Made by a program: the position numbers and the translations under genes
Notes under the pieces: generated by a model
What the model was told of the DNA's origin: nothing
Database searches by the model: none
Seen by the model: only the letters and a program-made list of their open reading frames with translations
In this document: in pieces, positions 1 to 64,000 of the stretch
Layout: every line of letters starts with the position of its first letter
How positions within the stretch are numbered: position 1 is the first letter of the stretch
Assembly (NCBI GenBank): GCA_964057225.1
Contig: OZ059894.1
Span: 8,804,001 to 8,868,000 of the forward strand
From: Auanema rhodensis
Taxonomy: Eukaryota; Animalia; Nematoda
Direction of reading: 5' to 3'
DNA length: 64,000 nt

Positions 1-3000
1 GTCAGTAGCTCAATGGGAATCTCAATTGAAAATCGCTCAACAAGAATTGGAACATTCTAAAGAACGAGTTCGTGAACTTGAAGGTTGCATTTCCCATTTC
101 GATCATGAATATCAACTTGATATCATTTTAGAAGAACGTAGTAGAGTTATTGGTTCATCAGATGTTGAGAAGAAGCGTTTGCTTGATGAAGCCCATGAGC
201 AAAGAGATAAGGTAACTTATTCAAAAACCTAAGTGTTATCATGTTCATAATAATACTTTAGGCTGAAGCTGCTAATTCTGAACTTGTTCAATTGACGGAG
301 AAACTTACATTAATATCGTCTTCCTTAGCATCAGAAAAATCAAAGTCTCACGAGTTGGAAGATAAATTGACTAAGCTGGCAAAGGTAGAAACTTCCGACA
401 AACTTAGATTATTGTTCATACTACTTGATATAGGAACTAGAAGAAGCTAAGGCTACTGCTAATACATCATCCGAAGCCAAAACTCTCATATCTGAAATTG
501 AAGCTCAGAATGTACAACTAAAGAAACAGCTAGAAGCTTTAGAAGAAGATTCAAAGACTAAATTATCCGAAAGTGTAGTAAAAGGCGAATTGCTTGAAAA
601 GCAAATTAGTGATATGAAAGCAGCTCGAGTAGCTTCTGATAATCAACGACGAGAGATGGAAGAACGCATAGAGGCAGTAGAGAAATTAGAGAAGAAGGTA
701 CTTTGAATTAAATAAAATTATAATTTATATCTTATGATATGATGTTGTAGGTAGCAGATCTTGATGCAAAGTTATTAGCAAGCAGTAAAGCACAGCAAGA
801 ACATTTATTAAATTTGAAAAACATGACAGAATTACTAGAGTCTGAATCTAAACGGGTAGAAGAAGCAGCTCAAGAAAAACGAAGGTAACACATATAATAT
901 GAAAAATTATATTTTCTAATTTATTAAATGTTTTAAGATTAAAAGATAAATTAGAAGAAGTTGAACGTAATTTTGCTGAAGCTCAACAAAATCCACAAGA
1001 AAATGTATGTGAATCATTCATTTCATTTTGATTTATCAAGTAAATTATATATTTTTAGGACGGTGCTTTAATTGCTGAAAATGCTCGATTAGCCAGTGAA
1101 TTATTGAAAGCTCGATCTCATACAGAACAAGCTATAGAGAATGAGCGTGAGCAAATGGAAAAACAGTTCGAAATTAGGATGACTTCGTGAGTTTTTCATA
1201 TATTCAGAATACAATTTCTATAGTTTAATATTTCTAATTTATTATTTCATTTTTAGACTTAATAATCAATTAGCTGCTTCAACTTCTCGAATTGAGGAAT
1301 TGAATAGAACAATTGTGCAAACAGAAAAGAAGTAAGTAGTTATTTTAAATATATTTTAATTATGCTAACTATATGTAATATATTTGTAAATTATTACTTA
1401 TTTCACATTTTTTTAGGAGAAAAGATGAAGTAGCTGCTGTTTATAATGAAATGGATATGGTGAAGAATGAAAGAGCACGTCTTCAGACCAAAATAGATGA
1501 GTATGTTTCACATATTATTCTTATAAACTAAAACATAAAACAAATCGTTTATAGAATGTATAATAATTCATCTTCAATGAATCCGAATAGAAGAATATCG
1601 AATATGAGTGCCATAACTAACTTTAGTACAGCTGATTTTTCGGAAATTGAAGATGTTGAAATATTGAGACGAGAAATTGACAAGTAAGTAACATCTATAT
1701 ATTCTTTCTTTTATATTTTGTCCTCAGAAAAAAATTTATTTGATTGCTGATCAAATTTTAAGAGAAAAAACCCTTTGTATAGTATTCAACTAAGAATTTA
1801 TATATAATTTTATATAAATTATATGCTTTTATTATATTAGATAGGTAGTCCTTATTCTCTCTACAGGTGGTTAAACAATCAGAAATTCGTTTTATGAAGT
1901 TATAGCTGACTAACACTTCATGAATAGTCCTTAACCAATTGGTTATATAGCCACTTAACCAATTAGATCATGATGCCGACATGATAAGTGCTTGGGAATA
2001 TAATGAAGTTTGAAGTCTGTTGCTTCTAACTGTTTCTTTGAGTTTCTTCAAATCATATGGGCAGATAAGCACATCTTGATAAGGTAGAATATAAAAATTC
2101 TGATGATTGATCCCTCATCGCGATACTTCCTGTGTGACTGCTAGTGACTTTCAGGAACTTAACTGTATAACCTATTTGGGAGGGTATGGAGCACTCTTTC
2201 TCTTACTATCTCTCTTCCTTGTTCTACTCTTTTTCATTTTGTTTACTCTCACCTTTTCGCGCTTCTCTCATAAGATGCTAGAGGTCAGGTCATGGGGTAC
2301 CAGAAATAGAAGAATCTTCCGCTCTGTCTTCTTATCCGTCTGTCTCTCATTTATTTCTCAATCTATCTTTCTACTCATTCATGTCTTTATCTAATACCAT
2401 ATTTGAAGAGCTTTGTGCCATTTGAAAGTCGTTTTGAGAGAAAGAGAGAAGATAGACAGATAGCTCTAGTAAGGCTTCGAAAGAGGCTGAGAAGAGACAA
2501 AGAGCTAAGACAACCTGACTTCTACGTTCGTCCTAAAAGGCTTAACCGGATAAAAGCTCTTGTGATGGATCAGAATAGGTTTCTTTTATTTTCAAGTAAC
2601 TAACCATATGGTCATTATTTGAAAATCCCTTAGTTTTTAGTGAAAACATAATTGAAGTTATCAACACATTCCCTAATTGGCTTTCGGTTATCCAAAAGAA
2701 GTTGCAAGAGCGTGGGAATGTCAATGAGCATTAGTATAGTTGCATGTTATATCCAGCTTTTTTACGTGTTCAACGACCTTTCCTAATTATCCACCAGCAA
2801 CTTTTTTTTTCATTTTTTTCATTTCATCATCACAACTGTCTCCCTCTTAACTCTTCTAATTCATTCATGACTTTTTCATCATTCTTTTTCTGTTGACGGA
2901 AACGTCATCAACACTTCCGTGCGCGGTTTGCTACGTTCCCATGAAATGTAGACAGAAAATTGAGAAAAAATTCTAGTAGGAGCATCTCCTTCTCAGCGTG

Positions 3001-6000
3001 TAATGCCTTCTGGGACAGAAAAAAACTAGTCGCCCTCTGCAGACAGATACGACAGGTAGATACGACGGCAGCATTGTGGAGAGCAGAGAAAGATGATGCA
3101 AAAAGAGCAGACAAAGCATGAGAGCTAGTCAAAAACAGCCAAGAGTGGTGTGGTGCATCGTTGAAGAGAGAGAAATCGGGAATTTCGACGACAACGACGA
3201 CAAATGATGAATTTGAGAAACAGTCATTGCTCAGTGTGTAGAGGACAATGCACTTTCACGAGCTGCTCCGAGAGATGTACGGCAGTTTTGCTATCAAGGT
3301 GGTTTGTCGTCGGTTGCTCAAAGAAAAAAAAGGCAACAGCAGATAAATGGTTCCGGAAATTCCGTATGCACTTTGATGATCAGACTGGAATGGAACTATG
3401 ACTCTGACGTTTAAGTGCAATCTTTCTTGTCCCAAAACTGCAGAAGCACAGTCGAACCTAAATCGTATTTATTGAATCTAGAGCTATACGAAAAGGACAA
3501 CTCAAGGTGTCATCTAGATACAAAAAAACCGGAATTTCAATGAAGATATTTTACTGATTATAATAGAAATTTAATTCTGTATAACTACGTGAGATTCTTG
3601 AATACAATAGAAAAACAGAAATAAGTTCAGTATTTTCTCTATTCGCCATCCCTGTGCCCTCTTACTATCTAAGCTTGTTTGGTAGAATATAGTTATTTTG
3701 AGGTTTAGTGAAGGTTGTATATGAATATGAAAGAGATATAAGAATATTATATCAAATGATTCATCATTCACTATCATCAAATAAGAATCATAAATGGTTA
3801 ATGATAGATGAAATATATAGCTGAAGAAGCCAGGTGATGACAAATCAGAATAGCATCTTCTCTTCTATCTTTCTCTATGTTCTAGCCGTTTGCCTTTTTC
3901 TTATTTCCGACTAACACCTCAATGCTCTTACATCTAATAAGTCGTAAAAATGACCGTAAAACATCGGAAAAAGATTATTCTGATTCTATGATGAATCTAT
4001 AAGTGGCCTAAGCACCGAATAACCACAGTTATGACGTGCCAGGTCAGAATCGACAACAACATCGATACGATATAGAATGTACGAGCCAGCCGATAGCATG
4101 TATTCTCACGTTGTGAAGCAAAAAACATCTGCAAATGGCTTTTCTTTTCAAAATCGCTTCAAATTTTTGATGAATGATGATGACAGAGAACAAGCCATTC
4201 ATCAAACTACCGCATTCAGATCGTTCATATCTTCATGCGCTATTGCATTGACCAAGTGTCCGGAAAAAAGTCTTCCGTCATCTCATTGATTGGCTTTTCA
4301 TGTTTTTCTGATCATTAGTTGAACCAGCATTCGAACAAGGCTACTGTTTCTTTTTTTTATGCCGGAAACCTTTTTGTTTGAAATGTGCCCGCTGGCCGTG
4401 TTCTATCTATTTTTTCAATAAAATTGATTGAATCATGAATAGTACTTGCTTTAAGATCTTGTCAATCAAGTTAAATGTTGAGCTCATGTTAAGAAGGTTG
4501 TTACAAGTTTAGTCCCTCATATACCTTTGATGCAAGTTGAGTAGTAGTTCATTCTGAATATCTAAGTAGTAGCGGGATTGCATCAATGATCGGCAGAAGA
4601 CAAAGCACTATGCCACTTGACTTGTATACTAGTAGAATGATGCTGCTGCGTACTGTTAGCTTACCTTTTATTGCATGGTTTCGCTTCTCTTTTTGATCCA
4701 ACATAGTCGACGTTTTAACTTTTCAGGTGATAAGTAGGTGAGAAGATCATATTGAGATAAATGTTCTATTTATAATACTATGTATGACTATTCATAACTA
4801 TTCTTATATATATATTATATATTATGTGATATAAGACGAGATGAAGTAATTGGAGACTTAGAAACATTCCACAAGAGCTCATGAAGACATTGAGTGAGTG
4901 AGGTAGAGAGAGAAGGAATTCAAGAGATATAGGTATAGTTGACTCTCAAGCGTACTGTATGCTTCTGTGGCGGAAAGATTTTGTATTCCGGAACCGTCTA
5001 TTGTGCCGTATTGGGTTTCCAACTCAAAGCAGTCCCGACGTGGATTGATGTCGAGCATATCAGGTTGCTAAGCATCATGAAATGATGACGAAGACGACAT
5101 TGATGTATGTTATTGCCGATGTTTTGGCAAGTGCTTGAAATACCTTGAACATCTGTTCATTGATGTGCTTATATGATATTACTTTGAAGAGCTTTTCATT
5201 CAAAGAAAATTAATGATTATAACGTAAAAGAAAATTACATCTACAGAAGCTTACACACTTTCTGAACAGATTCAGATTCAGATACATGTGAAATTTAGAA
5301 TCTGTTTCTCAGCCCCCTTTCTCGCTTTCTCTATTATTTCCAATTTTTTTCTTATATCTTGTATTTCTCTTATAACTATTCGAGTCTATACCATTAAGCC
5401 TAAGTAGCCTTTTATGAAGAGAGTAAAACTTAACACAGAAATATAAGGAGGCACAGAAGATATCTGAACTTTAGGAAGCACGTAGAGGTCGAGGGGTTAG
5501 GATACTAGCTAGGTGGTTTTCGCCGGCTTCTTCGACCAAACGGCCGGTAAACATCGTCGCTTGCTGCACATGTTTGATGATGCCGCCATCGGCTAGCTGA
5601 ACTTATGGATCAGGCTCAGGGGTTCCGTTGCACAACAGCGGAAGCCACTTGAGATTATTCGTCGTTTCGTGATTCGAGCAGTGTCGGCCCGGACACAGTC
5701 GGCTTGGGCTTTCCGGTTGACCCTGTGCAAGTTACAGTCGAGTATGATGGATGCATGGATCACATTTCAAAAACCAACTTTCCTCCTCATATCATGATGT
5801 TCTGATAATATTTCTGTACAGAAAATGAACAAAGCATGCAATAATCAGAATGCTTCACACACAAGAAGGAAATAAGCAGAGATAAACGGCCAATATGACA
5901 GAATTGGAAGTGAAATTCAATAGCAATAATCGGCAGATGTACTCATGACCCCTAGGGCAAGCGCTCATTGCCTTAATTTCTCTGAATAGATATAGATATT

Positions 6001-6217
6001 GAATTGGAAAGTGGCACTTCTTGCCTGAAGGCACGCTTCTTATGAAATTAAAAAAGAAAAATTCATGTCCCCAATTCTCATTTTTTCCTCATTGGACTCT
6101 ATAACCCAAAAATGAAAACTATAATAACTATACCGAATATATTAATATTTTTTCAATTTCAGACAACGAAGGCTCATTATTGTTTTGCGTCGAAAGCTGC
6201 AAGGATTACATTTATAG
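1..6217 (+). CDS. tag-278: 3' part of a long coiled-coil protein gene, tag-278/FAM184-like (5' end outside window)
   Basis: About nine short-intron exons from 2 to 1683 encode E/K/Q/L-rich heptads ending ...RRISNMSAITNFSTADFSEIEDVEILRREIDK. The phase-2 donor at 1684 joins in frame to tttcag|6163-6217, giving QRRLIIVLRRKLQGLHL*. This C-terminus matches my recollection of C. elegans TAG-278 (…EIDRQKRLIIVLRRKLQ); the symbol is from memory and not search-verified. Confidence 0.7.
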
Positions 6218-9200
6218 GTTAACTATACCAAATATGCCGGCTGTCATGTATTCATTGTTCAACAACTTGTTCTAATTGGCCTTAACTATGTAGCTTTTTT
6301 ATTGGGTAGTTTCTATTGAATTCCCGTTGTTCATGTATAGAAACTCATCTGCTTGCCATTAGTCTTATAATTTATAATCATATGTTAACTATATCATATA
6401 GTGATAACTCAGTTCAATTGTCAACCCTGTTTTCATTCAAAAGCTCATAGAATTTATATTTTTTCTCAGATCTAAGATCAATTTTATATTTATTAATATA
6501 TATATATAGAAAAAAGAGATTATCATATAGCCAATTTTACTATTATTATCATTTATAATTATGAAAAAAAAACTTAAATTGAAATTGAAATAAAAGATTT
6601 TTCACTGATTCCCTCTATCAATTTCTATTTTAAATATTTTCAGTTGTTATCTCTTCTCATACAATGCTAAGTAGAGAATATATTCAGACTCAATCGAATT
6701 TCATTCCTGATTAACGATCAACATAGCACACTTGCTTTTCAAAATCATTTTTATCACAATCGGTAACTTGGAATTTCAACCATCCGGTCAACTGTCGATC
6801 TAACTTTCTCAGATTAGATGTCTGTCTGTTTGCTGTAGGTATTGACTTCGCGCCCTATGGGAACGGGTAAAGACAAGCAAAGGCATACTGTATATTACAA
6901 TTTTAACACAAAAAACGAATTGTTTCAACTAAAAAAATAAAATATTTTTGTATATTTTAATTATAAAATAAAAATATAAAAATCAATAAAATTAGTATAG
7001 GTTATTATAAATCTTCATTTATATTATATTGTTATGTAAATGAAGATCTTTAAAATGTTCATATTATGTAATCAAGTGTATTCATATCATCATTATTCAC
7101 AAATCATATATACCGTAATCATTGGAGATATAAACGAATTGTAAAACTATTCAAAGTTGTTTTCTTCATTCATTCATTCATCTACAATTTTCTTTTCAAA
7201 AAAACTATGACAATTTTTGAAATTTATATGTTTTCTGCAGTTTAAAAAGACATTGAAATACGTTTTCATTTCATTTTTATGAAAAGAAATGAGGAAGGAA
7301 GAGAAATATAAAGAAACACTTTCATCTTCCATTAATGATGATTATTTAGATCATCTGAATTGAAAGCAGGAAATAGTGAATGATCTTGATCAGTAGGTAG
7401 AAGCGTACTCGATTACTGCTCGCAATCAAGCGTTATTGCGCTTCTTCTGACAAGGCTGAGTCTGCCTCATATGTGAATTTGATAGAGTTTCATGTATTCC
7501 TGAAGCCTTAGGTCATCTTGTTTCTTTTTTTGTGTAGAAAGTCATCTGCCTGGATATGTTTACAATAGCAGGGTTGCGCATGCGTTATCCAAACTGAGAA
7601 AACCAATATTAGCTTTTGGGTTGTTGCGTTTGAACTTCTGTTGTCTTATTCGTTTCTATGCTGTCTGGCATGTTCAGACCATGGTTCAAGCGGCATGATT
7701 TGATTTTTTTGTTTTTTGGGCATCATTTTTTGATTTTTACTTTTGGGTCCCCCGATTGATGATCGATTGATTGGTCCCTTCACCACGAATCATATGATGA
7801 TGGTTGAGGTGGTGGCGTATGAGACAGACACACATACACACAGTGGATATGCTACGGGGCCTCGTTTCTCCTTCGTCGTCTATTTGCTCAACGTCAACGA
7901 CGACAATCCAGTCGAACCGGAGCGACTCACAGCCGATCGAGAGAATATGATAACGTTAGAGAGACGAGAGAAGACATATAACAAAAGAATTCTATTCTCC
8001 TTTGACTATCAGAGAGATGAAAGGTAAGCTGACGAAGAGAGAAGTAGAGTTAGCCTCACAGAGAACAGAGACATTCAAAATTGACAAGAGACGATTCATT
8101 ATACTGTGCTATTCGAAGAGATTTCACAGCAAGATGATAGAGAGAGCAATCAAGAAAGAATGACGATTCAAAAGAGGTGCAGAATGAGATGCAAGAGAAG
8201 GCGAGATAGAAAAGCTGACTGTAAGGCTAGGACAACCACTATGATCGACGGCGGCTGCGACCGGCTGGTGCTGTTGCTGAAAAGAAAGAGCCAAGTCACG
8301 GGACGGCACGTACCGTAATCCGTGGCTGGACTCCGATCAGAACAGTCTCACTCATTCTATCTATTTCTCTCTCTCTCTTTCCCTCTCTATCTTCCTCTCT
8401 TTCAGAATTCTCGACATCTTCTGTTTCTTCTGTCTGGCTCTCGTTCCTTTTCAACTTTATAGTCCTTCTTCTCCCGTTTTTTCGTCATCTGACAGGGAAT
8501 GATGTGGCTCACGTAAACGCCGAAGCGCTTTGACTTCTCATCCAACTCTCAGAACGCTTTTGTTATTGCTGACAACATGAATAAACTTCGGCGAAGAGTA
8601 GGATGAAGTTCAGCGATAGAAAAGAGTTGAGAATGGCTGGAGAAGTAGAATTGTTTTGTAGAAGACATGGGGAAAACAGAAAAAAATACTGCTGCCACTG
8701 TTGATCCCCTTCCTCCTTCATCACATACGCCGAAATTTCCATTTTAACAATCTTTCAAATGGATTAGAGTATGGCAGCACAAGAGCTTAAGCTCGTTCAA
8801 TAAGAATATTGTGAACGAGGCAGACGATTATGCAATATGAAGAACAGCCAACGGCTGTATCAGAAGATATCTTGAGGGCAAAGACAGCATCAAGTGCCAG
8901 GCAATTGCTACCAAAATTGGCATGTGATTCACAGATGTATTGCTTTCTGCATACTGCTCTGATTGTTATGTTGGATGATGGAACAGTCGGCCGGCTGATC
9001 TCCATCATCAACATGCTTAGCTAATATGGAAACATTACACAAGTTTTAACATCAATTAAGCACAAGCAGATGATACTTATATTGAACAACATAATATTGG
9101 GCGGTAGAGACAAGCAAAGCATAAGCTAGAAGCTAAGAAGAATATGAATTCAATAAGTGAAATGACATAGTGACATAACACAAATTTTTAGAAAACAGAA

Positions 9201-11925
9201 GAGAATAGTACTAGAAAATTATAAAATGCTTATGATAAAAGCTGGCAAAAATATAGATTTGTTGTGTGTTTCTTAGATGTATGTATGTATGTATGCCTTA
9301 GTGTGGACACGAGACCTTCAATATTTACCAGCCTCTAAGAATAAGGTACACACATGTATCACATAGATAATGATCCGTCAAATTTTAAATATCATGCATT
9401 TAAAATATTTTTGAATCATTCAAACCTTTTCTACTAGTTTTTAAAACATATTTCTGAGCTTTAAAAATTGTGGATTGTCATGTTACCCCCCCCCCCTCAC
9501 CCTTTTTCAGAATAAAAGCAACTTTATCTGGATCCCGAAAATAGGTACGAAATATGGATATCTTAACGCCAAACCAGGTAATTCAAGTCCTTTAGTGAGG
9601 ACCAGATGTCTAATTCTCTTTTTCATCTATTGCTCTCCTCATTGCTATTTCCCCTTCTCTTCTTCAATTCTTTATTACTCTCTCCTTCCATTTCTGAACA
9701 ACTCAGCTTACTGGAAACAAAGTGGAAGAGAGAGAGAGAAAGAGGTATTGAGTATCTGACGAAGACATGAAGACAGAAAAAGAGAGAAAGAGGAAGAGAG
9801 GGAGAGAGAGGGGAGAGAGAGAGGGAGTTGGGAAAGAGCACCTCTACCTCTTACCCACCATGTGTACTAGCTCTTCGAACTATGAAATAAAAATGAAATT
9901 TGATATATATAATTAATTAAGTACAACAAGTCCAGTTTTTGTTTCAGTCACTTCATCTGTTTTCATGTTTGGACTCTATTTTCCATTTATTATTTGGAAA
10001 ATTGTCATACGTGGCTTTACCTTGTCTGTAATAACAACTGATGAGAATATCATGTAGGGAATACACCTTCAGTACCTGGACATGTGACCTATATGAGCTT
10101 CGTATGATAGAAAATAGACCCAAATTCATAAGTTTCATCATTCTAAATGAACTTATAAGGACAGTGGCCTTCTCAATTTCGTCGTTTGCCCCCTTTAAAT
10201 TCGGCTCTTGTCTCGTTCTTTTTGCTTTGTCCTTTTAGCAAAAACTTGCGATGATTGTCCGTCTCTTTTCTCTCTCTCTTTTATTCTTCCTTTCTCTTGA
10301 TCTTCTATACTATTTTCGGGTTTTTCCTTTTTTCTCTTCTTTTCACTTACTGTCATACCTCCTGGATCGCGAAGAGAGGCTTCTCATTGATCGTGATAAA
10401 GAGGAGAGACAGAACGTTGTCTCTTCCTGAGCTGAAACGACAATCATGATCTCCCTCCCAAGTCGAGAGAAAATTGAAAAATCATTGAGGACTGAGAGGC
10501 TTAGAATGAGGTGAACCAAACGACGAAGACTGTCTTTGTACGATGATGAGAGCGAAGAGCCTTCGCCAAGTGACATGACGACGACGACGACATAGACGTC
10601 TGTCGTCGTCGACAATCTACTCTCCCTTCTTCTTTCCATCTTGCTGCGTCTCCACGAGCGGAAAACGAATAAGTGAGACTAGTCAGTGATGACTAAGCTG
10701 AAGCTCATCTCCTGAGCACAGTGCTAAGCGATATGCTGCATCACTTCAGCCTATGAGTTAGTCACATGTCTGCTTTCGTTATAGCTCTTAGATATTTCAT
10801 TATACGGACTGAGGATGAAAGTTGGATGGGTCGATATTATCGATGAGATGTCACCTTGCCATAAATGGCTTTGGGCAGTTGAGCAAACATTCATCAGCGT
10901 ATAGATGGGGAGGTCGAAGTCAGGTGATGGGAAGGATTGGTCACAGAAACGGTTGACCTTAGTTCAGCTTATCCGCTTCTTTCAAAGTGCGTTCCGCTGA
11001 AAGCTTTCTCTTTCAATCCTAATCACGTCTTGTCTTCCATCCACTCCCTCAATACTTCATATCCCTTTGCAGGACATATATTCTCGTTTATGCAGTAAAG
11101 TACGAAGTAGAATATCAGCCAGTTGTCTCATGGACGGAAAGCCATTGTCTTGTTGCCCGGATGGATCAGTCCAAACAGTTATAGAATCTCGGCCACAATG
11201 ACCTATTCTTATACGGTCATCAGCGAACTTCGCTGTTGCTCCTTCCACTCAATATGTTCCTTATATGGTCATAATAGTCTTTGTAAGAAGGTCTAGTAGT
11301 CGAATTGACAAGACACTATAGATTTAAAGAACACGTGTATTATATAGATGATCTGTGTCTGTGTGTCTGGGGCCATCGGATATGGACAATGAAAATAGCA
11401 CTTCCGACAGAAAAGGATGCACTCAATAGAACTCAGAAGAGGATTGAAAAGAGTAAGAAAGATTGAGAGGGAGAGAAATAGAGAGGAAAAACAAAATAAC
11501 TATAGAATGAGAGAGCATAGAGAAGCGTAAAATAGAAGACAGTAAAGTGACCAATGTTGATGATGAGGACAGATATCGTCCACTCGGCAGTTGCCGTATA
11601 AGGACTTCAACTTAAAGAATCTGAAGGTTGGAGTAATAGGTTGTTGGTTGTTACTCATCATGTTTCAAACCACTGACAACAGTTGGCGATAGTTGCCAAT
11701 TATGTGAACAATATCAGATGCTGCTAAACGCGGAGCTTGTTAAACATCAAAGTTCTAAGAGACTTTCAAGATTTTATCGGATCGCAACAAAGCTTCTTGC
11801 ATGAAACTTGATTTCTTTGAACTTGAACTAGCAAAAGCTTTCCGTTTGTGCTCTTGTACCGAAAGAACAATATTCTGTAGTATGTATATGGTGATGTGGA
11901 AGAGAAAATAAATAATATTTCAAGT

Positions 11926-11931
11926 TTTATT
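11926..11931 (-). terminator. Probable polyadenylation signal of pha-4 copy A
   Basis: AATAAA on the minus strand, within a ~80 bp block homologous to 17713-17796 at the end of copy B. Confidence 0.6.
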
Positions 11932-12065
11932 GCACATAATACATTCTTTTGTATCTCTAATATGGAAAAAATAAATATTCATAAATGTTTTCAATTTCTA
12001 ACCGCAGAATGAAAACAAACGGGAAACAAGCTTGAGATGAAACATTGATGGACACTACGGTTATC

Positions 12066-12656
12066 CCTGAAGAATCACAACCTAAGAAGACTTGTGTGTA
12101 CACGAGATAAAAGTTGTTTTTTGTAGTTTTTTTGAAAAAAAATTGAAGAAAATTCAACGATGAATGAATGAGAATCACAATAAGAATCAACAATAAAAGG
12201 AAGAAAATGAAGATTATTATGAAAATTTCTATATTAGGCATAAGGAGACATGAAGACAGATGGGAGGAATCACCACGAAAAACCGTAAACAGAGCGAATC
12301 GGATGATGATAAGTACGGAGATGATGGAGAAATGACAGTTGTAAAGACAGACTTTAGATGGTTACACGATCTATGCTCTTGCTTCTCGGCTTATAATCCA
12401 CTTCATAAGGCACTGATCATGTGAAAAGGCTTTAAGCTTCATAATCAAGCTCTAACTTCACTACTGAGTAAAGTGATTATAAACTGAAGAAAGACAAGAA
12501 ATAGAACATAGATCGGCAACTAAGGCATCATGTGAACCAGTGAGAAGTATATATATTGATTGATTGTTTGTTTGTTTATTTATTTGTTCGATTGTTTATC
12601 AATCAAATCAACAGCTGATCGAGTGTCTCAGCTTATTTGTCTATGTACAGATAGGC
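12066..12656 (-). repeat. 591 bp 3'UTR tract of pha-4 copy A, identical to 18143-18733
   Basis: Constant offset of 6077 at both ends, no differences seen by eye, and identical spurious ORF translations in the ORF track. Confidence 0.93.
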
Positions 12657-12672
12657 AGACCAGTATTCATGC

Positions 12673-14980
12673 TTATAAATTGGATGCCGTACTTGGATTT
12701 GTGGCACTGAAAATAAGATAAATAAGAAAATTCCAGAATTTCAAATAAAGGCATGAATAAAGTTGAAAAGAACTAAAAAAAAGTTTTACCTATATAACGT
12801 GTTGGAATAAGGTGTATAGTCAGCACCCATTGAGGTTGAATACGCACTAGGATACATTGATGAGTAATCAAAGCCAGCCTATAAAAATTGAATTACAAAC
12901 TTGAATGAAGAATCCCTTATTTTTTATTTTATTTTCACAGTTAGATATCCTGTATCCTCATCATGCTTCTGGCTATGTTTATCCACCTGGATATCCAGGA
13001 GCATCTGCCGTACACATGAACATACAGATATTGTTGAAAAAACTGCCAGTCACTTGTCAAAAGTATTCAACAAGGAACTAGTAGTTTGAGAGAATATTTG
13101 GGAAAAAAAGTAAAATTTTAAGGATGAGGATGATGATAATGATGATGATGATAGCTAACAAACCTTATTATCCATGATGGTGTTGATGCTGAATGCTGAT
13201 TGCGTCAAGCTAGGTAAGGCTGTTGAGTTGTTGAAGTCTTGGGAATACAGCATGCTGTTGTAATTGTAGGAGCCAAGCTGCAACAACAAAAATAATAAGT
13301 TCAAGTCCATAGGTTTTTGAACATTTAATTTCAATTTTTGATTTTTAATAGTATAGTTTATAGCATAGAGAAAGAAAAGAACTTCTGACTCTAAGTCCAG
13401 TCAATCAATTCTACTAGAACAGGCCTTGTTTGGTTTGCCGTTGTTCCTTTCGATGTCTACCGTACACACACGCACACACACACATACACATACAGCCATA
13501 CAGCCATACACACAAGTCAATTAGGTGTCAGGTATTACGCAATTTTATACGGTTTTAGATAGGTTATACAAACGTAAAAACGCGTTTTCTCTCAGTAATC
13601 ATCTGCACGTTGTGACTCCTTCTAACTCTCTTAGTACAGTATATTGCTTCTTAGCATTACTTACCGTTGGATCACTCATTCCAGCTGTTGAAATGACGGA
13701 ATTAGCTTGGGAAAGGGTGACTGAAGATTGGGAAATGGGCTGCATATGATCAGATCCTACGAGAGACACGTTTTCCTGAAGAAAAGTTGAATGATTAGAC
13801 ACATAAACTGATCGAATATATACCTGAAGTGCTAATGGGTTGTACTCGTCAGAAATTTTGTCTGATTCGAGTTTCATGGAATAAATTTTCTCAGATTTCT
13901 GACTTCCAATAGACGGTATACTAGTAACGCTTGGAGTGGTGCTAACTAAAGACTGATCGCTTAAGCTCTGCTCCGATGGAGCTCCTGAGTTGGAATCTGT
14001 TGAGGATTGGCCGGATGACTGATTGGCTGATTGCTGATTCTGTTGGTTCTGTCCAGATTGGTTTTTCTGAAAATACACATCATTCGTAACAATACTGATC
14101 CAATTTTCATGAGAATCTATTCGCATAAGAGGAAATTGAAATGAATAACGAACCTTTTTTCTGCTTGGCTCTCGTTCCCTAACCTTGAACCTCTTCTGAC
14201 GACGTAAGTGGCAGCCGTTTTCAAACATATTTCCGCATTGGGGATGTAAAGTCCAGAATGATCCTTTTCCTGGCTTATCAGGAGTTCTAGAAATGAAGTA
14301 AATGATGATATGTTCTTGAATAAAGAAAAGTTTTACCTTGGAACTTTGATGAAACAATCATTGAAGGACAATGAATGTCTGATAGAGTTCTGCCAGCGTT
14401 GTTGATTGGTCTCATAGTAAGGGAAACGCTTCATAATGAATTGATAGATTTCATTTAAAGTGAGCATCTTATTATCAGACATCTGGATAGCTCTAGTGAT
14501 GAGTGAGATGTAAGAATAGGGAGGCTTGCTCTTTCCATACCCTCCTTCGCGTTCAATTTTTTTCTGAAAAAAGGTGGAAATGAGAAATGACTTGTTACTT
14601 GTATTATCTTACAAATTCTTCATCGGTAAGATGAACTTCTTCCTGTGGGCCGAGATAGTCTCTGACCCCACGTGACACAGACACGGTTGGTACTGGCAAG
14701 GAGGAGGACCGTAAGGCTGCAAATCAATAGTTAAGCTTCATATATGATTGAAGGGAATGATAATGTTTGTAAAGAATAGAGAAAACTTACGATTATGTCC
14801 AGATGAAGATCCAATGTTATATCCAGTATATATAGAACTATTCATCTGAGCTGGTGTTGAGTTATACTGATATCCATATCCCAAAGGATTTAATGTATTA
14901 GTTGGATAGGTATAGCTTGGATATGTAACTCCATTTGTGGTATACGAAGGTAACACGGATAAGTAGTCTTGGGTAGACAT
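12673..14980 (-). CDS. pha-4: FoxA/PHA-4 forkhead transcription factor, divergent tandem paralog (copy A), ~414 aa, intact
   Basis: Exons 14980-14791, 14716-14613, 14563-14337, 14286-14154, 14066-13824, 13775-13665, 13277-13164, 12878-12790 and 12706-12673 splice in frame via GT-AG introns. Protein: MSTQDY...[15 protein letters not shown]...[17 protein letters not shown]...[38 protein letters not shown]...[15 protein letters not shown]. Confidence 0.93.
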
Positions 14981-16798
14981 ACTGAAATGAAAAAATGAGA
15001 TTAAATGATGTTGGATAAGAAAATGAGAATAACAGAAGAATGAAAACACAACGAAAAATCGATTTGATGCTGAATATACGAAAAACAGTACTTCAAAGCA
15101 AGACATCGTCCAAGTAGAAAAGAATATTTTGTTGGTAACAGTCAGAGAAAAGCTGCATTCTGGAGTTATTGGCGCAGAAGACGAGACAGAAAAGAAAATG
15201 AATTTGAAAATAGAGGAAAGTAAAGGTGAAGAAGAATTGCGACTGTAGCTGTGCTAGAGATGGGGAAACGAATACTAGAAGACCTTGTTGATTCTCATTG
15301 TAATCGTTGACGTATGTGAATTGACGACGTCGAAACAATCGTCTGGCACGCTGATCGAGTTTCGTTCGTTCATCTGTTGCTCTTTTCATCGTCTATACTG
15401 GACGAGTGTAGAAGAAGCCGAAAGCTGAGTGTGTTACCTGCTCTGACTGAGAAACGAAAGAAGAAAAAGAGAGAGCTAGCTGTGTTGAATGGTTTGCAGG
15501 AGAAGTAGAGAAGAACAGGAAAACGGTTGAGAGCAAGAGAAATGACTGAATGATGCAGGGAAAAATTCGGAAAAGAAGGAAAAGAAAGAAGAGAAATAGA
15601 TGAGACGAATGAAAGGGAGACAAACAGACATCGTAGACTACAAGAAATCTGAAGGCACAAAAGGCCTGAGCAATACACTGCCGACGTTTCTACAAGGCTA
15701 CACACATCACATCACATCACAGTACATCTTGAGAAAATGAAGATAAAAGTTTAGAAAAAGCTTATATATATGAATGAGAACAATAAAGTTCTGATGAAGA
15801 ATGAGTAGGTTTTTGCAAACCGAGGAAGGGAATCAACAAGGAAGGAAACAAGCTGATTGTGGTTGTACGGTTTATATACTTGCTAAGCAAGGTTCGATAA
15901 CGAAACCCATAGAAAAATCTTTGATAAAAAAACTTTTAGCCTCATATCAGGAAGCAATTATGGTACTGGAAACGTTATACAGCAAGAGAAGCAGATGTAA
16001 GTTCATAGTAATTCAGATGATAGTTGAATATATGCTAGAAATATTTCAAAAAAGCTTTCAATTTGCAATGGTTTACACTCAACAAAGATGGTTTTGTCAA
16101 GAAAAAAGAGAGAAAAAACGAGAGAGAATGAAGTAGAAAAACGGAAAGCAAAGAACTAATGATGTATAGTAAGCAACTTGAGCGTAGAATAATTGAAATC
16201 GCCGTGAAACTTTATGTAAAGTCTAGGTGTTAGAAATAGAAAAAAATTATTGAATTTAAGAAAAACAATGCAGAAAACAGAATTTCGGAACAGGAAGGAA
16301 TGAGAAGGAGGTAGTACCGTCGACACGTCATCGGATAGCAGGCTTTACTCTTTTAGATTGACAGAAAAGTTTGGAAAACTGCAAGTCAGAATCGGATGAC
16401 GACGCCTACGATGATAAGAGAACTGACGGAGGGGTCCTCGTGCTAAGACAAGTAGAGCTCAGCTCACCTCCATCTCTTTCCCGTTCTCGTTCTCCCACAA
16501 CCACCTAGTCGGTCGTCTTCTCCTCCTCCTCCTCCTCCTCCACACCCATCTCCTCGGCTAAGCTCCTCCCTCCTACAGTAACCGTCGCGGGCTGAGGCTG
16601 GTCGCTGGCCCGTCTATAGCCCCACCCCAGTGCACAGCAAGATTTTCTATGCTATATATAAGACCACGCCTCAAAATCGCAAAAAAAACGAGAAAAAATG
16701 AGTGAGAAATGAACTGCATGCCATTAGAATCTTAATTTCACATGGCTGGTCAGCTGGACAGATAAAAACGGGGGAAGTCCTGGAATCGATATGCCCGC

Positions 16799-16889
16799 TT
16801 CAGGAAGGCTAACGATGCAAATATTTGACCAAACAAACACGGAGGCATGAACACAAATATTGCTCGTCTTGCGTTTACTTTTCCGAATT
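16799..16889. promoter_or_regulatory. 91 bp element upstream of pha-4 copy A with three PHA-4 consensus (TRTTKRY) sites
   Basis: Identical to 21767-21857 while the flanks are unalignable. Contains gcaaata, acaaaca and acaaata (TATTTGC, TGTTTGT and TATTTGT on the minus strand). Confidence 0.7.
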
Positions 16890-17713
16890 TTGCACTTCCT
16901 AATTTGGAAGAAGAGATGGCATTTCCTTTAGACACGAGTAGAAGCATATGAAAGATAATAGAAAACACATACAAAATAGTCATGACAAATGAGGAAAAGG
17001 AAGAAAAGGAAGAAAAAGAAGAAAAAGAAGTGTTATCATACATGATTACAAAACATTCATAAAAGAAATGATAAAATAATTATTAAAAGGAAGAGTTAGG
17101 TAAAGAAATAGTTAGTGACAAGGAACTGAACTTTATCATTTAATGCGATAAAATAATTGATTTCACAAAAAAACATTCAACGGTTCGTAAACAGATGTGG
17201 AAAATTTAAAATATGGACGAAAACATATTGAGAACAGCTTAATTTCATCAGAAATAAATCAAGAAATTGAAAATAGCCTCATATTTTCTCTTCCTCTCTC
17301 TGTAGTGTGCTTCTAACGTCATGAATGCTCGTCCAATATTGCTAAAGAAACCTCCCTTCTTTCTCTCCCTCCCTCTCTCTCTCTCGTTCTTTACGCTGAG
17401 CCGTGAAGCTCCGCCTTATTCTACAATGACGTCAGCCTCCATTTGTCGTCTGTGTCGCAAAATCCTACAACGTTATACGTGGTGCCCGTCAAGTGAGCAG
17501 AAGCTTAAGTTTCGCGTTTGACTCAGGTTCCTGAACCACTTCAATACCTGATAGATTAAAGCCATCAATCTGATTGAAAAGCGAGTTGTCCTTTCAGTAC
17601 ATTTTTGTGTTTTTGTATTTTCCTTGTAGCTAACAGGCTTTGTACATTGCATAGAGTGTTGTTTCTGATATTTTTGTGATTTACGAAGAAAAATAAAATA
17701 AAATATTAAATCT

Positions 17714-17719
17714 TTTATT
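17714..17719 (-). terminator. Probable polyadenylation signal of pha-4 copy B
   Basis: AATAAA on the minus strand in the same context (plus strand ttttattgcacataa) as in copy A. Confidence 0.6.
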
Positions 17720-18142
17720 GCACATAACGTGTTCTTTAATATCTCTAGCATTGAAAAATTAATAAATATGCATATCTGGGAATATTTTCAACCGCACAAA
17801 CAAAAATAATTTGGGTGATGATAGATGAAAATTAGAAAAAAAAGAAACAAAGAAGGATGAAAAATACAAAATATTATTTCAATATTATAGGAAGTGAAAG
17901 AAAATTTGAGAGTTCAACAGATAAAGATGGATGTGATTTGTCCAAAATGTATTATCAGATTTCATGTAAAACTGAATGATCAAGAGATGCGGATGAAGTT
18001 AAGACAACAAGGTTGCAGCTTCTTTCCTATATATCTAAACATTGTTTTATAGAATAGACCTATGACCAGGAGAAAGATGATAGTTATGCTGAAGAAATAG
18101 GAGGGAAGGACGGCTGAAGAACAATCTGATTTGTGCGATTTT

Positions 18143-18733
18143 CCTGAAGAATCACAACCTAAGAAGACTTGTGTGTACACGAGATAAAAGTTGTTTTTTG
18201 TAGTTTTTTTGAAAAAAAATTGAAGAAAATTCAACGATGAATGAATGAGAATCACAATAAGAATCAACAATAAAAGGAAGAAAATGAAGATTATTATGAA
18301 AATTTCTATATTAGGCATAAGGAGACATGAAGACAGATGGGAGGAATCACCACGAAAAACCGTAAACAGAGCGAATCGGATGATGATAAGTACGGAGATG
18401 ATGGAGAAATGACAGTTGTAAAGACAGACTTTAGATGGTTACACGATCTATGCTCTTGCTTCTCGGCTTATAATCCACTTCATAAGGCACTGATCATGTG
18501 AAAAGGCTTTAAGCTTCATAATCAAGCTCTAACTTCACTACTGAGTAAAGTGATTATAAACTGAAGAAAGACAAGAAATAGAACATAGATCGGCAACTAA
18601 GGCATCATGTGAACCAGTGAGAAGTATATATATTGATTGATTGTTTGTTTGTTTATTTATTTGTTCGATTGTTTATCAATCAAATCAACAGCTGATCGAG
18701 TGTCTCAGCTTATTTGTCTATGTACAGATAGGC
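18143..18733 (-). repeat. 591 bp 3'UTR tract of pha-4 copy B, identical to 12066-12656
   Basis: Direct repeat, as described for 12066-12656. Confidence 0.93.
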
Positions 18734-18807
18734 TGCCTATGTGAACATCAGTCTCACTCTCAGTAGGTTGAGGAAAGTTCGTTGACGTAGAGTTGATTTC
18801 CATTTAT

Positions 18808-21800
18808 TCACAGGTTTGAAGCCGTACTTGGATTGCTGGCACTGAAACAAATCAAATAAATTTGAATTAAATAAGAAAGTTCATGAATAATATTTGTTTT
18901 AATATTGTAAAATCATAAGTTATAAGTATGTAAAAGCTAATTTACTGATATTCTTATATAAAATTTAAAAATCATTTTCGAATACTAACCTATATAATGT
19001 ATTTGGATAAGTCGTATAATCTCCTACAGCCGATTGATACATATTCGGATAAACACCAGGATAATCAAAATTCTGAAAACAAAAAAATGAAATGAGTTAA
19101 GTTGGTGGAAATAAGCTTAAGCTTATGCTTATAAGTATGCTCTTAAAAATTACCTTAGCATCAACAAGTGTGTTAATGGAAAAAGCTGACTGTGCCAATC
19201 CAGGTAATGTATTGGCTGCCGAAAAATCTTGTGTATACAGCATATTGTTGTATTGATAAGGATTAAGCTGAAACATTGATATATAAGTAAGTTGTTGATG
19301 CTGATGCTTAAAATAGGTTAGAAACTTAAAAACTTACCGGTGTATTGCTTATACCCACTGATGATATGACTGAGGTGGCCTGAGATAAGGAGGTGGTTGG
19401 AGATGAAAGTGATATAGGTTGAAGCTGTTGATTCTGCCCATCGTCTTTCTGAAAAATTTTGAAATATATCTATTCTAGGCTGCGAAAATACTAACCGTTC
19501 GACTCTGTTGAGTTGGCTGGCCTGTTGGTGTCGTTGATTGTTGTTGCTGTACATGAACTTGAGAATCGAGATCACCCTGACTACCAGGCACTTCTTCAAT
19601 CTTTGGTTCAAGCTTCACTTTTCCATATTCATCATCATTTGCACCATTCTCAATATTGAGCTGTTGCGTTTGTGACTGAATTTGGCTATTCTTCTGAAAA
19701 TAGAGAATGAATGAGAAAACTAGGAGACGTTGAATAGAGGTGAAGAGATTCAGATGAAGTGCTACTTTGAGATTTTTTTGTATAGATGATGCAAAACGAT
19801 ACGACAAATTTAAAAGAGGTTGTTGTAATGACCATTCCGACTGGCACTACTCTGACAAACGTTTTGAGGGCATGATGCTACGTTAAAAATTCTGAGACTT
19901 GCTGGCCTCTTGTAACCAAGACATATGTAGATATTATAGGGGGTAAAGGAAAAGTTGTTCAAACAATGACCAACCTTCTTTCTGCTTGGCTCTCGTTCCC
20001 TAACCTTGAACCTCTTCTGACGACGTAAGTAGCAGCCATTCTCAAACATATTTCCACACTTAGGATGTAAAGTCCAGAATGATCCTTTTCCTGGCTTATC
20101 AGGAGTTCTAGAAATGAGGTAAATGAGCTTAGTTCAAGTGAATGTCAGGCTTTTACCTTGGAACTTTCAAGAAGCAATCGTTGAAGGACAATGAATGTCT
20201 GATAGAATTCTGCCAGCGTTGTTGATTGGTCTCATAGTAAGGGAATAGATTCATAATCCAAGTATAAATTTCAGATAGAGTCAATTGCTTATTTTCAGAA
20301 TGTTGAATAGCCATAGTTATCAAGCTGATATACGAATAAGGAGGCTTTTGGTTACCGTAGCCATGACGTCGGAACTTGTTCTAAAAGAAAATCACATTAA
20401 TACTTGTTCTTCTTCGATTTGAAAGTCGTCATGAAATAGATTAATCGAATGGTTGTTTCATATTAAATGGAATGAATAACGATACCAATGAATTACTATC
20501 ATAATAAGTTTTTAACACATACAACCATCAGATTTAGTAAAAGAAAGACTTACATATTCAGCTGTAGTCAAGTGAACTTCTCCATTCTGTGATGGATATG
20601 AGTTACTTCGTGAGGACGATGGTGAAGCTGTTAATGTAGCTGATGCGCTATTAGGAGTGCCATTAGAATTTGCTGTTGATCGTGGAGCTGAATTTACAAC
20701 TATAAGAAAAAACAAACAAAAATCAATAAAAACGAAGTAACAAACATTAAAAAAAACAGTTTTTATTAGGTAAATAACTTACTTATTGGTGAGATGCCAG
20801 TAGTTTGCATGTTAAAGCCACCATATGAGCTATTCATCTGAGCTGGTGTTGAGTTATACTGATATCCATATCCCAAAGGATTTAATGTATTAGTTGGATA
20901 GGTATAGCTTGGATATGTAACTCCATTTGTGGTATACGAAGGTAATATTGATGAGTAGTCCTGTGTTGACATTCCCTGAAACGAACATCAGTACTTTGCA
21001 AACGAAATGTTTGGAAATGTTTGATTAAGGAATGAAGCAATAAAAAGACAAAATTTTCACACAAATTCATTTGCAATTTGAGAAATAAAAAGTTTTTTAA
21101 TGGACTTGTTGAAGAAAATTTAGATTATAAAGCATAAAAAAATGTTTTTTTTTCATGTTGTTATTGTCGATTCAAAGATTCAACAAATCAACGAAAAAAT
21201 AAATAGAAAAATGGATGTTGAAGCCCATCATAGGACATTGGCAATATCTAACTAAAAAGAAATATTTAAAAGAAATAAATAGAAAATGAAACGTTAATAG
21301 TCAGAATACTTATTGATTCTTTTTGATACTTTTAACTTCATTCAACACTCATATAAGCTGCTGATTTTGGATATTCGATTGTGGTTCACTACTGCTCAAG
21401 TGGTTGGCAGAATTACAATCTATCGAATGAGGAAAGAGGAACGAGATGGAAGAGAGACGAGGCGGGTCCCGGTGCCGAGTCCTCTCGGTCCCACCCTCAG
21501 CCCCCCCCTCTCTCTCTCCCCCTAGCCTCGGCGGCAGGCTCCACCCCCTACCGTAACCGGGCGAGTATGGCTGGCTGGCCTTGAGACGTGTGAGAGACGT
21601 TAGCTTGGGTGTAATAGAGTTATGAAAAATGTTTTTTTTTAAATTTAAATTTGGATTAAGAATAAGAGAATAATAGAGAAATATGTAAAGAAGAAATGAA
21701 ATGGATATGGAGAAGATGATGAGATCTGCCGGGGTGGTCTCGAATAAGGCGTCGATCGAAATGCGTTTCAGGAAGGCTAACGATGCAAATATTTGACCAA

Positions 21801-24654
21801 ACAAACACGGAGGCATGAACACAAATATTGCTCGTCTTGCGTTTACTTTTCCGAATTATGTACTCTGTTCTTCCTAATTAGGTAATCTTCAAAAAGATAA
21901 TGATTGTTTGATAAGTATGTGTAGTTGATATGACGGTAAATCCATAAATGCAGCTACTTTTCGCGGAAAAAAAGTAAATGAAAGAGGAGAAAATGATTGA
22001 AGAAGGATATCCCAAAAGAAGAAATAATTTCTTTTCGATGTTCTATGTAAACAAAGTAGGTGAAAAAATAAATATTTTCTTTATATTTCTGCCAGAAAGA
22101 AAAAAAACTTAAAAGAAAACAAATTAGATAAAAGATATTATTATTAAAATAATAATATTAAAATTAAAAGAAATTCATAAAAGAAAAAAACGAAAAAGAA
22201 TCATTTGAAAGGTTTCAAGCAAAACCTAAAAACATTTTGTACAGAATGAAGGAAACGAAATGGAAAGACATAAACGATAGAAGAGCTCGTGTTTTTGTAT
22301 TCGTTATGGAGAAGAATATAGAGAACACAGGTGCAGAAAAGGAAAAATCGAAGGAACAAGCTTGGCTAGGCAGGAGGACCTATGCTTATATGTTATAGAC
22401 GACAACGACGAGTAGTAATCGTGCGATAAGACGCTGAGAATTGAGTCTCAGGTCTCTCATTGTCTCTATTACATATCGTTTTTTATTTTTTTTTGATTTT
22501 CTCTCTCCATTTCTCTCTCTCTCTTTTTGGTAGTTGTAATGATGCTGCACAACGGATAGGACAATCATAATGTTGTGGAGAATTTAGCTATCAAAACCTT
22601 CATATTTTCAAACTTTGCATTGAACCTATCAGTATCGTCATTGTATTCTTAATATCTGAACATCTTCTTTGGCGGCAGATCAAAGAATTAAGAATCATTT
22701 GAAGAAACGATGGAAGTAAACGACAAGTAGCTGTGAACAACTTCAGGTTTATATATAGAACGTTGTTGATTCGGTGAATCAAGATGCCTTTAAAGCCTAG
22801 GTCAAAAAGGACTGATCTTGGAGTGGGTGATAGGATAGATGAGTGGGTCGGTATAGAGAAGACGATAATATAGAAATCGTATATGGTAGTTGGAAAAAAA
22901 TACAAATGGGCCATGTATATTGAAGTACAAACACTTTGTCTGCCGATGTACAATGGCATTACACTAGATGAGAGAAGTCAAGAGATTCAGAAGCTCAACC
23001 AGAAGAGGAAAACTACAATGCACACCTAGTCCTGACTACTTTTTGTCGCTTACGTGTGCTTCTACTGGTCGACTAAGAAAAACAGATGATTAATCAGGAA
23101 AATAAGAAAAACTGTAATATTATCGTAAACAAGATTTTTTCTTGGTTTATACTGACGATAGAGAAGATTTTTTCTATTCTTGTCAAAAACTTTGTATAAA
23201 AAAATGGAAAAAGCTGTGAATGAATAGAATATCAATTAATATAAAAAAAAAGTTAAATAAAACTAATTATTATTAATAATAATAATATTATTATTATAAT
23301 TTTAATTATAATAGTTGGCTAATAAGAGGACAAATTCAAAAAAAAAGACAAAGAAAAACATTGAACCACTGATATTGCTGGGAGGTACAGTGAACGTCTG
23401 TATGTATGTTGTATATGTTCGATAGATAGAAAGGACGAAAAACCTCACTAGCTTGAATGAAAACATATTTTTCTCTGCGTTGCTCAATGGTCTCAAAGCA
23501 GCATCTGTTCAACCTGATTCTTATCAGTGATGGTCATAATTTCAAATCTGAGTGAAATTGAAATAAACTACCGGCACATGAAGTGACCAAAACAGGCCGA
23601 AGATTACGAAGACACAGAAAATAGACTACATGACTTTTTGAAATGTCAAATGTTTGAAACAGTAACTCTTGATGAGACTTATTCAAAACTAATCTGATGA
23701 TTTATAGATCTGTATTATGAAGTATTTTGAGATTATTCCGACAATAGATATCTTTTCGTATTCTAAAAACTCTCGTTTTCGTTTCCGGGACCACAAAAGC
23801 TCAAAATATTTCTTAGTACTTTCGTTTTGCTATTCATTTCTTTCTCTCTTGATATCATGAAAAGCCTGCAGGCCCTGCTTGCTATGCACCAAATAAAAAG
23901 AAATGAATATGAGAAGACCAAATCGATTCGGTTGCTTCGTTGGTTTCATCTGGAGGGGACCCTGAAAAGCCGTCCTGTTTCCCAGATTCAAAGCTTGAGC
24001 TGGGTAGGCCAATCTGAGGTTTCATTCGTTTAAGACCATCAAGCAAGCTAGAAGGACTAGAAAGGAAAGAGATACGATGAAATAAACAGAGAAGTGATGC
24101 TATAGATGGAAGAAAAAGTAAAGCAAAACAACAAAAAAAGTATTGTTAAAAGAAAAAAATTGAAGAATCATCTAATTTAGAAAGAAAAGCATTGAGATTT
24201 GATAAAATTAACGCTAAAATGAAAATGTAAAAGGTATATGAGGAAGTAAATATAAAAAAACATGCAGAGTTCTAATCTTAGATTAGAGAAATGGCCCTGA
24301 TATCAAGCGGTCAAACAGTTTTTCGACCCATAGATAGTCTATTATTCTCCTTTCCACATTCATCTCTATGTAATCTTATCATACATGACATAGCCTCAAT
24401 ATGATGTTTCATTATCACTCATGCAATAAAGAAAAACTTTAGATAGTCCTAGCAGATTATAAAAGAATGAGACAATTTTTGAACTTTTTCTATATTTTCT
24501 ATCTATTTTGAGGGTTTTTTTGATAAATAAATTTAAAAATAACAATAAATATAATATAAAGTTTTGATGAACAAACCTGTATAATGGTATTTTGATAGAG
24601 TGACGTTGCATCGGCCACCGAAGTGGTTGGTGTGAGGCTGCTGTTCTGATTCAT
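18808..24654 (-). CDS. pha-4: FoxA/PHA-4 forkhead transcription factor, canonical copy (copy B), ~433 aa
   Basis: Exons 24654-24577 (MNQNSS...TIIQ, phase-0 join inferred), 20975-20783, 20687-20554, 20380-20157, 20107-19975, 19693-19496, 19448-19338, 19267-19154, 19072-18990 and 18841-18808. The forkhead domain [62 protein letters not shown] and the C-terminus [15 protein letters not shown] are PHA-4 signatures. A shorter isoform could start at ATG 20972. Confidence 0.95.
21767..21857. promoter_or_regulatory. 91 bp element in intron 1 (or internal promoter) of pha-4 copy B
   Basis: Identical to 16799-16889. Confidence 0.7.
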
Positions 24655-27413
24655 ATCCAATCCAACAACCTGTAATGACCTCAATTATTGAAAAAAAAAT
24701 AAGAAGAAGAAAAGACATGAGAATATACCATAAGAATACAAAAATAAAAAAAAACGAATAAAAAACTGAAAAAAAGCATTTATCATGAGCATTTATCCTT
24801 TATATTCTGATGATATGATCAGAGTACAGATGGCTTTCGAGCTGACATGAGACCTGACTGTGTAGATATTATTACAAGAAAAGCTGCATTTTTCGAAAAA
24901 GAAGGAGATTTTTCTGATAGCATCGGGTAAAAAATAGAATTCTCCACATTGAAAAAGCAGTAAACGGCAAAAAAAATTCAGTCTATCAACTGGAAACGAC
25001 GGTGAGCAAAGGACTTTCAGATGAATCCGGAGAAAGGTGTTCTGTCAAAGCCTTGTACTTCTCTCTTTTTCCACTCTCTCTTTTTCTCATCTGCTCTAGA
25101 TGTTGAATTTCTCAACTCCCTCTCTCGTTTTTATAAGTCTTTTCACTCCAACTGATCGTCGACGCTACAGCTCAGGTCGTCGACGACGACGACGACAACC
25201 ACAAGTAGGAGAAGGCGAAGGGCGACAGAAAGAGCAACAGGCGTGTCGAAGCCTATAGAACCGGCTGTTGACGTTGTGATGAAGAGACGAGAAAAGGCGA
25301 AATGGAAGACAAGGATAAAAGGCAATTGGGGTAATGAAATCAACTAAGAATTGAACCTCACAGAACCGAAAAGGAGAACGGGGTCTATGCCTATAATCAA
25401 AAATAGTTGGAAAACTCAAGTCCTAAGCATTTTCACAAACTTAAAAGCGGAAAATGAAAGCTGGTATGATTGAAATAACTTAGGAAATCTTAAGTTTAAC
25501 ATGATTATTTATGTAAAAAATGAAGACTAGGGTAATATTATTGCAAAAAAAAAAGAAATATATTGAAAAGAAGTCTTCGAAGGAAAGTTAGCGGGCGAAG
25601 AAAGAAAGCTTGACGCGCGCAGACCGGCCCTATGGAAAAACCGGAAGAGAGCAGGCTTGTCTGTGCCTTTGCTCCATTTTTCCATCTCCGCCTCGTACTT
25701 TCTTCTGAATGATTTGACGTGACTGTCTGTTACAAGGTGGTTGAAGTGAAAAAAAACGAGAAAGGGAGAGATAGAGGGAAAGACAGAGAGAGAGAGAGAA
25801 GGAGAGGAAGATAGAAAGAGAGAAGGAGGTGGTATGGATTGCAGTTGATTCTAACGTAAGGAAAATTAAAGAGGCTTCAGTACCTTCTTCAAAACCAATT
25901 GAAAGATCTCGGAATTGAAATGTTCAACAAGACAGATATCCGGTGGTGAGAGAATAAGACAATGAGCTCATGTCATCATTCTTTAGCTTTAGCATTCATA
26001 TAACTACTAACACTACCACCCTACAACAACGACAACGAAGCTGACGATGACACCGGGAAAACGACGTTGCCTACCAGGCTTGGCATCAGCTTCCTTCTCC
26101 TCGTATCAAGTTTCGTTCTTGTCTTGAAGCTTTAACTGACTATGGTTTGATGCAGAGGAGCCCAATTTCACGCAATAGGTAGATTACAAGCGACTGAAAT
26201 CTGAGTGAACGAGGAAAAACAACGAAAAAAGGAATGAAATCAACGAGTGATACGTGGCATATCGTCAATGCGGCATGATTCTGAAACTGATTGTTGACTT
26301 AACCAGCAAAAGGAATCCAGACAACTTTGCATAGTGGAGCATTCCCGTTGAAGTGAAGACATATATCAAGATGTAAGCGCAGTTACATGCTCATATACAG
26401 CGAATTCCCATACGAAATGCTGTCTTTGTGCTTCAGTTGAATTAAATCTTGGAAGAGAACTGGCGCCGGAAGCGGTAAAACGGAAAATATACTAATCAGC
26501 TGATATGAAAAGGTGTCAAAAAGAATTATTTGCAGCTTGTGGTCATCATCTTCAGACATGTTTAGATATCAAATATTTAACCGAGAGTTTGCTACAATGT
26601 AAATATGTACATGGGGGCAGGTACACGTGTGAATGCCGCTGGACACAAATATATGGATAATACTGAAAAAAGCTTCTTCGGTGGCATAAGCTACTGAAAC
26701 AACTTCTAACATGTATGTACGATATGATGTCAGAAATTGACTCAGTCAATAGAGTAATAGTCGATGGTTTTCACCACACAATCCATAAGTTCTGCTGGAC
26801 AGTGCTTTTGACTAATGTACGTTGTTCAAGAACATTTCCAGTTATGGTGCAGCTACGACATCTGTTTCAGGTTCAGCCGACGATGGCAAGAATGAGCAAA
26901 AATCAGAAGGAGTTTTCGGACGAAAAAAGAATCTAAGAGTGGATAACAAGTGCTGTGATCGTCTGAGTTGCAAAGAAGAATAAGAAATCATTAGTGAATG
27001 GTAAATTGCTCTAAAATTGATTTCAGCTAAATGGTTAATAAGTGAGGTGGATGTCGACACCAATGCTTGCTGTGCATTGCAAACAGTACGAGAAGCCGTG
27101 ATGAGGGGAAAGGAAACTAGGCTGAGAGAGAGAAGGAGAGGCATCATAGAGACGTGCTGTTAGAGAATAGATTTCAAGAGAACTGATTGCGATAAGTAGA
27201 GAAATGAGATACGGAGAGAAAAAGAGCAAGCTTCCGAAAGTCTGTGCGTTGGCAGTTTGGACCTTCGTCGCCTCATACATGAACCTATACGAGAGAAGGA
27301 TCAGAGAAAAGATGAAAATGAAGAGAGAAGCATTTTGCTGGAGTGTTTTGCTGATAGAATGTACAGGGAATATAAGAATTAGAAGAGTAGAAAGAGTGGA
27401 AAGCTAGCAAGCG

Positions 27414-27862
27414 GTGGGAAGGGATTGCACAGCGGCACAGTACGAAGAGGATGACGAGATCGAAGAGGACGACGACGGGCACTATGTCAATAGTTCGGTG
27501 AGGCTCAGCTCCACTTCTACGACAGGCGCAGAGAGAAAGGGGAGAGAGCCGGAGTAAAAAAGAAAAACAGAAGAGAGCATAAAGGAAAATGGAAAAATAC
27601 AAGGAAAAAAGAGAGAATTGGGAAGCGGAGAGCTTACCGTGGGCGGTCTTCATATGCCTCTGGGGCGTGGCGAAGCCAGCCGATTGGTTGTTGTTGAAAT
27701 CGAGCTCCTTTTGGCAAAAAAGTTGATGGGAACGAATTTTTTTATAACTGTCAAATCGTTACGATATGTTATGTTATACATTGTTAAAGGAAAGTTTCAG
27801 CAAAAAAGTTGAAGGAAATGAAAGAATTGAAAGCTGTTGGGCAATAAAAGTTTTTGTGGGAA
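27414..27862. promoter_or_regulatory. Cluster of LAG-1/CSL sites plus GC/CCAAT boxes upstream of pha-4 copy B
   Basis: RTGGGAA at 27414, 27726 and 27856; GGGCGG, GGGGCGTGG and ATTGG at about 27640-27690. Confidence 0.4.
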
Positions 27863-30800
27863 TTCACAACCACGTCATACATATGAGGGCATGAGACCAA
27901 GAGCATAGGTTAAGTTGTTTGCTCACTTTCTTAACGAAGCAGTAGAAGAAGAAAGAATGAAGAAGACATCTTAGTGAGATGATATAGAGCTAGGAAAGTA
28001 TGGATCATAAAGGCTGAATCATCTACACTCGATATGATGATCCTGATAGCTTTGAAGCATATTCTGATTCAATTTTGAAAAGCAATGTTTGAGAACAAAT
28101 GATGAAACTACGATTGCTTAATGTGGCAAGATTAGCCAAAACTCTTTAAAATCTCTTTTCTTTTCATATATTTCCTTGCTGGTTGTGGGTCCGAGCACTT
28201 GGGATTCAATGCTCAACGATATTTGATATCCTATACATTATAGAAATAACACAAGCCTGCTTTCCCTTATTCTGTTTCCCTCTCTCTATAGCATTCTTTC
28301 TTTTTCTCTCATAATTTGTGATGCGTTTTGTTCTTCTACTCCTTATTTAGCCCTTTCAGTCCAGCTTACTCGCTAGACACATTCAAATAAAAAAAAAGTT
28401 TTTCATTCTTTGTTTTCAACCAAAAAAGGTGAAGTTATCACTTTATATAAAAAGAAATTTCTAAAAATATTTAAGAGAATTCAGACGTAGGGAGTTGGAA
28501 GGGGTGGAAGGGGATGATGAGAGAGGCCTTAGTACAAACAGTATTTGCTTCCTGGTTTCATAGATTATTGACAACAAATTAAACTCTTTCTTATCATAAC
28601 ATCATATTATATGATTGAAATTAAGGAAATACTTCTAAATCATATCATTCTATCATAATTCAGATAAGAAATTAACAGAATCGGAGAAGTTTATGAACAG
28701 TCGTAACTATCTATATCATCTGTATAAGGAAAGCAAATATTTGGTATTTAAAGAAAACTGAAAATAAATAATCTTTTTGAGCTGGTTGCTTGAGGTTGCT
28801 TGAAACTGATAACAAATAGATTACTTCCTGTCTTTCTTTTATAGTTTTCTTTTCATAAACTGACCACCTTTATAGGTTTTTTTTGGGACTGTTTATCAAA
28901 TTAAAGTCAAAATAGTTTATACGAGGTGGTACTTTCTAAAGTAATAGAGTGCGGGCATGATATGATTCAGGGAATTAGCTTAGAAATATAATTATAAGGA
29001 AATATCATTAATATCTTTCAATTCATACTCAAAATACAATAGATTATTATTTTATATTGATTATAGCTTCGGCACATGTTTTGCTATTTTAGCTAAGAAA
29101 AGCCGACTGTCATGGGGGTTGAAGCTGCAAACGTAAGGTGTTGTAGAGACATTTGGGTTTGATAAACGATTCTTATGGAGGTGCTTTTATCTTTCATGTC
29201 TTCTGAAGCTTTTATCATGCCGTTGCAGATGGAGAGGTCAAATGTCTGACCCTCTAATGCTCACGAGACATCTAAGGAACCTGGAACGGTTTTACGACCT
29301 GTTCTATGTAAGGGGTGGTTGTCACGGGAAGACAAAACTAGAATACTGTATGGCGGGTCTTATGCGTGATTATATCAAAAATAGGAGTTGAGGGACCAAC
29401 CTGATATAAAGGAATAGCATTTAGCTTGTATGCTGGAAAATCCTTTAGCGAACGCTAAACTTAGTCACATGCACAGCACATGTTTCATATTTCTTTTTTG
29501 GATCGTACAGGAAAGAATTCAACAAACGAGAAGCTTAGAGAAGAGTAGATACTGAAGATGATGATGAGAAGCAGAGAAGACGGATGATAGAATAGAGGAT
29601 GATGCTGATGATGCTGATGGTATACGTCGACGATCAGCCCGAGTTGCACGGACGGCTATTGATCGCAGCCAATTCTGCTCGACGGCTTCGATTCTCTCGT
29701 TGGCTTCGTGTTTGCTCAGCCTTCTCCCTCTTTCCCTCAGTTTGAATCTCTTTCTCTTTGTGACTCTCTCAATTTTCCTTATCTTCCTCTCCCTTACCTT
29801 CATCTTCATCTGGCTCTTTTACTGAAGGTCTCTCTTTATAATTCTCTCTCTCTTCATTCTGTCTCTCTTTTTCTGTCACCTTACCATCATCAACAATACC
29901 AGCACCCTACTTTCTCTATCTTTGGATCACAGGAATGAGGGAACAGAACTGAAATCAATGACATCCGGTATATTTACTAATATTCATTGTCTATTTCCAA
30001 AAATCACGATATTTCATGGATAATGTGAACGATAGATTGAACATGATGGATACGAGAAATAAAGCAATGCATGATACTTATATGACTCATTATAATTCTT
30101 ATTTAATCCACAATTTCCCAGTCATTCGTTTTCATTTTTTGCTCAAAAAATGAATAAAAGATGATATTTTGACAGAAATCATAAGCAACACGTTGTATTT
30201 TTGAATTTTTGGCAACAACTTTGCTTTGTCAATATTAAAGAATAGGTTAAATCAAGATGAGTATCAATCGGATGTGTTGAATGACATCTAACATCCTGTT
30301 ATGGCTGCTTAAAACAATGTGACGGAAATGACGAAAGAGGGGAAATCTGCTTTATTCATTCTCAATGAAGTACCTTTGTGTATTTTGTGTTTTTTCTTCT
30401 TTTCATTCTTATGTTTCCTATCCCAAGAGGACAATCCCATGGAAACAATGGATAGCATGAGTTCATCTACATACATATACTAATAGTAACTGCTGATCAA
30501 GAAGCCAATCGGTATTATTCATTCAGATGCTCATCTTTTGGCCAGGTGTCACATGCAGGTGAGCAAGAATTTTGTAGATTCAACAAACAATCTCAACCAT
30601 TTCCACTATCTCTCTCATGTATATATACAGTTAAAGCTCACTTACTGAGTTAGCAAGATTAATTACGCAGCTGATGGTTGTCAGTTATTGTCATACCATG
30701 CCATCAGGAAACTTAACAAGAGCATGATCGAGCATGACCTTATAAGACGGTTTAGTGGTATATTCCCAGACAGTATTGATATCCAACGGCAAAGCACACT

Positions 30801-33800
30801 TGTCTCCATCGAATTTAGAATAATAGGTGTAGAAAGAATGAGATGCTCGAAATATCCCTTAAGTATCCACTTAATTAACTTCACTTTCATTCGTGTAAAA
30901 AAAGAAAGAAAAGTTTATCTTTCGGAATACTTAGGGGGTTGGAAGAGGTGAGGGATTGTAACTTGAACCTCCAAATTAAAGTAGCAGAGTTCGAATTTCG
31001 TCAAAGAAACAATTCAGAATTTAATCAAGAATTAGTCTGTGTCTATTACATCATCTATTTTCTTAATTCTTATTGAAAATATTAGAAAAATTATAAAAAT
31101 TTTCACCATAAATCAAAGATTCATTGATAATCTGAACTACATATACTTTTACGAAGTTTTGCCAATCAGCTGCTTATATTGAGAGAAAATGATTTTTATT
31201 TTCAACTCGAAACGACTCGTGAACGGTTGTTCTCATCTATCTCTCACATTCTTCTACCTAGATTATAGTAAATACTGATAAGTAAGCGGAGTTTCTCTAT
31301 TTTTTTACTCGGAGTTTTGCAAAAAATGTTAGAAAAAGCCGCTTTTCTTCTAATTTTCATTCAACATTCTTCAGGTAAAAGGCCAAAAAACGTGTGTTTA
31401 TTGTGGTAATTATGGTCTATGCTCTTCTATATTTACTTTTGCGTACTATTTTCATGATTCTCACTCTCAAAGCTATTGTATTAAGTTGAGCATAGCCGAA
31501 GGGAAGGTTGAATACATAGCACCTATCATGATGTTTCTGGGAGAGTGAGAGTGCTACTAACAAGAAATGCAACTAGTAAGTGTTAGAATGCGTGAGCAAT
31601 ATAGTAATGAATAAGGGTCATGTTTGTGCTCCTATGAGTTGAAAAATGAATATAGACACTATGTCCATTGTTATTTACTATTCACACCTTATATTAGGAA
31701 GATAAATTGAATACATTAGAGACAGAGGTGTAAGAAATGAACTGTTGGTGTGACAATTCTTGTTCCTTTAATTAGAAAAACATTAATATATATTCAAATA
31801 ATCTTTAGTTACTCAGTTCAGGGGGATCGAAAACTATTTTGTATTTTTTTAATTTCATTTTAGGTTTATCAGAAATATCTTTCAACATATTTCAAGTCAC
31901 ATGCAAGGTAATCACAAGAAAAATGAAAATAAGATGGTTCTTTGTGATGTTTTTTAAAAAATATTTTAGTATATAGTGAATAAGAAATAAATTAAAATAT
32001 TAATTATAAAATATTTAAAAAAATCAATAAAACTAATATAATTTGAATGGACTTTGTATTGTTGAAAAAAAACTAGCGACTGTCTATAATGATCGGCATG
32101 CTTAAGCTGTTATCAAGTAGTGAATTTTCAAAACAATTTTGAAGTTGAAGCTGATGTGATACAACCAGATATGTATATGGGAAAATGATTTGAATTAAAA
32201 AATTTTTTAAGTTTAAAATTCAGAAAAAAAGCTGTTATTTGTATCTAATTATGTGAAAACTGTGAAAGAACAATATCTAAAGAACTATGATGTCTTTAAA
32301 TCAGACAATATGGTTAAGACGATCTTAGAGATATGTTGCAGCTGAGTACCGACTGACAACAGTTAAAACTGTGAAAGAACAACAAATATTATGTAATCAT
32401 GAGCATGTAAATATTTGAATTCTTATAAAAGAATTGAAGTACACTAACGTAATTACAAATAAATCAACAAAATAACAATAAAATGAAAAGAAAAATAGAA
32501 AAGATGAGTCAAAAAAGTTGATATAATCTAAGATGATGATAGATGATCAGTTGAAATCAGTTGTTTTGATACGAGCTTATCGCCATTATCGTTTCCGTGA
32601 AAGAGGTGACGGGTTTTTGTTAAAAATGCAAACAGAAGGAGACCAGACCCAATAAGAACGATAGCTATGTTTGAGTTTCTAAATAGAGAAGCGCCGAAAG
32701 AGCACATAACTACGAACGGGCTAGCTGATGTCCTTATCAGGATAGTGCTTCTGGCCATTTGCCCAACAGCTGATAAGCTATCGATTGAACAACTTTTGTC
32801 TATAAGTCATGTACTAAAAAGGAAAGAACTGTAAAGGATGAGCTAGACCCTGCCTTGATAGAAAAATATAACAATTAAGAATACAATAATATATAAAAGA
32901 TACGTAGCTATTACGGAAATAATTTTCAAAATCTAGAATGAAGCAAAGCGTAATGTTTGAATACGATGAGTTGAATCAGCCGTTTTCGTTTTATGAGATA
33001 GAGTGCTTTTTCTTGAAATGGTGATATGGCTCATTGATTTAAATCTAACACCCCCGTTTTCAAATGTCTTCGTCATACACCTAAACTAACAAAAAACTTG
33101 TTTTTAAGCTTGAACGCTTGTTTTAATAAACTTTATAACTTGTATATCACAGAGTATTATCAATTTTTTGAGCAACATATGGCTGTAAATTACTCAACAT
33201 TCGTATTTTTTGTAGTTTTTCGATATTGTCTTATCAATTTCTCTCATAATTTAATAGTGTGCATTCAAAAAAACTTCTAGGAAGATAAGGCCTTAGCAAA
33301 CTTATGATATAACTCAAGTACAAGCTGACTTTTGAAGTCTCCAACTGTTATTCCTTGTATGCATAACCTTAAACCTGGTGGATCTCAGCAAGCAACAACA
33401 CATCTGCATGGAAGGAAGCTGGGAAGTGTTGCATCAATAACACCCTTGCCTGTCACATTAGTATAACACAGCTTGCTTTATAAACCTTTTTAAACAAACA
33501 TTCTATCATTTTTTCTAATTATTTGCAAATGACAGGGAAATGATAAAAAAGAAAAATAATATTTTAAAAATTCTTCAAGAGTTAAAGATCATTATTTCAT
33601 GACTCAATCCAGTTATAGTGACTGAACAACTCATACATTTGTTTATTCTTTTGTCAGATTCTAGGTAATTCCTCATTAATATGACAAAGGGATGCGCTTT
33701 TATGCCAGGTGAACAACCATGACCTATACTGCTTCATCTCCTAACTACATAAACTATAACAAATCTTCATTCAAGAATTATATATTCAATATTATTATAA

Positions 33801-34261
33801 GAATACTAAGGATGTAGACCATTAGCTCCAGCATTAGGGTGTTAGCTTAAAATTTTGAAAAAAAAAATTCCATTCTTCATTGGGTTACTGTAACAGCTAA
33901 TTATGAATATATTCAAGTGTATACGTATATTCATAGAATATATACAAAAAAAAGTGTAAATCCCAATAATATATCGTAATATCAACAAATAAATAAAAAT
34001 TCTTACTATATTGAACAATTTTCAAATGTCATTCCAATTATTATTCATTTCATTGCATATGCTAGGCTACAAAAATGGCTGGATTTAAAACTGCTCTATT
34101 GCGAAACGTTTAAAAAACTTTTGTCGGTATGTTCTTAACATGGTGAAGCTTTAAACGTACGATTTAATTCTTTTTGTTTTTGTTTTTAACATGAGCGGTT
34201 GCATTCACTTCATTTTAAAATATTATTTCACTCATTGTTTCAATTTTCAGAAATTTTAAAT

Positions 34262-34977
<716 letters not shown>

Positions 34978-35020
34978 TATTTATTGTTTTACAACTTGTT
35001 AAGTTCGATAAAGTTTGTTC

Positions 35021-35533
35021 TTAGTCTAAGGGAAACTTCTTACATGCGCACTGTGTACCATCCGGAATTATAATGGAACGAATTGATTCATCAGCTCCTT
35101 CATCACAATTAGTTAGAGGAATTTCCTAAAATTTTTAAATATTCGGAATCAGTTATTCATTTACCTTCACACCAGTTTGTATTAGAACACAAGCTGAACT
35201 ATTTTCTACACGATGAGGAAATGTGTGAGTTCCACTCTGAATGAAATTCAAATTTCACATACAATAGCACTGTTGTTCTTGACGTACTTCTGATGTTTTA
35301 CAAAATCCTGTGCAGACAGGAAGGGCAATGGTTCCTCGACACGACTTTCCATTGTCATCTGTTCGCACAACCTGGCTTGGACCGGGAATGATCTGCTGAC
35401 TTAAAATACACTGTTTATACACCGTGGGCTCTGCAGCAGCAAGAAACTAGAATATTAGTTGAATATAGTATTTTGAAGAAAAGTAATAGAAGAAACTTAC
35501 GATAGTATAGAAGAAAAAAAGTAAACCGATCAT
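35021..35533 (-). CDS. gplb-1: Glycoprotein hormone beta-5 (GPB5, thyrostimulin beta subunit), secreted cystine-knot protein
   Basis: Four exons give MIGLLFFFYTIFLAAA-EPTVYKQC...DDNGKSCRGTIALPVCTGFCKTSESGTHTFPHRVENSSACVL...NCDEGADESIRSIIIPDGTQCACKKFPLD*. Signal peptide, CxGxC and CxC are present, and it closely resembles C. elegans T23B12.8/GPB5 as I recall it. Confidence 0.88.
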
Positions 35534-35997
35534 TGTGAACAATAAGAGTTTTGTGAAGATGAATAAAGGGAGTGGGTGTTGGAAGTTTAGAAACAGATGT
35601 TGCAGTAGAATATTCAGTTAGTGTCAGATGCTTCTGAAATATTTATAAGAAATCTATTTAATTTCCTGAAGAACATTGTTTTTGATGTCTTCAAAGGCAA
35701 TCATGGAAGTAAGACCCCACGAATATACAGAGTTGTGTCATCTGGTTGTTTTAAGACATTGAGGAACAAATAAATGAAATTCGAACTTTTATTCGTCATG
35801 GTTTGAATTTTCTTACGAAAATAATCATAAAAATATATTGGAATGTTTTTTTCACAGAAAAAAACTTAAATGATATACATATTTGAACTTTGATATACGG
35901 AATGATATACATAGATTAAGTGCTGAAGTTATAACACAGATTATTCACAAATTAATATATAATACTTGTATTTGTTGGAATGAAGATATTCTTCAAA

Positions 35998-38900
35998 TTA
36001 AACCGTATGGCAATTTGCACTTTTTGAGAAATTTAAAAGAGCTTCGTTGATAGACTTGGGACAGCTTGTTTCAGGCAAAGCATGACCATGTCCAGCATCA
36101 TTGCCAATTGCTTCGATAACATTTTCTGAAGATAACAACTTTACACTTAGATACAGCTCTGAGTTTCTTACCATTTAATCCAGTAAAATACAGCACAATA
36201 CCCGATTTTTCAGCATCTTTGTGAAGCTAAATGTAAAATTAAAAAATAATTTTTATAAAACTTAAAATTTACGTTCTTCAATGCTTCCACACCCATTGTA
36301 TCGATATAAGATACAGCTGAACAGTCAACAATCACAGCACCACAGTCCAATAATTTCTGAAAAAGAAAACAAAAATAAACATTTCTAAAATTTGCTTCCT
36401 ACTTCTTTCTCATCGTTCTGAATTAGAGTTGTTAATGTGTCAGAGAACTTTGCTACACTCGCAAAGTGAAGAGGAGCATCAAACTTCAATATTCGAACTC
36501 GGTCAGGAACGTTCTGAGGCGGAACAATGGAATTTGAAATGACATTGAATTTTGGCCTGAGGAAACATTTGATTAAGAAAGTGATTTTTATGTGTTTCCA
36601 ACCATTGCTCTCTCAAGACAATTGTCAAAAGTGCGAAGGCGATGGAAATAATTAAGCCTTTGGTTACATCCGTTACCACTGTAGCTATGCAAGCCACAAG
36701 CCAGATAGCCTATAATGAGCAGAATTCAGAAACATAACTAACGATTATTAAGAAAAATTATTTGTTTTCATAACAAAGACTCACGAAATCAGCTTTACAT
36801 ACTCTCCAATATCTGGGTAATTCAAGTGATTGAAGGAAAAGCCCTTTCAAAGAAACAATAACAATTGCTGCAAGAATGCACTGAAATTTTAAACAAATGA
36901 GCTTATTCTTTTAAAAAAACTGGAATACCATTGGTAGTGGCTCGAGGAATGGTCCAAGGAAAGCAATAGCAAGCAAGAGAACTGATGACGAGAAAACGGT
37001 GTAAAGCTTCAAAATTTTTTTTGAACTAAGTCCTATTAGTAAGTATATATACCAAAGTATTAGCTCCGGACATTTCACAAACAGAAGAACGTGACAAAGA
37101 TGCTCCAACAGGATAAACTGGGAAGAAAGAAGAACCAACTGACATTACTCCAACAGCGTATAATTCCTGAATCATAGCAAATTCAACGAAAGAATGATTG
37201 TTTGATGTACCTGTGTAGGATCAACTCTGTATTTGTGTTTTTTAGCAAATAATTTAGCCATTGATACTACAAACATGTAACATACAATAGCGATAGGAAT
37301 GGCATCAGTTATAAGCATTGGCATAATCGACACATCAGGAACAGATGGAGCTGGTAAACTAAATGGATACAATTTGAACTTTTTTCTTGATTTTTGCATT
37401 ATTTTCTATAACTTGAATATTGATTTTAAGATTTTTATTTTTTAATAATTTGTGAAACTTTTGTTTACAAGTTGATAATTAAGGATTATAATGTAATTTT
37501 CTATTTGATTTGTTGTAAAACTTTTAAAAAAATCTATGATATAATACGGATATAATCCTGTTATGTTTGTTTAATAATATTTTTTAATAACAAAATAATA
37601 ATGAAATGAGGTAGTTCACGTGAACTTTCACTTATTATTCTATAAAAATATTTTAATTTATCTAGTTCATTCCTACTTTCGTCAGACGTTTAAGTGGTTG
37701 TATCTGATACTCCCTCTTTTTCTTTCTCTTTCTCTCCCCCTCTCTCTCCTTCTCTCTCTCTCTTCCTCTCTTTCTTCCTCTCTCCCTCTCTCTCTCCCTC
37801 TCAACCTCTATCACTATCCTAGGTATTTCTTTCTTTTCTACTATTTTTAGAAAATTAAAGCTGTACCCTCTTGGAATCGTGTTAACAATCTTGACGTTAT
37901 AGTTTTCTTTCAGACCAAATATTACAGATATTACTACTCCAATGATAACCTGAATAAGAACAACAGAATCAAAACCAATAAAAGTTTTTAGCTTACAAGA
38001 GCAAGTTCTAATGGTGGTGGAATAGCAGAAAACCTCTTAACCAAAGGATTTAAGTATGTTCGTCCTAAGTCCAGGAATAAAATTGCACAAATTGAAATTG
38101 CCAGTGATACATAGTTAGTTCCGGTAAGAGATAAAACTAGATCTCGTACCATCTAAGAACAAATTATTATAGTTTTGATTATATTATTTCTAAAACCTTA
38201 GGAAGCATTCCTATTCCTTCATGTCTAGGCAATTTTACTCCAAATACTTTGTTCAACTGTGATACTAATACATGAGCGGCTGAACCTGTTGTGAAGCCAG
38301 ATACTAATGCATCTGATAGATATGTTGTTACGAAGCCTAGTCGAAGGAGACCAAGAATAATCTAGAAAAAAACACATTCAATTTAGAAAATCGTCTTTTG
38401 AAAACAGGGTAATAAGTAATTGCTTAATCTCACTTGAACTATTCCTACTATAAACGTTAAAGCTGATGTTAATTCAAGTGCAGAAACTTCTTTTCCTAAG
38501 GGATATGTAATTGAAGTGGAATTATCGATATTCAGTTCATCAGGCACAAATCTCATACGGGTGGCTCCAACCATGAGCGAAGCCACAGCAAATACTCCTG
38601 TAAATTCATATACATTCCCCTCTTGAACATTCAAAGTTCATACCTATGGATATATGCCTAGATGTTCCTAGAAACATGTACAATGTCGATGCAAAGAAAG
38701 AAGAATACATTCCATATACTGGGGGAACACCAGCCAATGTAGCATAAGCCATACCTAAAGAAAGGACAGAAATTCTTTATTCTAAGCTTATGCTTGAAGC
38801 CATACCCTGAGGCACGTGCATAATTCCTACTGTAAGACCAGCCACTACATCTCCACTTATATGATCCTTCCAATTATAACTAGAAAATGATAAATATCAT

Positions 38901-39943
38901 CGAAATTTCAAGACAGAGAGATGAGAGAGAACGATTTTACAAGAAAATCTAAGTAAACGTACTTTGGAAGCCAGTCCAAAATGGGAACATATTGAGCTAG
39001 CCGAAGACTGCTAGACTTCTTCTTATCAACCTTCTCTGATTCATCACCATCAGACGGCATATCGGGAACTAGGTCGTATTTCTAAAAATTTTTATATAAT
39101 TTACAAAAGTTATAAAACATATGAAAACTGATTTCTATCTTTAGAAGCAGTTATGATATAACTATTTTATGTATGGGGCGTTACATGAACATTTAATCCA
39201 TTAAAAGGGAAGTTAGTTGAGAGAGAGAGAAAGAGATTTTCAATTATATCTTTAACCTTTCCAAAAATACAGTAAACGAGATTTCGTCAATTTGGATATG
39301 AGTCATGAAAATGTTTAATTATATTCTCATACTACTAGATGAGAGATTCTATAGAAATTCTTCATTATCCTTTTATATGGATTTCATAACAAATTTGAAA
39401 ATGAGCCAATTTTCACATAGAATATGACACATGTACATCGTTATAATTATATATAGCAAATCATCAAGTATTATTGAAAAATCCTTTTTTTATTCTTTTA
39501 AAAATAGCAAAAACCGGAAAAATATTGGAAAGAAATATTCTGAAACATGAATCCAGTACAATATAGTTTACTTAAATGCCTCTTAATGTTTTAATTAAAA
39601 GTTTGAAACGGATGATGATGGGATAATAGAATGAATAATCTAAAAAAGCAAGATTTTGATGGAAAAACAAACGTTTTATAAGTTCAAAGAATGAGATTAA
39701 TTCAAATATTTCGTTGACCATATTTTGAGTTGTAAAAATATTTTGTAATTTTTTCTGATGAGAGGTAAGTCATATTTGGCGAAAAGATAGATGAAAAATC
39801 AAATGACAAGGTGGTCTTCTTTCTGATCATTGTCTATTCCTTTTCCATTTTTCTTGTACGAAATTGGAAAGTGGGAGGAGTTATTAAGAAAACTAATAGT
39901 TGCTGCTGCATTACAATCATTAATAATTCTAGATATATTTATA

Positions 39944-39974
<31 letters not shown>

Positions 39975-41561
39975 AAGAGAGAGAAAGATATTGATAGACA
40001 GTATTGGTTTTACATATCATATTTCCGCACAAAAAAAGAAAAGAAAAAAGGAAATCGTGTTACGAATGCAAGAAAATCATGCTATTCTCTTCTTAAGCAA
40101 TAGAGGAGGGGCACAATTTCGAACACATGGGCTCGTTCTCCTAACTTTTGAAGAAATATCCGATCACGGAAATCAAATAGTCATAAATCGTATGAAAGGA
40201 AAACTAATGTGAGCGATGAGCAATCATGTGAAGACATAAGCCTGCTAACAGATTCACCAAACATTGAGCATTTTCATGTCCAGAAATCCGATTAGGCGAC
40301 AAGAAATAGGAAATGTTGTAAGATTATACAAATTTTTTTTCATATTTTCCTTCGTTAAACAAACACTCACTTATCACCGTCTTATCCTCGGAATGTTTAC
40401 ATTTCTCCATATATGTACGTGTAAAAGTGGAAAAAATAGCTGTAAAATCAAGTTTTTTTTTAATCTTTTTCTAATTTTGGGCGATTTATTTTTTTAAATG
40501 ATCAAGATGAATTCAGCAACAGATTAAGCTCAAGAGAAGTTATGATTTTCTTAAATACTATACAGTTTTAGTAAAATATATACAGTGAAAATATGATTGA
40601 TTATTCCGAATTTTTTCACTTTAAAAATTCTGCGAAAAAAAAAATTATGAACGCGAAAATCTATAAATAGATAGCGATCGAAGTTTATATAATCATAGTA
40701 ATTTCGTTTGGCAATTCGCTGAAGGTCAATCAACTATGATTGTTTTTCATAATTGTTCTATATCAGGTTTTTTTCTTTTATATAACAAAGGAAGAAAACT
40801 ATCTGCGAAATGATGTCATAGACTTACATTAACCTTTAAAGAATTATTCAGAAAAAATTGAGTCATACGAAAAAGGGTGTGAATGTAAAACATGATCGAA
40901 CTTTAAAAACTGTCGTAAAATGAAATTAATTAAAAACAAAATGAAAACATAAGAGATGAGCAACTGTCACAAAACATATTTGGTAAAAGTTTTCAAATTT
41001 GACAATGAAATATTCGAGAATAACATTGTTCCATCTATGTTATCTTCAATTACATGATAAGCGTAAGCATATGATTTACGTAGATAGATTATAAGTCAAT
41101 AGCTTATATCTATATAAATTATTATTATATTCTATTTCTTATTCTATAATTTATATTTAACATAAATCTATTATTCTTCATCAGTAATATTTATTTTTTC
41201 AAAGAGATCTAATAAGTAAAAAGAGGAAAATGTCTGAAAAAGGGTAGTACTATTGAAGAATGTTCATTTTTCATTATACATAAATGTATGTTCAATCGGA
41301 ATTTTTAATATTAAATCTGATAATTCTTTAATATTTAAGCACCAATTCCTCCAATTGAGAAATATTCCTTGAGCATTTGCGAATATTTAAATGTTAGAAC
41401 CACAAAGAAATTTTTTAATTGCCCAAATGCAATGGTAATTATTCATTTAAAATAATTGGAATATAAATTAGCTTCTTATTTACAGCTTAAGTTGCAATTA
41501 ATATTTGATTTCAATAATTTATAAATATAAGTAAAGACGTAACAAAAGAACTCACCTCCAT
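35998..41561 (-). CDS. sulp-1: SLC26/SulP sulfate permease with C-terminal STAS domain
   Basis: Exons from 39081 down to 35998 give [114 protein letters not shown]. The putative two-codon first exon (ATG GAG|gtgagt, 41561-41556) is tentative. The sulp-1 assignment rests on remembered similarity. Confidence 0.85.
37712..37802. repeat. CT-rich imperfect microsatellite in a sulp-1 intron
   Basis: Polypyrimidine (CT)n tract. Confidence 0.85.
39950..39974. repeat. (TA)n microsatellite
   Basis: About 12 TA units. Confidence 0.9.
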
Positions 41562-42276
41562 ATCTGCTGGTTATGGAACTGACTGACAACGACTATCTGG
41601 TGCCTATGAGTTATGGTTTCCAGAATTTTTAAATATTAGTTGGTGCCGGAATCTATTATGTCGAATAGAATAATATTTTAAAAGCCGATTTAAATACCTC
41701 ATCATGCAAATGACAAAACCAAGCAGTTCAAACACACTGTCTATACGATAACTAATACTACCTTAAAGTGGAAAAATATTTCATTTTTTATATAAAAGTG
41801 TGAAATATACGATATACGAAACTGAAATTCAAAACTAAAAGATCGGAGCAGCTAAGCATAAATTTGTATATTCAACCACCCTCATATTCTCTCTCATTCT
41901 GGCTATTCATTGATTTTCGAACCTGCTCTGCTTTACAAATATTACCAATATTCAGAACTGGCGTTCTCTGCAACATAGATCACTCACATGTCTCTTTCTA
42001 TCTATTGCAACTGCTCTCTTAGAAATAACCACTCTGATGGGCATCCTGATAGCATAGTTTATACTCTTTTACAACCTACTCAAAGGATAAGATTCGATTG
42101 AAAATGGGTCCTGCAGCGAGTGTTCGTTTCTCTGCGTCTCTCCGGCGTTCTATCCCTCGGTCCTGACTGCAAATCGATTTCACTGACCGTTATGTCCAAT
42201 AAATTGCTTTCTCTTCGTTAAGGTTTTATTTTAAGCTAAATCAATTTTTCTCATTTTCAGCAATTCTTTAAATAAG

Positions 42277-44479
42277 ATGGGATCTGCTGGAAGAGCTATC
42301 GGGCCTGATGGAAAGGTATCTAAGAAGTTTATTTTTATATTGTTTCAACAACACGTTTTAGCCATTGAAGCCCGCTAATAACAACAAAAATCATAATAAT
42401 AGTAATAATAACAACAATAATCGCAACAACCAGAAAGGAGGAAAGGTCAATAAAGGAAACGTAAGTTACTTTATTTAACTCTTAATTTGTAATTAAAATT
42501 TGGAAGCGAACGCAACCGCTGTGCTTGTAACTGTCACGTGAAATATACTTGTGCGCGCGTTCATTTTTTTTTTTGCGTGAAGTATACGAGTCTAAATTCT
42601 TGTTTTTCTTTATCATCAGTATCTGAATTGCAGAGACAAAATGCCCAGCAAAACCGCGGCAATGAACGCTTCCGTCCCACTGGACCTCCACCACTTATGA
42701 GTTTAAATGGACGTGGTCCTGGTAACGTGCGTGGTGGACCAATGCCTGGTCCTGGACAAGGTGGATTCATTGGTGGTTCTGGTCCAATGATGGGTGGACC
42801 AATGATGGGGAATCCTATGATGGGTAACGGTGGACCTGTATTGAACAATGGTCCCATGATAGGTGGCCCGATGAGAGGCTCTGGCCCAGACCCTCATGGA
42901 AATTACGGATTCTTCCGAGATATGCCAGGGAACAGAACGGTTAGCTATTTTAAAAATTGAATAGTTTCTAACGAATTACTTATATTTTCACGATTAAAAA
43001 AAATTCTTTTGAGCTATTTGAGTTTCAATTCTCGGACGAAAAGTCTTAAAAGTTTTTAAAACTATTTTTTCGAATAAGCGAACTGTTTTTACAATTATGT
43101 AGAAATCATCTTCTCATTGTTAACTTTTTCATAATTTTGTTTTATTTTTTTCACAGCTCTTCGCAATGCTAATTTGATAGCTTTGCTCTAATATATGAAG
43201 CAGGTCATCGCGTCTAAATGTTTTAATTTTAAATCCCTTTATTGGGAAATCTGTTCTGATCGTTGAATTTGATTTTATTATTCATACCGCAGCTCTGTCT
43301 GAGATGTGGATACGAATCTAATTCCCTTTCAGTTTCAGATTCAGTATTATTTAACTGCTCAAAAGTCTTCTAATGAGGAGAATATTATTTTTCACTTTTT
43401 TTGAACTGTTTTGAGATTGCTTTCCAAAAAAAAAGGAAACATTAACCTCTCTTTTTTTTTTTGAATTTGATTGATCAGGATAAAATATTTAATTTTCCTT
43501 GCGGATGAGCAAAGCACGATCCCTCGGATTGCTCTACCGATGACTATTTTGTGATTGCAAGTATTTCCAGATGGGCGACGAAAGGAACAGCTCTAACCAA
43601 CCAGGTCTAGTTGATTTGCCAGAATTTTGAATGAAATTTGGTTTTCTGGGCTAGCATAAAACGAGGCATTAAAAACTCAAATCATCCTCACGTTATCCTA
43701 TATCTATCACAAGTTGTTTTGATATCCTCATCATCCATTTCAAAGTTCTATGAACGACTTGTTTAAAATTTGTGAAAATTGCCCTCTGCTAGCCCGTTCT
43801 TTTGTCAAAAAAGTGTTTTTATCAATTTCTTTTCTGAAACAGAAATCGTTGCATGTTTGAACGGTTTCCATGATGTTTTGCTTTTTGGACCCTCTTTGTA
43901 TGAACTTGGCGAAACATTGTTTCATTTAGTAATTTATTTTCAAACCTCAACTATATCTTTTTAGCTGGGATCAACTCTGGAATTCCGTTGAACAAGCCAG
44001 GATTTGATAATGCAAATAGTTTTGGAAACGTAAGTTCATTCGTCATGATTCAGTTATATATTATCTATATAGAACAACCCTGCGATTGGAATTAATAACG
44101 CCAAAGCTACATCTCCAACACCTGCACCAAGCTCTGCTCCTGGTGAAGTACCAGGTTTTGGTAATAATAGCAGCATTCATGAACTTTTCGGTACAAACAA
44201 AATACAATATTTATTAATTTTCTTTACTTTACAGGCAAAATGGTTTGGAAAAAAATGGAAGGATTACGCGACCAAGCCGTTATTGATCGTCTTCAAAACA
44301 GAATAATGAATTTGATTCATGATGCTCTTGCTGATCAAAGTGAGTTGCTTATTTGAAAAACTTACTCCTAACGATATAATTGTTCAGCTGGACCAAACAA
44401 TCAGCAAAATATGGGAAATGCCCAATATGGACCCGGAATGCAAATGAAACAACAAGAAGTCAACTTTAGGAACTTCTAA
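42277..44479 (+). CDS. Low-complexity (N-rich, G/P/M-rich, prion-like) protein with a short C-terminal helical domain, pqn-53-like
   Basis: Exons start at 42277, 42362, 42634, 43571, 43965, 44072, 44235 and 44388 and splice in frame. The C-terminal block ELFGKMVWKKMEGLRDQAVIDRLQNRIMNLIHDAL resembles, from memory, the helical motif of PQN-53/BESS-like domains. Confidence 0.78.
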
Positions 44480-45424
44480 ATTTGTTTCGTACTTTGTATT
44501 ATTTATTAACATTTATATACTAATATTATCTCAGCATTATATACTTTCACAATGAGATTGTGGAGTTTATTTCTCATTTTTTGCTGGTCCTATTACATTT
44601 TGTTCTTGTAGATTTTGTGATTTTGCTAAGTCGTTATTTGTATCATTGCACTCCACCTTAATAAACATTTTATATTTTCCGTTTTTCTCATTATAATCTT
44701 TTCTATGAATCATCAGAAAAGTCATTATCATCAAGCTTGCTATATAACACCGTTGAAACACTGAAAGCAGTTCGGATTCGATACGCGATTGTTCAAGCTT
44801 AGTCTTAAGTTGACGAAGAAGACTAGCTTTTACATGAAAATTCATGATTTTTCTTCAAATTTGTGTTGAACGAGCCCAATCTCTAGTTCAGATTTGATAT
44901 TTGTGAACAAGATGACGTATACAGACGGTCTACCAATTCCCTTTTAAGGCGGCGGAATCTTATATTATTCATTTAAACCTACCCAATGGTGACAACAGTT
45001 CGCATTCTGCTGCATTTTGCCAGGAGCATTTTGTATGATTCTCTGCATTCTCCTCAAAAGCTATAATCACTTATATCTTATTGGATTTACCTTCTTATGG
45101 ATCTAAACCTAGAAGTGGCGATCGTAACTTCTGGTCTCAGTGAGATAAGGTTATATGGGGATGGGGGTCAGCCCCGCCCACTTTTCGATAGAGACACAGT
45201 CCGCATTTGTGTTCTTCGTTGTCATCACCGTGATCATCTTAGCATGATCACTTAGACGAACTGATGATCTTAGTCATGGTTATTAAGAAGCTCCATCTGT
45301 TTGTTACATCAATATCCCATTGTAACTAACTAACTATACATATAGCTAACCTATATGTGTGTTTGTTATGTTCATTAGTTCAAGCAACTATCTAATCTAG
45401 ATCTATTGTTGTACTTATCATATC

Positions 45425-45433
45425 TATATAAAA
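45425..45433 (+). promoter_or_regulatory. TATA box of the secreted Cys-rich protein gene
   Basis: TATATAAAA about 115 bp upstream of ttttcag|ATG, with a GC box and two GATAAG sites at about 45143-45195. Confidence 0.45.
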
Positions 45434-45541
45434 CTGGATGTTGTTTTCTTTCTTTTCTATATTGCGTTTTGGTCACATCGTTTCGTTCTGTTACCTCTTC
45501 CCTTTAAATCCCTTCAATCCAATCATTTATTCTGTTTTCAG

Positions 45542-47508
45542 ATGATTCGGATAGTGGCAGTTGCAGTTCTTGTGGTAAGTCATTTTCGTTCATACACTTC
45601 ATTCCTCGTAGATAGAAAAAATCATTGAAGTATTTTTCATATTTAAACATGTACTTTGTTCAGGCGGGTATTTATGCCCAAGATTGTTCCTCTCCTACAG
45701 GAACTCGTGAAACATTCGGTAGATACCTGCAGTGTATGAAGGATGGCCTTGATGTCAACTATGGAGTCTACGAAGATGAAATGCGCGAGCACGGAAGGTA
45801 TAAATTGGCTTGCAAACAAATTATTTGATCTTTTGATCTTATATAGAAAAGCTGCTACTGCTTGCTTCGCTTCATCTATCGAGGAAGGAAATGCTAAGGA
45901 TAGATGTGTTCTAAACGCCAACGACTTGAATCAAGTTGCTTGGGATCGCCATGGACCACTCAGAGATTGCACAATCTGCAGAACTGTAAGCTATAGATCA
46001 AAACCTAAATGTATGTTATGATTTTTATAGTTTGCTTCTGGAGCTTTGAAGGCTATCAAATCTACCCCAGCCGAAGATCAAAAGTGTATCCGTCAAGAAA
46101 TCACCAAGGGTTTGTTTGAAACTAACTAATTTTGCATTAAAAAGTTATTTAGCTATTGCTCGTGAGGCCACTTTCTGTCTTCGCAAGAAGATCGCTGACT
46201 TCCCAGGAGTTCCAGAAATCCCAGATTTGGAAGAGGGTAGCTTCAATTTCAAGGATTCTGTGTAAGTTATATTTTCAACTTTCTGCAATTTCATACACAT
46301 TTTCCGTGAAAATGGTTGTTTCTCCTTTTTGTTCAAAAATTCAACAGTAGGGCTCCAGACTTTTCTTTCTAAAACCGGTCTTTTGTTCTTCACAATCAGC
46401 TAGGTTATGGTCAACAGTGATCATTTACCCAAATTCCAGTATAGTTCACGCCGTATCTAGCGTATCTATTATCAGCTGTCTGTCTTGCCACTTGATATGA
46501 TATGATTTGTCTATTTTGGTTTATCTCTGAAGAACATTCACTGATCTTTAAAACATAATCAAATTAAATGCTACGACGTACGCTACGACAGTACATGAAT
46601 GTTTTGCTTCAAAACATTCGTGTACTTTAAACTTCGGTCAATTACATATAATTGAATAAAATACAGGTTCTTCTGTACGAAAACATGACTTTCTTCGCTT
46701 TTCAGCATCTCTTCTCTCTCCGATCACATCCTCATCCACTCTCGTCTCTCATTCTGTGGTGAACGTAAGCCTCAACGCGCTGCCAACACCCGCAACTGCT
46801 TGAACAACCCATTTGCTGGATATCTTGGAGAGCACTGCAAAGGTAAAAATGCAAAAAGAAACAATCCATCATCTGGATGATTTTTTTCCAGTTTTATCTG
46901 GCTGTGATGCTCGTCTCGCTGTCGGCAGCTGTGCTCAAACTATTCCAAAAACTAGAGCTGCTACCTGTGCTTGTATCAATGAGGCTCGTGATGACCTGAA
47001 GAACCGTATCGCTTCTATCTCCCAAGTCTTCCACGATGTAAGATATTGGAAAAAAATGTTTCCGTCAGTTTCTGTTTTTTCAGCTTGTCAGCGGTGGATT
47101 CTCAGGAGTTTCTATCGGATCATCTAACAAGGTTGATATCTGTGTTGCCAACATCAAGAAGCAGATGTAAGAGAACAGTGCAAAGTACAACGTAGTCATT
47201 GAGTATTTCAGGATCACTCCAGTGAATGACTGGGTTACTGTCATCGACTCTGCTCTTTCTTCCTGCATCAAGACCAGACCAGCTGGACAAAACCTCGGAA
47301 TGGAGGCTATGCTTAATGTTGGATGCCGCAAGGTATGATCAAAGTTTAAACTTTCTGCATCACTCAGTTAAACTCCTTTAAGGTTATTGCTGATACAACT
47401 GGTGCCGCTTCTACACAATTGAAGACTGGATTCGATTTCGTTAACAACCTCATTGACGCCATGGTCGAGAGAAGCGGACGTTTCTGTGGTGGATCTCACT
47501 GTGCTTAG
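45542..47508 (+). CDS. Secreted cysteine-rich nematode protein of unknown function (~360 aa)
   Basis: Ten exons in frame: signal peptide MIRIVAVAVLVAGIYA, then QDCSSPTGTRETFGRYLQC...AWDRHGPLRDCTICRTFASGA...KTGFDFVNNLIDAMVERSGRFCGGSHCA*. Codon usage is C-ending rich, suggesting high expression. Confidence 0.88.
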
Positions 47509-48094
47509 GTCAGTTACAGAAAATCTCCATTATAAACAAAAAGAAGAAGTTGATTGAACGACGAAAAATGATTTAAACTTGGCCCGAATATAGATATTTC
47601 TTGACAGATGAAAAATATCATATTCTATCCCGGTTGCAGCGTCAAGTTGTCATCAAAACTTTTCGCGAAATCGGGTCAGCCAGGGCAATAGCTAGATAAA
47701 ACAGCTCAACCATTAAGGCTTTTTTCATAAAATAAAAAGTCAAAAATTATACAAGTTGAGCAATGGGAAAACATTAAATTGAACATATTTTCAGATTTAG
47801 AAGCAGAACACGATAGACTTAATCTCATCCAATTCTGAAAACAATTTTTTTACTTCTGATGGTTTCTCCGGGCTTGAAATCAACAAATTATAATGAAATC
47901 TTGATACTTGTATGTTAGTAAGCCCATATTTATTTGTTCAATAAAGGTTCGCATATATACTCTTTGTTCGTTCTTATTTAGAATTCTTTTATTTTTAAAC
48001 AATAAACTCAAACATAAAAATAAAAATTTAAAGCAATTCAAGACACTTGTGAGGAGATCAATCATGAGAATGAAACTGGAAATATACTTTTCTC

Positions 48095-50560
48095 TCAATC
48101 GAATACCGTATAGATATATCGCTTAGTGCAAGGAGGAATGATCTTGTTACCAGCTTCATCGTATTCTCCCGAAGTTTCTTCTTCATATTCTTCGTCCTCC
48201 CATTCACTATCATACTCTTCTGCAAGAATCATAGATAAGAGTTTTATCATATGTTGTATGTTATATTAATTTGAAATAAATATAATTTTTTTCGAAGCCC
48301 AAGCTTGGCCAGAGATGACGTTTTAGAATATTTTCAGTCAAAAAAACTTGTTTTTAGAAGAAAAATATTAATAAATGTGATTTGTGTATCTAAGATTTTC
48401 AGAAAAAAAAACACTAAACTGACCATCAGAGTTCAGCGGCTGATCATATACTCGATTTCCTGTTTGGACATATTTGTCTGCGCGAGATGGGTATGTCTGG
48501 GTAATGCTGAAAAGAAAAATAAGAAATAAATATAATCAGTTTATAAATAGTTAAATTCTCTGTGCTTAAACTATTAATAAATCTTAATAAAGTAGTCTTC
48601 CTACCGATTAATCATCGAACTTTTCTGTCGCCAACGCTCTTTGAGCATACTTTTCTTATGTTCATCCATGAAGAGAAATATAATTCGATCTTGAATAGGC
48701 TGGGCTTCGATTAACCTATAAAACGCTTCGTTATACTAACAACTACAGCCAGTTTTCTGGATTAACACTTTGGTTTTCATAATATGTATGCATTCAAATA
48801 AAATTATAACGTTATATACAACCTTTTGACGCCCTCATTCTCATCTGTTATAATCGTCATCGTGGCTACATCAGGATCAATTTGTCGGATACGGTATTGT
48901 GAATCGATAGAGCGAATCATACGGTCAAAAACCAAACGTACTTTGGCCTGTAAAATAGACGAAAAAAATGTTGGTTTACAATTGAAAATTATCAAAAAGT
49001 TTTATATTACCTGAACTATAGCCACACATAAGCCTACAACTGATAGACCTACTAGAGTTAAAGCCAGGTTGAAGATAATAAAGTTGGGTGTTTTAGTTAC
49101 AACATCTCCTAGACCTGAAACAGAGACATAGATTAACATCAGTGATGTCATCTTTTAAATTAAGAATTTTCAGTTTTTTTCGATATGTTATTGTAAATCG
49201 ATTCAGAATATTCTAAACATCTTTATTAGATTACCTATTGTAGTTAGTGATGTGAAAAAAAAATAAAATGCAGTGAAATACGTCCATTCATATTCCCAAA
49301 TACTGAAAAAGATTTTTCATGTTTTCAATTCATGATGTATGAAGTACCGTACTATGCAAGCAGATAAACTAAGCCACATTATGAAGAATATAAGAGCAGC
49401 TTTCATTGGTACTGTCTGAGCTTGTTCTTGATCTGCTAAAACGATTTCTAACTCTCGTAATGGCTTATTTGATTCAATCTTAATGCTTTAAGTATAATTT
49501 CTATTCTCTTCAGGTTGTACCTGATGATCAATAGTATTTACTTGATTACTTGTTGTTCTATGAACACTTAACAGAGGAACGGTTGACATGCTTCTCAATG
49601 ATAATTCACTTCCAACTCTTCGAACACTGAATAAAAGAATTTTTAATGCTTCTACTATAATTCTCTCTCTTATACCGTTCTCGAAGCTGTCGCTTTTCCA
49701 CTTGACGTTGAAGACTTCTAAATTTTAAGAATCACCTTACTTTTTCAAAAAATCACAAACTTTTGGCAAAACTTTTCACTTAACCAATTCCAACCATATT
49801 CAATCCAAGTGAAATAAAGAAAGCCCCATTCCAGAAGAATAGTGAAGACCAATGGAATTCCGACGGATGCATAAAGCATGGAAACAATCCGTCCAGTTGT
49901 TGTCTTCGGATGAAAGTTACCATAACCTGAACCCAACTATTTTTTTTTCTTTTTCTGTTTTTTTTTTAAATTTCATCGATTTTGAGAGAATGACAAAAGT
50001 TGCAGGTTATGATGTATTCATCCATCAATACAGCGGAAACGAATAGGAAATTGTGGTCAAGTTATCAATCAACAACCTCAGTTTAGTGATCTCAGCTGTT
50101 TACAAAACACACTGATATTGGCAGATGCCTTAGCTATTTTCTCTTAACTTTGATGGTGCTTTTGAAAAAAAAGAGAGGGTGGAAGAGGCAAGCGAAAGAG
50201 GGGGGGGGGCTCAATTCTTGAGAAATTCAATCTCAAACAGTTGCTTCGAGAGTGAGGAGATTTCAACCATCATGATATTAAGATGCCAAAAGAGAATGAA
50301 AAAGTGAAGAGATTCTAAGATGATAGAACGAATGTAACAGAGAAAATGATGAGAAAAGATACTTTTTTCACATAAAAAGTATATTATGGACTAGCACAAG
50401 TTCTTTTCTCCGGCTTTCTTTCAGTCTCGTGAACATTCTTGATTCTATATAATTACAATTGTTAATGAGGTGGAGGGAAGAAGTACGGGAGAATGAAAAA
50501 ATAGAGAAATGTGAATTGTCAGGTGAGATAATGAAAGAAAGGTAGTAAAATGAGCAAAAA

Positions 50561-50612
<52 letters not shown>

Positions 50613-51739
50613 AGCAAAGGGAAAAGAAACAGAGAAAGAGGGAAAGCAGAGAGAACAGATAGTAAGTACGGAGATAAAAGAAGCCAGAAGAAAAAATGGG
50701 AAGTAAAACTGAAGTTCAGTTGCAATACGGAAATTTTCGACAAGGATACATCAAAATACATTCCACAATACTATTTAGGAAAAGTTGAAAATGCACCTAT
50801 AGTTGTGTATAAACTTGCAGCATAATACACTCCACCCCATAAATTCCATTTTGTATCAACTTGAATAGGAACTTGATTGTTAACACCAAGCTTCTTTTCA
50901 TACCTGAAACAATTAGCTTTATTCTATAGTAATTTCTAAAATATGCTCTACCAGTCTAAAGCATTTTTGAGTAATTCCGTTTTATTAACAACAGATCTTC
51001 CTTTATTATTAAATATTACCGGCTTTAATCGAGCAATTTCTCGAAATCTAAGTAAAATTATCAATATGTGCTTATATATAAACTTAAATATTCTAACCTA
51101 TTAATCAAATCAACTTGATAACTATTTCTCCGACTAAATATATTCATATTTCTCTCATAATCAGACAATAAAACTACTTTATCATGTCCTCCTTAAATAT
51201 ATAGAAGTTATTCAAATGCTTATTAGGTATATCCAACAGAAGGAATGTTTTACCTTCAATTGCACTAAATAAAAGTCCACCTAATAGTGAATAAGCAAAT
51301 AATACTATTAACCACATTATATGTCTCCAGAGTGTTTTTTTGCGTTTATCTTCTTTAGGAATCACAATTTTTGGTTTTGGTGGATCTTGTTGTAAAAAGG
51401 GTAATAGGTCCTAAATTAGAAAAAATGAATAATCAGAATTATGTATATGATTACATCATTTTCAGCTTTCTTTCTTCGTCTTCTCTTTTTCTTTTCCGGT
51501 TTCTCAATTATAGTTTGAGGAGCAGAATTTGTTGATTCTTTCTAGAAAAGGCACAAGTTGCAGTCATGAAGTTGTCGATATAAACTTACCTTTAATCGAT
51601 TTATCGTTGGAAGGCTACGAGAAACGACATTCGTTAAACGATTATTAGTTATAGCACTCCACTTATTATCGGCAGACTTACTGCGTTTTTCAGAAGCTTT
51701 ATCTTTATCTTTACCCTTTTTGTCATCTTTTCCTCCCAT
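48095..51739 (-). CDS. TWK-family two-pore-domain (K2P) potassium channel
   Basis: TM1 LIVLFAYSLLGGLLFSAIEG, P1 WNLWGGVYYAASLYTTIGYGN, TM2 GRIVSMLYASVGIPL, TM3, P2 WTYFTAFYFFFTSLTTIGLGD, TM4, and an acidic tail ending KRYIYTVFD*. Confidence 0.93.
50565..50609. repeat. (GA)n microsatellite in a twk intron
   Basis: About 22 GA units. Confidence 0.95.
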
Positions 51740-52604
51740 ACTAGAAAAAAATTCGATACAAAATAAAATTAATTTGAATTTTTTTTTGAAAAAAAAAAAA
51801 ATTTGATGCGAATATAGATGTGTAGAATACAATTTTAGTTAAATCTGATTACAAAAACAAAGTTATTTATTAGGTTATTGACAAACTGCCGAAGAAAGAT
51901 CAAAATCTTTAATGAGATTTGATTAGTTGAACAATTTCTAATCTCAAACTATTAATTTGTGTTAAAATAATTCAATGCTCTTCATCAATCACTTCTTAAC
52001 ATATTGAACACCACGAAACACAGTTTTTATTAATTATACTTCACTTAATGATGATGTGAATGTATGCACGTATCTGTTGAAAATCCAAAAACAACAAAAA
52101 TTTCAAAAAAAAAGATGATAGTCGATGAAGAAAAGTAGAGATGAAGAAAAAATTGAAATTATTATGAAAATAAGAGGTAGTAGATAGTCATGATATTCGC
52201 AATAAATTCGTTTTCGGTATAAAATTGAATGAATACTAGATAATGGCATTAGATGTGTCGAAAACTATGAATTTAAAAAGTAAGGTTCAAACCTAAACCT
52301 TCAAAAACTGACAGCCAATGATATCTTCTACGAACGAAGCATATTACAATGGAATTTTAGAAAATGAAAGCATGAAAGAAGATAAAGAGATAGAGAGAGA
52401 GAAGAGAGAGAGAGAAAAGGATAGCTCCCATTCGCATCATACACAAATACACATACTCCTCTTATCTCTTTTGCTCATTTCTTTTTCTCTTCAACATCAT
52501 GTTTTTTATCTTTATCTTTTCATGTCTGATAATCTATCTTTTGTTCTCTAACATCTTCGTCATACTTCCCTCATTGCTGTTGCTGCAAAATCTTCTTGTC
52601 CCTA

Positions 52605-53344
52605 GAAAAAGAGAAATGGTAGAAACTAAGCGGCATCATCTGAGCGTAGAACACTAAAGGAACTATTTGATCTCATTCACGAAAAGAATGACGTGTGAAA
52701 CGCAAATTAGATTCTAATCTTCAGTCTGGGATTCTTTGTCTCGAAATGCGTACTGACCACCTTGTCTACCCATTAACAGACCTTTTCACAATAACAACTA
52801 TCGTTTGATTTTATTAAAATACTTCAAAAGTTAGTACAAACGAGACATGAATCATAAACGAAATAAGCATAAATCGTCTTAAGTTTTACCTGTTCCTTGT
52901 AAGAAATTCCTTATATTAGACTTTACGTACGCAGAATATTCAGAATCTTTCAATGTTCTTTCAATTAGTTTTCTACTTCTCCAATGTAAATTAACAGAGA
53001 GTTCACATAATAGAATATACATACATATGAATATAAATAGGAAAACGGAAAAATAGATTCGAAATAATTTCTTTTTTTTTCTTTTTTTTCTTTCTGGTAT
53101 ATCACAGAACCGTCAAAAAATTGTTGTTCATCAACTGCTCCTTGAAGATGGACAGTACCTGACAACATGATCTGGATTAGTTTAAGTTAATTTCTATTTT
53201 GTTATCAACTTCAGTGTTGAAAAAAACAAAAAAGTAAGAGCAAAATCGACGACATCCAAATTTTGAATAAAATTATTTATCTAAACTTGCATCTTTTATT
53301 TAATTTAATGTTGATCACTCCAACCAGCGATCTGTATCAATATA
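52605..53344. repeat. 740 bp block duplicated at 54818-55109 plus 56316-56784
   Basis: Direct repeat; the second copy is split by a ~1.2 kb transposon-derived insert. Confidence 0.88.
52889..53168 (-). pseudogene. Orphan, disrupted first exon of a sulfotransferase paralog
   Basis: The minus strand encodes YVCIFYYVNSLLIYIGEVEN*, then a frameshifted LKDSEYSAYVKSNIRNFLQGTG|gtaaaa, homologous to exon 1 of the 58330 gene. It is followed only by intron-1-like sequence. Confidence 0.8.
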
Positions 53345-53474
53345 ATATTATATGAAATTCGAGAAAACCTAATCTAGCATTCCAATATGTCTATTACAGT
53401 ATATAAAAAATTTTTCTCTTAAAGCTTATTAATTTTATCAAGAAATGGTACTCAGAAGTTATATGAGCTAACCA

Positions 53475-54781
53475 TCAGTTTTCAGTGGGAAGTGGATAAC
53501 CAAAGATCTCATAATCATATTTGAAAATATCAAGAAATATTGAAAGTAAAGTAGAATTATTTCTGATTTCGAAGTTGATTTTAGGCTGAATATCCATTTC
53601 TTCAGTTGCATGAGCTGTCTTTTCTTTTCCTTTAACCAAACATTGCAGAATTTTTAAGTGAACATCAAACTTACTCATTAATTCATGACGAATGTACAGA
53701 ATTTTGGACATGGGAACCTTCATCTGTGATAGGGTGGATAACAAGTCATCTATCATTTCCACTTTTTCTTTCCCACTTTTGTATTTCAGAAATGTAGCAG
53801 TTTCATATACCATGGACATGTTGCAATACCTGTAGTTTATATTATTTTTGGCTATCATCTTAGTTTTTACCATGTTTGAGGTGATAAGTGAACAAGAGGA
53901 TGACTATAAGGATATCCTTCAATACCATTAGTTGCACGTTCTCTCAGGGTTTGTCTCAAGTTTGTTAGAACACAATGCAAGTTCTTAGGATTACAATTCA
54001 GACAATTTTTAACCCTTCAAGAAAATTTTTAAGTAAATTGTGAATTGTGCAAACTTAAGGCATTGATCCAAGTAACCACTCACAAATCTAGATAATGGAT
54101 CACGTACCATTACTAGCATATTGAAACCAAATGGAAGCCTTTTTTTTAATTCTTCAAACGAATCTACATAATTTCGAGATTCACATATTCTGAAAATGTT
54201 ATTGATTTGGCTAAAATCTTCAAAAATCTACCTGTCCTCCCACAATCCAGTTGAAATACTCTTGTTTTGTTGAAGAAACTCCTCAGTATCGTACAAGTAG
54301 CATAGTATATTGGTTAAAACAGTGGACATAGACTTTAAAATTCTACAGTGACCTAACCGATGAGCTGGTACAATCTGAATTGAAATACTTCACTTTTCAG
54401 AAAATTATTACAGAATACCGAGTATTGAGATTTTGACATCTTTTGAAAAGGTGGAATTGGTGAACTCATAACCGCTCAAACATAGGAAATATTTACATTT
54501 AAAAAACAATTTATATACTTACTGTAATTCTGAAGAATTGTATGAATATTTTCCTTAACTTTCATGCTATACGGATCGGAAGAAATTTCAAAATAGTCAA
54601 ATAGAAAATTTGATAGTTCATATTTTTGCGATTGAGTTTGAGTTTGATTATACAATATAATACACGAAAGTAATATTGAAATAGTTAGTGAAATATTCAA
54701 TAATTTACACTTAAAAATTATATGTTTTTTATTTTTTAAATTGAAATAATTTGAATCTAAAAATGGTTCTGTGTCTGCCAT
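53475..54781 (-). CDS. Sulfotransfer_2 family (carbohydrate sulfotransferase-like) type II membrane protein
   Basis: Seven exons in frame, with an N-terminal TM and the motifs HCRILKSMSTVLTNILCYLYD, VRDPLSRFVSGYLDQC, HLSPQTWYC and IFKYDYEIFGY. Confidence 0.87.
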
Positions 54782-55183
54782 GCCTGAAATTAGATACTAG
54801 AATAATATTTGTTTCTTGAAAAAGAGAAATGGTAGAAACTAAGCCGCATCATCTGAGCGAAGATCACCGAATAAACTGTTTGAACTCATTCACGAAAAGA
54901 ATGACGTGTGAAACGCAAATTAGATTCTAATCTTCAGTCTGGGATTCTTTGTCTCGAAATGCGTACTGACCGCCTTGTCCGCCGATTGGCTGGACAGTTT
55001 CATATTGACAATTATCGTTGGATTTTATTAAAATACTTCAAAAGTTATTACAAACGAGACTTGAATCATAAACGAAATAAGCATAAATCGTCTTAAGTTT
55101 TACCTGTTCTTTAAGCCATCAGCGTCTACAAAATGAAATTTCGGGGAAGATGTATATACATATGCATTAAAGTTCTTAAAATC

Positions 55184-55249
55184 AGATCTATTGCCCTATG
55201 ATAGAATCTGTGAATGCGGAAGAAAAATGAAACTTTATGTCGGAGACAT
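55184..55249 (+). repeat. 66 bp direct repeat (second copy 56238-56303) encoding a probable Merlin transposase N-terminal fragment
   Basis: Translates as DLLPYDRICECGRKMKLYVGD / DLLPNDGICECGSKMKLYVGD, like the LLPxxxxCxCGxxMKL start of Merlin/ISXO2-like transposases. Confidence 0.55.
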
Positions 55250-55429
55250 TCGCGTGATGAATAACCGTTTAGTCGGTTATACCATCAGTGTCAACAAAAA
55301 TAAAATTGGATTATTTGAGGATTTTCGCACATGACTGTATATATTAAAAAAGTGTTTGAAATTGAAATTATTTTTTAAAAATTTATATTATTACTTTTGA
55401 TTTAGCTTTTGCTCTCGTTTTCTGAAATT

Positions 55430-56046
55430 GCCTTCGACGACGAACACATGCGTTATTGTCTTGAGTTGTATTTCAATCAAGGTTTGAGTGCTCGAAAGCT
55501 AACAATCTTCTTTATGGTGACGATAATCTTTTTTATAATAAAACAAATTTCATCTCACTTGTGGTGAAGCAGTTCCACGAACATCTAAAACCAACATACT
55601 GACCTCTAAAAAGGTGATGTTATGTTGTTTTTGGGATGAAGAGGGAATAAGGAATAATCTTTACGAATTATTGAATTACGATGAGACAGTGAATAGTAGG
55701 CTCTATGCTGAACAAATTCAACAGTGTTTTATTAAAACGCCCACGCGAACCCAAGAAAATCTTTCTTCTACATGACAACGGCATCATTTGGATTAAGACG
55801 TGTGCCAAGTTGTGGAGGAGAAAGGATGATAGTTCCTGAAGCATATACCGTATTCACCTGACTTTACTTACAAAACCTAGAGCTGTTTTCAAAAAAGAAA
55901 TAAGAAATTTGATTAAGAATGAGCAGAAAGCCTTGGAAAATAAATTGTATTATTTTTAAAAGTTTTTAGAAACACGTTTTAAACTTATGAGGTGGTTGCG
56001 TGTGGGCACGAGGAGGGGCCAGGAACTTTTGCGCACACCGAATATA
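55430..56046 (+). mobile_element. Degenerate mariner transposon remnant
   Basis: Fragments EHMRYCLELYFNQGLSA, KKVMLCCFWDEEGI..YELL..DETVNSRLYAEQI, FLLHDNG and HIPYSPD are mariner motifs. A mariner-like terminal sequence (revcomp tattcggtgtgcgcaaaagttcc) lies at 56022-56044, followed by TA. Confidence 0.85.
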
Positions 56047-56328
56047 ACCGCCAACGTGAAATTGTATTATTAATGAAATTTTGGAATTTGAATAACACGG
56101 AAACGTGAAAACGTGAAAACGTGAAGATTAAATAGTTGTGATTTTCACTGTTTTATAAATATATTCTGAAATGGCCGGCTTCATTTTATTATTATTCCAG
56201 ATAGAAAACAAAAAAAAATCAAAGTTCATAAAAGCAAAGATCTATTGCCCAATGATGGAATCTGTGAATGCGGAAGTAAAATGAAACTTTATGTCGGAGA
56301 CATGTACGGTAAATTGTCTTAAGTTTTA

Positions 56329-56608
56329 CCTGTTCCTTGTAAGAAATTCCTTATATTAGACTTTACGTACGCAGAATATTCAGAATCTTTCAATGTTCTT
56401 TCAATTAGTTTTCTACTTCTCCAATGTAAATTAACAGAGAGTTCACATAATAGAATATACATACATATGAATATAAATAGGAAAACGGAAAAATAGATTC
56501 GAAATAATTTCTTTTTTTTTCTTTTTTTTCTTTCTGGTATATCACAGAACCGTCAAAAAATTGTTGTTCATCAACTGCTCCTTGAAGATGGACAGTACCT
56601 GACAACAT
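56329..56608 (-). pseudogene. Second copy of the orphan sulfotransferase first exon
   Basis: Essentially identical to 52889-53168 (same 67 aa ORF). Confidence 0.8.
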
Positions 56609-56825
56609 GATCTGGATTAGTTTAAGTTAATTTCTATTTTGTTATCAACTTCAGTGTTAAAAAAAACAAAAAAGTAAGAGCAAAATCGACGACATCCAAA
56701 TTTTGAATAAAATTATTTATCTAAACTTGCATCTTTTATTTAATTTAATGTTGATCACTCCAACCAGCGATCTGTATCAATATATGAAATTGAAAAATAA
56801 CCCATATAGTCTAATTAGAGAGATT

Positions 56826-57121
56826 GGCACATTTTTACAATACTCCCGCCCCCACTTGAAATTGATTAGAGTATTCAGAAATTGATAGTCATATTATTTA
56901 TCAATCACACGCTTTACCTTAATAATCCTTAATGAGGTTGAAAAAAAAAAGGGTTGATTTGCGTTTTGAACAAAAATGTTTATTCTTTAACATTAAAAAA
57001 TTATGATTTTAGAATACCGGGATTTTGAGCATCTCTTCTAATTTTCTTCGATAGTTGGAGCCTTTTTTTAAATATACTCAATTACGTATAAAGTGGAGGG
57101 GGAGTATTGTAAAAAAGAGCC
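56826..57121. mobile_element. Merlin-type MITE (296 bp) with ~32 bp imperfect TIRs and 8 bp TSD
   Basis: Left end ggcacatttttacaatactcccgcccccactt versus revcomp of right end ggctcttttttacaatactccccctccactt. GAGAGATT flanks both sides (56818-56825 and 57122-57129). Confidence 0.85.
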
Positions 57122-57239
57122 GAGAGATTTTTCCACTGTTCGAGGCTCAAGGCTTATCCACTGTCAATAGTTTTGGCAGACTAGGAGTACTTCATGGACA
57201 CAGACAGTACTTTTTTAGGTGCTTAGGGTACTCATAGTT

Positions 57240-57620
57240 ATTGGTAGCTCTGCATGTACTATTGACGCTGATGAGAGCTTGCTTTCGAGAAGAAAATACA
57301 TCGTAGAACGCGCAAAGAAACAAACTTGGACCTTCGATGGTGTATGCCACGAACCAAAAAAGCGGGAGTGCCGCCCCCCAGAGATGAGACTCTGTATTTA
57401 AATAAAATGCGTTGTACCTGATGAAACCAATGACACTTTCGAAATTTGCATATCAAGCACAGGCTTGACTATTATTTCCGACTATTGGAAAAGTTATAAT
57501 GGAATATCTCTAAAAGGCATGAAATATGAACACATGGCAATAAATAAAAAATACAGAAATTTAAGAATAAAAATGGTGGAAGGATATCTATGTGAATTTA
57601 TGAATTTATATAAGTATAGA
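57240..57620 (+). mobile_element. Degenerate Merlin (IS1595/ISXO2-like DDE) transposase remnant
   Basis: Fragments TIDADESLLSRRKY..R..KQTWTFDGV, TIISDYWKSYNGI..MKYEHMAIN and GYLCEFM, with stops and frameshifts. Confidence 0.82.
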
Positions 57621-58329
57621 TATGCAGATGTTAATTTTTTTTAAAGTATTTTGTATGATATTAGCTGTTATCAAAAATCAATAAAATATTGTCTCATGAT
57701 GATTTTTCATTTTAATTTATCAACCGCTAACAAATTTGCATTCTTTAGCAACTTGGCAACAACTGTAGTAGAGTCAAAAATTTATTTATTTTTGGATTTT
57801 TGGAACGCATTTTGAACAAAAATGTTTAATCTGTAACATAAAAAATTGTGAATTTAGAAAGCCTTCCATTGTTATTTGAATTTCACCTATATTTTAAGAA
57901 TTGATTATGAAAATGCAATTAAAGACCAGCTTTAGCACTATCTCTCATATATATCCGTTCAAATAATGTCTAAAATACTTTAACAAAATTAGATCTTTTC
58001 ACTACTTCAAATATAGTTAGATCTATCATACGTATGGAAGATTAAAAAAGAAAAACATGAATTTTGTGAATCGTTTCACAGCAAGCGGTTATATTCACAT
58101 GAAAAAGAAAGTAAAAAACACGGAATATTTCACGAAAGACTGAATGGTATTAATTCTGTAAGTTTATGCATTATTTCAGGTTGACCTCACATACTATTTA
58201 AAGAGCCTCTTTGCACGAATAATTCATTTCCCAATAACTTAATTTTTTGCTGTATATTTATATATTTTTTATATATTTTAACACTGAAGTCAATAACAAA
58301 ATAAAAATTTACCTGAACTAATCCAGATT

Positions 58330-59985
58330 ATGCTGCCAGACACTTTCAAACGGATTTCTCAGACAACTGTAGAAAAGATGGATTTACAACTATTATTAGA
58401 TGAATCAGCAATTAGTGACAAACAGGAAACAAAAATAATGAAATCATTTACTATTCAATTATGTTTCTTCATACTAATACTTGTCTGTATATTCTATTCA
58501 ATCCAAACATTGGACATTTATACTTGTGAAACAAACAGATTCAACGATTTAGTGTATAATTTGCCTATTTTGAGAAGATCCCCATTGAAAGATTCTGAAT
58601 ATTCTGCGTACGTAAAGTCTAATATAAGGAATTTCATACAAAGAACAGGTAAAACTTAAGACGATTTATGCTTATTTCGTTTATGATTCATGTCTCGTTT
58701 GTACTAACTTTTCATCAGCAGTTTTGGTACCAAACATTTGATAAATGTTTGAAAGACACTTTCTAAAACAAAAAATATTGAAATATCTTCAAGATAAGAG
58801 AAAGTTACAACCTTTGAACAATCTATTTCTCAATTAAAAAAGAAAGCATTTTAATAAAATCAAACGATAGTTGTCATTGTGAAACTGTGTGCCAATCGGC
58901 AAACGAGACGGTTTTTATGTTTTTAGAAAGGGTCTATGTTTTATTATTTACCGATGAATAAATTTAGATTGGGTCGACAATGAAGTTAAGCCTTTCCTTC
59001 ATGCTATACAAAATTACCGAGTAATTAGTCTTAATTCAATGAAGTGATATGAGAATATTTTTAGTTGGTTCCTGAACTTCAGCTCTCTCATTGTGTAATC
59101 ACCAAATCATTGTCAACAATACTTTTGAATGTCATGTGTTATATATATGATACTGAAGGATTTTTGGGTAATGGTTTAGATTTTAATGATGGATTTTGGG
59201 ATGAGAAGTACTTTTGAAAATTTTTTTCTGACTTTTTAGAAATTTAATTATAGACTTTGTAATGGGCGAAACAGAGTTAAAACTTATGAAGATTTAAAAA
59301 AGAATATGCCATTTGGATACAATAATCTTGTTGTTCTACGCGAACCTTTAAGTAGATTTATAAGTGGTTTCTTGGACAAATGTACAAGGTAAAAACTAGA
59401 CTTAATAATATGTTTACTTATTATTCTTCTAGAGAATATAAATGTTTTGGCTGTGAATCGAGCGATGTGTTCTGTGTTTTACAAAATCTAAGATCGAATT
59501 TAATTGATATTCAACTTGTAGTTTCAAAACTATATCCATGGAAGTTTGAATTAGCACACTTAGCTCCACAAACCTGGTTAGTTCTATTGATTATATAATT
59601 ACAATCAAACCCTGTTTCAGGTACTGTAATATGTCACACACTTATGAAAATGGGGTTTTTATTAAATATGGACACGGAGATGAGCATGAAAGAATGATAA
59701 AAGATTTGTCAGCAGCACTTATACAGCTTGACGTTCCACGCGAAAAGGTTGATTTCATTCAGCGAGAACTTTTAAGTACGTCGATTTAGTATTTGAAACT
59801 CTTTCATTTATAATTTCTATTTTTCAGAAGATAATCGTTCACCTCATACAACAGAGGATTGGGACCTAAGACCAAAGACATATCAAAAAATTCTCACGAA
59901 TCAAACTATATTTGATTTATTTATGAATATATTTAAGTTGGATTATGAAGCGTTTGGTTTTGAGTTACCGAAACTTATAGTGTAG
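58330..59985 (+). CDS. Sulfotransfer_2 family protein, tandem copy 1
   Basis: Seven exons in frame, with a TM segment and the motifs HCVITKSLSTILLNVMCYIYD, LREPLSRFISGFLDKC, HLAPQTWYC and IFKLDYEAFGF. Confidence 0.9.
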
Positions 59986-60178
59986 AAATTCGCAAATATT
60001 TAGTATTGTTTTTGAAATTGAATAATTAAATTAAATATAGTTATGAATAAATATATATTAATGCAAGTTTAAAAAAGTAATTATTCATTAAAAACGTTTA
60101 ACGCAATATTTCACGTGGTACGTGAAGTGATCTCAAACAACAGTTTATGCTAATTTTTTTCAAATTAGTGAATTTCTG

Positions 60179-60238
60179 AAGAATCTCATACAATAATAAT
60201 AATAATAATTATTATTATTATTATTATATGAGATTCTT
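60179..60238. repeat. Near-perfect 60 bp AT-rich palindrome (copy at 63500-63559)
   Basis: aagaatctcata-c-(aat)6(tat)6-atgagattctt. Confidence 0.85.
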
Positions 60239-60745
60239 TAAAACAAATTTAAAAAATATTTATACGCTTTGTTCATTTTATCTCGCGATTTATCTAATGT
60301 AGATAACTATTATTAATTTGAGTAATTAATATATAATACATTGAATCCCTATGGAAAATAGAAAATCACCTCAATAGGTCAGCTCTATTCATTTTAAAGA
60401 TCGTTGTTCGCCAACCTAGACACAATCTTCGACTTTTCAACAGGATGAACAAAACTAGAGAGATCCTTTAAAGATACGAAATGGACCTGTTCATTATTGT
60501 TACAATTTCATTAATGAATTTTTTATGTTTTCGTAACACCAAATAAAACATAAACTAGAGGTTTTTTATATCAAGAATTTTTAGTTTTCTTATGTTAGGA
60601 ATGTGTTTAGCATTATCCACTTCCATTCATGATCATGCAGATGTAACAAAAATTTGAAATTAGGAACAAATTAATTCATTAGAAATATTTTAAAATGATT
60701 CGAAGCACAAAGCTCAATTAATAACAAAGTTTTTAATAACAAAGC

Positions 60746-61011
60746 ATATCGTTTCGCCTACTCCCCCCATCAGATTATCATTAGAGCGCATGCGTTTTTT
60801 ACTCGAAAATACAGTCTCATCTCTGCGAGTTTATTACTTTTGATTTTTGTTGAAACTCGTTCCATCTGGGGGGTGATACCTCCCAGACCCCCCGGATCTC
60901 GGATAGAGCACTCCACCTAGTTTATGCGAAGCTGGTGCGTGCCCAAAATGTTATACGCGCGCTCTAATGTTAACTCTCTGATTATTAGGACAGGAGTGGG
61001 CGAAACGATAT
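60746..61011. mobile_element. Putative MITE / foldback element
   Basis: Inverted arms atatcgtttcgcc(t/c)actcc...atcaga..cattagagcgc..gcgt at both ends, an internal gggggg..ccccc hairpin, and TA at the ends. Confidence 0.6.
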
Positions 61012-61652
61012 ATAAGAAAACTAAGTATAACAGTTAAAATTATACTTAAAGTATTCCGATCATTGTACAAATAAATCTTCATAATTCTAAGCACAGACAC
61101 GTTGGAAGAATAAGAGGATAGTGTCTTCGTGATATATGAAAAAATTGATGGGTACCCTTTCACGAAAAGTCTTCAAGATTTGAGAAGATATCTTTGTACA
61201 TCCGAGATGTACAAAGATATCTTCTCTTTTCGGGATCAAAAAGTGTGCTTGGACAAGTTTTCTTTATGTCTTCTGTTCTTTAAAATACGTTTAACATGTG
61301 AATTCAGTCTACTTGTGTTCCCATGGATCAAAGAATAAGATGGGTAGATAACTAAACATAATTGAATGTGAATTGAATTTGATATGTTGTAGTGATCTTT
61401 CATTCAACGACTGGAAATTTTAAAAGAAAGTAAAATACCTTTTATATTCAAGGATAGAGAAAACTGTACTTATTACATGGTTGATTATTTAAATATTATC
61501 TGATTCAATCCACATACTATTTAAAGAGCCTCTTTGCACGAATAATTCATTTCCCAATAACTTAATTTTTTGCTGTATATTTATATATTTTTTATATATT
61601 TTAACACTGAAGTCAACAACAAAATAAAAATTTACCTGAACTAATCCAGATT

Positions 61653-63306
61653 ATGCTGCCAGACACTTTCAAACGGATTTCTCAGACAACTGTAGAAAAG
61701 ATGGATTTACAACTATTATTAGATGAATCAGCAATTAGTGACAAACAGGAAACAAAAATAATGAAATCATTTACTATTCAATTATGTTTCTTCATACTAA
61801 TGTTTGTCTGTATAATCTATTCAATCCAAACATTGGGCATTTATACTTGTGAAACACACAGATTCAATGATTTAGTGTATAATTTGCCTATTTTGAGAAG
61901 ATCCCCATTGAAAGATTCTGAATATTCTGCGTACGTAAAGTCTAATATAAGGAATTTCATACAAAGAACAGGTAAAACTTAAGACGATTTATGCTTATTT
62001 CGTTTATGATTCATGTCTCGTTTGTACTAACTTTTCATCAGCAGTTTTGGTACCAAACATTTGATAAATGTTTGAAAGACACTTTCTAAAACAAAAAATA
62101 TTGAAATATCTTCAAGATAAGAGAAAGTTACAACCTTTGAACAATCTATTTCTCAATTAAAAAAGAAAGCATTTTAATAAAATCAAACGATAGTTGTCAT
62201 TGTGAAACTGTGTGCCAATCGGCAAACGAGACGGTTTTTATGTTTTTAGAAAGGGTCTATGTTTTATTATTTACCGATGAATAAATTTAGATTGGGTCGA
62301 CAATGAAGTTAAGCCTTTCCTTCATGCTATACAAAATTACCGAGTAATTAGTCTTAATTCAATGAAGTGATATGAGAATATTTTTAGTTGGTTCCTGAAC
62401 TTCAGCTCTCTCATTGTGTAATCACCAAATCATTGTCAACAATACTTTTGAATGTCATATGTTATATATATGATACTGAAGGATTTTTGGGTAATGGTTT
62501 AGATTTTAATGATGGATTTTGGGATGAGAAGTACTTTTGAAAATTTTTTTCTGACTTTAGAAATTTAATTATAGACTTTGTAATGGGCGAAACAGAGTTA
62601 AAACTTATGAAGATTTAAAAAAGAATATGCCATTTGGAAACAATAATCTTGTTGTTCTACGAGAACCTTTAAGTAGATTTATAAGTGGTTTCTTGGACAA
62701 ATGTACAAGGTAACAACTAGACTTAATAATATGTTTACTTATTATTCTTCTAGAGAATATAAATGTTTTGACTGTGAATTAAGCGATGTGTTTTGTGTTT
62801 TACAAAACCTAAAATCGAGTTTAATTGATATTCAACTTGTAGTTTCAAAACTATATCCATGGCAGTTTGAATTAGCACACTTAGCTCCACAAACCTGGTT
62901 AGTTCTATTGATTATATAATTACAATCAAACCCTGTTTCAGGTACTGTAATATGTCACACACTTATGAAAATGGGGTTTTTATTAAATATGGACACGGAG
63001 ATGAGCATGAAAGAATGATAAAAGATTTGTCAGCAGCACTTATACAGCTTGACGTTCCACGCGAAAAGGTTGATTTCATTCAGCGAGAACTTTTAAGTAC
63101 GTCGATTTAGTATTTGAAACTCTTTCATTTATAATTTCTATTTTTCAGAAGATAATCGTTCACCTCATACAACAGAGGATTGGGACCTAAGACCAAAGAC
63201 ATATCAAAAAATTCTCACGAATCAAACTATATTTGATTTATTTATGAATATATTTAAGTTGGATTATGAAGCGTTTGGTTTTGAGTTACCGAAACTTATA
63301 GTGTAG
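61653..63306 (+). CDS. Sulfotransfer_2 family protein, tandem copy 2
   Basis: Same exon structure at offset ~3322, intact, with about 12 amino acid differences from copy 1. Confidence 0.9.
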
Positions 63307-64000
63307 AAATTCGCAAATATTTAGTATTGTTTTTGAAATTGAATAATTAAATTAAATATAGTTATGAATAAATATATATTAATGCAAGTTTAAAAAAGTA
63401 ATTATTCATTAAAAACGTTTAACGCAATATTTCACGTGGTACGTGAAGTGATCTCAAACAACAGTTTATGCTAATTTTTTTCAAATTAGTGAATTTCTGA
63501 AGAATCTCATACAATAATAATAATAATTATTATTATTATTATTATTATATGAGATTCTTTAAAACAAATTTAAAAAATATTTATACGCTTTGTTCATTTT
63601 ATCTCGCGATTTATCTAATGTAGATAACTATTATTAATTTGAGTAATTAATATATAATACATTGAATCCCTATGGAAAATAGAAAATCACCTCAATAGGT
63701 CAGCTCTATTCATTTTAAAGATCGTTGTTCGCCAACCTAGACACAATCTTCGACTTTTCAACAGGATGAACAAAACTAGAGAGATCCTTTAAAGATACGA
63801 AATGGACCTGTTCATTATTGTTACAATTTCATTAATGAATTTTTTATGTTTTCGTAACACCAAATAAAACATAAACTAGAGGTTTTTTATATCAAGAATT
63901 TTTAGTTTTCTTATGTTAGGAATGTGTTTAGCATTATCCACTTCCATTCATGATCATGCAGATGTAACAAAAATTTGAAATTAGGAACAAATTAATTCAT

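What the first reader, a model, noticed from the sequence alone, without database searches (positions are those of the whole stretch)
11926..24654. Two intact tandem pha-4/FoxA genes
Seen: two complete genes about 6 kb apart with the same 8 intron positions and phases and no disabling mutation, but with unalignable introns and diverged linkers, so this is neither an assembly duplicate nor an allele. Established: pha-4 is the single-copy, dosage-sensitive pharynx selector gene in C. elegans. Inference: an old, retained duplication of an organ-identity gene that could underlie new pharynx, gut or stage-specific functions.
Basis: partly seen in the sequence, partly recalled or inferred. Interest (0 to 1): 0.88.

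Follow-up and report, generated by a model that had tools for sequence, protein, structure and literature searches.

The report
Two expressed tandem FoxA/pha-4 genes
This roundworm, a relative of Auanema melissensis, carries two intact, transcribed and selectively maintained copies of the foregut master-regulator gene pha-4/FoxA side by side; the duplication is old and real, but similar FoxA pairs sit unremarked in other nematode genomes, so it is a useful case rather than a unique one.

Summary
Two complete FoxA/pha-4 genes lie head-to-tail on the minus strand, about 6 kb apart. Copy B spans 24654-18808 (10 exons, 433 aa). Copy A spans 14980-12673 (9 exons, 414 aa). The eight shared introns have the same positions and phases.

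Spliced RNA contigs from four samples of one study match all nine predicted introns that were covered, five in A and four in B. Auanema melissensis (JU1783) has the same B-then-A pair on one scaffold. Trees give (A,A),(B,B) inside one exclusive clade. The duplication therefore arose in this lineage, before the two species split; silent sites between the species are saturated.

Both copies are under strong purifying selection (omega about 0.04 for A and 0.07 for B). A diverged faster at first, lacks B's first exon and most of B's conserved intron-1 elements, and has fixed changes at three near-invariant forkhead positions. Its DNA-reading helix is unchanged.

Gene conversion still homogenises the N-terminal exon, silent sites in the forkhead exons and a 591-bp 3'UTR block (100% identical).

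Tandem FoxA pairs also occur in Strongyloides ratti and Caenorhabditis sp. 36, and two FoxA genes share a contig in Steinernema hermaphroditum. pha-4 is not universally single-copy. What A does that B does not is untested.

First-stage notes of this scan (s1-401426, s1-401577, s1-401601) had already flagged parts of this stretch.

The parts
18808..24654 (-). Copy B coding region: the ancestral-type FoxA/pha-4 gene, 10 exons, 433 aa, including 5' exon 1 (24654-24577) and the 3601-bp intron 1
   Evidence: Gene model. It is 84% identical over 395 columns to A. melissensis P0065. Introns 19496/19448, 19338/19267, 19154/19072 and 18990/18841 are confirmed by spliced RNA contigs. The other introns are supported by the P0065 exon map.
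17712..18807 (-). Copy B 3'UTR, about 1.1 kb
   Evidence: RNA contigs cover 17712-18172 and 18143-18733. An AATAAA lies at 17719-17714.
12673..14980 (-). Copy A coding region: the derived FoxA/pha-4 paralog, 9 exons, 414 aa, starting at the MSTQDY exon
   Evidence: Gene model. It is 85% identical over 354 columns to A. melissensis P0001. Introns 14791/14716, 14613/14563, 14337/14286, 14154/14066 and 13824/13775 are confirmed by spliced RNA contigs. A TTTCAG acceptor lies 1 nt before the ATG.
11926..12672 (-). Copy A 3'UTR, about 0.75 kb
   Evidence: An RNA contig runs out of the shared block into A's own flank: the loose end matches 12036. The distal AATAAA is at 11931-11926.
12066..12656 (-). 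591-bp 3'UTR block in copy A, 100% identical to 18143-18733
   Evidence: blastn 591/591. It is a single 591-nt RNA contig in all four runs. Its depth roughly equals A plus B: 173 against 105-116 plus 80 in X1.
18143..18733 (-). The same 591-bp 3'UTR block in copy B
16796..16896 (-). Conserved non-coding element 1.8 kb upstream of copy A
   Evidence: It matches 21755-21864 in B's intron 1 (94.6% over 112 bp). It is also 90% identical to A. melissensis B intron 1, L001 2986-3080. It holds 3 TRTTKRY matches; only 1.6% of 101-bp windows reach 3. No RNA contig covers it.
21755..21864 (-). The same conserved element inside copy B's intron 1, about 0.8 kb upstream of exon 2
21388..25282 (-). Further blocks conserved between species around B exon 1 and in intron 1: 25282-25225, 23988-23888, 23148-23061, 22887-22781, 21503-21388
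   Evidence: blastn against L001 gives 77-90% identity although silent sites are saturated. None has a counterpart upstream of copy A.
12509..12536 (-). 28-nt 3'UTR motif in copy A, present in all four genes of both species; the copy B instance is at 18586-18613
   Evidence: 27/28 identical to both A. melissensis UTRs. Absent from the S. ratti and C. sp. 36 loci.

Best explanation
SHOWN. A head-to-tail tandem duplication of the FoxA/pha-4 gene arose in the Auanema lineage, before this species split from A. melissensis. Both products have been kept as working genes.
- Copy B keeps the ancestral layout: a 5' exon, a 3.6-kb intron 1 with several conserved non-coding blocks, and a canonical forkhead domain.
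- Copy A corresponds to the internal unit only, from one intron-1 element through to the 3'UTR. It has no upstream exon.
- Both are transcribed and correctly spliced, and both are under strong purifying selection.
- A diverged about three times faster than B just after the duplication. It fixed changes at three near-invariant forkhead positions (M14 to R/K, L36 to R, Y92 to H), but its recognition helix and wings are unchanged.
- Gene conversion keeps homogenising the N-terminal exon, silent sites of the forkhead exons and the 3'UTR.

INFERRED. A's message probably starts at a trans-splice acceptor 1 nt before the ATG. The two proteins probably bind the same TRTTKRY-type sites. They probably differ in where and when they are made, because A retains only one of B's conserved elements. 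They probably also differ in partner or activation surfaces (the changed forkhead positions and an unrelated Ser/Gln-rich linker). This would be a subfunctionalised pair sharing control through identical 3'UTRs.
For: Intact models with matching intron phases. Nine of nine covered introns confirmed in RNA contigs from four samples, with no sequence differences. Same B-then-A order in A. melissensis.

Trees: (A,A) 100/100, (B,B) 99/95, A+B 100/100; A stem 0.46 against B stem 0.14. The same topology holds on the C-terminal half alone, A+B 98.

Selection: dN is 0.094 for A and 0.103 for B, with dS of 1.6-2.1; omega is 0.044 and 0.065. Nonsynonymous against synonymous counts give p of 6e-96 for A and 2e-75 for B.

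Conversion (quartet-informative sites):
- N-terminal exon: 11 within-species, 2 orthology, 1 third pattern.
- Forkhead exons, third positions: 12 within-species against 2 third pattern (p 0.013).
- Exons 6-10: 85 orthology against 7 within-species.
- The 591-bp UTR block is 100% identical within the species but mostly unalignable between species.

Forkhead changes are at 0-1.5% frequency among 197 FoxA proteins, and the H3 helix and wing 2 are identical. A has a TTTCAG acceptor 1 nt before its ATG, and no contig joint leads upstream. tblastn finds exon 1 only at 24654.
Against: - No data on tissue, stage or sex expression. The RNA evidence is assembled contigs from one study, so levels and strand cannot be read.
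- A's last three introns and B's first five were not covered by RNA. They rest on the A. melissensis annotation and on canonical splice sites.
- A's upstream region in A. melissensis is an assembly gap, so conservation of A-specific regulatory DNA is unknown.
- Same DNA specificity is inferred from sequence identity only.
- Only two species of this lineage could be compared.
- The window's species was not identified.
Confidence: 0.8

Rival explanations
1. Redundant dosage pair. Both copies do the same job in the same cells and are kept for total FoxA dose, with gene conversion holding the key modules alike.
For: Both appear in all four RNA samples with a similar contig-depth ratio. The recognition helix is identical. 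The N-terminal exon and 3'UTR are homogenised. The shared upstream element carries FoxA-type sites.
Against: The two proteins differ strongly outside the homogenised parts (dN 0.52 after the forkhead domain). Those differences are themselves conserved between species (A ortholog dN 0.124 there). A carries lineage-fixed changes at near-invariant forkhead positions. A lacks exon 1 and all but one of B's conserved non-coding blocks.
Confidence: 0.12
2. Copy A has a new or opposing role, for example a competitor at FoxA sites or a factor specific to a stage, sex or dauer. It would not merely share out the ancestral role.
For: A's stem branch is three times longer and is followed by tight constraint. 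Changes at M14, L36 and Y92 recur at the same positions in other derived nematode FoxA paralogs: Caenorhabditis sp. 36 b has L36R, and Rhabditophanes b has M14T, L36Y and Y92H.
Against: No functional or expression data. The conserved C-terminal PHA-4 motifs are retained in A. The recurrence rests on very few lineages and may only mark positions that relax first.
Confidence: 0.06
3. Copy A is a decaying or untranscribed duplicate (pseudogene).
For: It lacks the 5' exon, and its forkhead domain has unusual substitutions.
Against: The 414-codon frame is open with canonical splice sites. It is spliced in RNA at all five covered introns. Omega is 0.044 over saturated silent divergence.
Confidence: 0.01
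4. Assembly artefact, or two alleles placed in tandem.
For: The 591-bp identical block could suggest a collapsed or copied sequence.
Against: The window has no N. The copies differ at a third of replacement sites, and blastn finds no intron similarity. Each has its own ortholog in another species in the same order. The RNA graph shows the 591-nt block as one contig branching into two different flanks at both ends, with roughly additive depth.
Confidence: 0.01

Closest known systems
C. elegans pha-4 (P0135, 'Defective pharyngeal development protein 4')
   Same: Same family. Both copies fall in the nematode PHA-4 clade. They share its forkhead recognition helix, its wing-2 motif and its C-terminal SVIS..G and TLYS..N.S.A.NL motifs.
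   Different: C. elegans has one gene (established knowledge). Here there are two in tandem. One lacks the 5' exon and carries changes at M14, L36 and Y92 of the forkhead domain.
Auanema melissensis JU1783 gene pair on CALQYR020007470.1 (P0065 and P0001)
   Same: Direct orthologs of B and A, in the same order and orientation. They also have a near-identical N-terminal exon and 3'UTR start between paralogs: 100% over 50 bp, 95% over 98 bp and 98% over 99 bp.
   Different: That draft is broken by N gaps exactly at the homogenised blocks. The A-type protein is therefore annotated truncated (355 aa, false start), and B has a spurious extra intron. The held papers do not mention the pair.
Tandem FoxA pairs in Strongyloides ratti (LN609529.1; P0125 and P0025) and Caenorhabditis sp. 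36 (P0128 and P0027)
   Same: Two forkhead genes lie head-to-tail, 5-6 kb apart. In C. sp. 36 the downstream copy is again the short, fast-evolving one (394 against 511 aa; branch 0.56 against 0.08).
   Different: These are independent duplications: each pair groups within its own lineage. In S. ratti the upstream copy is the more diverged one.
Vertebrate FoxA1/FoxA2/FoxA3
   Same: Retained FoxA paralogs with near-identical DNA-binding domains and diverged flanks.
   Different: From established knowledge, the vertebrate genes are dispersed paralogs rather than a tandem pair. They carry the Forkhead_N and HNF_C domains (PF08430, PF09354), which the nematode proteins lack in the precomputed Pfam lists. 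No ongoing gene conversion is involved.

Membership tests
FoxA / PHA-4 forkhead transcription factors | Forkhead (winged-helix) DNA-binding domain | tested here: met
   PF00250 on the first forkhead exon of each copy, E 5.5e-30 (A) and 8.3e-31 (B). The second exon completes the domain.
FoxA / PHA-4 forkhead transcription factors | Placement inside the nematode PHA-4/FoxA clade, with non-nematode FoxA as outgroup | tested here: met
   both copies sit within rhabditid PHA-4 sequences, and the nematode clade is supported at 100/96.
FoxA / PHA-4 forkhead transcription factors | FoxA-type recognition helix and basic wing 2 ([20 protein letters not shown]) | tested here: met
   Identical in A, B and C. 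elegans PHA-4.
FoxA / PHA-4 forkhead transcription factors | Conserved nematode PHA-4 C-terminal motifs | tested here: met
   The SVIS(S/T)(V/A)G motif and the terminal TLYSA(S/T)NPSTASNL are present in both copies and in other rhabditid PHA-4 proteins.
FoxA / PHA-4 forkhead transcription factors | Binds TRTTKRY sites and specifies foregut identity | not testable with these tools
   Needs binding assays and genetics.
Pseudogene (non-functional duplicate) | Disabling mutations, no transcription or neutral evolution | tested here: not met
   Open frame, spliced RNA and omega 0.044.
Concerted evolution by gene conversion between tandem paralogs | Paralogs within a species are more alike at silent or non-coding sites than orthologs between species, in discrete tracts | tested here: met
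   N-terminal exon: dS is 0.24 and 0.32 within species but saturated between species, with quartet sites 11 against 2. The 591-bp UTR block is 100% identical within the species and mostly unalignable between species. Exons 6-10 do not show this (85 against 7).

The most novel reading that the evidence does not exclude
Derived FoxA paralogs that arose independently in several nematode lineages have changed the same three otherwise near-invariant forkhead positions (M14, L36, Y92). This occurs in Auanema copy A, Caenorhabditis sp. 36 b and Rhabditophanes b. If real, it marks a repeatable route to a second kind of FoxA protein, with the same DNA reading but an altered partner or chromatin surface. 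In Auanema, selection would then keep the pair co-regulated by conversion-homogenised 3'UTRs and a shared FoxA-site enhancer.
Probability: 0.15. Interest if true: 0.7.

Novelty: new member of a known kind. Interest (0 to 1): 0.5.

Why it matters
pha-4/FoxA is the textbook organ-identity gene of the nematode foregut, and it is studied almost entirely as a single gene. This stretch offers a natural, long-lived two-gene version in a culturable genus. The division of labour between the copies can be tested directly. The pieces that conversion keeps identical (N-terminal exon, forkhead, 3'UTR, one enhancer) point to what must stay shared. The pieces that diverged (5' exon, intron-1 elements, linker, three forkhead positions) point to what can be split. 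The recurrence of FoxA pairs in other nematodes shows that the single-copy state is not a rule.

Tried and rejected
- YN00 and Nei-Gojobori dS for the A orthologs failed because silent sites are saturated (pS 0.77). I used ML and count tests instead.
- Global alignment identity of introns is inflated by gaps and was not used.
Only single miR-71-like and miR-124-like 7-mers appeared, and I do not interpret them.
- An Rfam scan of 11000-25500 gave only one sub-threshold SCARNA7 match (29 bits against a cut-off of 65).
- ORFs elsewhere in the window gave no useful Pfam hit.
- The look-up of Steinernema protein P0147 found no record, so its tandem arrangement rests on locus tags and a shared contig only.
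- The 'goes back 5540' joint is not a real transcript. B's exon 5 lies outside the laid stretch, and its last 34 nt fit A's exon 4 with one mismatch.
- Four literature searches found no paper describing pha-4 duplication in Auanema or other nematodes.
- The window's species could not be named. Its proteins are not in the searched collections, and the run names are coded.
- The window's own spliced proteins have no reference, so database searches used the A. melissensis orthologs P0001 and P0065 instead.
Full report
WHAT IS THERE

The window is AT-rich eukaryotic DNA (30-40% GC) with no N. Two forkhead-domain genes lie on the minus strand. The first forkhead exon of each hits Pfam PF00250 (E 5.5e-30 and 8.3e-31). 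The closest database proteins are two 'unnamed protein products' of Auanema sp. JU1783, namely P0001 (355 aa) and P0065 (433 aa), which lie on one 428-kb scaffold. JU1783 is Auanema melissensis (PMC9984802).

Using those two proteins as guides, I built splice-consistent models.
- Copy B has 10 exons from 24654 to 18808 and encodes 433 aa.
- Copy A has 9 exons from 14980 to 12673 and encodes 414 aa.
- All introns are GT..AG.
- The eight introns of A and the last eight of B sit at homologous positions with phases 1,0,2,0,0,0,0,2.
- B has one more intron (3601 bp) after a 26-codon 5' exon. That exon resembles the N-terminus of Heterorhabditis PHA-4, so it is probably ancestral.
- Equivalent points in the two copies are 5.8-6.1 kb apart.

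THE COPIES ARE NOT UNIFORMLY DIVERGED

blastn between the copies finds:
- a 591-bp block that is 100% identical (12066-12656 = 18143-18733), lying in the 3'UTRs 16 nt (A) and 74 nt (B) after the stop codons;
- the N-terminal exon at 94% identity;
- the forkhead exons at 84% identity;
- a 112-bp non-coding element at 94.6% identity (16785-16896 against 21755-21864).

Nothing else aligns, and that includes the introns. The 591-bp block has no third copy in the window.

BOTH COPIES ARE EXPRESSED

Four runs from one 2019 study hold 36-37% of the words of 12600-21000. I laid their contigs on 13700-19699 at 97% likeness or better. The results were:
- Contigs are spliced exactly at all five A introns in range: 14791/14716, 14613/14563, 14337/14286, 14154/14066 and 13824/13775.
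- Contigs are spliced exactly at all four B introns in range: 19496/19448, 19338/19267, 19154/19072 and 18990/18841.
- No base differs from the window, and nothing lies on the intergenic DNA.

The runs are recorded only as 'RNA?', but intron-less contigs show that they are RNA.

The 591-bp block forms its own 591-nt contig in every run. One end continues into B's distal UTR (to 17712). A loose end matches A's own flank at 12036. Its depth (173 in X1) is close to A (105-116) plus B (80). Both messages therefore carry the identical block, and the identity is not a polishing artefact.

The 'goes back 5540' joint is B's exon 5-6 junction falling on A's near-identical exon 4 end, because B's exon 5 lies outside the laid stretch.

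Limits of this evidence: contigs do not give level, strand or ends. A's last three introns and B's first five were not covered, and they rest on the A. melissensis exon maps.

A has no upstream exon. tblastn finds exon 1 only at 24654. No contig joint leads upstream from 14980. A canonical TTTCAG acceptor lies 1 nt before A's ATG. I infer trans-splicing there.

AGE AND ORIGIN

In A. melissensis the B-type gene (L001 732-5989) is followed by the A-type gene (10001-12070) on the same strand. This is the order seen in the window.

That draft has N gaps at 3904-4111, 6150-9905 and 12176-12704. The gaps begin or end where the paralogs are nearly identical: 100% over 50 bp and 95% over 98 bp in the N-terminal exon, and 98% over 99 bp in the 3'UTR. 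They explain why P0001 is annotated with a false start and why P0065 has an extra intron.

A 44-protein tree (IQ-TREE, LG+C20) gives (A,A) 100/100, (B,B) 99/95 and an exclusive A+B clade at 100/100. That clade sits among Diploscapter, Heterorhabditis plus strongylids, and Caenorhabditis. Conversion could in principle inflate the A+B grouping, so I repeated the tree on the region after the forkhead domain, which shows no conversion. The topology was the same, with A+B at 98.

No further A-type protein turned up in a collection of about 5.8 billion protein clusters.

The duplication therefore arose in the Auanema lineage, before this species and A. melissensis split. Silent sites between the two species are saturated (pS 0.66-0.77).

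SELECTION

Between orthologs, dN is 0.094 for A and 0.103 for B, against dS of about 2.1 and 1.6. ML omega is 0.044 for A and 0.065 for B. Count tests of nonsynonymous against synonymous change give p of 6e-96 for A and 2e-75 for B. After the forkhead domain A is, if anything, more constrained than B (dN 0.124 against 0.207).

A's stem branch is 0.46 and B's is 0.14. A evolved fast early and was then locked in.

FORKHEAD DOMAIN

A and B are identical in the recognition helix and both wings. In both species A carries M14 to R/K, L36 to R (with K35) and Y92 to H. In 197 other FoxA proteins these A residues occur at 0%, 1% and 1.5% respectively.

The same positions are altered in other derived nematode paralogs. 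Caenorhabditis sp. 36 b has L36R, and Rhabditophanes b has M14T, L36Y and Y92H. This is suggestive, but it rests on few lineages.

GENE CONVERSION

I classed the quartet-informative sites in the four-gene codon alignment.
- N-terminal exon: 11 group the paralogs within species, 2 group the orthologs and 1 shows the third pattern (p 0.006 against the third pattern).
- Forkhead exons, third positions: 12 within-species against 2 third pattern (p 0.013).
- Exons 6-10: 85 orthology against 7 within-species.

Within-species dS in the N-terminal exon is 0.24 and 0.32, while it is saturated between species. The 3'UTR block is identical within the species. It aligns to A. melissensis only at short motifs, including a 28-nt motif shared by all four genes. 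This is mosaic concerted evolution. It agrees with the first-stage note s1-401426.

REGULATORY DNA

B's exon 1 flank and intron 1 hold at least six blocks that are 77-90% identical to A. melissensis despite saturated silent sites. Only one of them, 21755-21864, has a counterpart upstream of A, at 16796-16896. Its core is invariant across A, B and the A. melissensis B gene. It holds three TRTTKRY matches, and only 1.6% of 101-bp windows in this window reach three. TRTTKRY as the PHA-4 site is taken from established knowledge, and I did not test binding. RNA contigs do not cover the element. A's upstream region in A. melissensis is an assembly gap, so A-specific conservation cannot be judged.

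HOW IT MOST LIKELY WORKS

Shown: an old tandem duplication in which both copies are intact, spliced and constrained, and in which conversion tracts are confined to particular modules.

Inferred:
- The duplicated unit ran from inside intron 1 to the 3'UTR, giving a compact downstream gene equivalent to the short internal transcription unit.
- The two proteins read the same DNA sites.
- They differ in regulatory input and in non-DNA surfaces and linker. This would make them a subfunctionalised pair under shared 3'UTR control.

Plain redundancy for dose and a new or antagonistic role for A remain possible. Pseudogene and assembly-artefact readings are excluded.

COMPARISON AND NOVELTY

Both genes meet every sequence criterion for nematode PHA-4/FoxA. 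The claim that pha-4 is single-copy holds for C. elegans but not for the phylum.
- Strongyloides ratti has two forkhead genes head-to-tail, 5.2 kb apart.
- Caenorhabditis sp. 36 has a long upstream copy and a short, fast-evolving downstream copy 5.8 kb apart.
- Parastrongyloides, Rhabditophanes and Steinernema hermaphroditum also have pairs.
- Each pair groups within its own lineage, so these are independent events.

Four literature searches found no paper describing any of these duplications.

I class this as a new, well-supported member of a known kind: retained tandem transcription-factor paralogs with concerted evolution. It is of moderate interest, mainly because it offers a tractable natural experiment on an organ-selector gene.

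Noticed in passing
window 13507-13580 (-), inside copy A intron 6 (13278-13664): A 74-bp block in A's largest intron is 85% identical to the same intron of the A. melissensis A gene (L001 11394-11464), while the rest of the intron is unalignable. A weak, sub-threshold Rfam SCARNA7 match overlaps it (13462-13607, 29 bits against a cut-off of 65). It could be an intronic small RNA or an enhancer.
   Followed up: partly
window 12509-12536 and 18586-18613 (-); L001 6113-6140 and 12139-12166: A 28-nt 3'UTR motif (TTCACATGATGCCTTAGTTGCCGATCTA, 27/28 conserved) is present in all four FoxA genes of the two species. It is absent from the S. ratti and Caenorhabditis sp. 36 loci. A UGUANAUA (PUF-like) motif also lies near the start of the shared UTR sequence in all four genes. 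No regulator was identified.
   Followed up: partly
L001 (A. melissensis CALQYR020007470.1) 3904-4111, 6150-9905, 12176-12704: Scaffold gaps sit where the two paralogs are nearly identical. As a result the public annotation truncates the A-type protein (false start at MPSSAG) and gives the B-type gene a spurious extra intron.
   Followed up: yes
L002 (Strongyloides ratti LN609529.1) 10001-11663 and 16892-18202; L003 (Caenorhabditis sp. 36) 10001-16301 and 22118-23511: Independent head-to-tail FoxA gene pairs in other nematodes. In C. sp. 36 the downstream copy is short and fast-evolving, as in this window.
   Followed up: partly
Forkhead positions 14, 36 and 92 (numbered from NQKPPYSY in copy B): Derived paralogs from independent duplications change the same near-invariant positions. 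Auanema A has R/K14, R36 and H92; C. sp. 36 b has R36; Rhabditophanes b has T14, Y36 and H92; C. remanei b has I36; Steinernema 5775 has F92.
   Followed up: partly
window 11150-11443: Two blocks downstream of copy A are 83-91% identical to L001 13385-13733. They are either the next conserved gene's exons or conserved non-coding DNA. I did not examine them.
   Followed up: no
window 53475-53873 (-): An ORF with a weak, sub-threshold Sulfotransfer_2 match (E 0.0064, 17 bits against a cut-off of 22). It may be an exon of a sulfotransferase gene.
   Followed up: no

What the first reader, a model, noticed from the sequence alone, without database searches (positions are those of the whole stretch)
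12066..21857. Mosaic homogenisation between the pha-4 paralogs confined to functional modules
Tracts with sharp edges that appear identical sit amid divergence: 591 bp of 3'UTR (12066-12656 = 18143-18733), 116 bp of N-terminal coding sequence including synonymous sites (14838-14953 = 20830-20945), and a 91 bp upstream element. The helix-3/wing coding region (about 14159-14426 vs 19980-20245) is near-identical apart from its intron interior. Synonymous and UTR identity of this length points to interlocus gene conversion. Its survival only in these modules suggests selection keeps regulation and DNA specificity shared while other parts diverge.
Basis: partly seen in the sequence, partly recalled or inferred. 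Interest (0 to 1): 0.82.

Follow-up and report, generated by a model that had tools for sequence, protein, structure and literature searches.

The report
Gene conversion between tandem pha-4 genes
Two old, neighbouring copies of the worm foregut master gene pha-4/FoxA have had several short stretches, including 591 letters of their 3' tails, made identical by copying from one gene to the other; this is a clear example of a well-known process, not a new one.

Summary
The window holds two intact tandem FoxA/pha-4 genes on the minus strand: A, 414 aa, and B, 433 aa. Maximal exact matches between them are 591 bp (3'UTR), 116 bp (first shared coding exon), 91 bp (upstream element), and 55, 52 and 38 bp in the forkhead exons. 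Everything else is diverged: introns cannot be aligned, synonymous sites are saturated and the proteins are 62% identical.

Auanema sp. JU1783 carries the same A/B pair, so the duplication predates the split of the two species. In a four-sequence comparison, sites inside the coding tracts group by species (21 sites against 2; ML quartet bootstrap 100%). Sites outside group by paralog (78 against 10; bootstrap 100%). The 116-bp tract differs at 21 of 116 positions from its orthologue, and the 591-bp tract aligns between species only at two short motifs. Purifying selection alone therefore cannot explain the identity.

Interlocus gene conversion is well supported and probably recurs in both lineages. 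The 91-bp element is also conserved between species. The scan has noted other conversion loci in this genome.

The parts
12673..14980 (-). pha-4/FoxA paralog A, coding span. It has 9 coding exons and encodes 414 aa: 14980-14791, 14716-14613, 14563-14337, 14286-14154, 14066-13824, 13775-13665, 13277-13164, 12878-12790, 12706-12673 (stop TAA 12673-12675). It has no counterpart of B's first exon.
   Evidence: The local model has an open frame and all introns are GT-AG. Pfam Forkhead E = 1.5e-29. It is 84% identical to JU1783 protein P0001.
18808..24654 (-). pha-4/FoxA paralog B, coding span. It has 10 coding exons and encodes 433 aa: 24654-24577, 20975-20783, 20687-20554, 20380-20157, 20107-19975, 19693-19496, 19448-19338, 19267-19154, 19072-18990, 18841-18808 (stop TGA 18808-18810).
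   Evidence: The local model has an open frame and all introns are GT-AG. Exon 1 was found by tblastn. Pfam Forkhead E = 3.6e-30. It is 83% identical to JU1783 protein P0065.
12066..12656 (-). 3'UTR conversion tract, copy A. It is 591 bp, 100% identical to B, and starts 17 nt after the stop codon.
   Evidence: blastn and exact-match scan; only two copies in the genome; four-UTR alignment.
18143..18733 (-). 3'UTR conversion tract, copy B. It starts 75 nt after the stop codon. The intervening 74 nt are B-specific and partly conserved in JU1783 B.
12642..12649 (-). UGUACAUA motif (matches the PUF-type UGUANAUA pattern) at the proximal end of the tract. It is present in all four UTRs (window A and B, JU1783 A and B). 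The B copy lies at 18719-18726.
   Evidence: the link to PUF proteins rests on recalled knowledge, not on a test
12509..12536 (-). 28-nt UTR core conserved between species (27/28) in both paralogs. The B copy lies at 18586-18613.
   Evidence: blastn against L007 and alignment
14838..14953 (-). Conversion tract in the first shared coding exon, copy A (codons 10-48 of the MSTQDY... start). It is 116 bp and 100% identical to B.
   Evidence: There are 0/116 differences between the paralogs and 21/116 against the JU1783 B orthologue.
20830..20945 (-). The same tract in copy B.
14332..14424 (-). Forkhead helix-3 region ([28 protein letters not shown] plus the donor site), copy A. It is 94.6% identical to B 20152-20244, against 84% to orthologues. 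Identity switches sharply to 63% upstream of 14425.
14242..14296 (-). Exact 55-bp match to B 20063-20117. It covers the last 10 nt of the forkhead intron plus the first 45 nt of the next exon ([14 protein letters not shown]).
   Evidence: by-species sites
14158..14209 (-). Exact 52-bp match to B 19979-20030 (the end of the forkhead domain). This stretch is also nearly invariant between window B and JU1783 B, so conservation rather than conversion may explain it.
16799..16889 (-). 91-bp upstream element, copy A, about 1.8 kb upstream of A's ATG. It carries three TRTTKRY (FoxA-type) motifs.
21767..21857 (-). The same 91-bp element inside intron 1 of B. It is about 90% identical to JU1783 B intron 1 (L007 2986-3080).
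11907..11974 (-). Conserved block around the probable poly(A) signal (..TGTGCAATAAAA..) of A. The B counterpart lies at 17695-17762 and is 75% identical. This block sets the probable UTR ends.
   Evidence: inferred, no RNA data

Best explanation
The locus holds two ancient tandem duplicates of the nematode FoxA gene pha-4. B is the full gene. A is a partial duplicate that starts within B's intron 1, so it lacks exon 1 but keeps a copy of the intronic element. The duplication happened before this Auanema species and Auanema sp. JU1783 separated, and both copies have since been kept under purifying selection.

On this diverged background, several separate short stretches have been overwritten by non-reciprocal copying between the two genes, which lie 6 kb apart. 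This is interlocus, or ectopic, gene conversion: a break in one copy is repaired using the other as template. The stretches are:
- 591 bp of the 3'UTR;
- 116 bp of the first shared coding exon;
- the helix-3/wing part of the forkhead exons, including intron ends;
- probably the 91-bp upstream element.

The tracts differ in age (0% to about 5% divergence) and are separated by sequence that cannot be aligned. At least three or four independent events are therefore needed. The sister species shows homogenisation in the same places, so conversion is probably recurrent.

The tract edges are where homology ends, for example at paralog-specific insertions flanking the UTR tract. Shown here: the identity, the orthology, the tree conflict and the lack of cross-species conservation. 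Inferred: the repair mechanism, the recurrence and the UTR extent.
For: 1. Exact tracts of 591, 116 and 91 bp lie in a 40-50% identical background. Each of the 591-bp and 91-bp sequences occurs only twice in the genome.
2. JU1783 has the same A/B tandem pair. The protein tree gives (wA,jA) 100%, (wB,jB) 99% and A+B 98%.
3. Synonymous sites between the species are saturated (pS 0.65-0.9). Those between the paralogs are also saturated outside the tracts.
4. The N-terminal tract has 0/116 differences between paralogs, 21/116 against the JU1783 B orthologue and 13/74 against the A orthologue.
5. Four-sequence site patterns: inside the tracts, 21 by species, 2 by paralog and 1 of the other pattern. 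Outside, 10, 78 and 10. Fisher P = 4e-13; run test P <= 1e-5.
6. ML quartets switch topology with 100% bootstrap each way.
7. The UTR tract aligns with the JU1783 UTRs only at UGUACAUA and a 28-nt core.
8. The short-read JU1783 assembly breaks into N-runs inside the N-terminal exon and 99 bp into both UTRs, where its two copies are 98% identical. This is what unresolved paralog-shared repeats would produce.
9. Identity extends into the intron, which protein-level selection would not produce.
10. Tract sizes fall within the 12-2,958 bp range reported for Caenorhabditis paralogs (PMC3966223).
Against: A few real differences inside the tracts could therefore have been polished away.

Only one sister species is available. 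Its assembly has gaps exactly where the tracts lie, so part of its 'by species' signal rests on contig ends that overlap by 50 bp.

The tract limits used for the inside/outside test were chosen after seeing the paralog identity.

For the 91-bp element and the last 82 nt of the forkhead domain, cross-species conservation is high enough that conversion is not needed.
Confidence: 0.85

Rival explanations
1. Conversion happens, but its restriction to these modules is maintained by selection. On this view the two FoxA paralogs must share DNA-reading residues, an N-terminal motif and post-transcriptional and autoregulatory control, so converted alleles are favoured there and rejected elsewhere.
For: The same modules are homogenised in both species: the N-terminal exon, the helix-3 region and the proximal 3'UTR. 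The UTR tract starts at the same conserved UGUACAUA in all four UTRs. The upstream element holds three FoxA-type motifs, against 0.28 expected (P = 0.003).
Against: Most of the 591 bp is not conserved between species, so little of it is visibly constrained. RNA folding of the tract is unremarkable, with z = -1.6. Homology-dependent conversion sustains itself and ends at indels, which is where the UTR tract ends. No population data or expression data are available.
Confidence: 0.25
2. The identity is an assembly or polishing artefact. On this view, reads from one copy were used to correct the other, so the true copies differ.
For: Exact 100% identity over 591 bp is what collapse would give, and no reads could be laid on the region.
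Against: The tracts are far shorter than long reads and sit in unique flanks. Polishing cannot create identity from sequence that does not align, so the copies must already be near-identical. Several tracts carry scattered real differences, for example 5/93. The independent JU1783 assembly shows the same paralog-shared stretches and by-species sites. There are no extra copies or haplotigs in the genome.
Confidence: 0.05
3. Purifying selection alone, on nucleotides that must not change, keeps the tracts identical without any copying.
For: The 91-bp element is about 90-97% identical to JU1783. The last 82 nt of the forkhead domain differ at only 4 positions between window B and JU1783 B.
Against: Orthologues differ at 18% of positions in the 116-bp tract. 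The UTR tract does not align between species outside about 36 nt. Synonymous and intronic positions group by species.
Confidence: 0.04
4. A recent partial duplication or non-homologous patch insertion placed a copy of one gene's UTR segment into the other, rather than homologous conversion of an ancestrally shared UTR.
For: The tract has sharp edges. Its distal end in copy A runs on into A-specific flank that is orthologous to JU1783 A (L007 12735-12781), so A looks like the native context.
Against: In both species the paralog-shared UTR stretch begins at the same motif just after the stop codon, which argues for an ancestrally homologous UTR. The poly(A) block downstream is also homologous between A and B at 75%.
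Confidence: 0.05

Closest known systems
Concerted evolution of tandem C. elegans paralogs col-12/col-13, the hsp16 modules and act-1/act-3 (reviewed in PMC3966223)
   Same: Nearby paralogs show near-100% identity in defined segments with fully diverged flanks. The tracts can include introns. Paralogs group by species when orthologues from sister species are added.
   Different: In those cases most or all of the coding region is homogenised. Here the genes are 62% identical proteins, and only short islands are converted. The longest island lies entirely in the 3'UTR.
fog-2/ftr-1 and zim/him-8 gene conversion in Caenorhabditis (PMC3966223)
   Same: These are short mosaic tracts of tens to hundreds of bp between a gene and its partial duplicate. 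Some regions stay closed to conversion, which has been read as functional divergence.
   Different: Those cases have population or experimental-evolution data showing ongoing events. Here there is one genome per species.
Half-homogenised BarH (ceh-30/ceh-31-like) pair and GalNAc-T paralog tract noted by this scan in the same genome (s1-421321, s1-378878)
   Same: Both are in the same genome and show the same kind of partial homogenisation between diverged neighbouring paralogs.
   Different: They are different genes, and I did not re-examine them. They show that this locus is not unique in this genome.
C. elegans pha-4 (FoxA), the single-copy foregut selector gene
   Same: Both window genes have a forkhead domain, and their best matches are nematode PHA-4 proteins. 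They share the C-terminal ..NTLYSxxNPSxAxNL end.
   Different: The Auanema lineage has two copies. Both read [11 protein letters not shown] where other nematodes have FPYYRQ/QNNQQRW. Copy A lacks the first exon.

Membership tests
Interlocus (ectopic) gene conversion / concerted evolution | Identity tract significantly longer than the surrounding divergence predicts (the GENECONV criterion) | tested here: met
   The longest run of concordant polymorphic sites is 22; permutation P <= 1e-5. The 591-bp exact tract lies in flanks that cannot be aligned.
Interlocus (ectopic) gene conversion / concerted evolution | Phylogenetic conflict: the tract groups paralogs by species and the flanks group them by orthology | tested here: met
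   The ML quartet inside the tracts is ((wA,wB),(jA,jB)) at 100%. Outside it is ((wA,jA),(wB,jB)) at 100%. Site patterns are 21:2 inside against 10:78 outside.
Interlocus (ectopic) gene conversion / concerted evolution | Homogenisation includes silent and non-coding positions that are free to vary between species | tested here: met
   There are 21/116 orthologue differences against 0/116 paralog differences. The UTR tract does not align between species. Intron ends are included in the identical stretches.
Interlocus (ectopic) gene conversion / concerted evolution | The duplication is older than the tracts, so this is not a young duplicate | tested here: met
   Both paralogs have orthologues in JU1783. 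Synonymous sites are saturated outside the tracts.
Interlocus (ectopic) gene conversion / concerted evolution | The identity is real in the DNA: reads span the tracts without hidden variants | not testable with these tools
FoxA / PHA-4 forkhead transcription factors | Forkhead (winged-helix) DNA-binding domain | tested here: met
   Pfam PF00250 scores 102 and 104 bits against a cut-off of 27, on the first forkhead exon of each gene.
FoxA / PHA-4 forkhead transcription factors | Closest relatives are PHA-4/FoxA rather than other Fox classes, and these are the only such genes in the genome | tested here: met
   The top hits are nematode PHA-4 orthologues, including C. elegans 'Defective pharyngeal development protein 4'. 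The next forkhead exon in the own genome is only 53% identical.
FoxA / PHA-4 forkhead transcription factors | Role in foregut/pharynx specification | not testable with these tools
   No expression or genetic data are available.

The most novel reading that the evidence does not exclude
The 3'UTR of the two FoxA paralogs may be a long-lived domain of concerted evolution kept in place by selection. It evolves fast between Auanema species yet stays identical between the paralogs in each species. The two selector-gene copies would then always answer to the same post-transcriptional regulators, anchored at the conserved UGUACAUA and 28-nt core. That would be a case of selection for co-regulation acting through gene conversion rather than through sequence conservation.
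Probability: 0.2. Interest if true: 0.55.

Novelty: new member of a known kind. Interest (0 to 1): 0.35.

Why it matters
This is a clear, well-controlled example of mosaic gene conversion between anciently duplicated developmental regulators. The longest tract lies wholly in a 3'UTR.

It matters in practice. Trees, dS values or duplication dates computed from these segments would wrongly make the duplication look recent. Short-read assemblies break exactly at these tracts, as the JU1783 assembly does.

If the homogenised UTR proves to be selected, it would show that paralog co-regulation can be preserved by copying instead of by conservation. Two pha-4 genes in Auanema are also of interest for how a single-copy selector gene of C. 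elegans has been partitioned in another rhabditid.

Tried and rejected
- More sister species: a word search with the 73-aa N-terminal reading frame found nothing. The search with P0065 found no relative closer than JU1783; the next was Diploscapter at 52%.
- Outgroup loci: the C. elegans, C. briggsae and N. brasiliensis loci are not on record. In Diploscapter pachys and C. auriculariae only the forkhead exons align, so these species cannot test conservation of the UTR, the N-terminal exon or the upstream element.
- Dispersed repeat or transposon: rejected. The 591-bp tract and the 91-bp element each have only two copies, and B's distal UTR is unique.
- Embedded RNA gene: Rfam finds nothing in the tract. 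The fold z-score is -1.6.
- Young whole-gene duplicate: rejected by the JU1783 orthologues.
- Donor direction: only a hint that A is the native context at the distal UTR edge. The B side in JU1783 is a gap.
- Literature: no paper on duplicated pha-4 in Auanema was found.
Full report
**What is there**

The window is eukaryotic. Other notes of this scan place the genome in the nematode genus Auanema; I did not verify that myself beyond the best protein hits. The window's own assembly is 181 Mb in 112 contigs.

Two forkhead genes lie head to tail on the minus strand. I built local models guided by the two Auanema sp. JU1783 proteins P0001 and P0065. Both models give open frames in which every intron is GT-AG:
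- Gene A has 9 coding exons and encodes 414 aa (14980 to 12673).
- Gene B has 10 coding exons and encodes 433 aa (24654 to 18808).

B has an extra first exon (24654-24577) that A lacks. A's ATG sits directly behind an acceptor-like site (ttcag|T ATG). A therefore looks like a partial duplicate that began inside the ancestral intron 1.

Both first forkhead exons match Pfam Forkhead at about 1e-29. The best database matches are nematode PHA-4/FoxA proteins. The own genome holds no third copy.

The joined models were only translated, aligned and put in a tree inside local scripts.

**Checking the observation**

blastn, a self-comparison and an exact-match scan confirm the maximal exact matches:

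| Length | Copy A | Copy B |
|---|---|---|
| 591 bp | 12066-12656 | 18143-18733 |
| 116 bp | 14838-14953 | 20830-20945 |
| 91 bp | 16799-16889 | 21767-21857 |
| 55 bp | 14242-14296 | 20063-20117 |
| 52 bp | 14158-14209 | 19979-20030 |

Runs of 38 and 26 bp lie in the first forkhead exon. A global alignment of the two loci shows 40-50% identity everywhere else, which is noise. The two proteins are 62% identical. The 591-bp sequence and the 91-bp element each occur exactly twice in the genome.

**Where the tracts lie**

The stop codons are TAA at 12673-12675 (A) and TGA at 18808-18810 (B). The 591-bp tract begins 17 nt after the stop in A and 75 nt after it in B.

A conserved block around ..TGTGCAATAAAA.. 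marks the probable poly(A) signals (11907-11974 in A, 17695-17762 in B, 75% identical). The tract therefore lies inside 3'UTRs of about 770 nt (A) and 1,110 nt (B). These UTR lengths are inferred, since no RNA data could be laid.

The 116-bp tract is codons 10-48 of the first shared coding exon. The forkhead identity covers helix 3 and the start of the wing and extends into both ends of the 50-nt intron, whose middle is diverged. The 91-bp element lies in intron 1 of B and 1.8 kb upstream of A's ATG.

**The sister-species test**

Auanema sp. JU1783 (GCA_943334845.2, locus L007) carries the same pair in the same order: a B-type gene (P0065, 433 aa) followed by an A-type gene (P0001).

- Orthologues are 83-84% identical as proteins, and paralogs about 62%.
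- A protein tree with eleven other nematode PHA-4 proteins gives (window A, JU A) 100%, (window B, JU B) 99% and A+B together 98%. The duplication is therefore older than the split of the two species and appears specific to this lineage.
- Synonymous sites between the two species are saturated (pS 0.65-0.9). So are those between the paralogs in the exons outside the tracts.

Against this background, the 116-bp tract shows:
- 0 differences between the window's paralogs;
- 21/116 differences from JU1783 B;
- 13/74 differences from JU1783 A.

Immediately 5' and 3' of the tract, window B again resembles JU1783 B and not window A.

In the first forkhead exon, paralog identity jumps from 63% to 94.6% at A 14424/14425. 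Orthologue identity stays at 81-84% throughout.

Classifying informative sites in the four-sequence codon alignments gives this pattern:

| Region | By species | By paralog | Other |
|---|---|---|---|
| Inside the tracts | 21 | 2 | 1 |
| Outside the tracts | 10 | 78 | 10 |

Fisher P is 4e-13. A Sawyer-type permutation of polymorphic sites gives P <= 1e-5 for the longest concordant run. Maximum-likelihood quartets give ((wA,wB),(jA,jB)) with 100% bootstrap inside the tracts and ((wA,jA),(wB,jB)) with 100% outside.

**The 3'UTR**

Aligning the four UTRs shows that the window's 591 bp match the JU1783 UTRs only at two places. One is a UGUACAUA motif at the tract's proximal end. The other is a 28-nt core (12509-12536 / 18586-18613, 27/28 identical). 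So the tract is not held constant by purifying selection.

In JU1783 the two UTRs are themselves 98% identical over the 99 bp that were assembled, starting at the same motif. Both then run into N-gaps at the same point. A third gap with 50-bp overlapping contig ends sits in the N-terminal exon. A short-read assembler breaks in this way at sequence shared by two loci. I take this as indirect evidence that JU1783 also has long paralog-shared tracts in the same places.

The tract edges coincide with the ends of homology. B has a B-specific 74 nt after the stop, partly conserved in JU1783 B, and a unique 430 nt beyond the tract. The distal end of the tract in A continues into flank that is orthologous to JU1783 A (L007 12735-12781). 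This hints that A is the native context.

With 0/591 differences, the last homogenisation is recent. The upper 95% bound is about 0.5% divergence. At a C. elegans-like mutation rate recalled from the literature, that is under roughly a million generations. This is an inference.

**The 91-bp element**

The element is about 90% identical to JU1783 B intron 1 over some 100 bp, and nearly invariant over its core. Purifying selection is therefore clearly at work. The window's two copies agree with each other at all four positions or indels where JU1783 B differs, which suggests conversion or late copying here too. The JU1783 A-side sequence is a gap, so this cannot be settled.

The element holds three TRTTKRY motifs against 0.28 expected (P = 0.003). 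That fits a FoxA-bound, possibly autoregulatory, enhancer, but this is a lead and not a result.

**Mechanism and interpretation**

The best explanation is repeated interlocus gene conversion between tandem paralogs 6 kb apart. The tracts differ in age and are separated by sequence that cannot be aligned, so at least three or four events are needed. Sizes and properties match what is described for Caenorhabditis paralogs: mean 117 bp, range 12-2,958 bp, tracts entering introns, and proximity favouring conversion (PMC3966223).

Whether selection confines the tracts to functional modules is open. The same modules are homogenised in both species, which the selection idea predicts. A neutral process predicts this too: conversion keeps itself going wherever identity is high and ends at indels or diverged sequence. 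Most of the UTR tract shows no cross-species constraint, no Rfam match and no unusual folding (z = -1.6).

**What could not be done**

The read-level control against consensus collapse, and any evidence of expression, are therefore missing.

I rate an artefact as unlikely for four reasons. The tracts are much shorter than long reads. Polishing cannot make diverged sequence identical. Some tracts retain scattered differences. An independent assembly of another species shows the same pattern.

**Verdict**

The selective reading is not shown. This is a new instance of a known process, and the scan has already noted similar loci in this genome (BarH pair, GalNAc-T pair).

Noticed in passing
L007 3904-4111, 6150-9905, 12176-12704: The Auanema sp. 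JU1783 scaffold has N-runs exactly inside the pha-4 N-terminal exon and 99 bp into both 3'UTRs. Contig ends there overlap by 50 bp (3854-3903 = 4112-4161 = 9906-9955). The annotated models are affected: P0001 starts at an internal Met because its 5' exon part is in a gap.
   Followed up: partly
window 14162-14243 / 19983-20064: The last 82 nt of the forkhead domain differ at only 4 positions between window B and JU1783 B (pS 0.27 for the exon), while synonymous sites elsewhere are saturated. This suggests nucleotide-level constraint on this stretch in the B lineage.
   Followed up: partly
window 14380-14424 and 20200-20244: Both paralogs in both Auanema species read [11 protein letters not shown], where other nematode PHA-4 proteins in the hit lists read FPYYRQNQQRW or FPYYQNNQQRW. 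This is a lineage-specific change in the forkhead domain. Copy A also has His for Tyr in ENGC(H/Y)LRRQKRF.
   Followed up: no
window 22781-22887: A second conserved non-coding block lies in intron 1 of gene B, 86% identical to JU1783 B intron 1 (L007 2297-2404). It has no counterpart upstream of gene A.
   Followed up: no
window 13462-13607 (-): There is a weak SCARNA7-like Rfam match (29 bits against a gathering score of 65, E = 0.001) in a GT-rich intron of gene A. It is probably spurious.
   Followed up: no
window 58188-60679 and 61511-64000; also 52596-58900: A 2.5-kb direct repeat at 99.1% identity runs to the window's end. A family of shorter direct and inverted repeats lies at 52.6-62.2 kb. 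These are unrelated to the pha-4 locus.
   Followed up: no
protein hits: Several other nematodes seem to have two pha-4-like genes on one contig: Pristionchus fissidentatus (loci 2341 and 2342), Strongyloides ratti, Steinernema hermaphroditum and Caenorhabditis sp. 36. pha-4 duplication may therefore be recurrent in nematodes.
   Followed up: no

Follow-up and report, generated by a model that had tools for sequence, protein, structure and literature searches.

PHA-4/FoxA is the master regulator of the gut and pharynx, and in C. elegans it is essential, exists as a single copy and acts as an organ-identity and pioneer factor. The affinity of PHA-4 for its sites helps to set the time at which target genes are switched on (PMC523228). 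Within the forkhead domain, the NxxRH motif of helix 3 reads the bases, and binding is tuned by the wings together with the helix 2-3 region (PMC8501956). Mutations in wing 2 of human FOXA1, including Y259C/S, alter activity, and Y259C/S raise it (PMC7815845). When FOXA1 C258 is modified, the preference for flanking bases becomes less strict (bioRxiv 10.1101/2024.03.21.586158).

The window, the whole 64,000-nt stretch of Auanema rhodensis DNA that we analysed, contains two tandem pha-4 genes, copy A and copy B. Literature searches for a pha-4 duplication in Auanema returned no relevant description. We consider it reasonably likely that copy A is a functional, selectively maintained FoxA/PHA-4 paralog that reads the same core motif but has an altered wing 2 and an altered surface away from the base contacts. 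The gene and its forkhead domain are laid out as follows.

12676..14980, minus strand: coding region of copy A, nine exons, ~413 codons (sequence reading, stop-free exon translations, tblastn)
14980-14792, 14714-14613, 14563-14339, 14285-14154, 14066-13824, minus strand: in-frame parts of copy A exons 1-5
13775-13665, 13277-13164, 12875-12792, 12708-12676, minus strand: in-frame parts of copy A exons 6-9
14337..14563, minus strand: copy A forkhead exon 3, with the N-terminal basic stretch, helix 1, strand 1, helix 2, helix 3 and strand 2
14287..14336, minus strand: copy A intron of 50 nt, GT-AG (GT 14336-14335, AG 14288-14287), which splits an Arg codon after KVP
14154..14286, minus strand: copy A forkhead exon 4, with wing 1, strand 3, wing 2 and the basic tail (from translation)
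20380-20157 and 20107-19975, minus strand: forkhead exons of copy B, the comparison partner

A TTTCAG acceptor immediately precedes the start ATG of copy A, all of the splice sites read are GT..AG, and the exon calls are backed by tblastn of the sister-species proteins P0005 and P0156. Six-frame translation splits the forkhead domain over two exons (14563-14154, minus strand) and reproduces exactly the copy A and copy B peptides quoted in a first-pass annotation of this DNA. The end coordinate given in that annotation corresponds to the wing-2 His codon (14210-14208). The forkhead intron lies at the same position in copy B and in both genes of the sister species, Auanema sp. JU1783, where the two genes are likewise in tandem, A lying downstream of B. 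Comparison of exons 1, 7, 8 and 9 with PHA-4 orthologs showed that the N-terminal QDY..PSYT, C-terminal SAFSIN and terminal NTLYS.TNP..A.NL motifs are present. No counterpart of the upstream long-isoform exon of copy B (24654-24577) was found in copy A. An assembly or haplotype artefact was rejected, since 33% of nucleotides in helices 1-2 are different between the copies and a second species has the tandem pair as well.

To which forkhead class does copy A belong? Exon 3 alone scores 102.4 bits against the Pfam Forkhead profile (PF00250; cut-off 27), and the exon 3 peptides of both copies match it with E-values of 1e-29 to 1e-30. Synteny and 95-97% identity indicate that copy A of the window is orthologous to P0005, which we used as a full-length proxy; the exons of copy A itself were searched individually. 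Over profile positions 1-88, P0005 scores 127.9 bits, compared with 129.8 bits for copy B and 129.2 bits for C. elegans PHA-4. The closest PDB sequence relatives of the exon 3 peptides are FOXA2 (about 113 bits), FOXA1 and FOXA3, ahead of FOXC2 (about 95 bits), FOXG1 and FOXL2. The FoxA-type wing-2 motif MFENGC(Y)LRRQKRFK is present in copy A with the single exception of Y to H. In a tree, the sister-species copies A and B group with 100/99 support within rhabditid PHA-4 sequences.

Structure prediction, which the first-pass annotation had proposed as a check, gave a confident winged helix. The AlphaFold model covers P0005:49-164, which is 97% and 95% identical to copy A exons 3 and 4 of the window, and has a pLDDT of 81.8 overall, 90-95 in the core and 51-66, a low confidence, in wing 2. 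Its elements are ordered H1-S1-H2-H3-S2-W1-S3-W2, as in the winged-helix fold. The top Foldseek matches are FoxA1, HNF-3gamma and FOXA2, with a probability of 1.00, and the model superposes on FoxA1 on a nucleosome (8vfy) and on HNF-3gamma with DNA (1vtn) with an rmsd of 1.6-1.8 A over 100 columns.

The annotation had also described a FoxB/C-like YQFIMxRFP in copy A. FoxB, FoxC and FoxG have helix 2 endings of the YQFIMxRFP type, and FoxG-like sequences have a basic residue at position 33. Among the non-FoxA domains that we sampled, K is frequent at position 33, as are R, H or K at position 34. The likeness holds for the helix 2 ending of copy A but not for helix 3 and the wings. The KQGWQNSIRHNLSLN-type helix 3 and the ENGSFLRRRRRF-type wing 2, which are class-typical for FoxB and FoxC, are both absent from copy A. 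Membership of FoxB or FoxC was rejected for this reason, and because FOXC2 scores below FOXA2.

The positions of interest in the copy A forkhead domain are given below. Position 90 was equated with FOXA1 Y259 from the PDB alignment and from the wing-2 cysteine located by the FOXA1 C258 paper.

14492..14494, minus strand: Arg12, codon AGA, in helix 1, equivalent to FOXA1 M181
14438..14440, minus strand: Phe30, codon TTC, equivalent to FOXA1 W199
14426..14431, minus strand: Lys33-Arg34, codons AAG CGT, at the end of helix 2, equivalent to FOXA1 D202-L203; Asn-Leu in copy B
14408..14413, minus strand: Glu39-Thr40, codons GAG ACC, in the helix 2 to helix 3 turn; identical in copy B
14208..14210, minus strand: His90, codon CAC, in wing 2, equivalent to FOXA1 Y259, which adjoins C258

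We determined how rare these residues are in about 194-213 other FoxA-type domains. This sample was gathered by similarity to copy A and is biased towards copy-A-like residues, so these counts give conservative estimates of rarity. At position 12, 191-210 of the sampled domains have M and none has K or R; at position 33, about 183-198 have D or E and K does not occur. Leu occupies position 34 in 163-178 domains and Arg in 3, and the residue at position 90 is always Y or F, with no instance of H. The M>R change in helix 1, the NL>KR change in helix 2 and the Y>H change in wing 2, which the first-pass annotation had placed at conserved FoxA positions, do fall at such positions. The fourth change that it named, W>F in helix 2, is not a break in FoxA conservation: F is the majority residue at position 30 (F in 124-139, W in 65-71), and Phe30 departs only from close rhabditid relatives, in which W30 is usual. 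Judged by this sample, three of the four named changes strike positions that are nearly invariant in FoxA. The differences between copies A and B are located in helix 1, helix 2 and wing 2, and the two copies are identical in the recognition helix and in the DNA-contact residues listed by a review of FOX DNA-binding domains (PMC8501956).

The helix 1-2 changes alter charge. Both A orthologs carry a local net charge of +2; the value is -1 or 0 for all other domains tested. Net charge of the whole domain is +8/+9 for copy A, +7/+8 for ordinary PHA-4 and +6/+7 for copy B. Position 39 is R, Q or K throughout the other sampled FoxA-type domains and never E, but R39>E, a change that the first-pass annotation had missed, is common to all four Auanema genes (copies A and B in both species). 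Hence, copy B is not a standard reference either. Could the changes in copy A be compensatory? If the almost universal Arg39 was lost in both copies, K33, R34 and R/K12 might restore charge or a salt bridge with Glu39, such that copy A behaves as a normal FoxA protein and copy B is the altered one. The restriction of E39 to the Auanema genes fits such a scheme, as do the whole-domain charge of copy A, which equals that of ordinary PHA-4 where copy B is lower, and the presence of R34 in all five sampled non-FoxA forkhead domains that have E39. We nonetheless regard it as quite improbable. It leaves H90 in wing 2 and M12>R unexplained, it is copy B rather than copy A that keeps the ordinary PHA-4 residues at positions 12, 34 and 90, and copy B has the short branch and the long-isoform exon.

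The A-specific residues are retained in JU1783, whose copy A has K12, M16, N25, Q29, F30, K33, R34 and H90. Position 12 is thus K in JU1783 and R in the window, and the His90 codon is CAT rather than CAC. Between the copy A orthologs, forkhead protein identity is 95-97%, with a dN of 0.034 and a pS of 0.76, such that synonymous sites are saturated. Gene-wide pN/pS between the two species, over all nine exons, is 0.115 for copy A and 0.159 for copy B (counts for copy A were summed across exons, which were not joined). The branch of copy A is longer than that of copy B (0.70 and 0.26, respectively). Within the 97-residue domain there are 4-8 A-only and 0-4 B-only changes, a difference that is significant with only some outgroups. 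Synonymous sites of A and B are saturated in helices 1-2 (pS 0.67-0.83; two species only), and positive selection on the stem branch of copy A therefore cannot be shown. Searches with exon 3 of short transcript-derived protein fragments found none from Auanema, and a full-length search of protein collections found only the JU1783 gene models from Auanema, with no spliced copy-A fragments.

Might copy A instead be a redundant duplicate drifting to loss, with its unusual residues representing early damage? The longer branch and the presence of otherwise unseen residues at conserved sites are what such decay would produce. However, the nine exons are intact with canonical splice sites, the ortholog forkhead domains are 95-97% identical in the face of saturated synonymous sites, gene-wide pN/pS is below that of copy B, the Pfam score is on a par with C. 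elegans PHA-4, and the fold is confidently predicted. Decay is already contradicted by this intactness, constraint, Pfam score and predicted fold, and we consider it highly implausible. A pseudogene was rejected on the same grounds of intact exons, a conserved ortholog forkhead domain and low gene-wide pN/pS.

The two copies do not differ evenly along the domain. Helix 3, wing 1 and the end of wing 2 have been homogenised by gene conversion, and helices 1-2 and the stretch around the His codon have been spared. Three segments define this mosaic.

14426..14527, minus strand: unhomogenised helix 1 to helix 2 segment; copy A versus copy B pS 0.67, dN 0.30; 12 site patterns group orthologs and 2 group species
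14339..14425, minus strand: homogenised segment from FPYY via helix 3 to strand 2; 5/87 nt differ from copy B; 1 site pattern groups orthologs and 7 group species
14210..14241, minus strand: unconverted wing-2 island; 7/32 nt differ from copy B, and the flanks are nearly identical; 3 site patterns group orthologs and 1 groups species

The wing-2 island stops at the first base of the His90 codon. An identical block of 591 bp at the 3' side is among the putative conversion tracts. From helix 3 to wing 2, pS is 0.21 between the copies in the window, as against 0.73 and 0.44 between orthologs. Sites grouping orthologs and sites grouping species number 15 and 3 in the spared segments and 1 and 10 in the homogenised segments (Fisher p = 0.00026), although a codon preference particular to each species, and not conversion, could account for some of the species-grouping sites. 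The unchanged recognition helix reported by the first-pass annotation is indeed identical in the two copies, but this identity is partly the product of recent gene conversion and not of constraint alone. Conservation of the A-specific changes in the sister species, together with their survival amid surrounding gene conversion, argues that these changes matter.

An alternative explanation for the retention of both genes is that they differ only in the time and place of their expression. In that case copy A is functional, and its forkhead changes have no biochemical effect and were tolerated and then frozen; the conserved differences could be neutral and later locked by epistasis, such that the genes differ mainly in expression. 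Copy A has its own upstream region and lacks a counterpart of the upstream exon of copy B, F30, R34 and a basic residue at position 33 are natural in other Fox classes and hence structurally tolerated, and the rate asymmetry within the domain is weak. This explanation is possible, but we consider it distinctly less likely than specialisation of the protein. The A-specific residues lie in islands that resist conversion, as expected only if replacement by the copy B residues is selected against; K/R12, K33 and H90 are absent from ~200 FoxA-type domains; and other nematode pha-4 duplicates retain M12 and Y/F90. Given that the sister species retains the same replacements, copy A is probably a working, specialised paralog.

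How might copy A differ from copy B in function? We propose that a tandem duplication in the Auanema lineage, before the split of the window species and JU1783, produced copy A, and that conversion in the window species actively homogenises the recognition helix, wing 1 and the basic wing-2 tail. Since these parts are the same in copy A as in copy B, copy A is expected to read the same core forkhead motif. Binding to TRTTKRY / RYAAAYA would follow from the identity of helix 3 and of the DNA-contact residues, and pioneer activity on nucleosomes would be predicted from helix 3 and the listed contact residues. The fixed differences would then act in two places. The first is the solvent-facing surface of helices 1-2, away from the listed DNA contacts, where M12>R/K, D/N33>K and L34>R raise the net charge of the region from -1 to +2. 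A single wing-2 position, Y90>H, is the second. The most likely effect, on this sequence evidence, is that properties independent of base contacts are altered; candidates are the affinity or the residence time conferred by wing 2 and flanking DNA, electrostatic interaction with nucleosomal DNA, and the set of partner proteins. On this view, copy A would share out or extend the work of PHA-4 together with copy B. We infer the shared core motif, the altered biochemistry and any altered expression of copy A alike.

The helix 1-2 face of the winged helix is a secondary DNA-binding site in linker histone H5, and this site is absent from ordinary FoxA proteins. A more specific idea, which we consider unlikely, is that copy A has gained a second basic surface on this face which, with His90, leads to a different engagement of nucleosomes, for example longer residence, or compaction in place of opening. 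If so, the islands that resist conversion would mark exactly the residues that separate two modes of pioneer factor in one animal.

Auanema species have three sexes, linked to passage through dauer, and genome editing is possible in Auanema; hence, the paralog is directly testable. The pair is a natural one in which the DNA-reading helix is identical and a few residues on the surface and in wing 2 stay distinct despite a process that homogenises the pair. It thus offers a ready-made experiment on which parts of the forkhead domain beyond the base contacts tune function.

Copy A has the same recognition helix, wing 1 and wing-2 core as C. elegans PHA-4 and other nematode FoxA orthologs, and nematode PHA-4 orthologs share with it the QDY..PSYT, SAFSIN and NTLYS.TNP..A.NL motifs. 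In contrast to these proteins, it is a lineage-specific second copy with R/K12, K33-R34 and H90, and in both copy A and its paralog E-T replaces R-Q at positions 39-40. Human FOXA1, FOXA2 and FOXA3 (8vfy, 7yze, 5x07, 1vtn) are its best matches in sequence and structure, with 78-84% domain identity and an rmsd of 0.5-1.8 A from the sister-species model. The position of its His, FOXA1 Y259, lies within the wing-2 cancer hotspot, and the natural FoxA proteins sampled have no His there. Relative to FoxB, FoxC and FoxG, copy A is FoxA-type in helix 3, wing 1 and wing 2. Other nematode pha-4 duplicates (the Strongyloides/Parastrongyloides pair, Steinernema hermaphroditum QR680_005775/005777, Caenorhabditis sp. 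36 and C. remanei GCK72_021910) arose by separate duplications of this gene, and in some of them one copy evolves fast. All of them have M12 and Y/F90; R34 occurs in a single one, and K33 is absent throughout.

The window's two tandem FoxA/PHA-4 genes lie on the minus strand, copy B upstream of copy A, in DNA of 33.8% G+C with short, nematode-like introns of the TTTCAG type.

Features of copy A and copy B in the window
14980-12676, minus strand: copy A gene, nine intact exons, splice sites canonical where read
14563-14337, minus strand: copy A forkhead exon 3 by translation, Pfam Forkhead E 1.5e-29
14286-14154, minus strand: copy A forkhead exon 4 by translation
20380-20157 and 20107-19975, minus strand: copy B forkhead exons by translation, 5.8 kb upstream of copy A; exon 3, Pfam Forkhead E 3.6e-30
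24654-24577, minus strand: extra upstream exon of copy B, beginning MNQNSS (26 residues); matches the first exon of the 433-residue model of Auanema sp. JU1783, the sister species

A 50-nt GT-AG intron splits an Arg codon between copy A exons 3 and 4, which together translate into a complete forkhead domain. The copy A peptide quoted in the first-pass annotation matches this translation exactly, the quoted copy B peptide is encoded by the two copy B exons on the same strand, and the annotated end, 14208, is the final base of the wing-2 His codon. In a PDB sequence search, the best solved relatives of the two exons 3 were FOXA2, FOXA1 and FOXA3, with FOXC2, FOXG1 and FOXL2 ranking lower. Outside the domain, copy A has the usual PHA-4 set of motifs (N-terminal QDY..PSYT, C-terminal SAFSIN and a terminal stretch of 15 residues). 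A search of the window with the sister-species proteins found no copy A counterpart of the upstream copy B exon, and copy A appears to encode the short form only, starting at MSTQDY. The intron between its exons 6 and 7 contains a (GT/CA)n-like microsatellite (about 13430-13520) that yields mechanical open reading frames of the CVCVCV type.

How unusual are the copy A residues for a FoxA protein? Domain position 1 is the K that opens KPPYSY; a PDB alignment equates it with FOXA1 residue 170, such that position n is FOXA1 169+n; this agrees with the wing-2 cysteine named C258 in the literature, the next residue, Y259, being position 90. As the comparison sample, we took about 194-213 other FoxA-type domains. 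Its members were chosen for their likeness to copy A, a bias that would if anything make the residues look less rare than they are.

Residues of copy A, copy B and the other FoxA-type domains
Position 12: copy A R (JU1783 K); copy B M; others M 191-210, K/R never
Position 30: copy A F; copy B W; others F 124-139, W 65-71
Position 33: copy A K; copy B N; others D 164-179, E 19, K never
Position 34: copy A R; copy B L; others L 163-178, R 3
Position 39: copy A E; copy B E; others R 173-191, Q 15, K 6-7, E never
Position 90: copy A H; copy B Y; others Y 176-190, F 14-16, H never

The earlier claim that M>R, W>F, NL>KR and Y>H depart from conserved FoxA positions is real except for W>F: F is the commoner residue at position 30, and the counts bear out the rest. 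It missed R39>E, unprecedented in the sample and common to both copies. All four Auanema genes have YYETNQQ at this point (window 14408-14413 and 20228-20233, minus strand), and position 39 is R, Q or K in every other FoxA-type domain of the sample; the turn between helices 2 and 3 has had its charge reversed throughout the lineage.

Searched exhaustively and without a profile, exon 3 matched a single protein at 97% identity, the 355-residue P0005 of JU1783; all other matches were ordinary FoxA, at no more than about 84%. The JU1783 locus (L001) has the same tandem order, the 433-residue forkhead gene P0156 upstream and P0005 downstream, and by BLAST window copy B is collinear with the former and copy A with the latter. 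In a word-index search, the next relative of P0005 was P0156 (57%), and generic nematode PHA-4 came after it, so the copy A type is known from Auanema only. A maximum-likelihood tree of 37 FoxA proteins made P0005 and P0156 sisters (100/99) among rhabditid PHA-4, with branch lengths of 0.70 and 0.26, respectively. Because the paralogs exchange sequence, their sister relationship sets no more than a lower bound on the age of the duplication.

Between the window and JU1783, dN for the copy A forkhead codons is 0.034, with 76% of synonymous sites differing (saturation). Window copy A was searched exon by exon and counts were summed; across the nine exons together, copy A has a pN/pS of 0.115 and copy B one of 0.159. 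Both species share the A-specific residues K/R12, M16, N25, Q29, F30, K33, R34 and H90. Judged from these substitutions, constraint on copy A since the two species parted has been no weaker than on copy B, so decay is excluded; its intact exons and this constraint rule out pseudogenisation. An assembly artefact was also rejected as the source of the two copies. Within the 97-residue domain, A-only changes number 4-8 and B-only changes 0-4, a modest apparent excess that is significant with some outgroups only. We do not claim positive selection, since saturated synonymous sites leave no sound test for the stem branch.

The paralogs differ unevenly along the domain. In the stretch KPPYSY to IMKR, window copies A and B differ at 34 of 102 nt, and over the remainder of exon 3, beginning with FPYY, at 5 of 87; exon 4 has no differences in its first 44 nt, seven in the next 32 and one in the last 56. 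Synonymous difference between paralogs is pS 0.67 in helices 1-2 and 0.21 from helix 3 to wing 2, where orthologs differ by 0.73 (A) and 0.44 (B).

Site patterns among the four sequences
Helices 1-2: ortholog-grouping 12, species-grouping 2
FPYY to exon 3 end: ortholog-grouping 1, species-grouping 7
Wing 1 and strand 3: ortholog-grouping 0, species-grouping 3
32-nt stretch ending at the His codon: ortholog-grouping 3, species-grouping 1

Spared and homogenised segments thus score 15:3 and 1:10 (Fisher p = 0.00026); species-specific codon preference could yield some species-grouping sites, but cannot account for the missing ortholog-grouping sites in homogenised segments. Over the final stretch of exon 4, window copy A equals both B genes and JU1783 copy A differs from all three, a pattern that points to conversion from B to A in the window lineage. 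The recognition helix, described as unchanged, is indeed identical in A and B, although its identity is partly a product of gene conversion. Just past the two stop codons lies a 591-bp block, 100% identical between its two occurrences in the window (12066-12656 and 18143-18733); in L001, N runs follow both gene ends (6150-9905 and 12176-12704), as would happen if identical repeats had interrupted the assembly. Either conversion produced this block very recently or the assembly is collapsed here.

The A-specific residues persist in islands within a region under homogenisation, as expected if overwriting is selected against. These conversion-resistant islands argue, though not decisively, against the main alternative, that A and B diverged in expression only and the forkhead substitutions are inert. 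Searches of the protein collection found no transcript-derived copy A fragments. A non-coding block upstream of copy A (16785-16896) is 94.6% identical to one in the first intron of copy B (21755-21864) and is kept at 85-89% in the sister species (L001 2962-3097); it may be a regulatory element that the two genes share.

What might the substitutions do? A model of the sister-species domain (P0005:49-164, 40-sequence alignment) is a confident winged helix (mean pLDDT 81.8, core 90-95, wing 2 51-66) and superposes on 8vfy (FoxA1 on a nucleosome) and 1vtn (HNF-3gamma with DNA) at rmsd 1.6-1.8 A over 100 columns; the copy A domain should therefore fold. Fox domains read bases through the helix 3 N..RH motif, with affinity and specificity tuned by the wings and the helix 2-3 region (PMC8501956). 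The backbone-contact positions listed there have the same residues in both copies. Positions 12, 33 and 34 are not on that list and are Q, E, K, R or H in other Fox classes, so they are probably exposed; they take the copy A helix 1-2 stretch to +2, with every other domain tested at -1 or 0. Position 90 falls in the wing-2 hotspot: Y259C/S is tabulated as raising transcriptional activity, and other wing-2 changes close by have effects on chromatin mobility and binding (PMC7815845). When C258, the residue next to it, is covalently modified, the preference for the three flanking bases is relaxed (bioRxiv 10.1101/2024.03.21.586158).

A second idea is that the basic residues of copy A compensate for the shared R39>E, copy B then being the altered protein. 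Whole-domain charge is +8/+9 in A, like ordinary PHA-4, and +6/+7 in B, and E39 co-occurs with R34 in all five non-FoxA domains of the sample that have E39; however, compensation leaves H90 and residue 12 unexplained. Given the contact list, charge and wing-2 evidence, we favour the inference that copy A would read the same core motif as copy B, with wing 2 altering flank reading or residence time and the helix 1-2 face altering electrostatic or partner contacts. The first-pass interpretation, an unchanged target with altered affinity, partners or nucleosome binding, is reasonable and is backed by evolutionary evidence from two Auanema species, the window species and JU1783; the biochemical effect is predicted.

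PHA-4/FoxA is a very well known transcription factor, and copy A is an unreported, lineage-specific and directly testable variant of it. Independent pha-4/FoxA duplications are found in several other nematodes (P0166/P0020, P0016/P0180, P0017/P0195, P0168/P0242 and P0179/P0200): Strongyloides and Parastrongyloides have a conserved pair, Steinernema hermaphroditum has two genes next to each other, and Caenorhabditis sp. 36 and C. remanei each have a second copy. The copy A set of residues is absent from all of these duplicates: unlike Auanema copy A, those of Strongyloides/Parastrongyloides, Steinernema and the two Caenorhabditis species have kept M12 and Y/F90.
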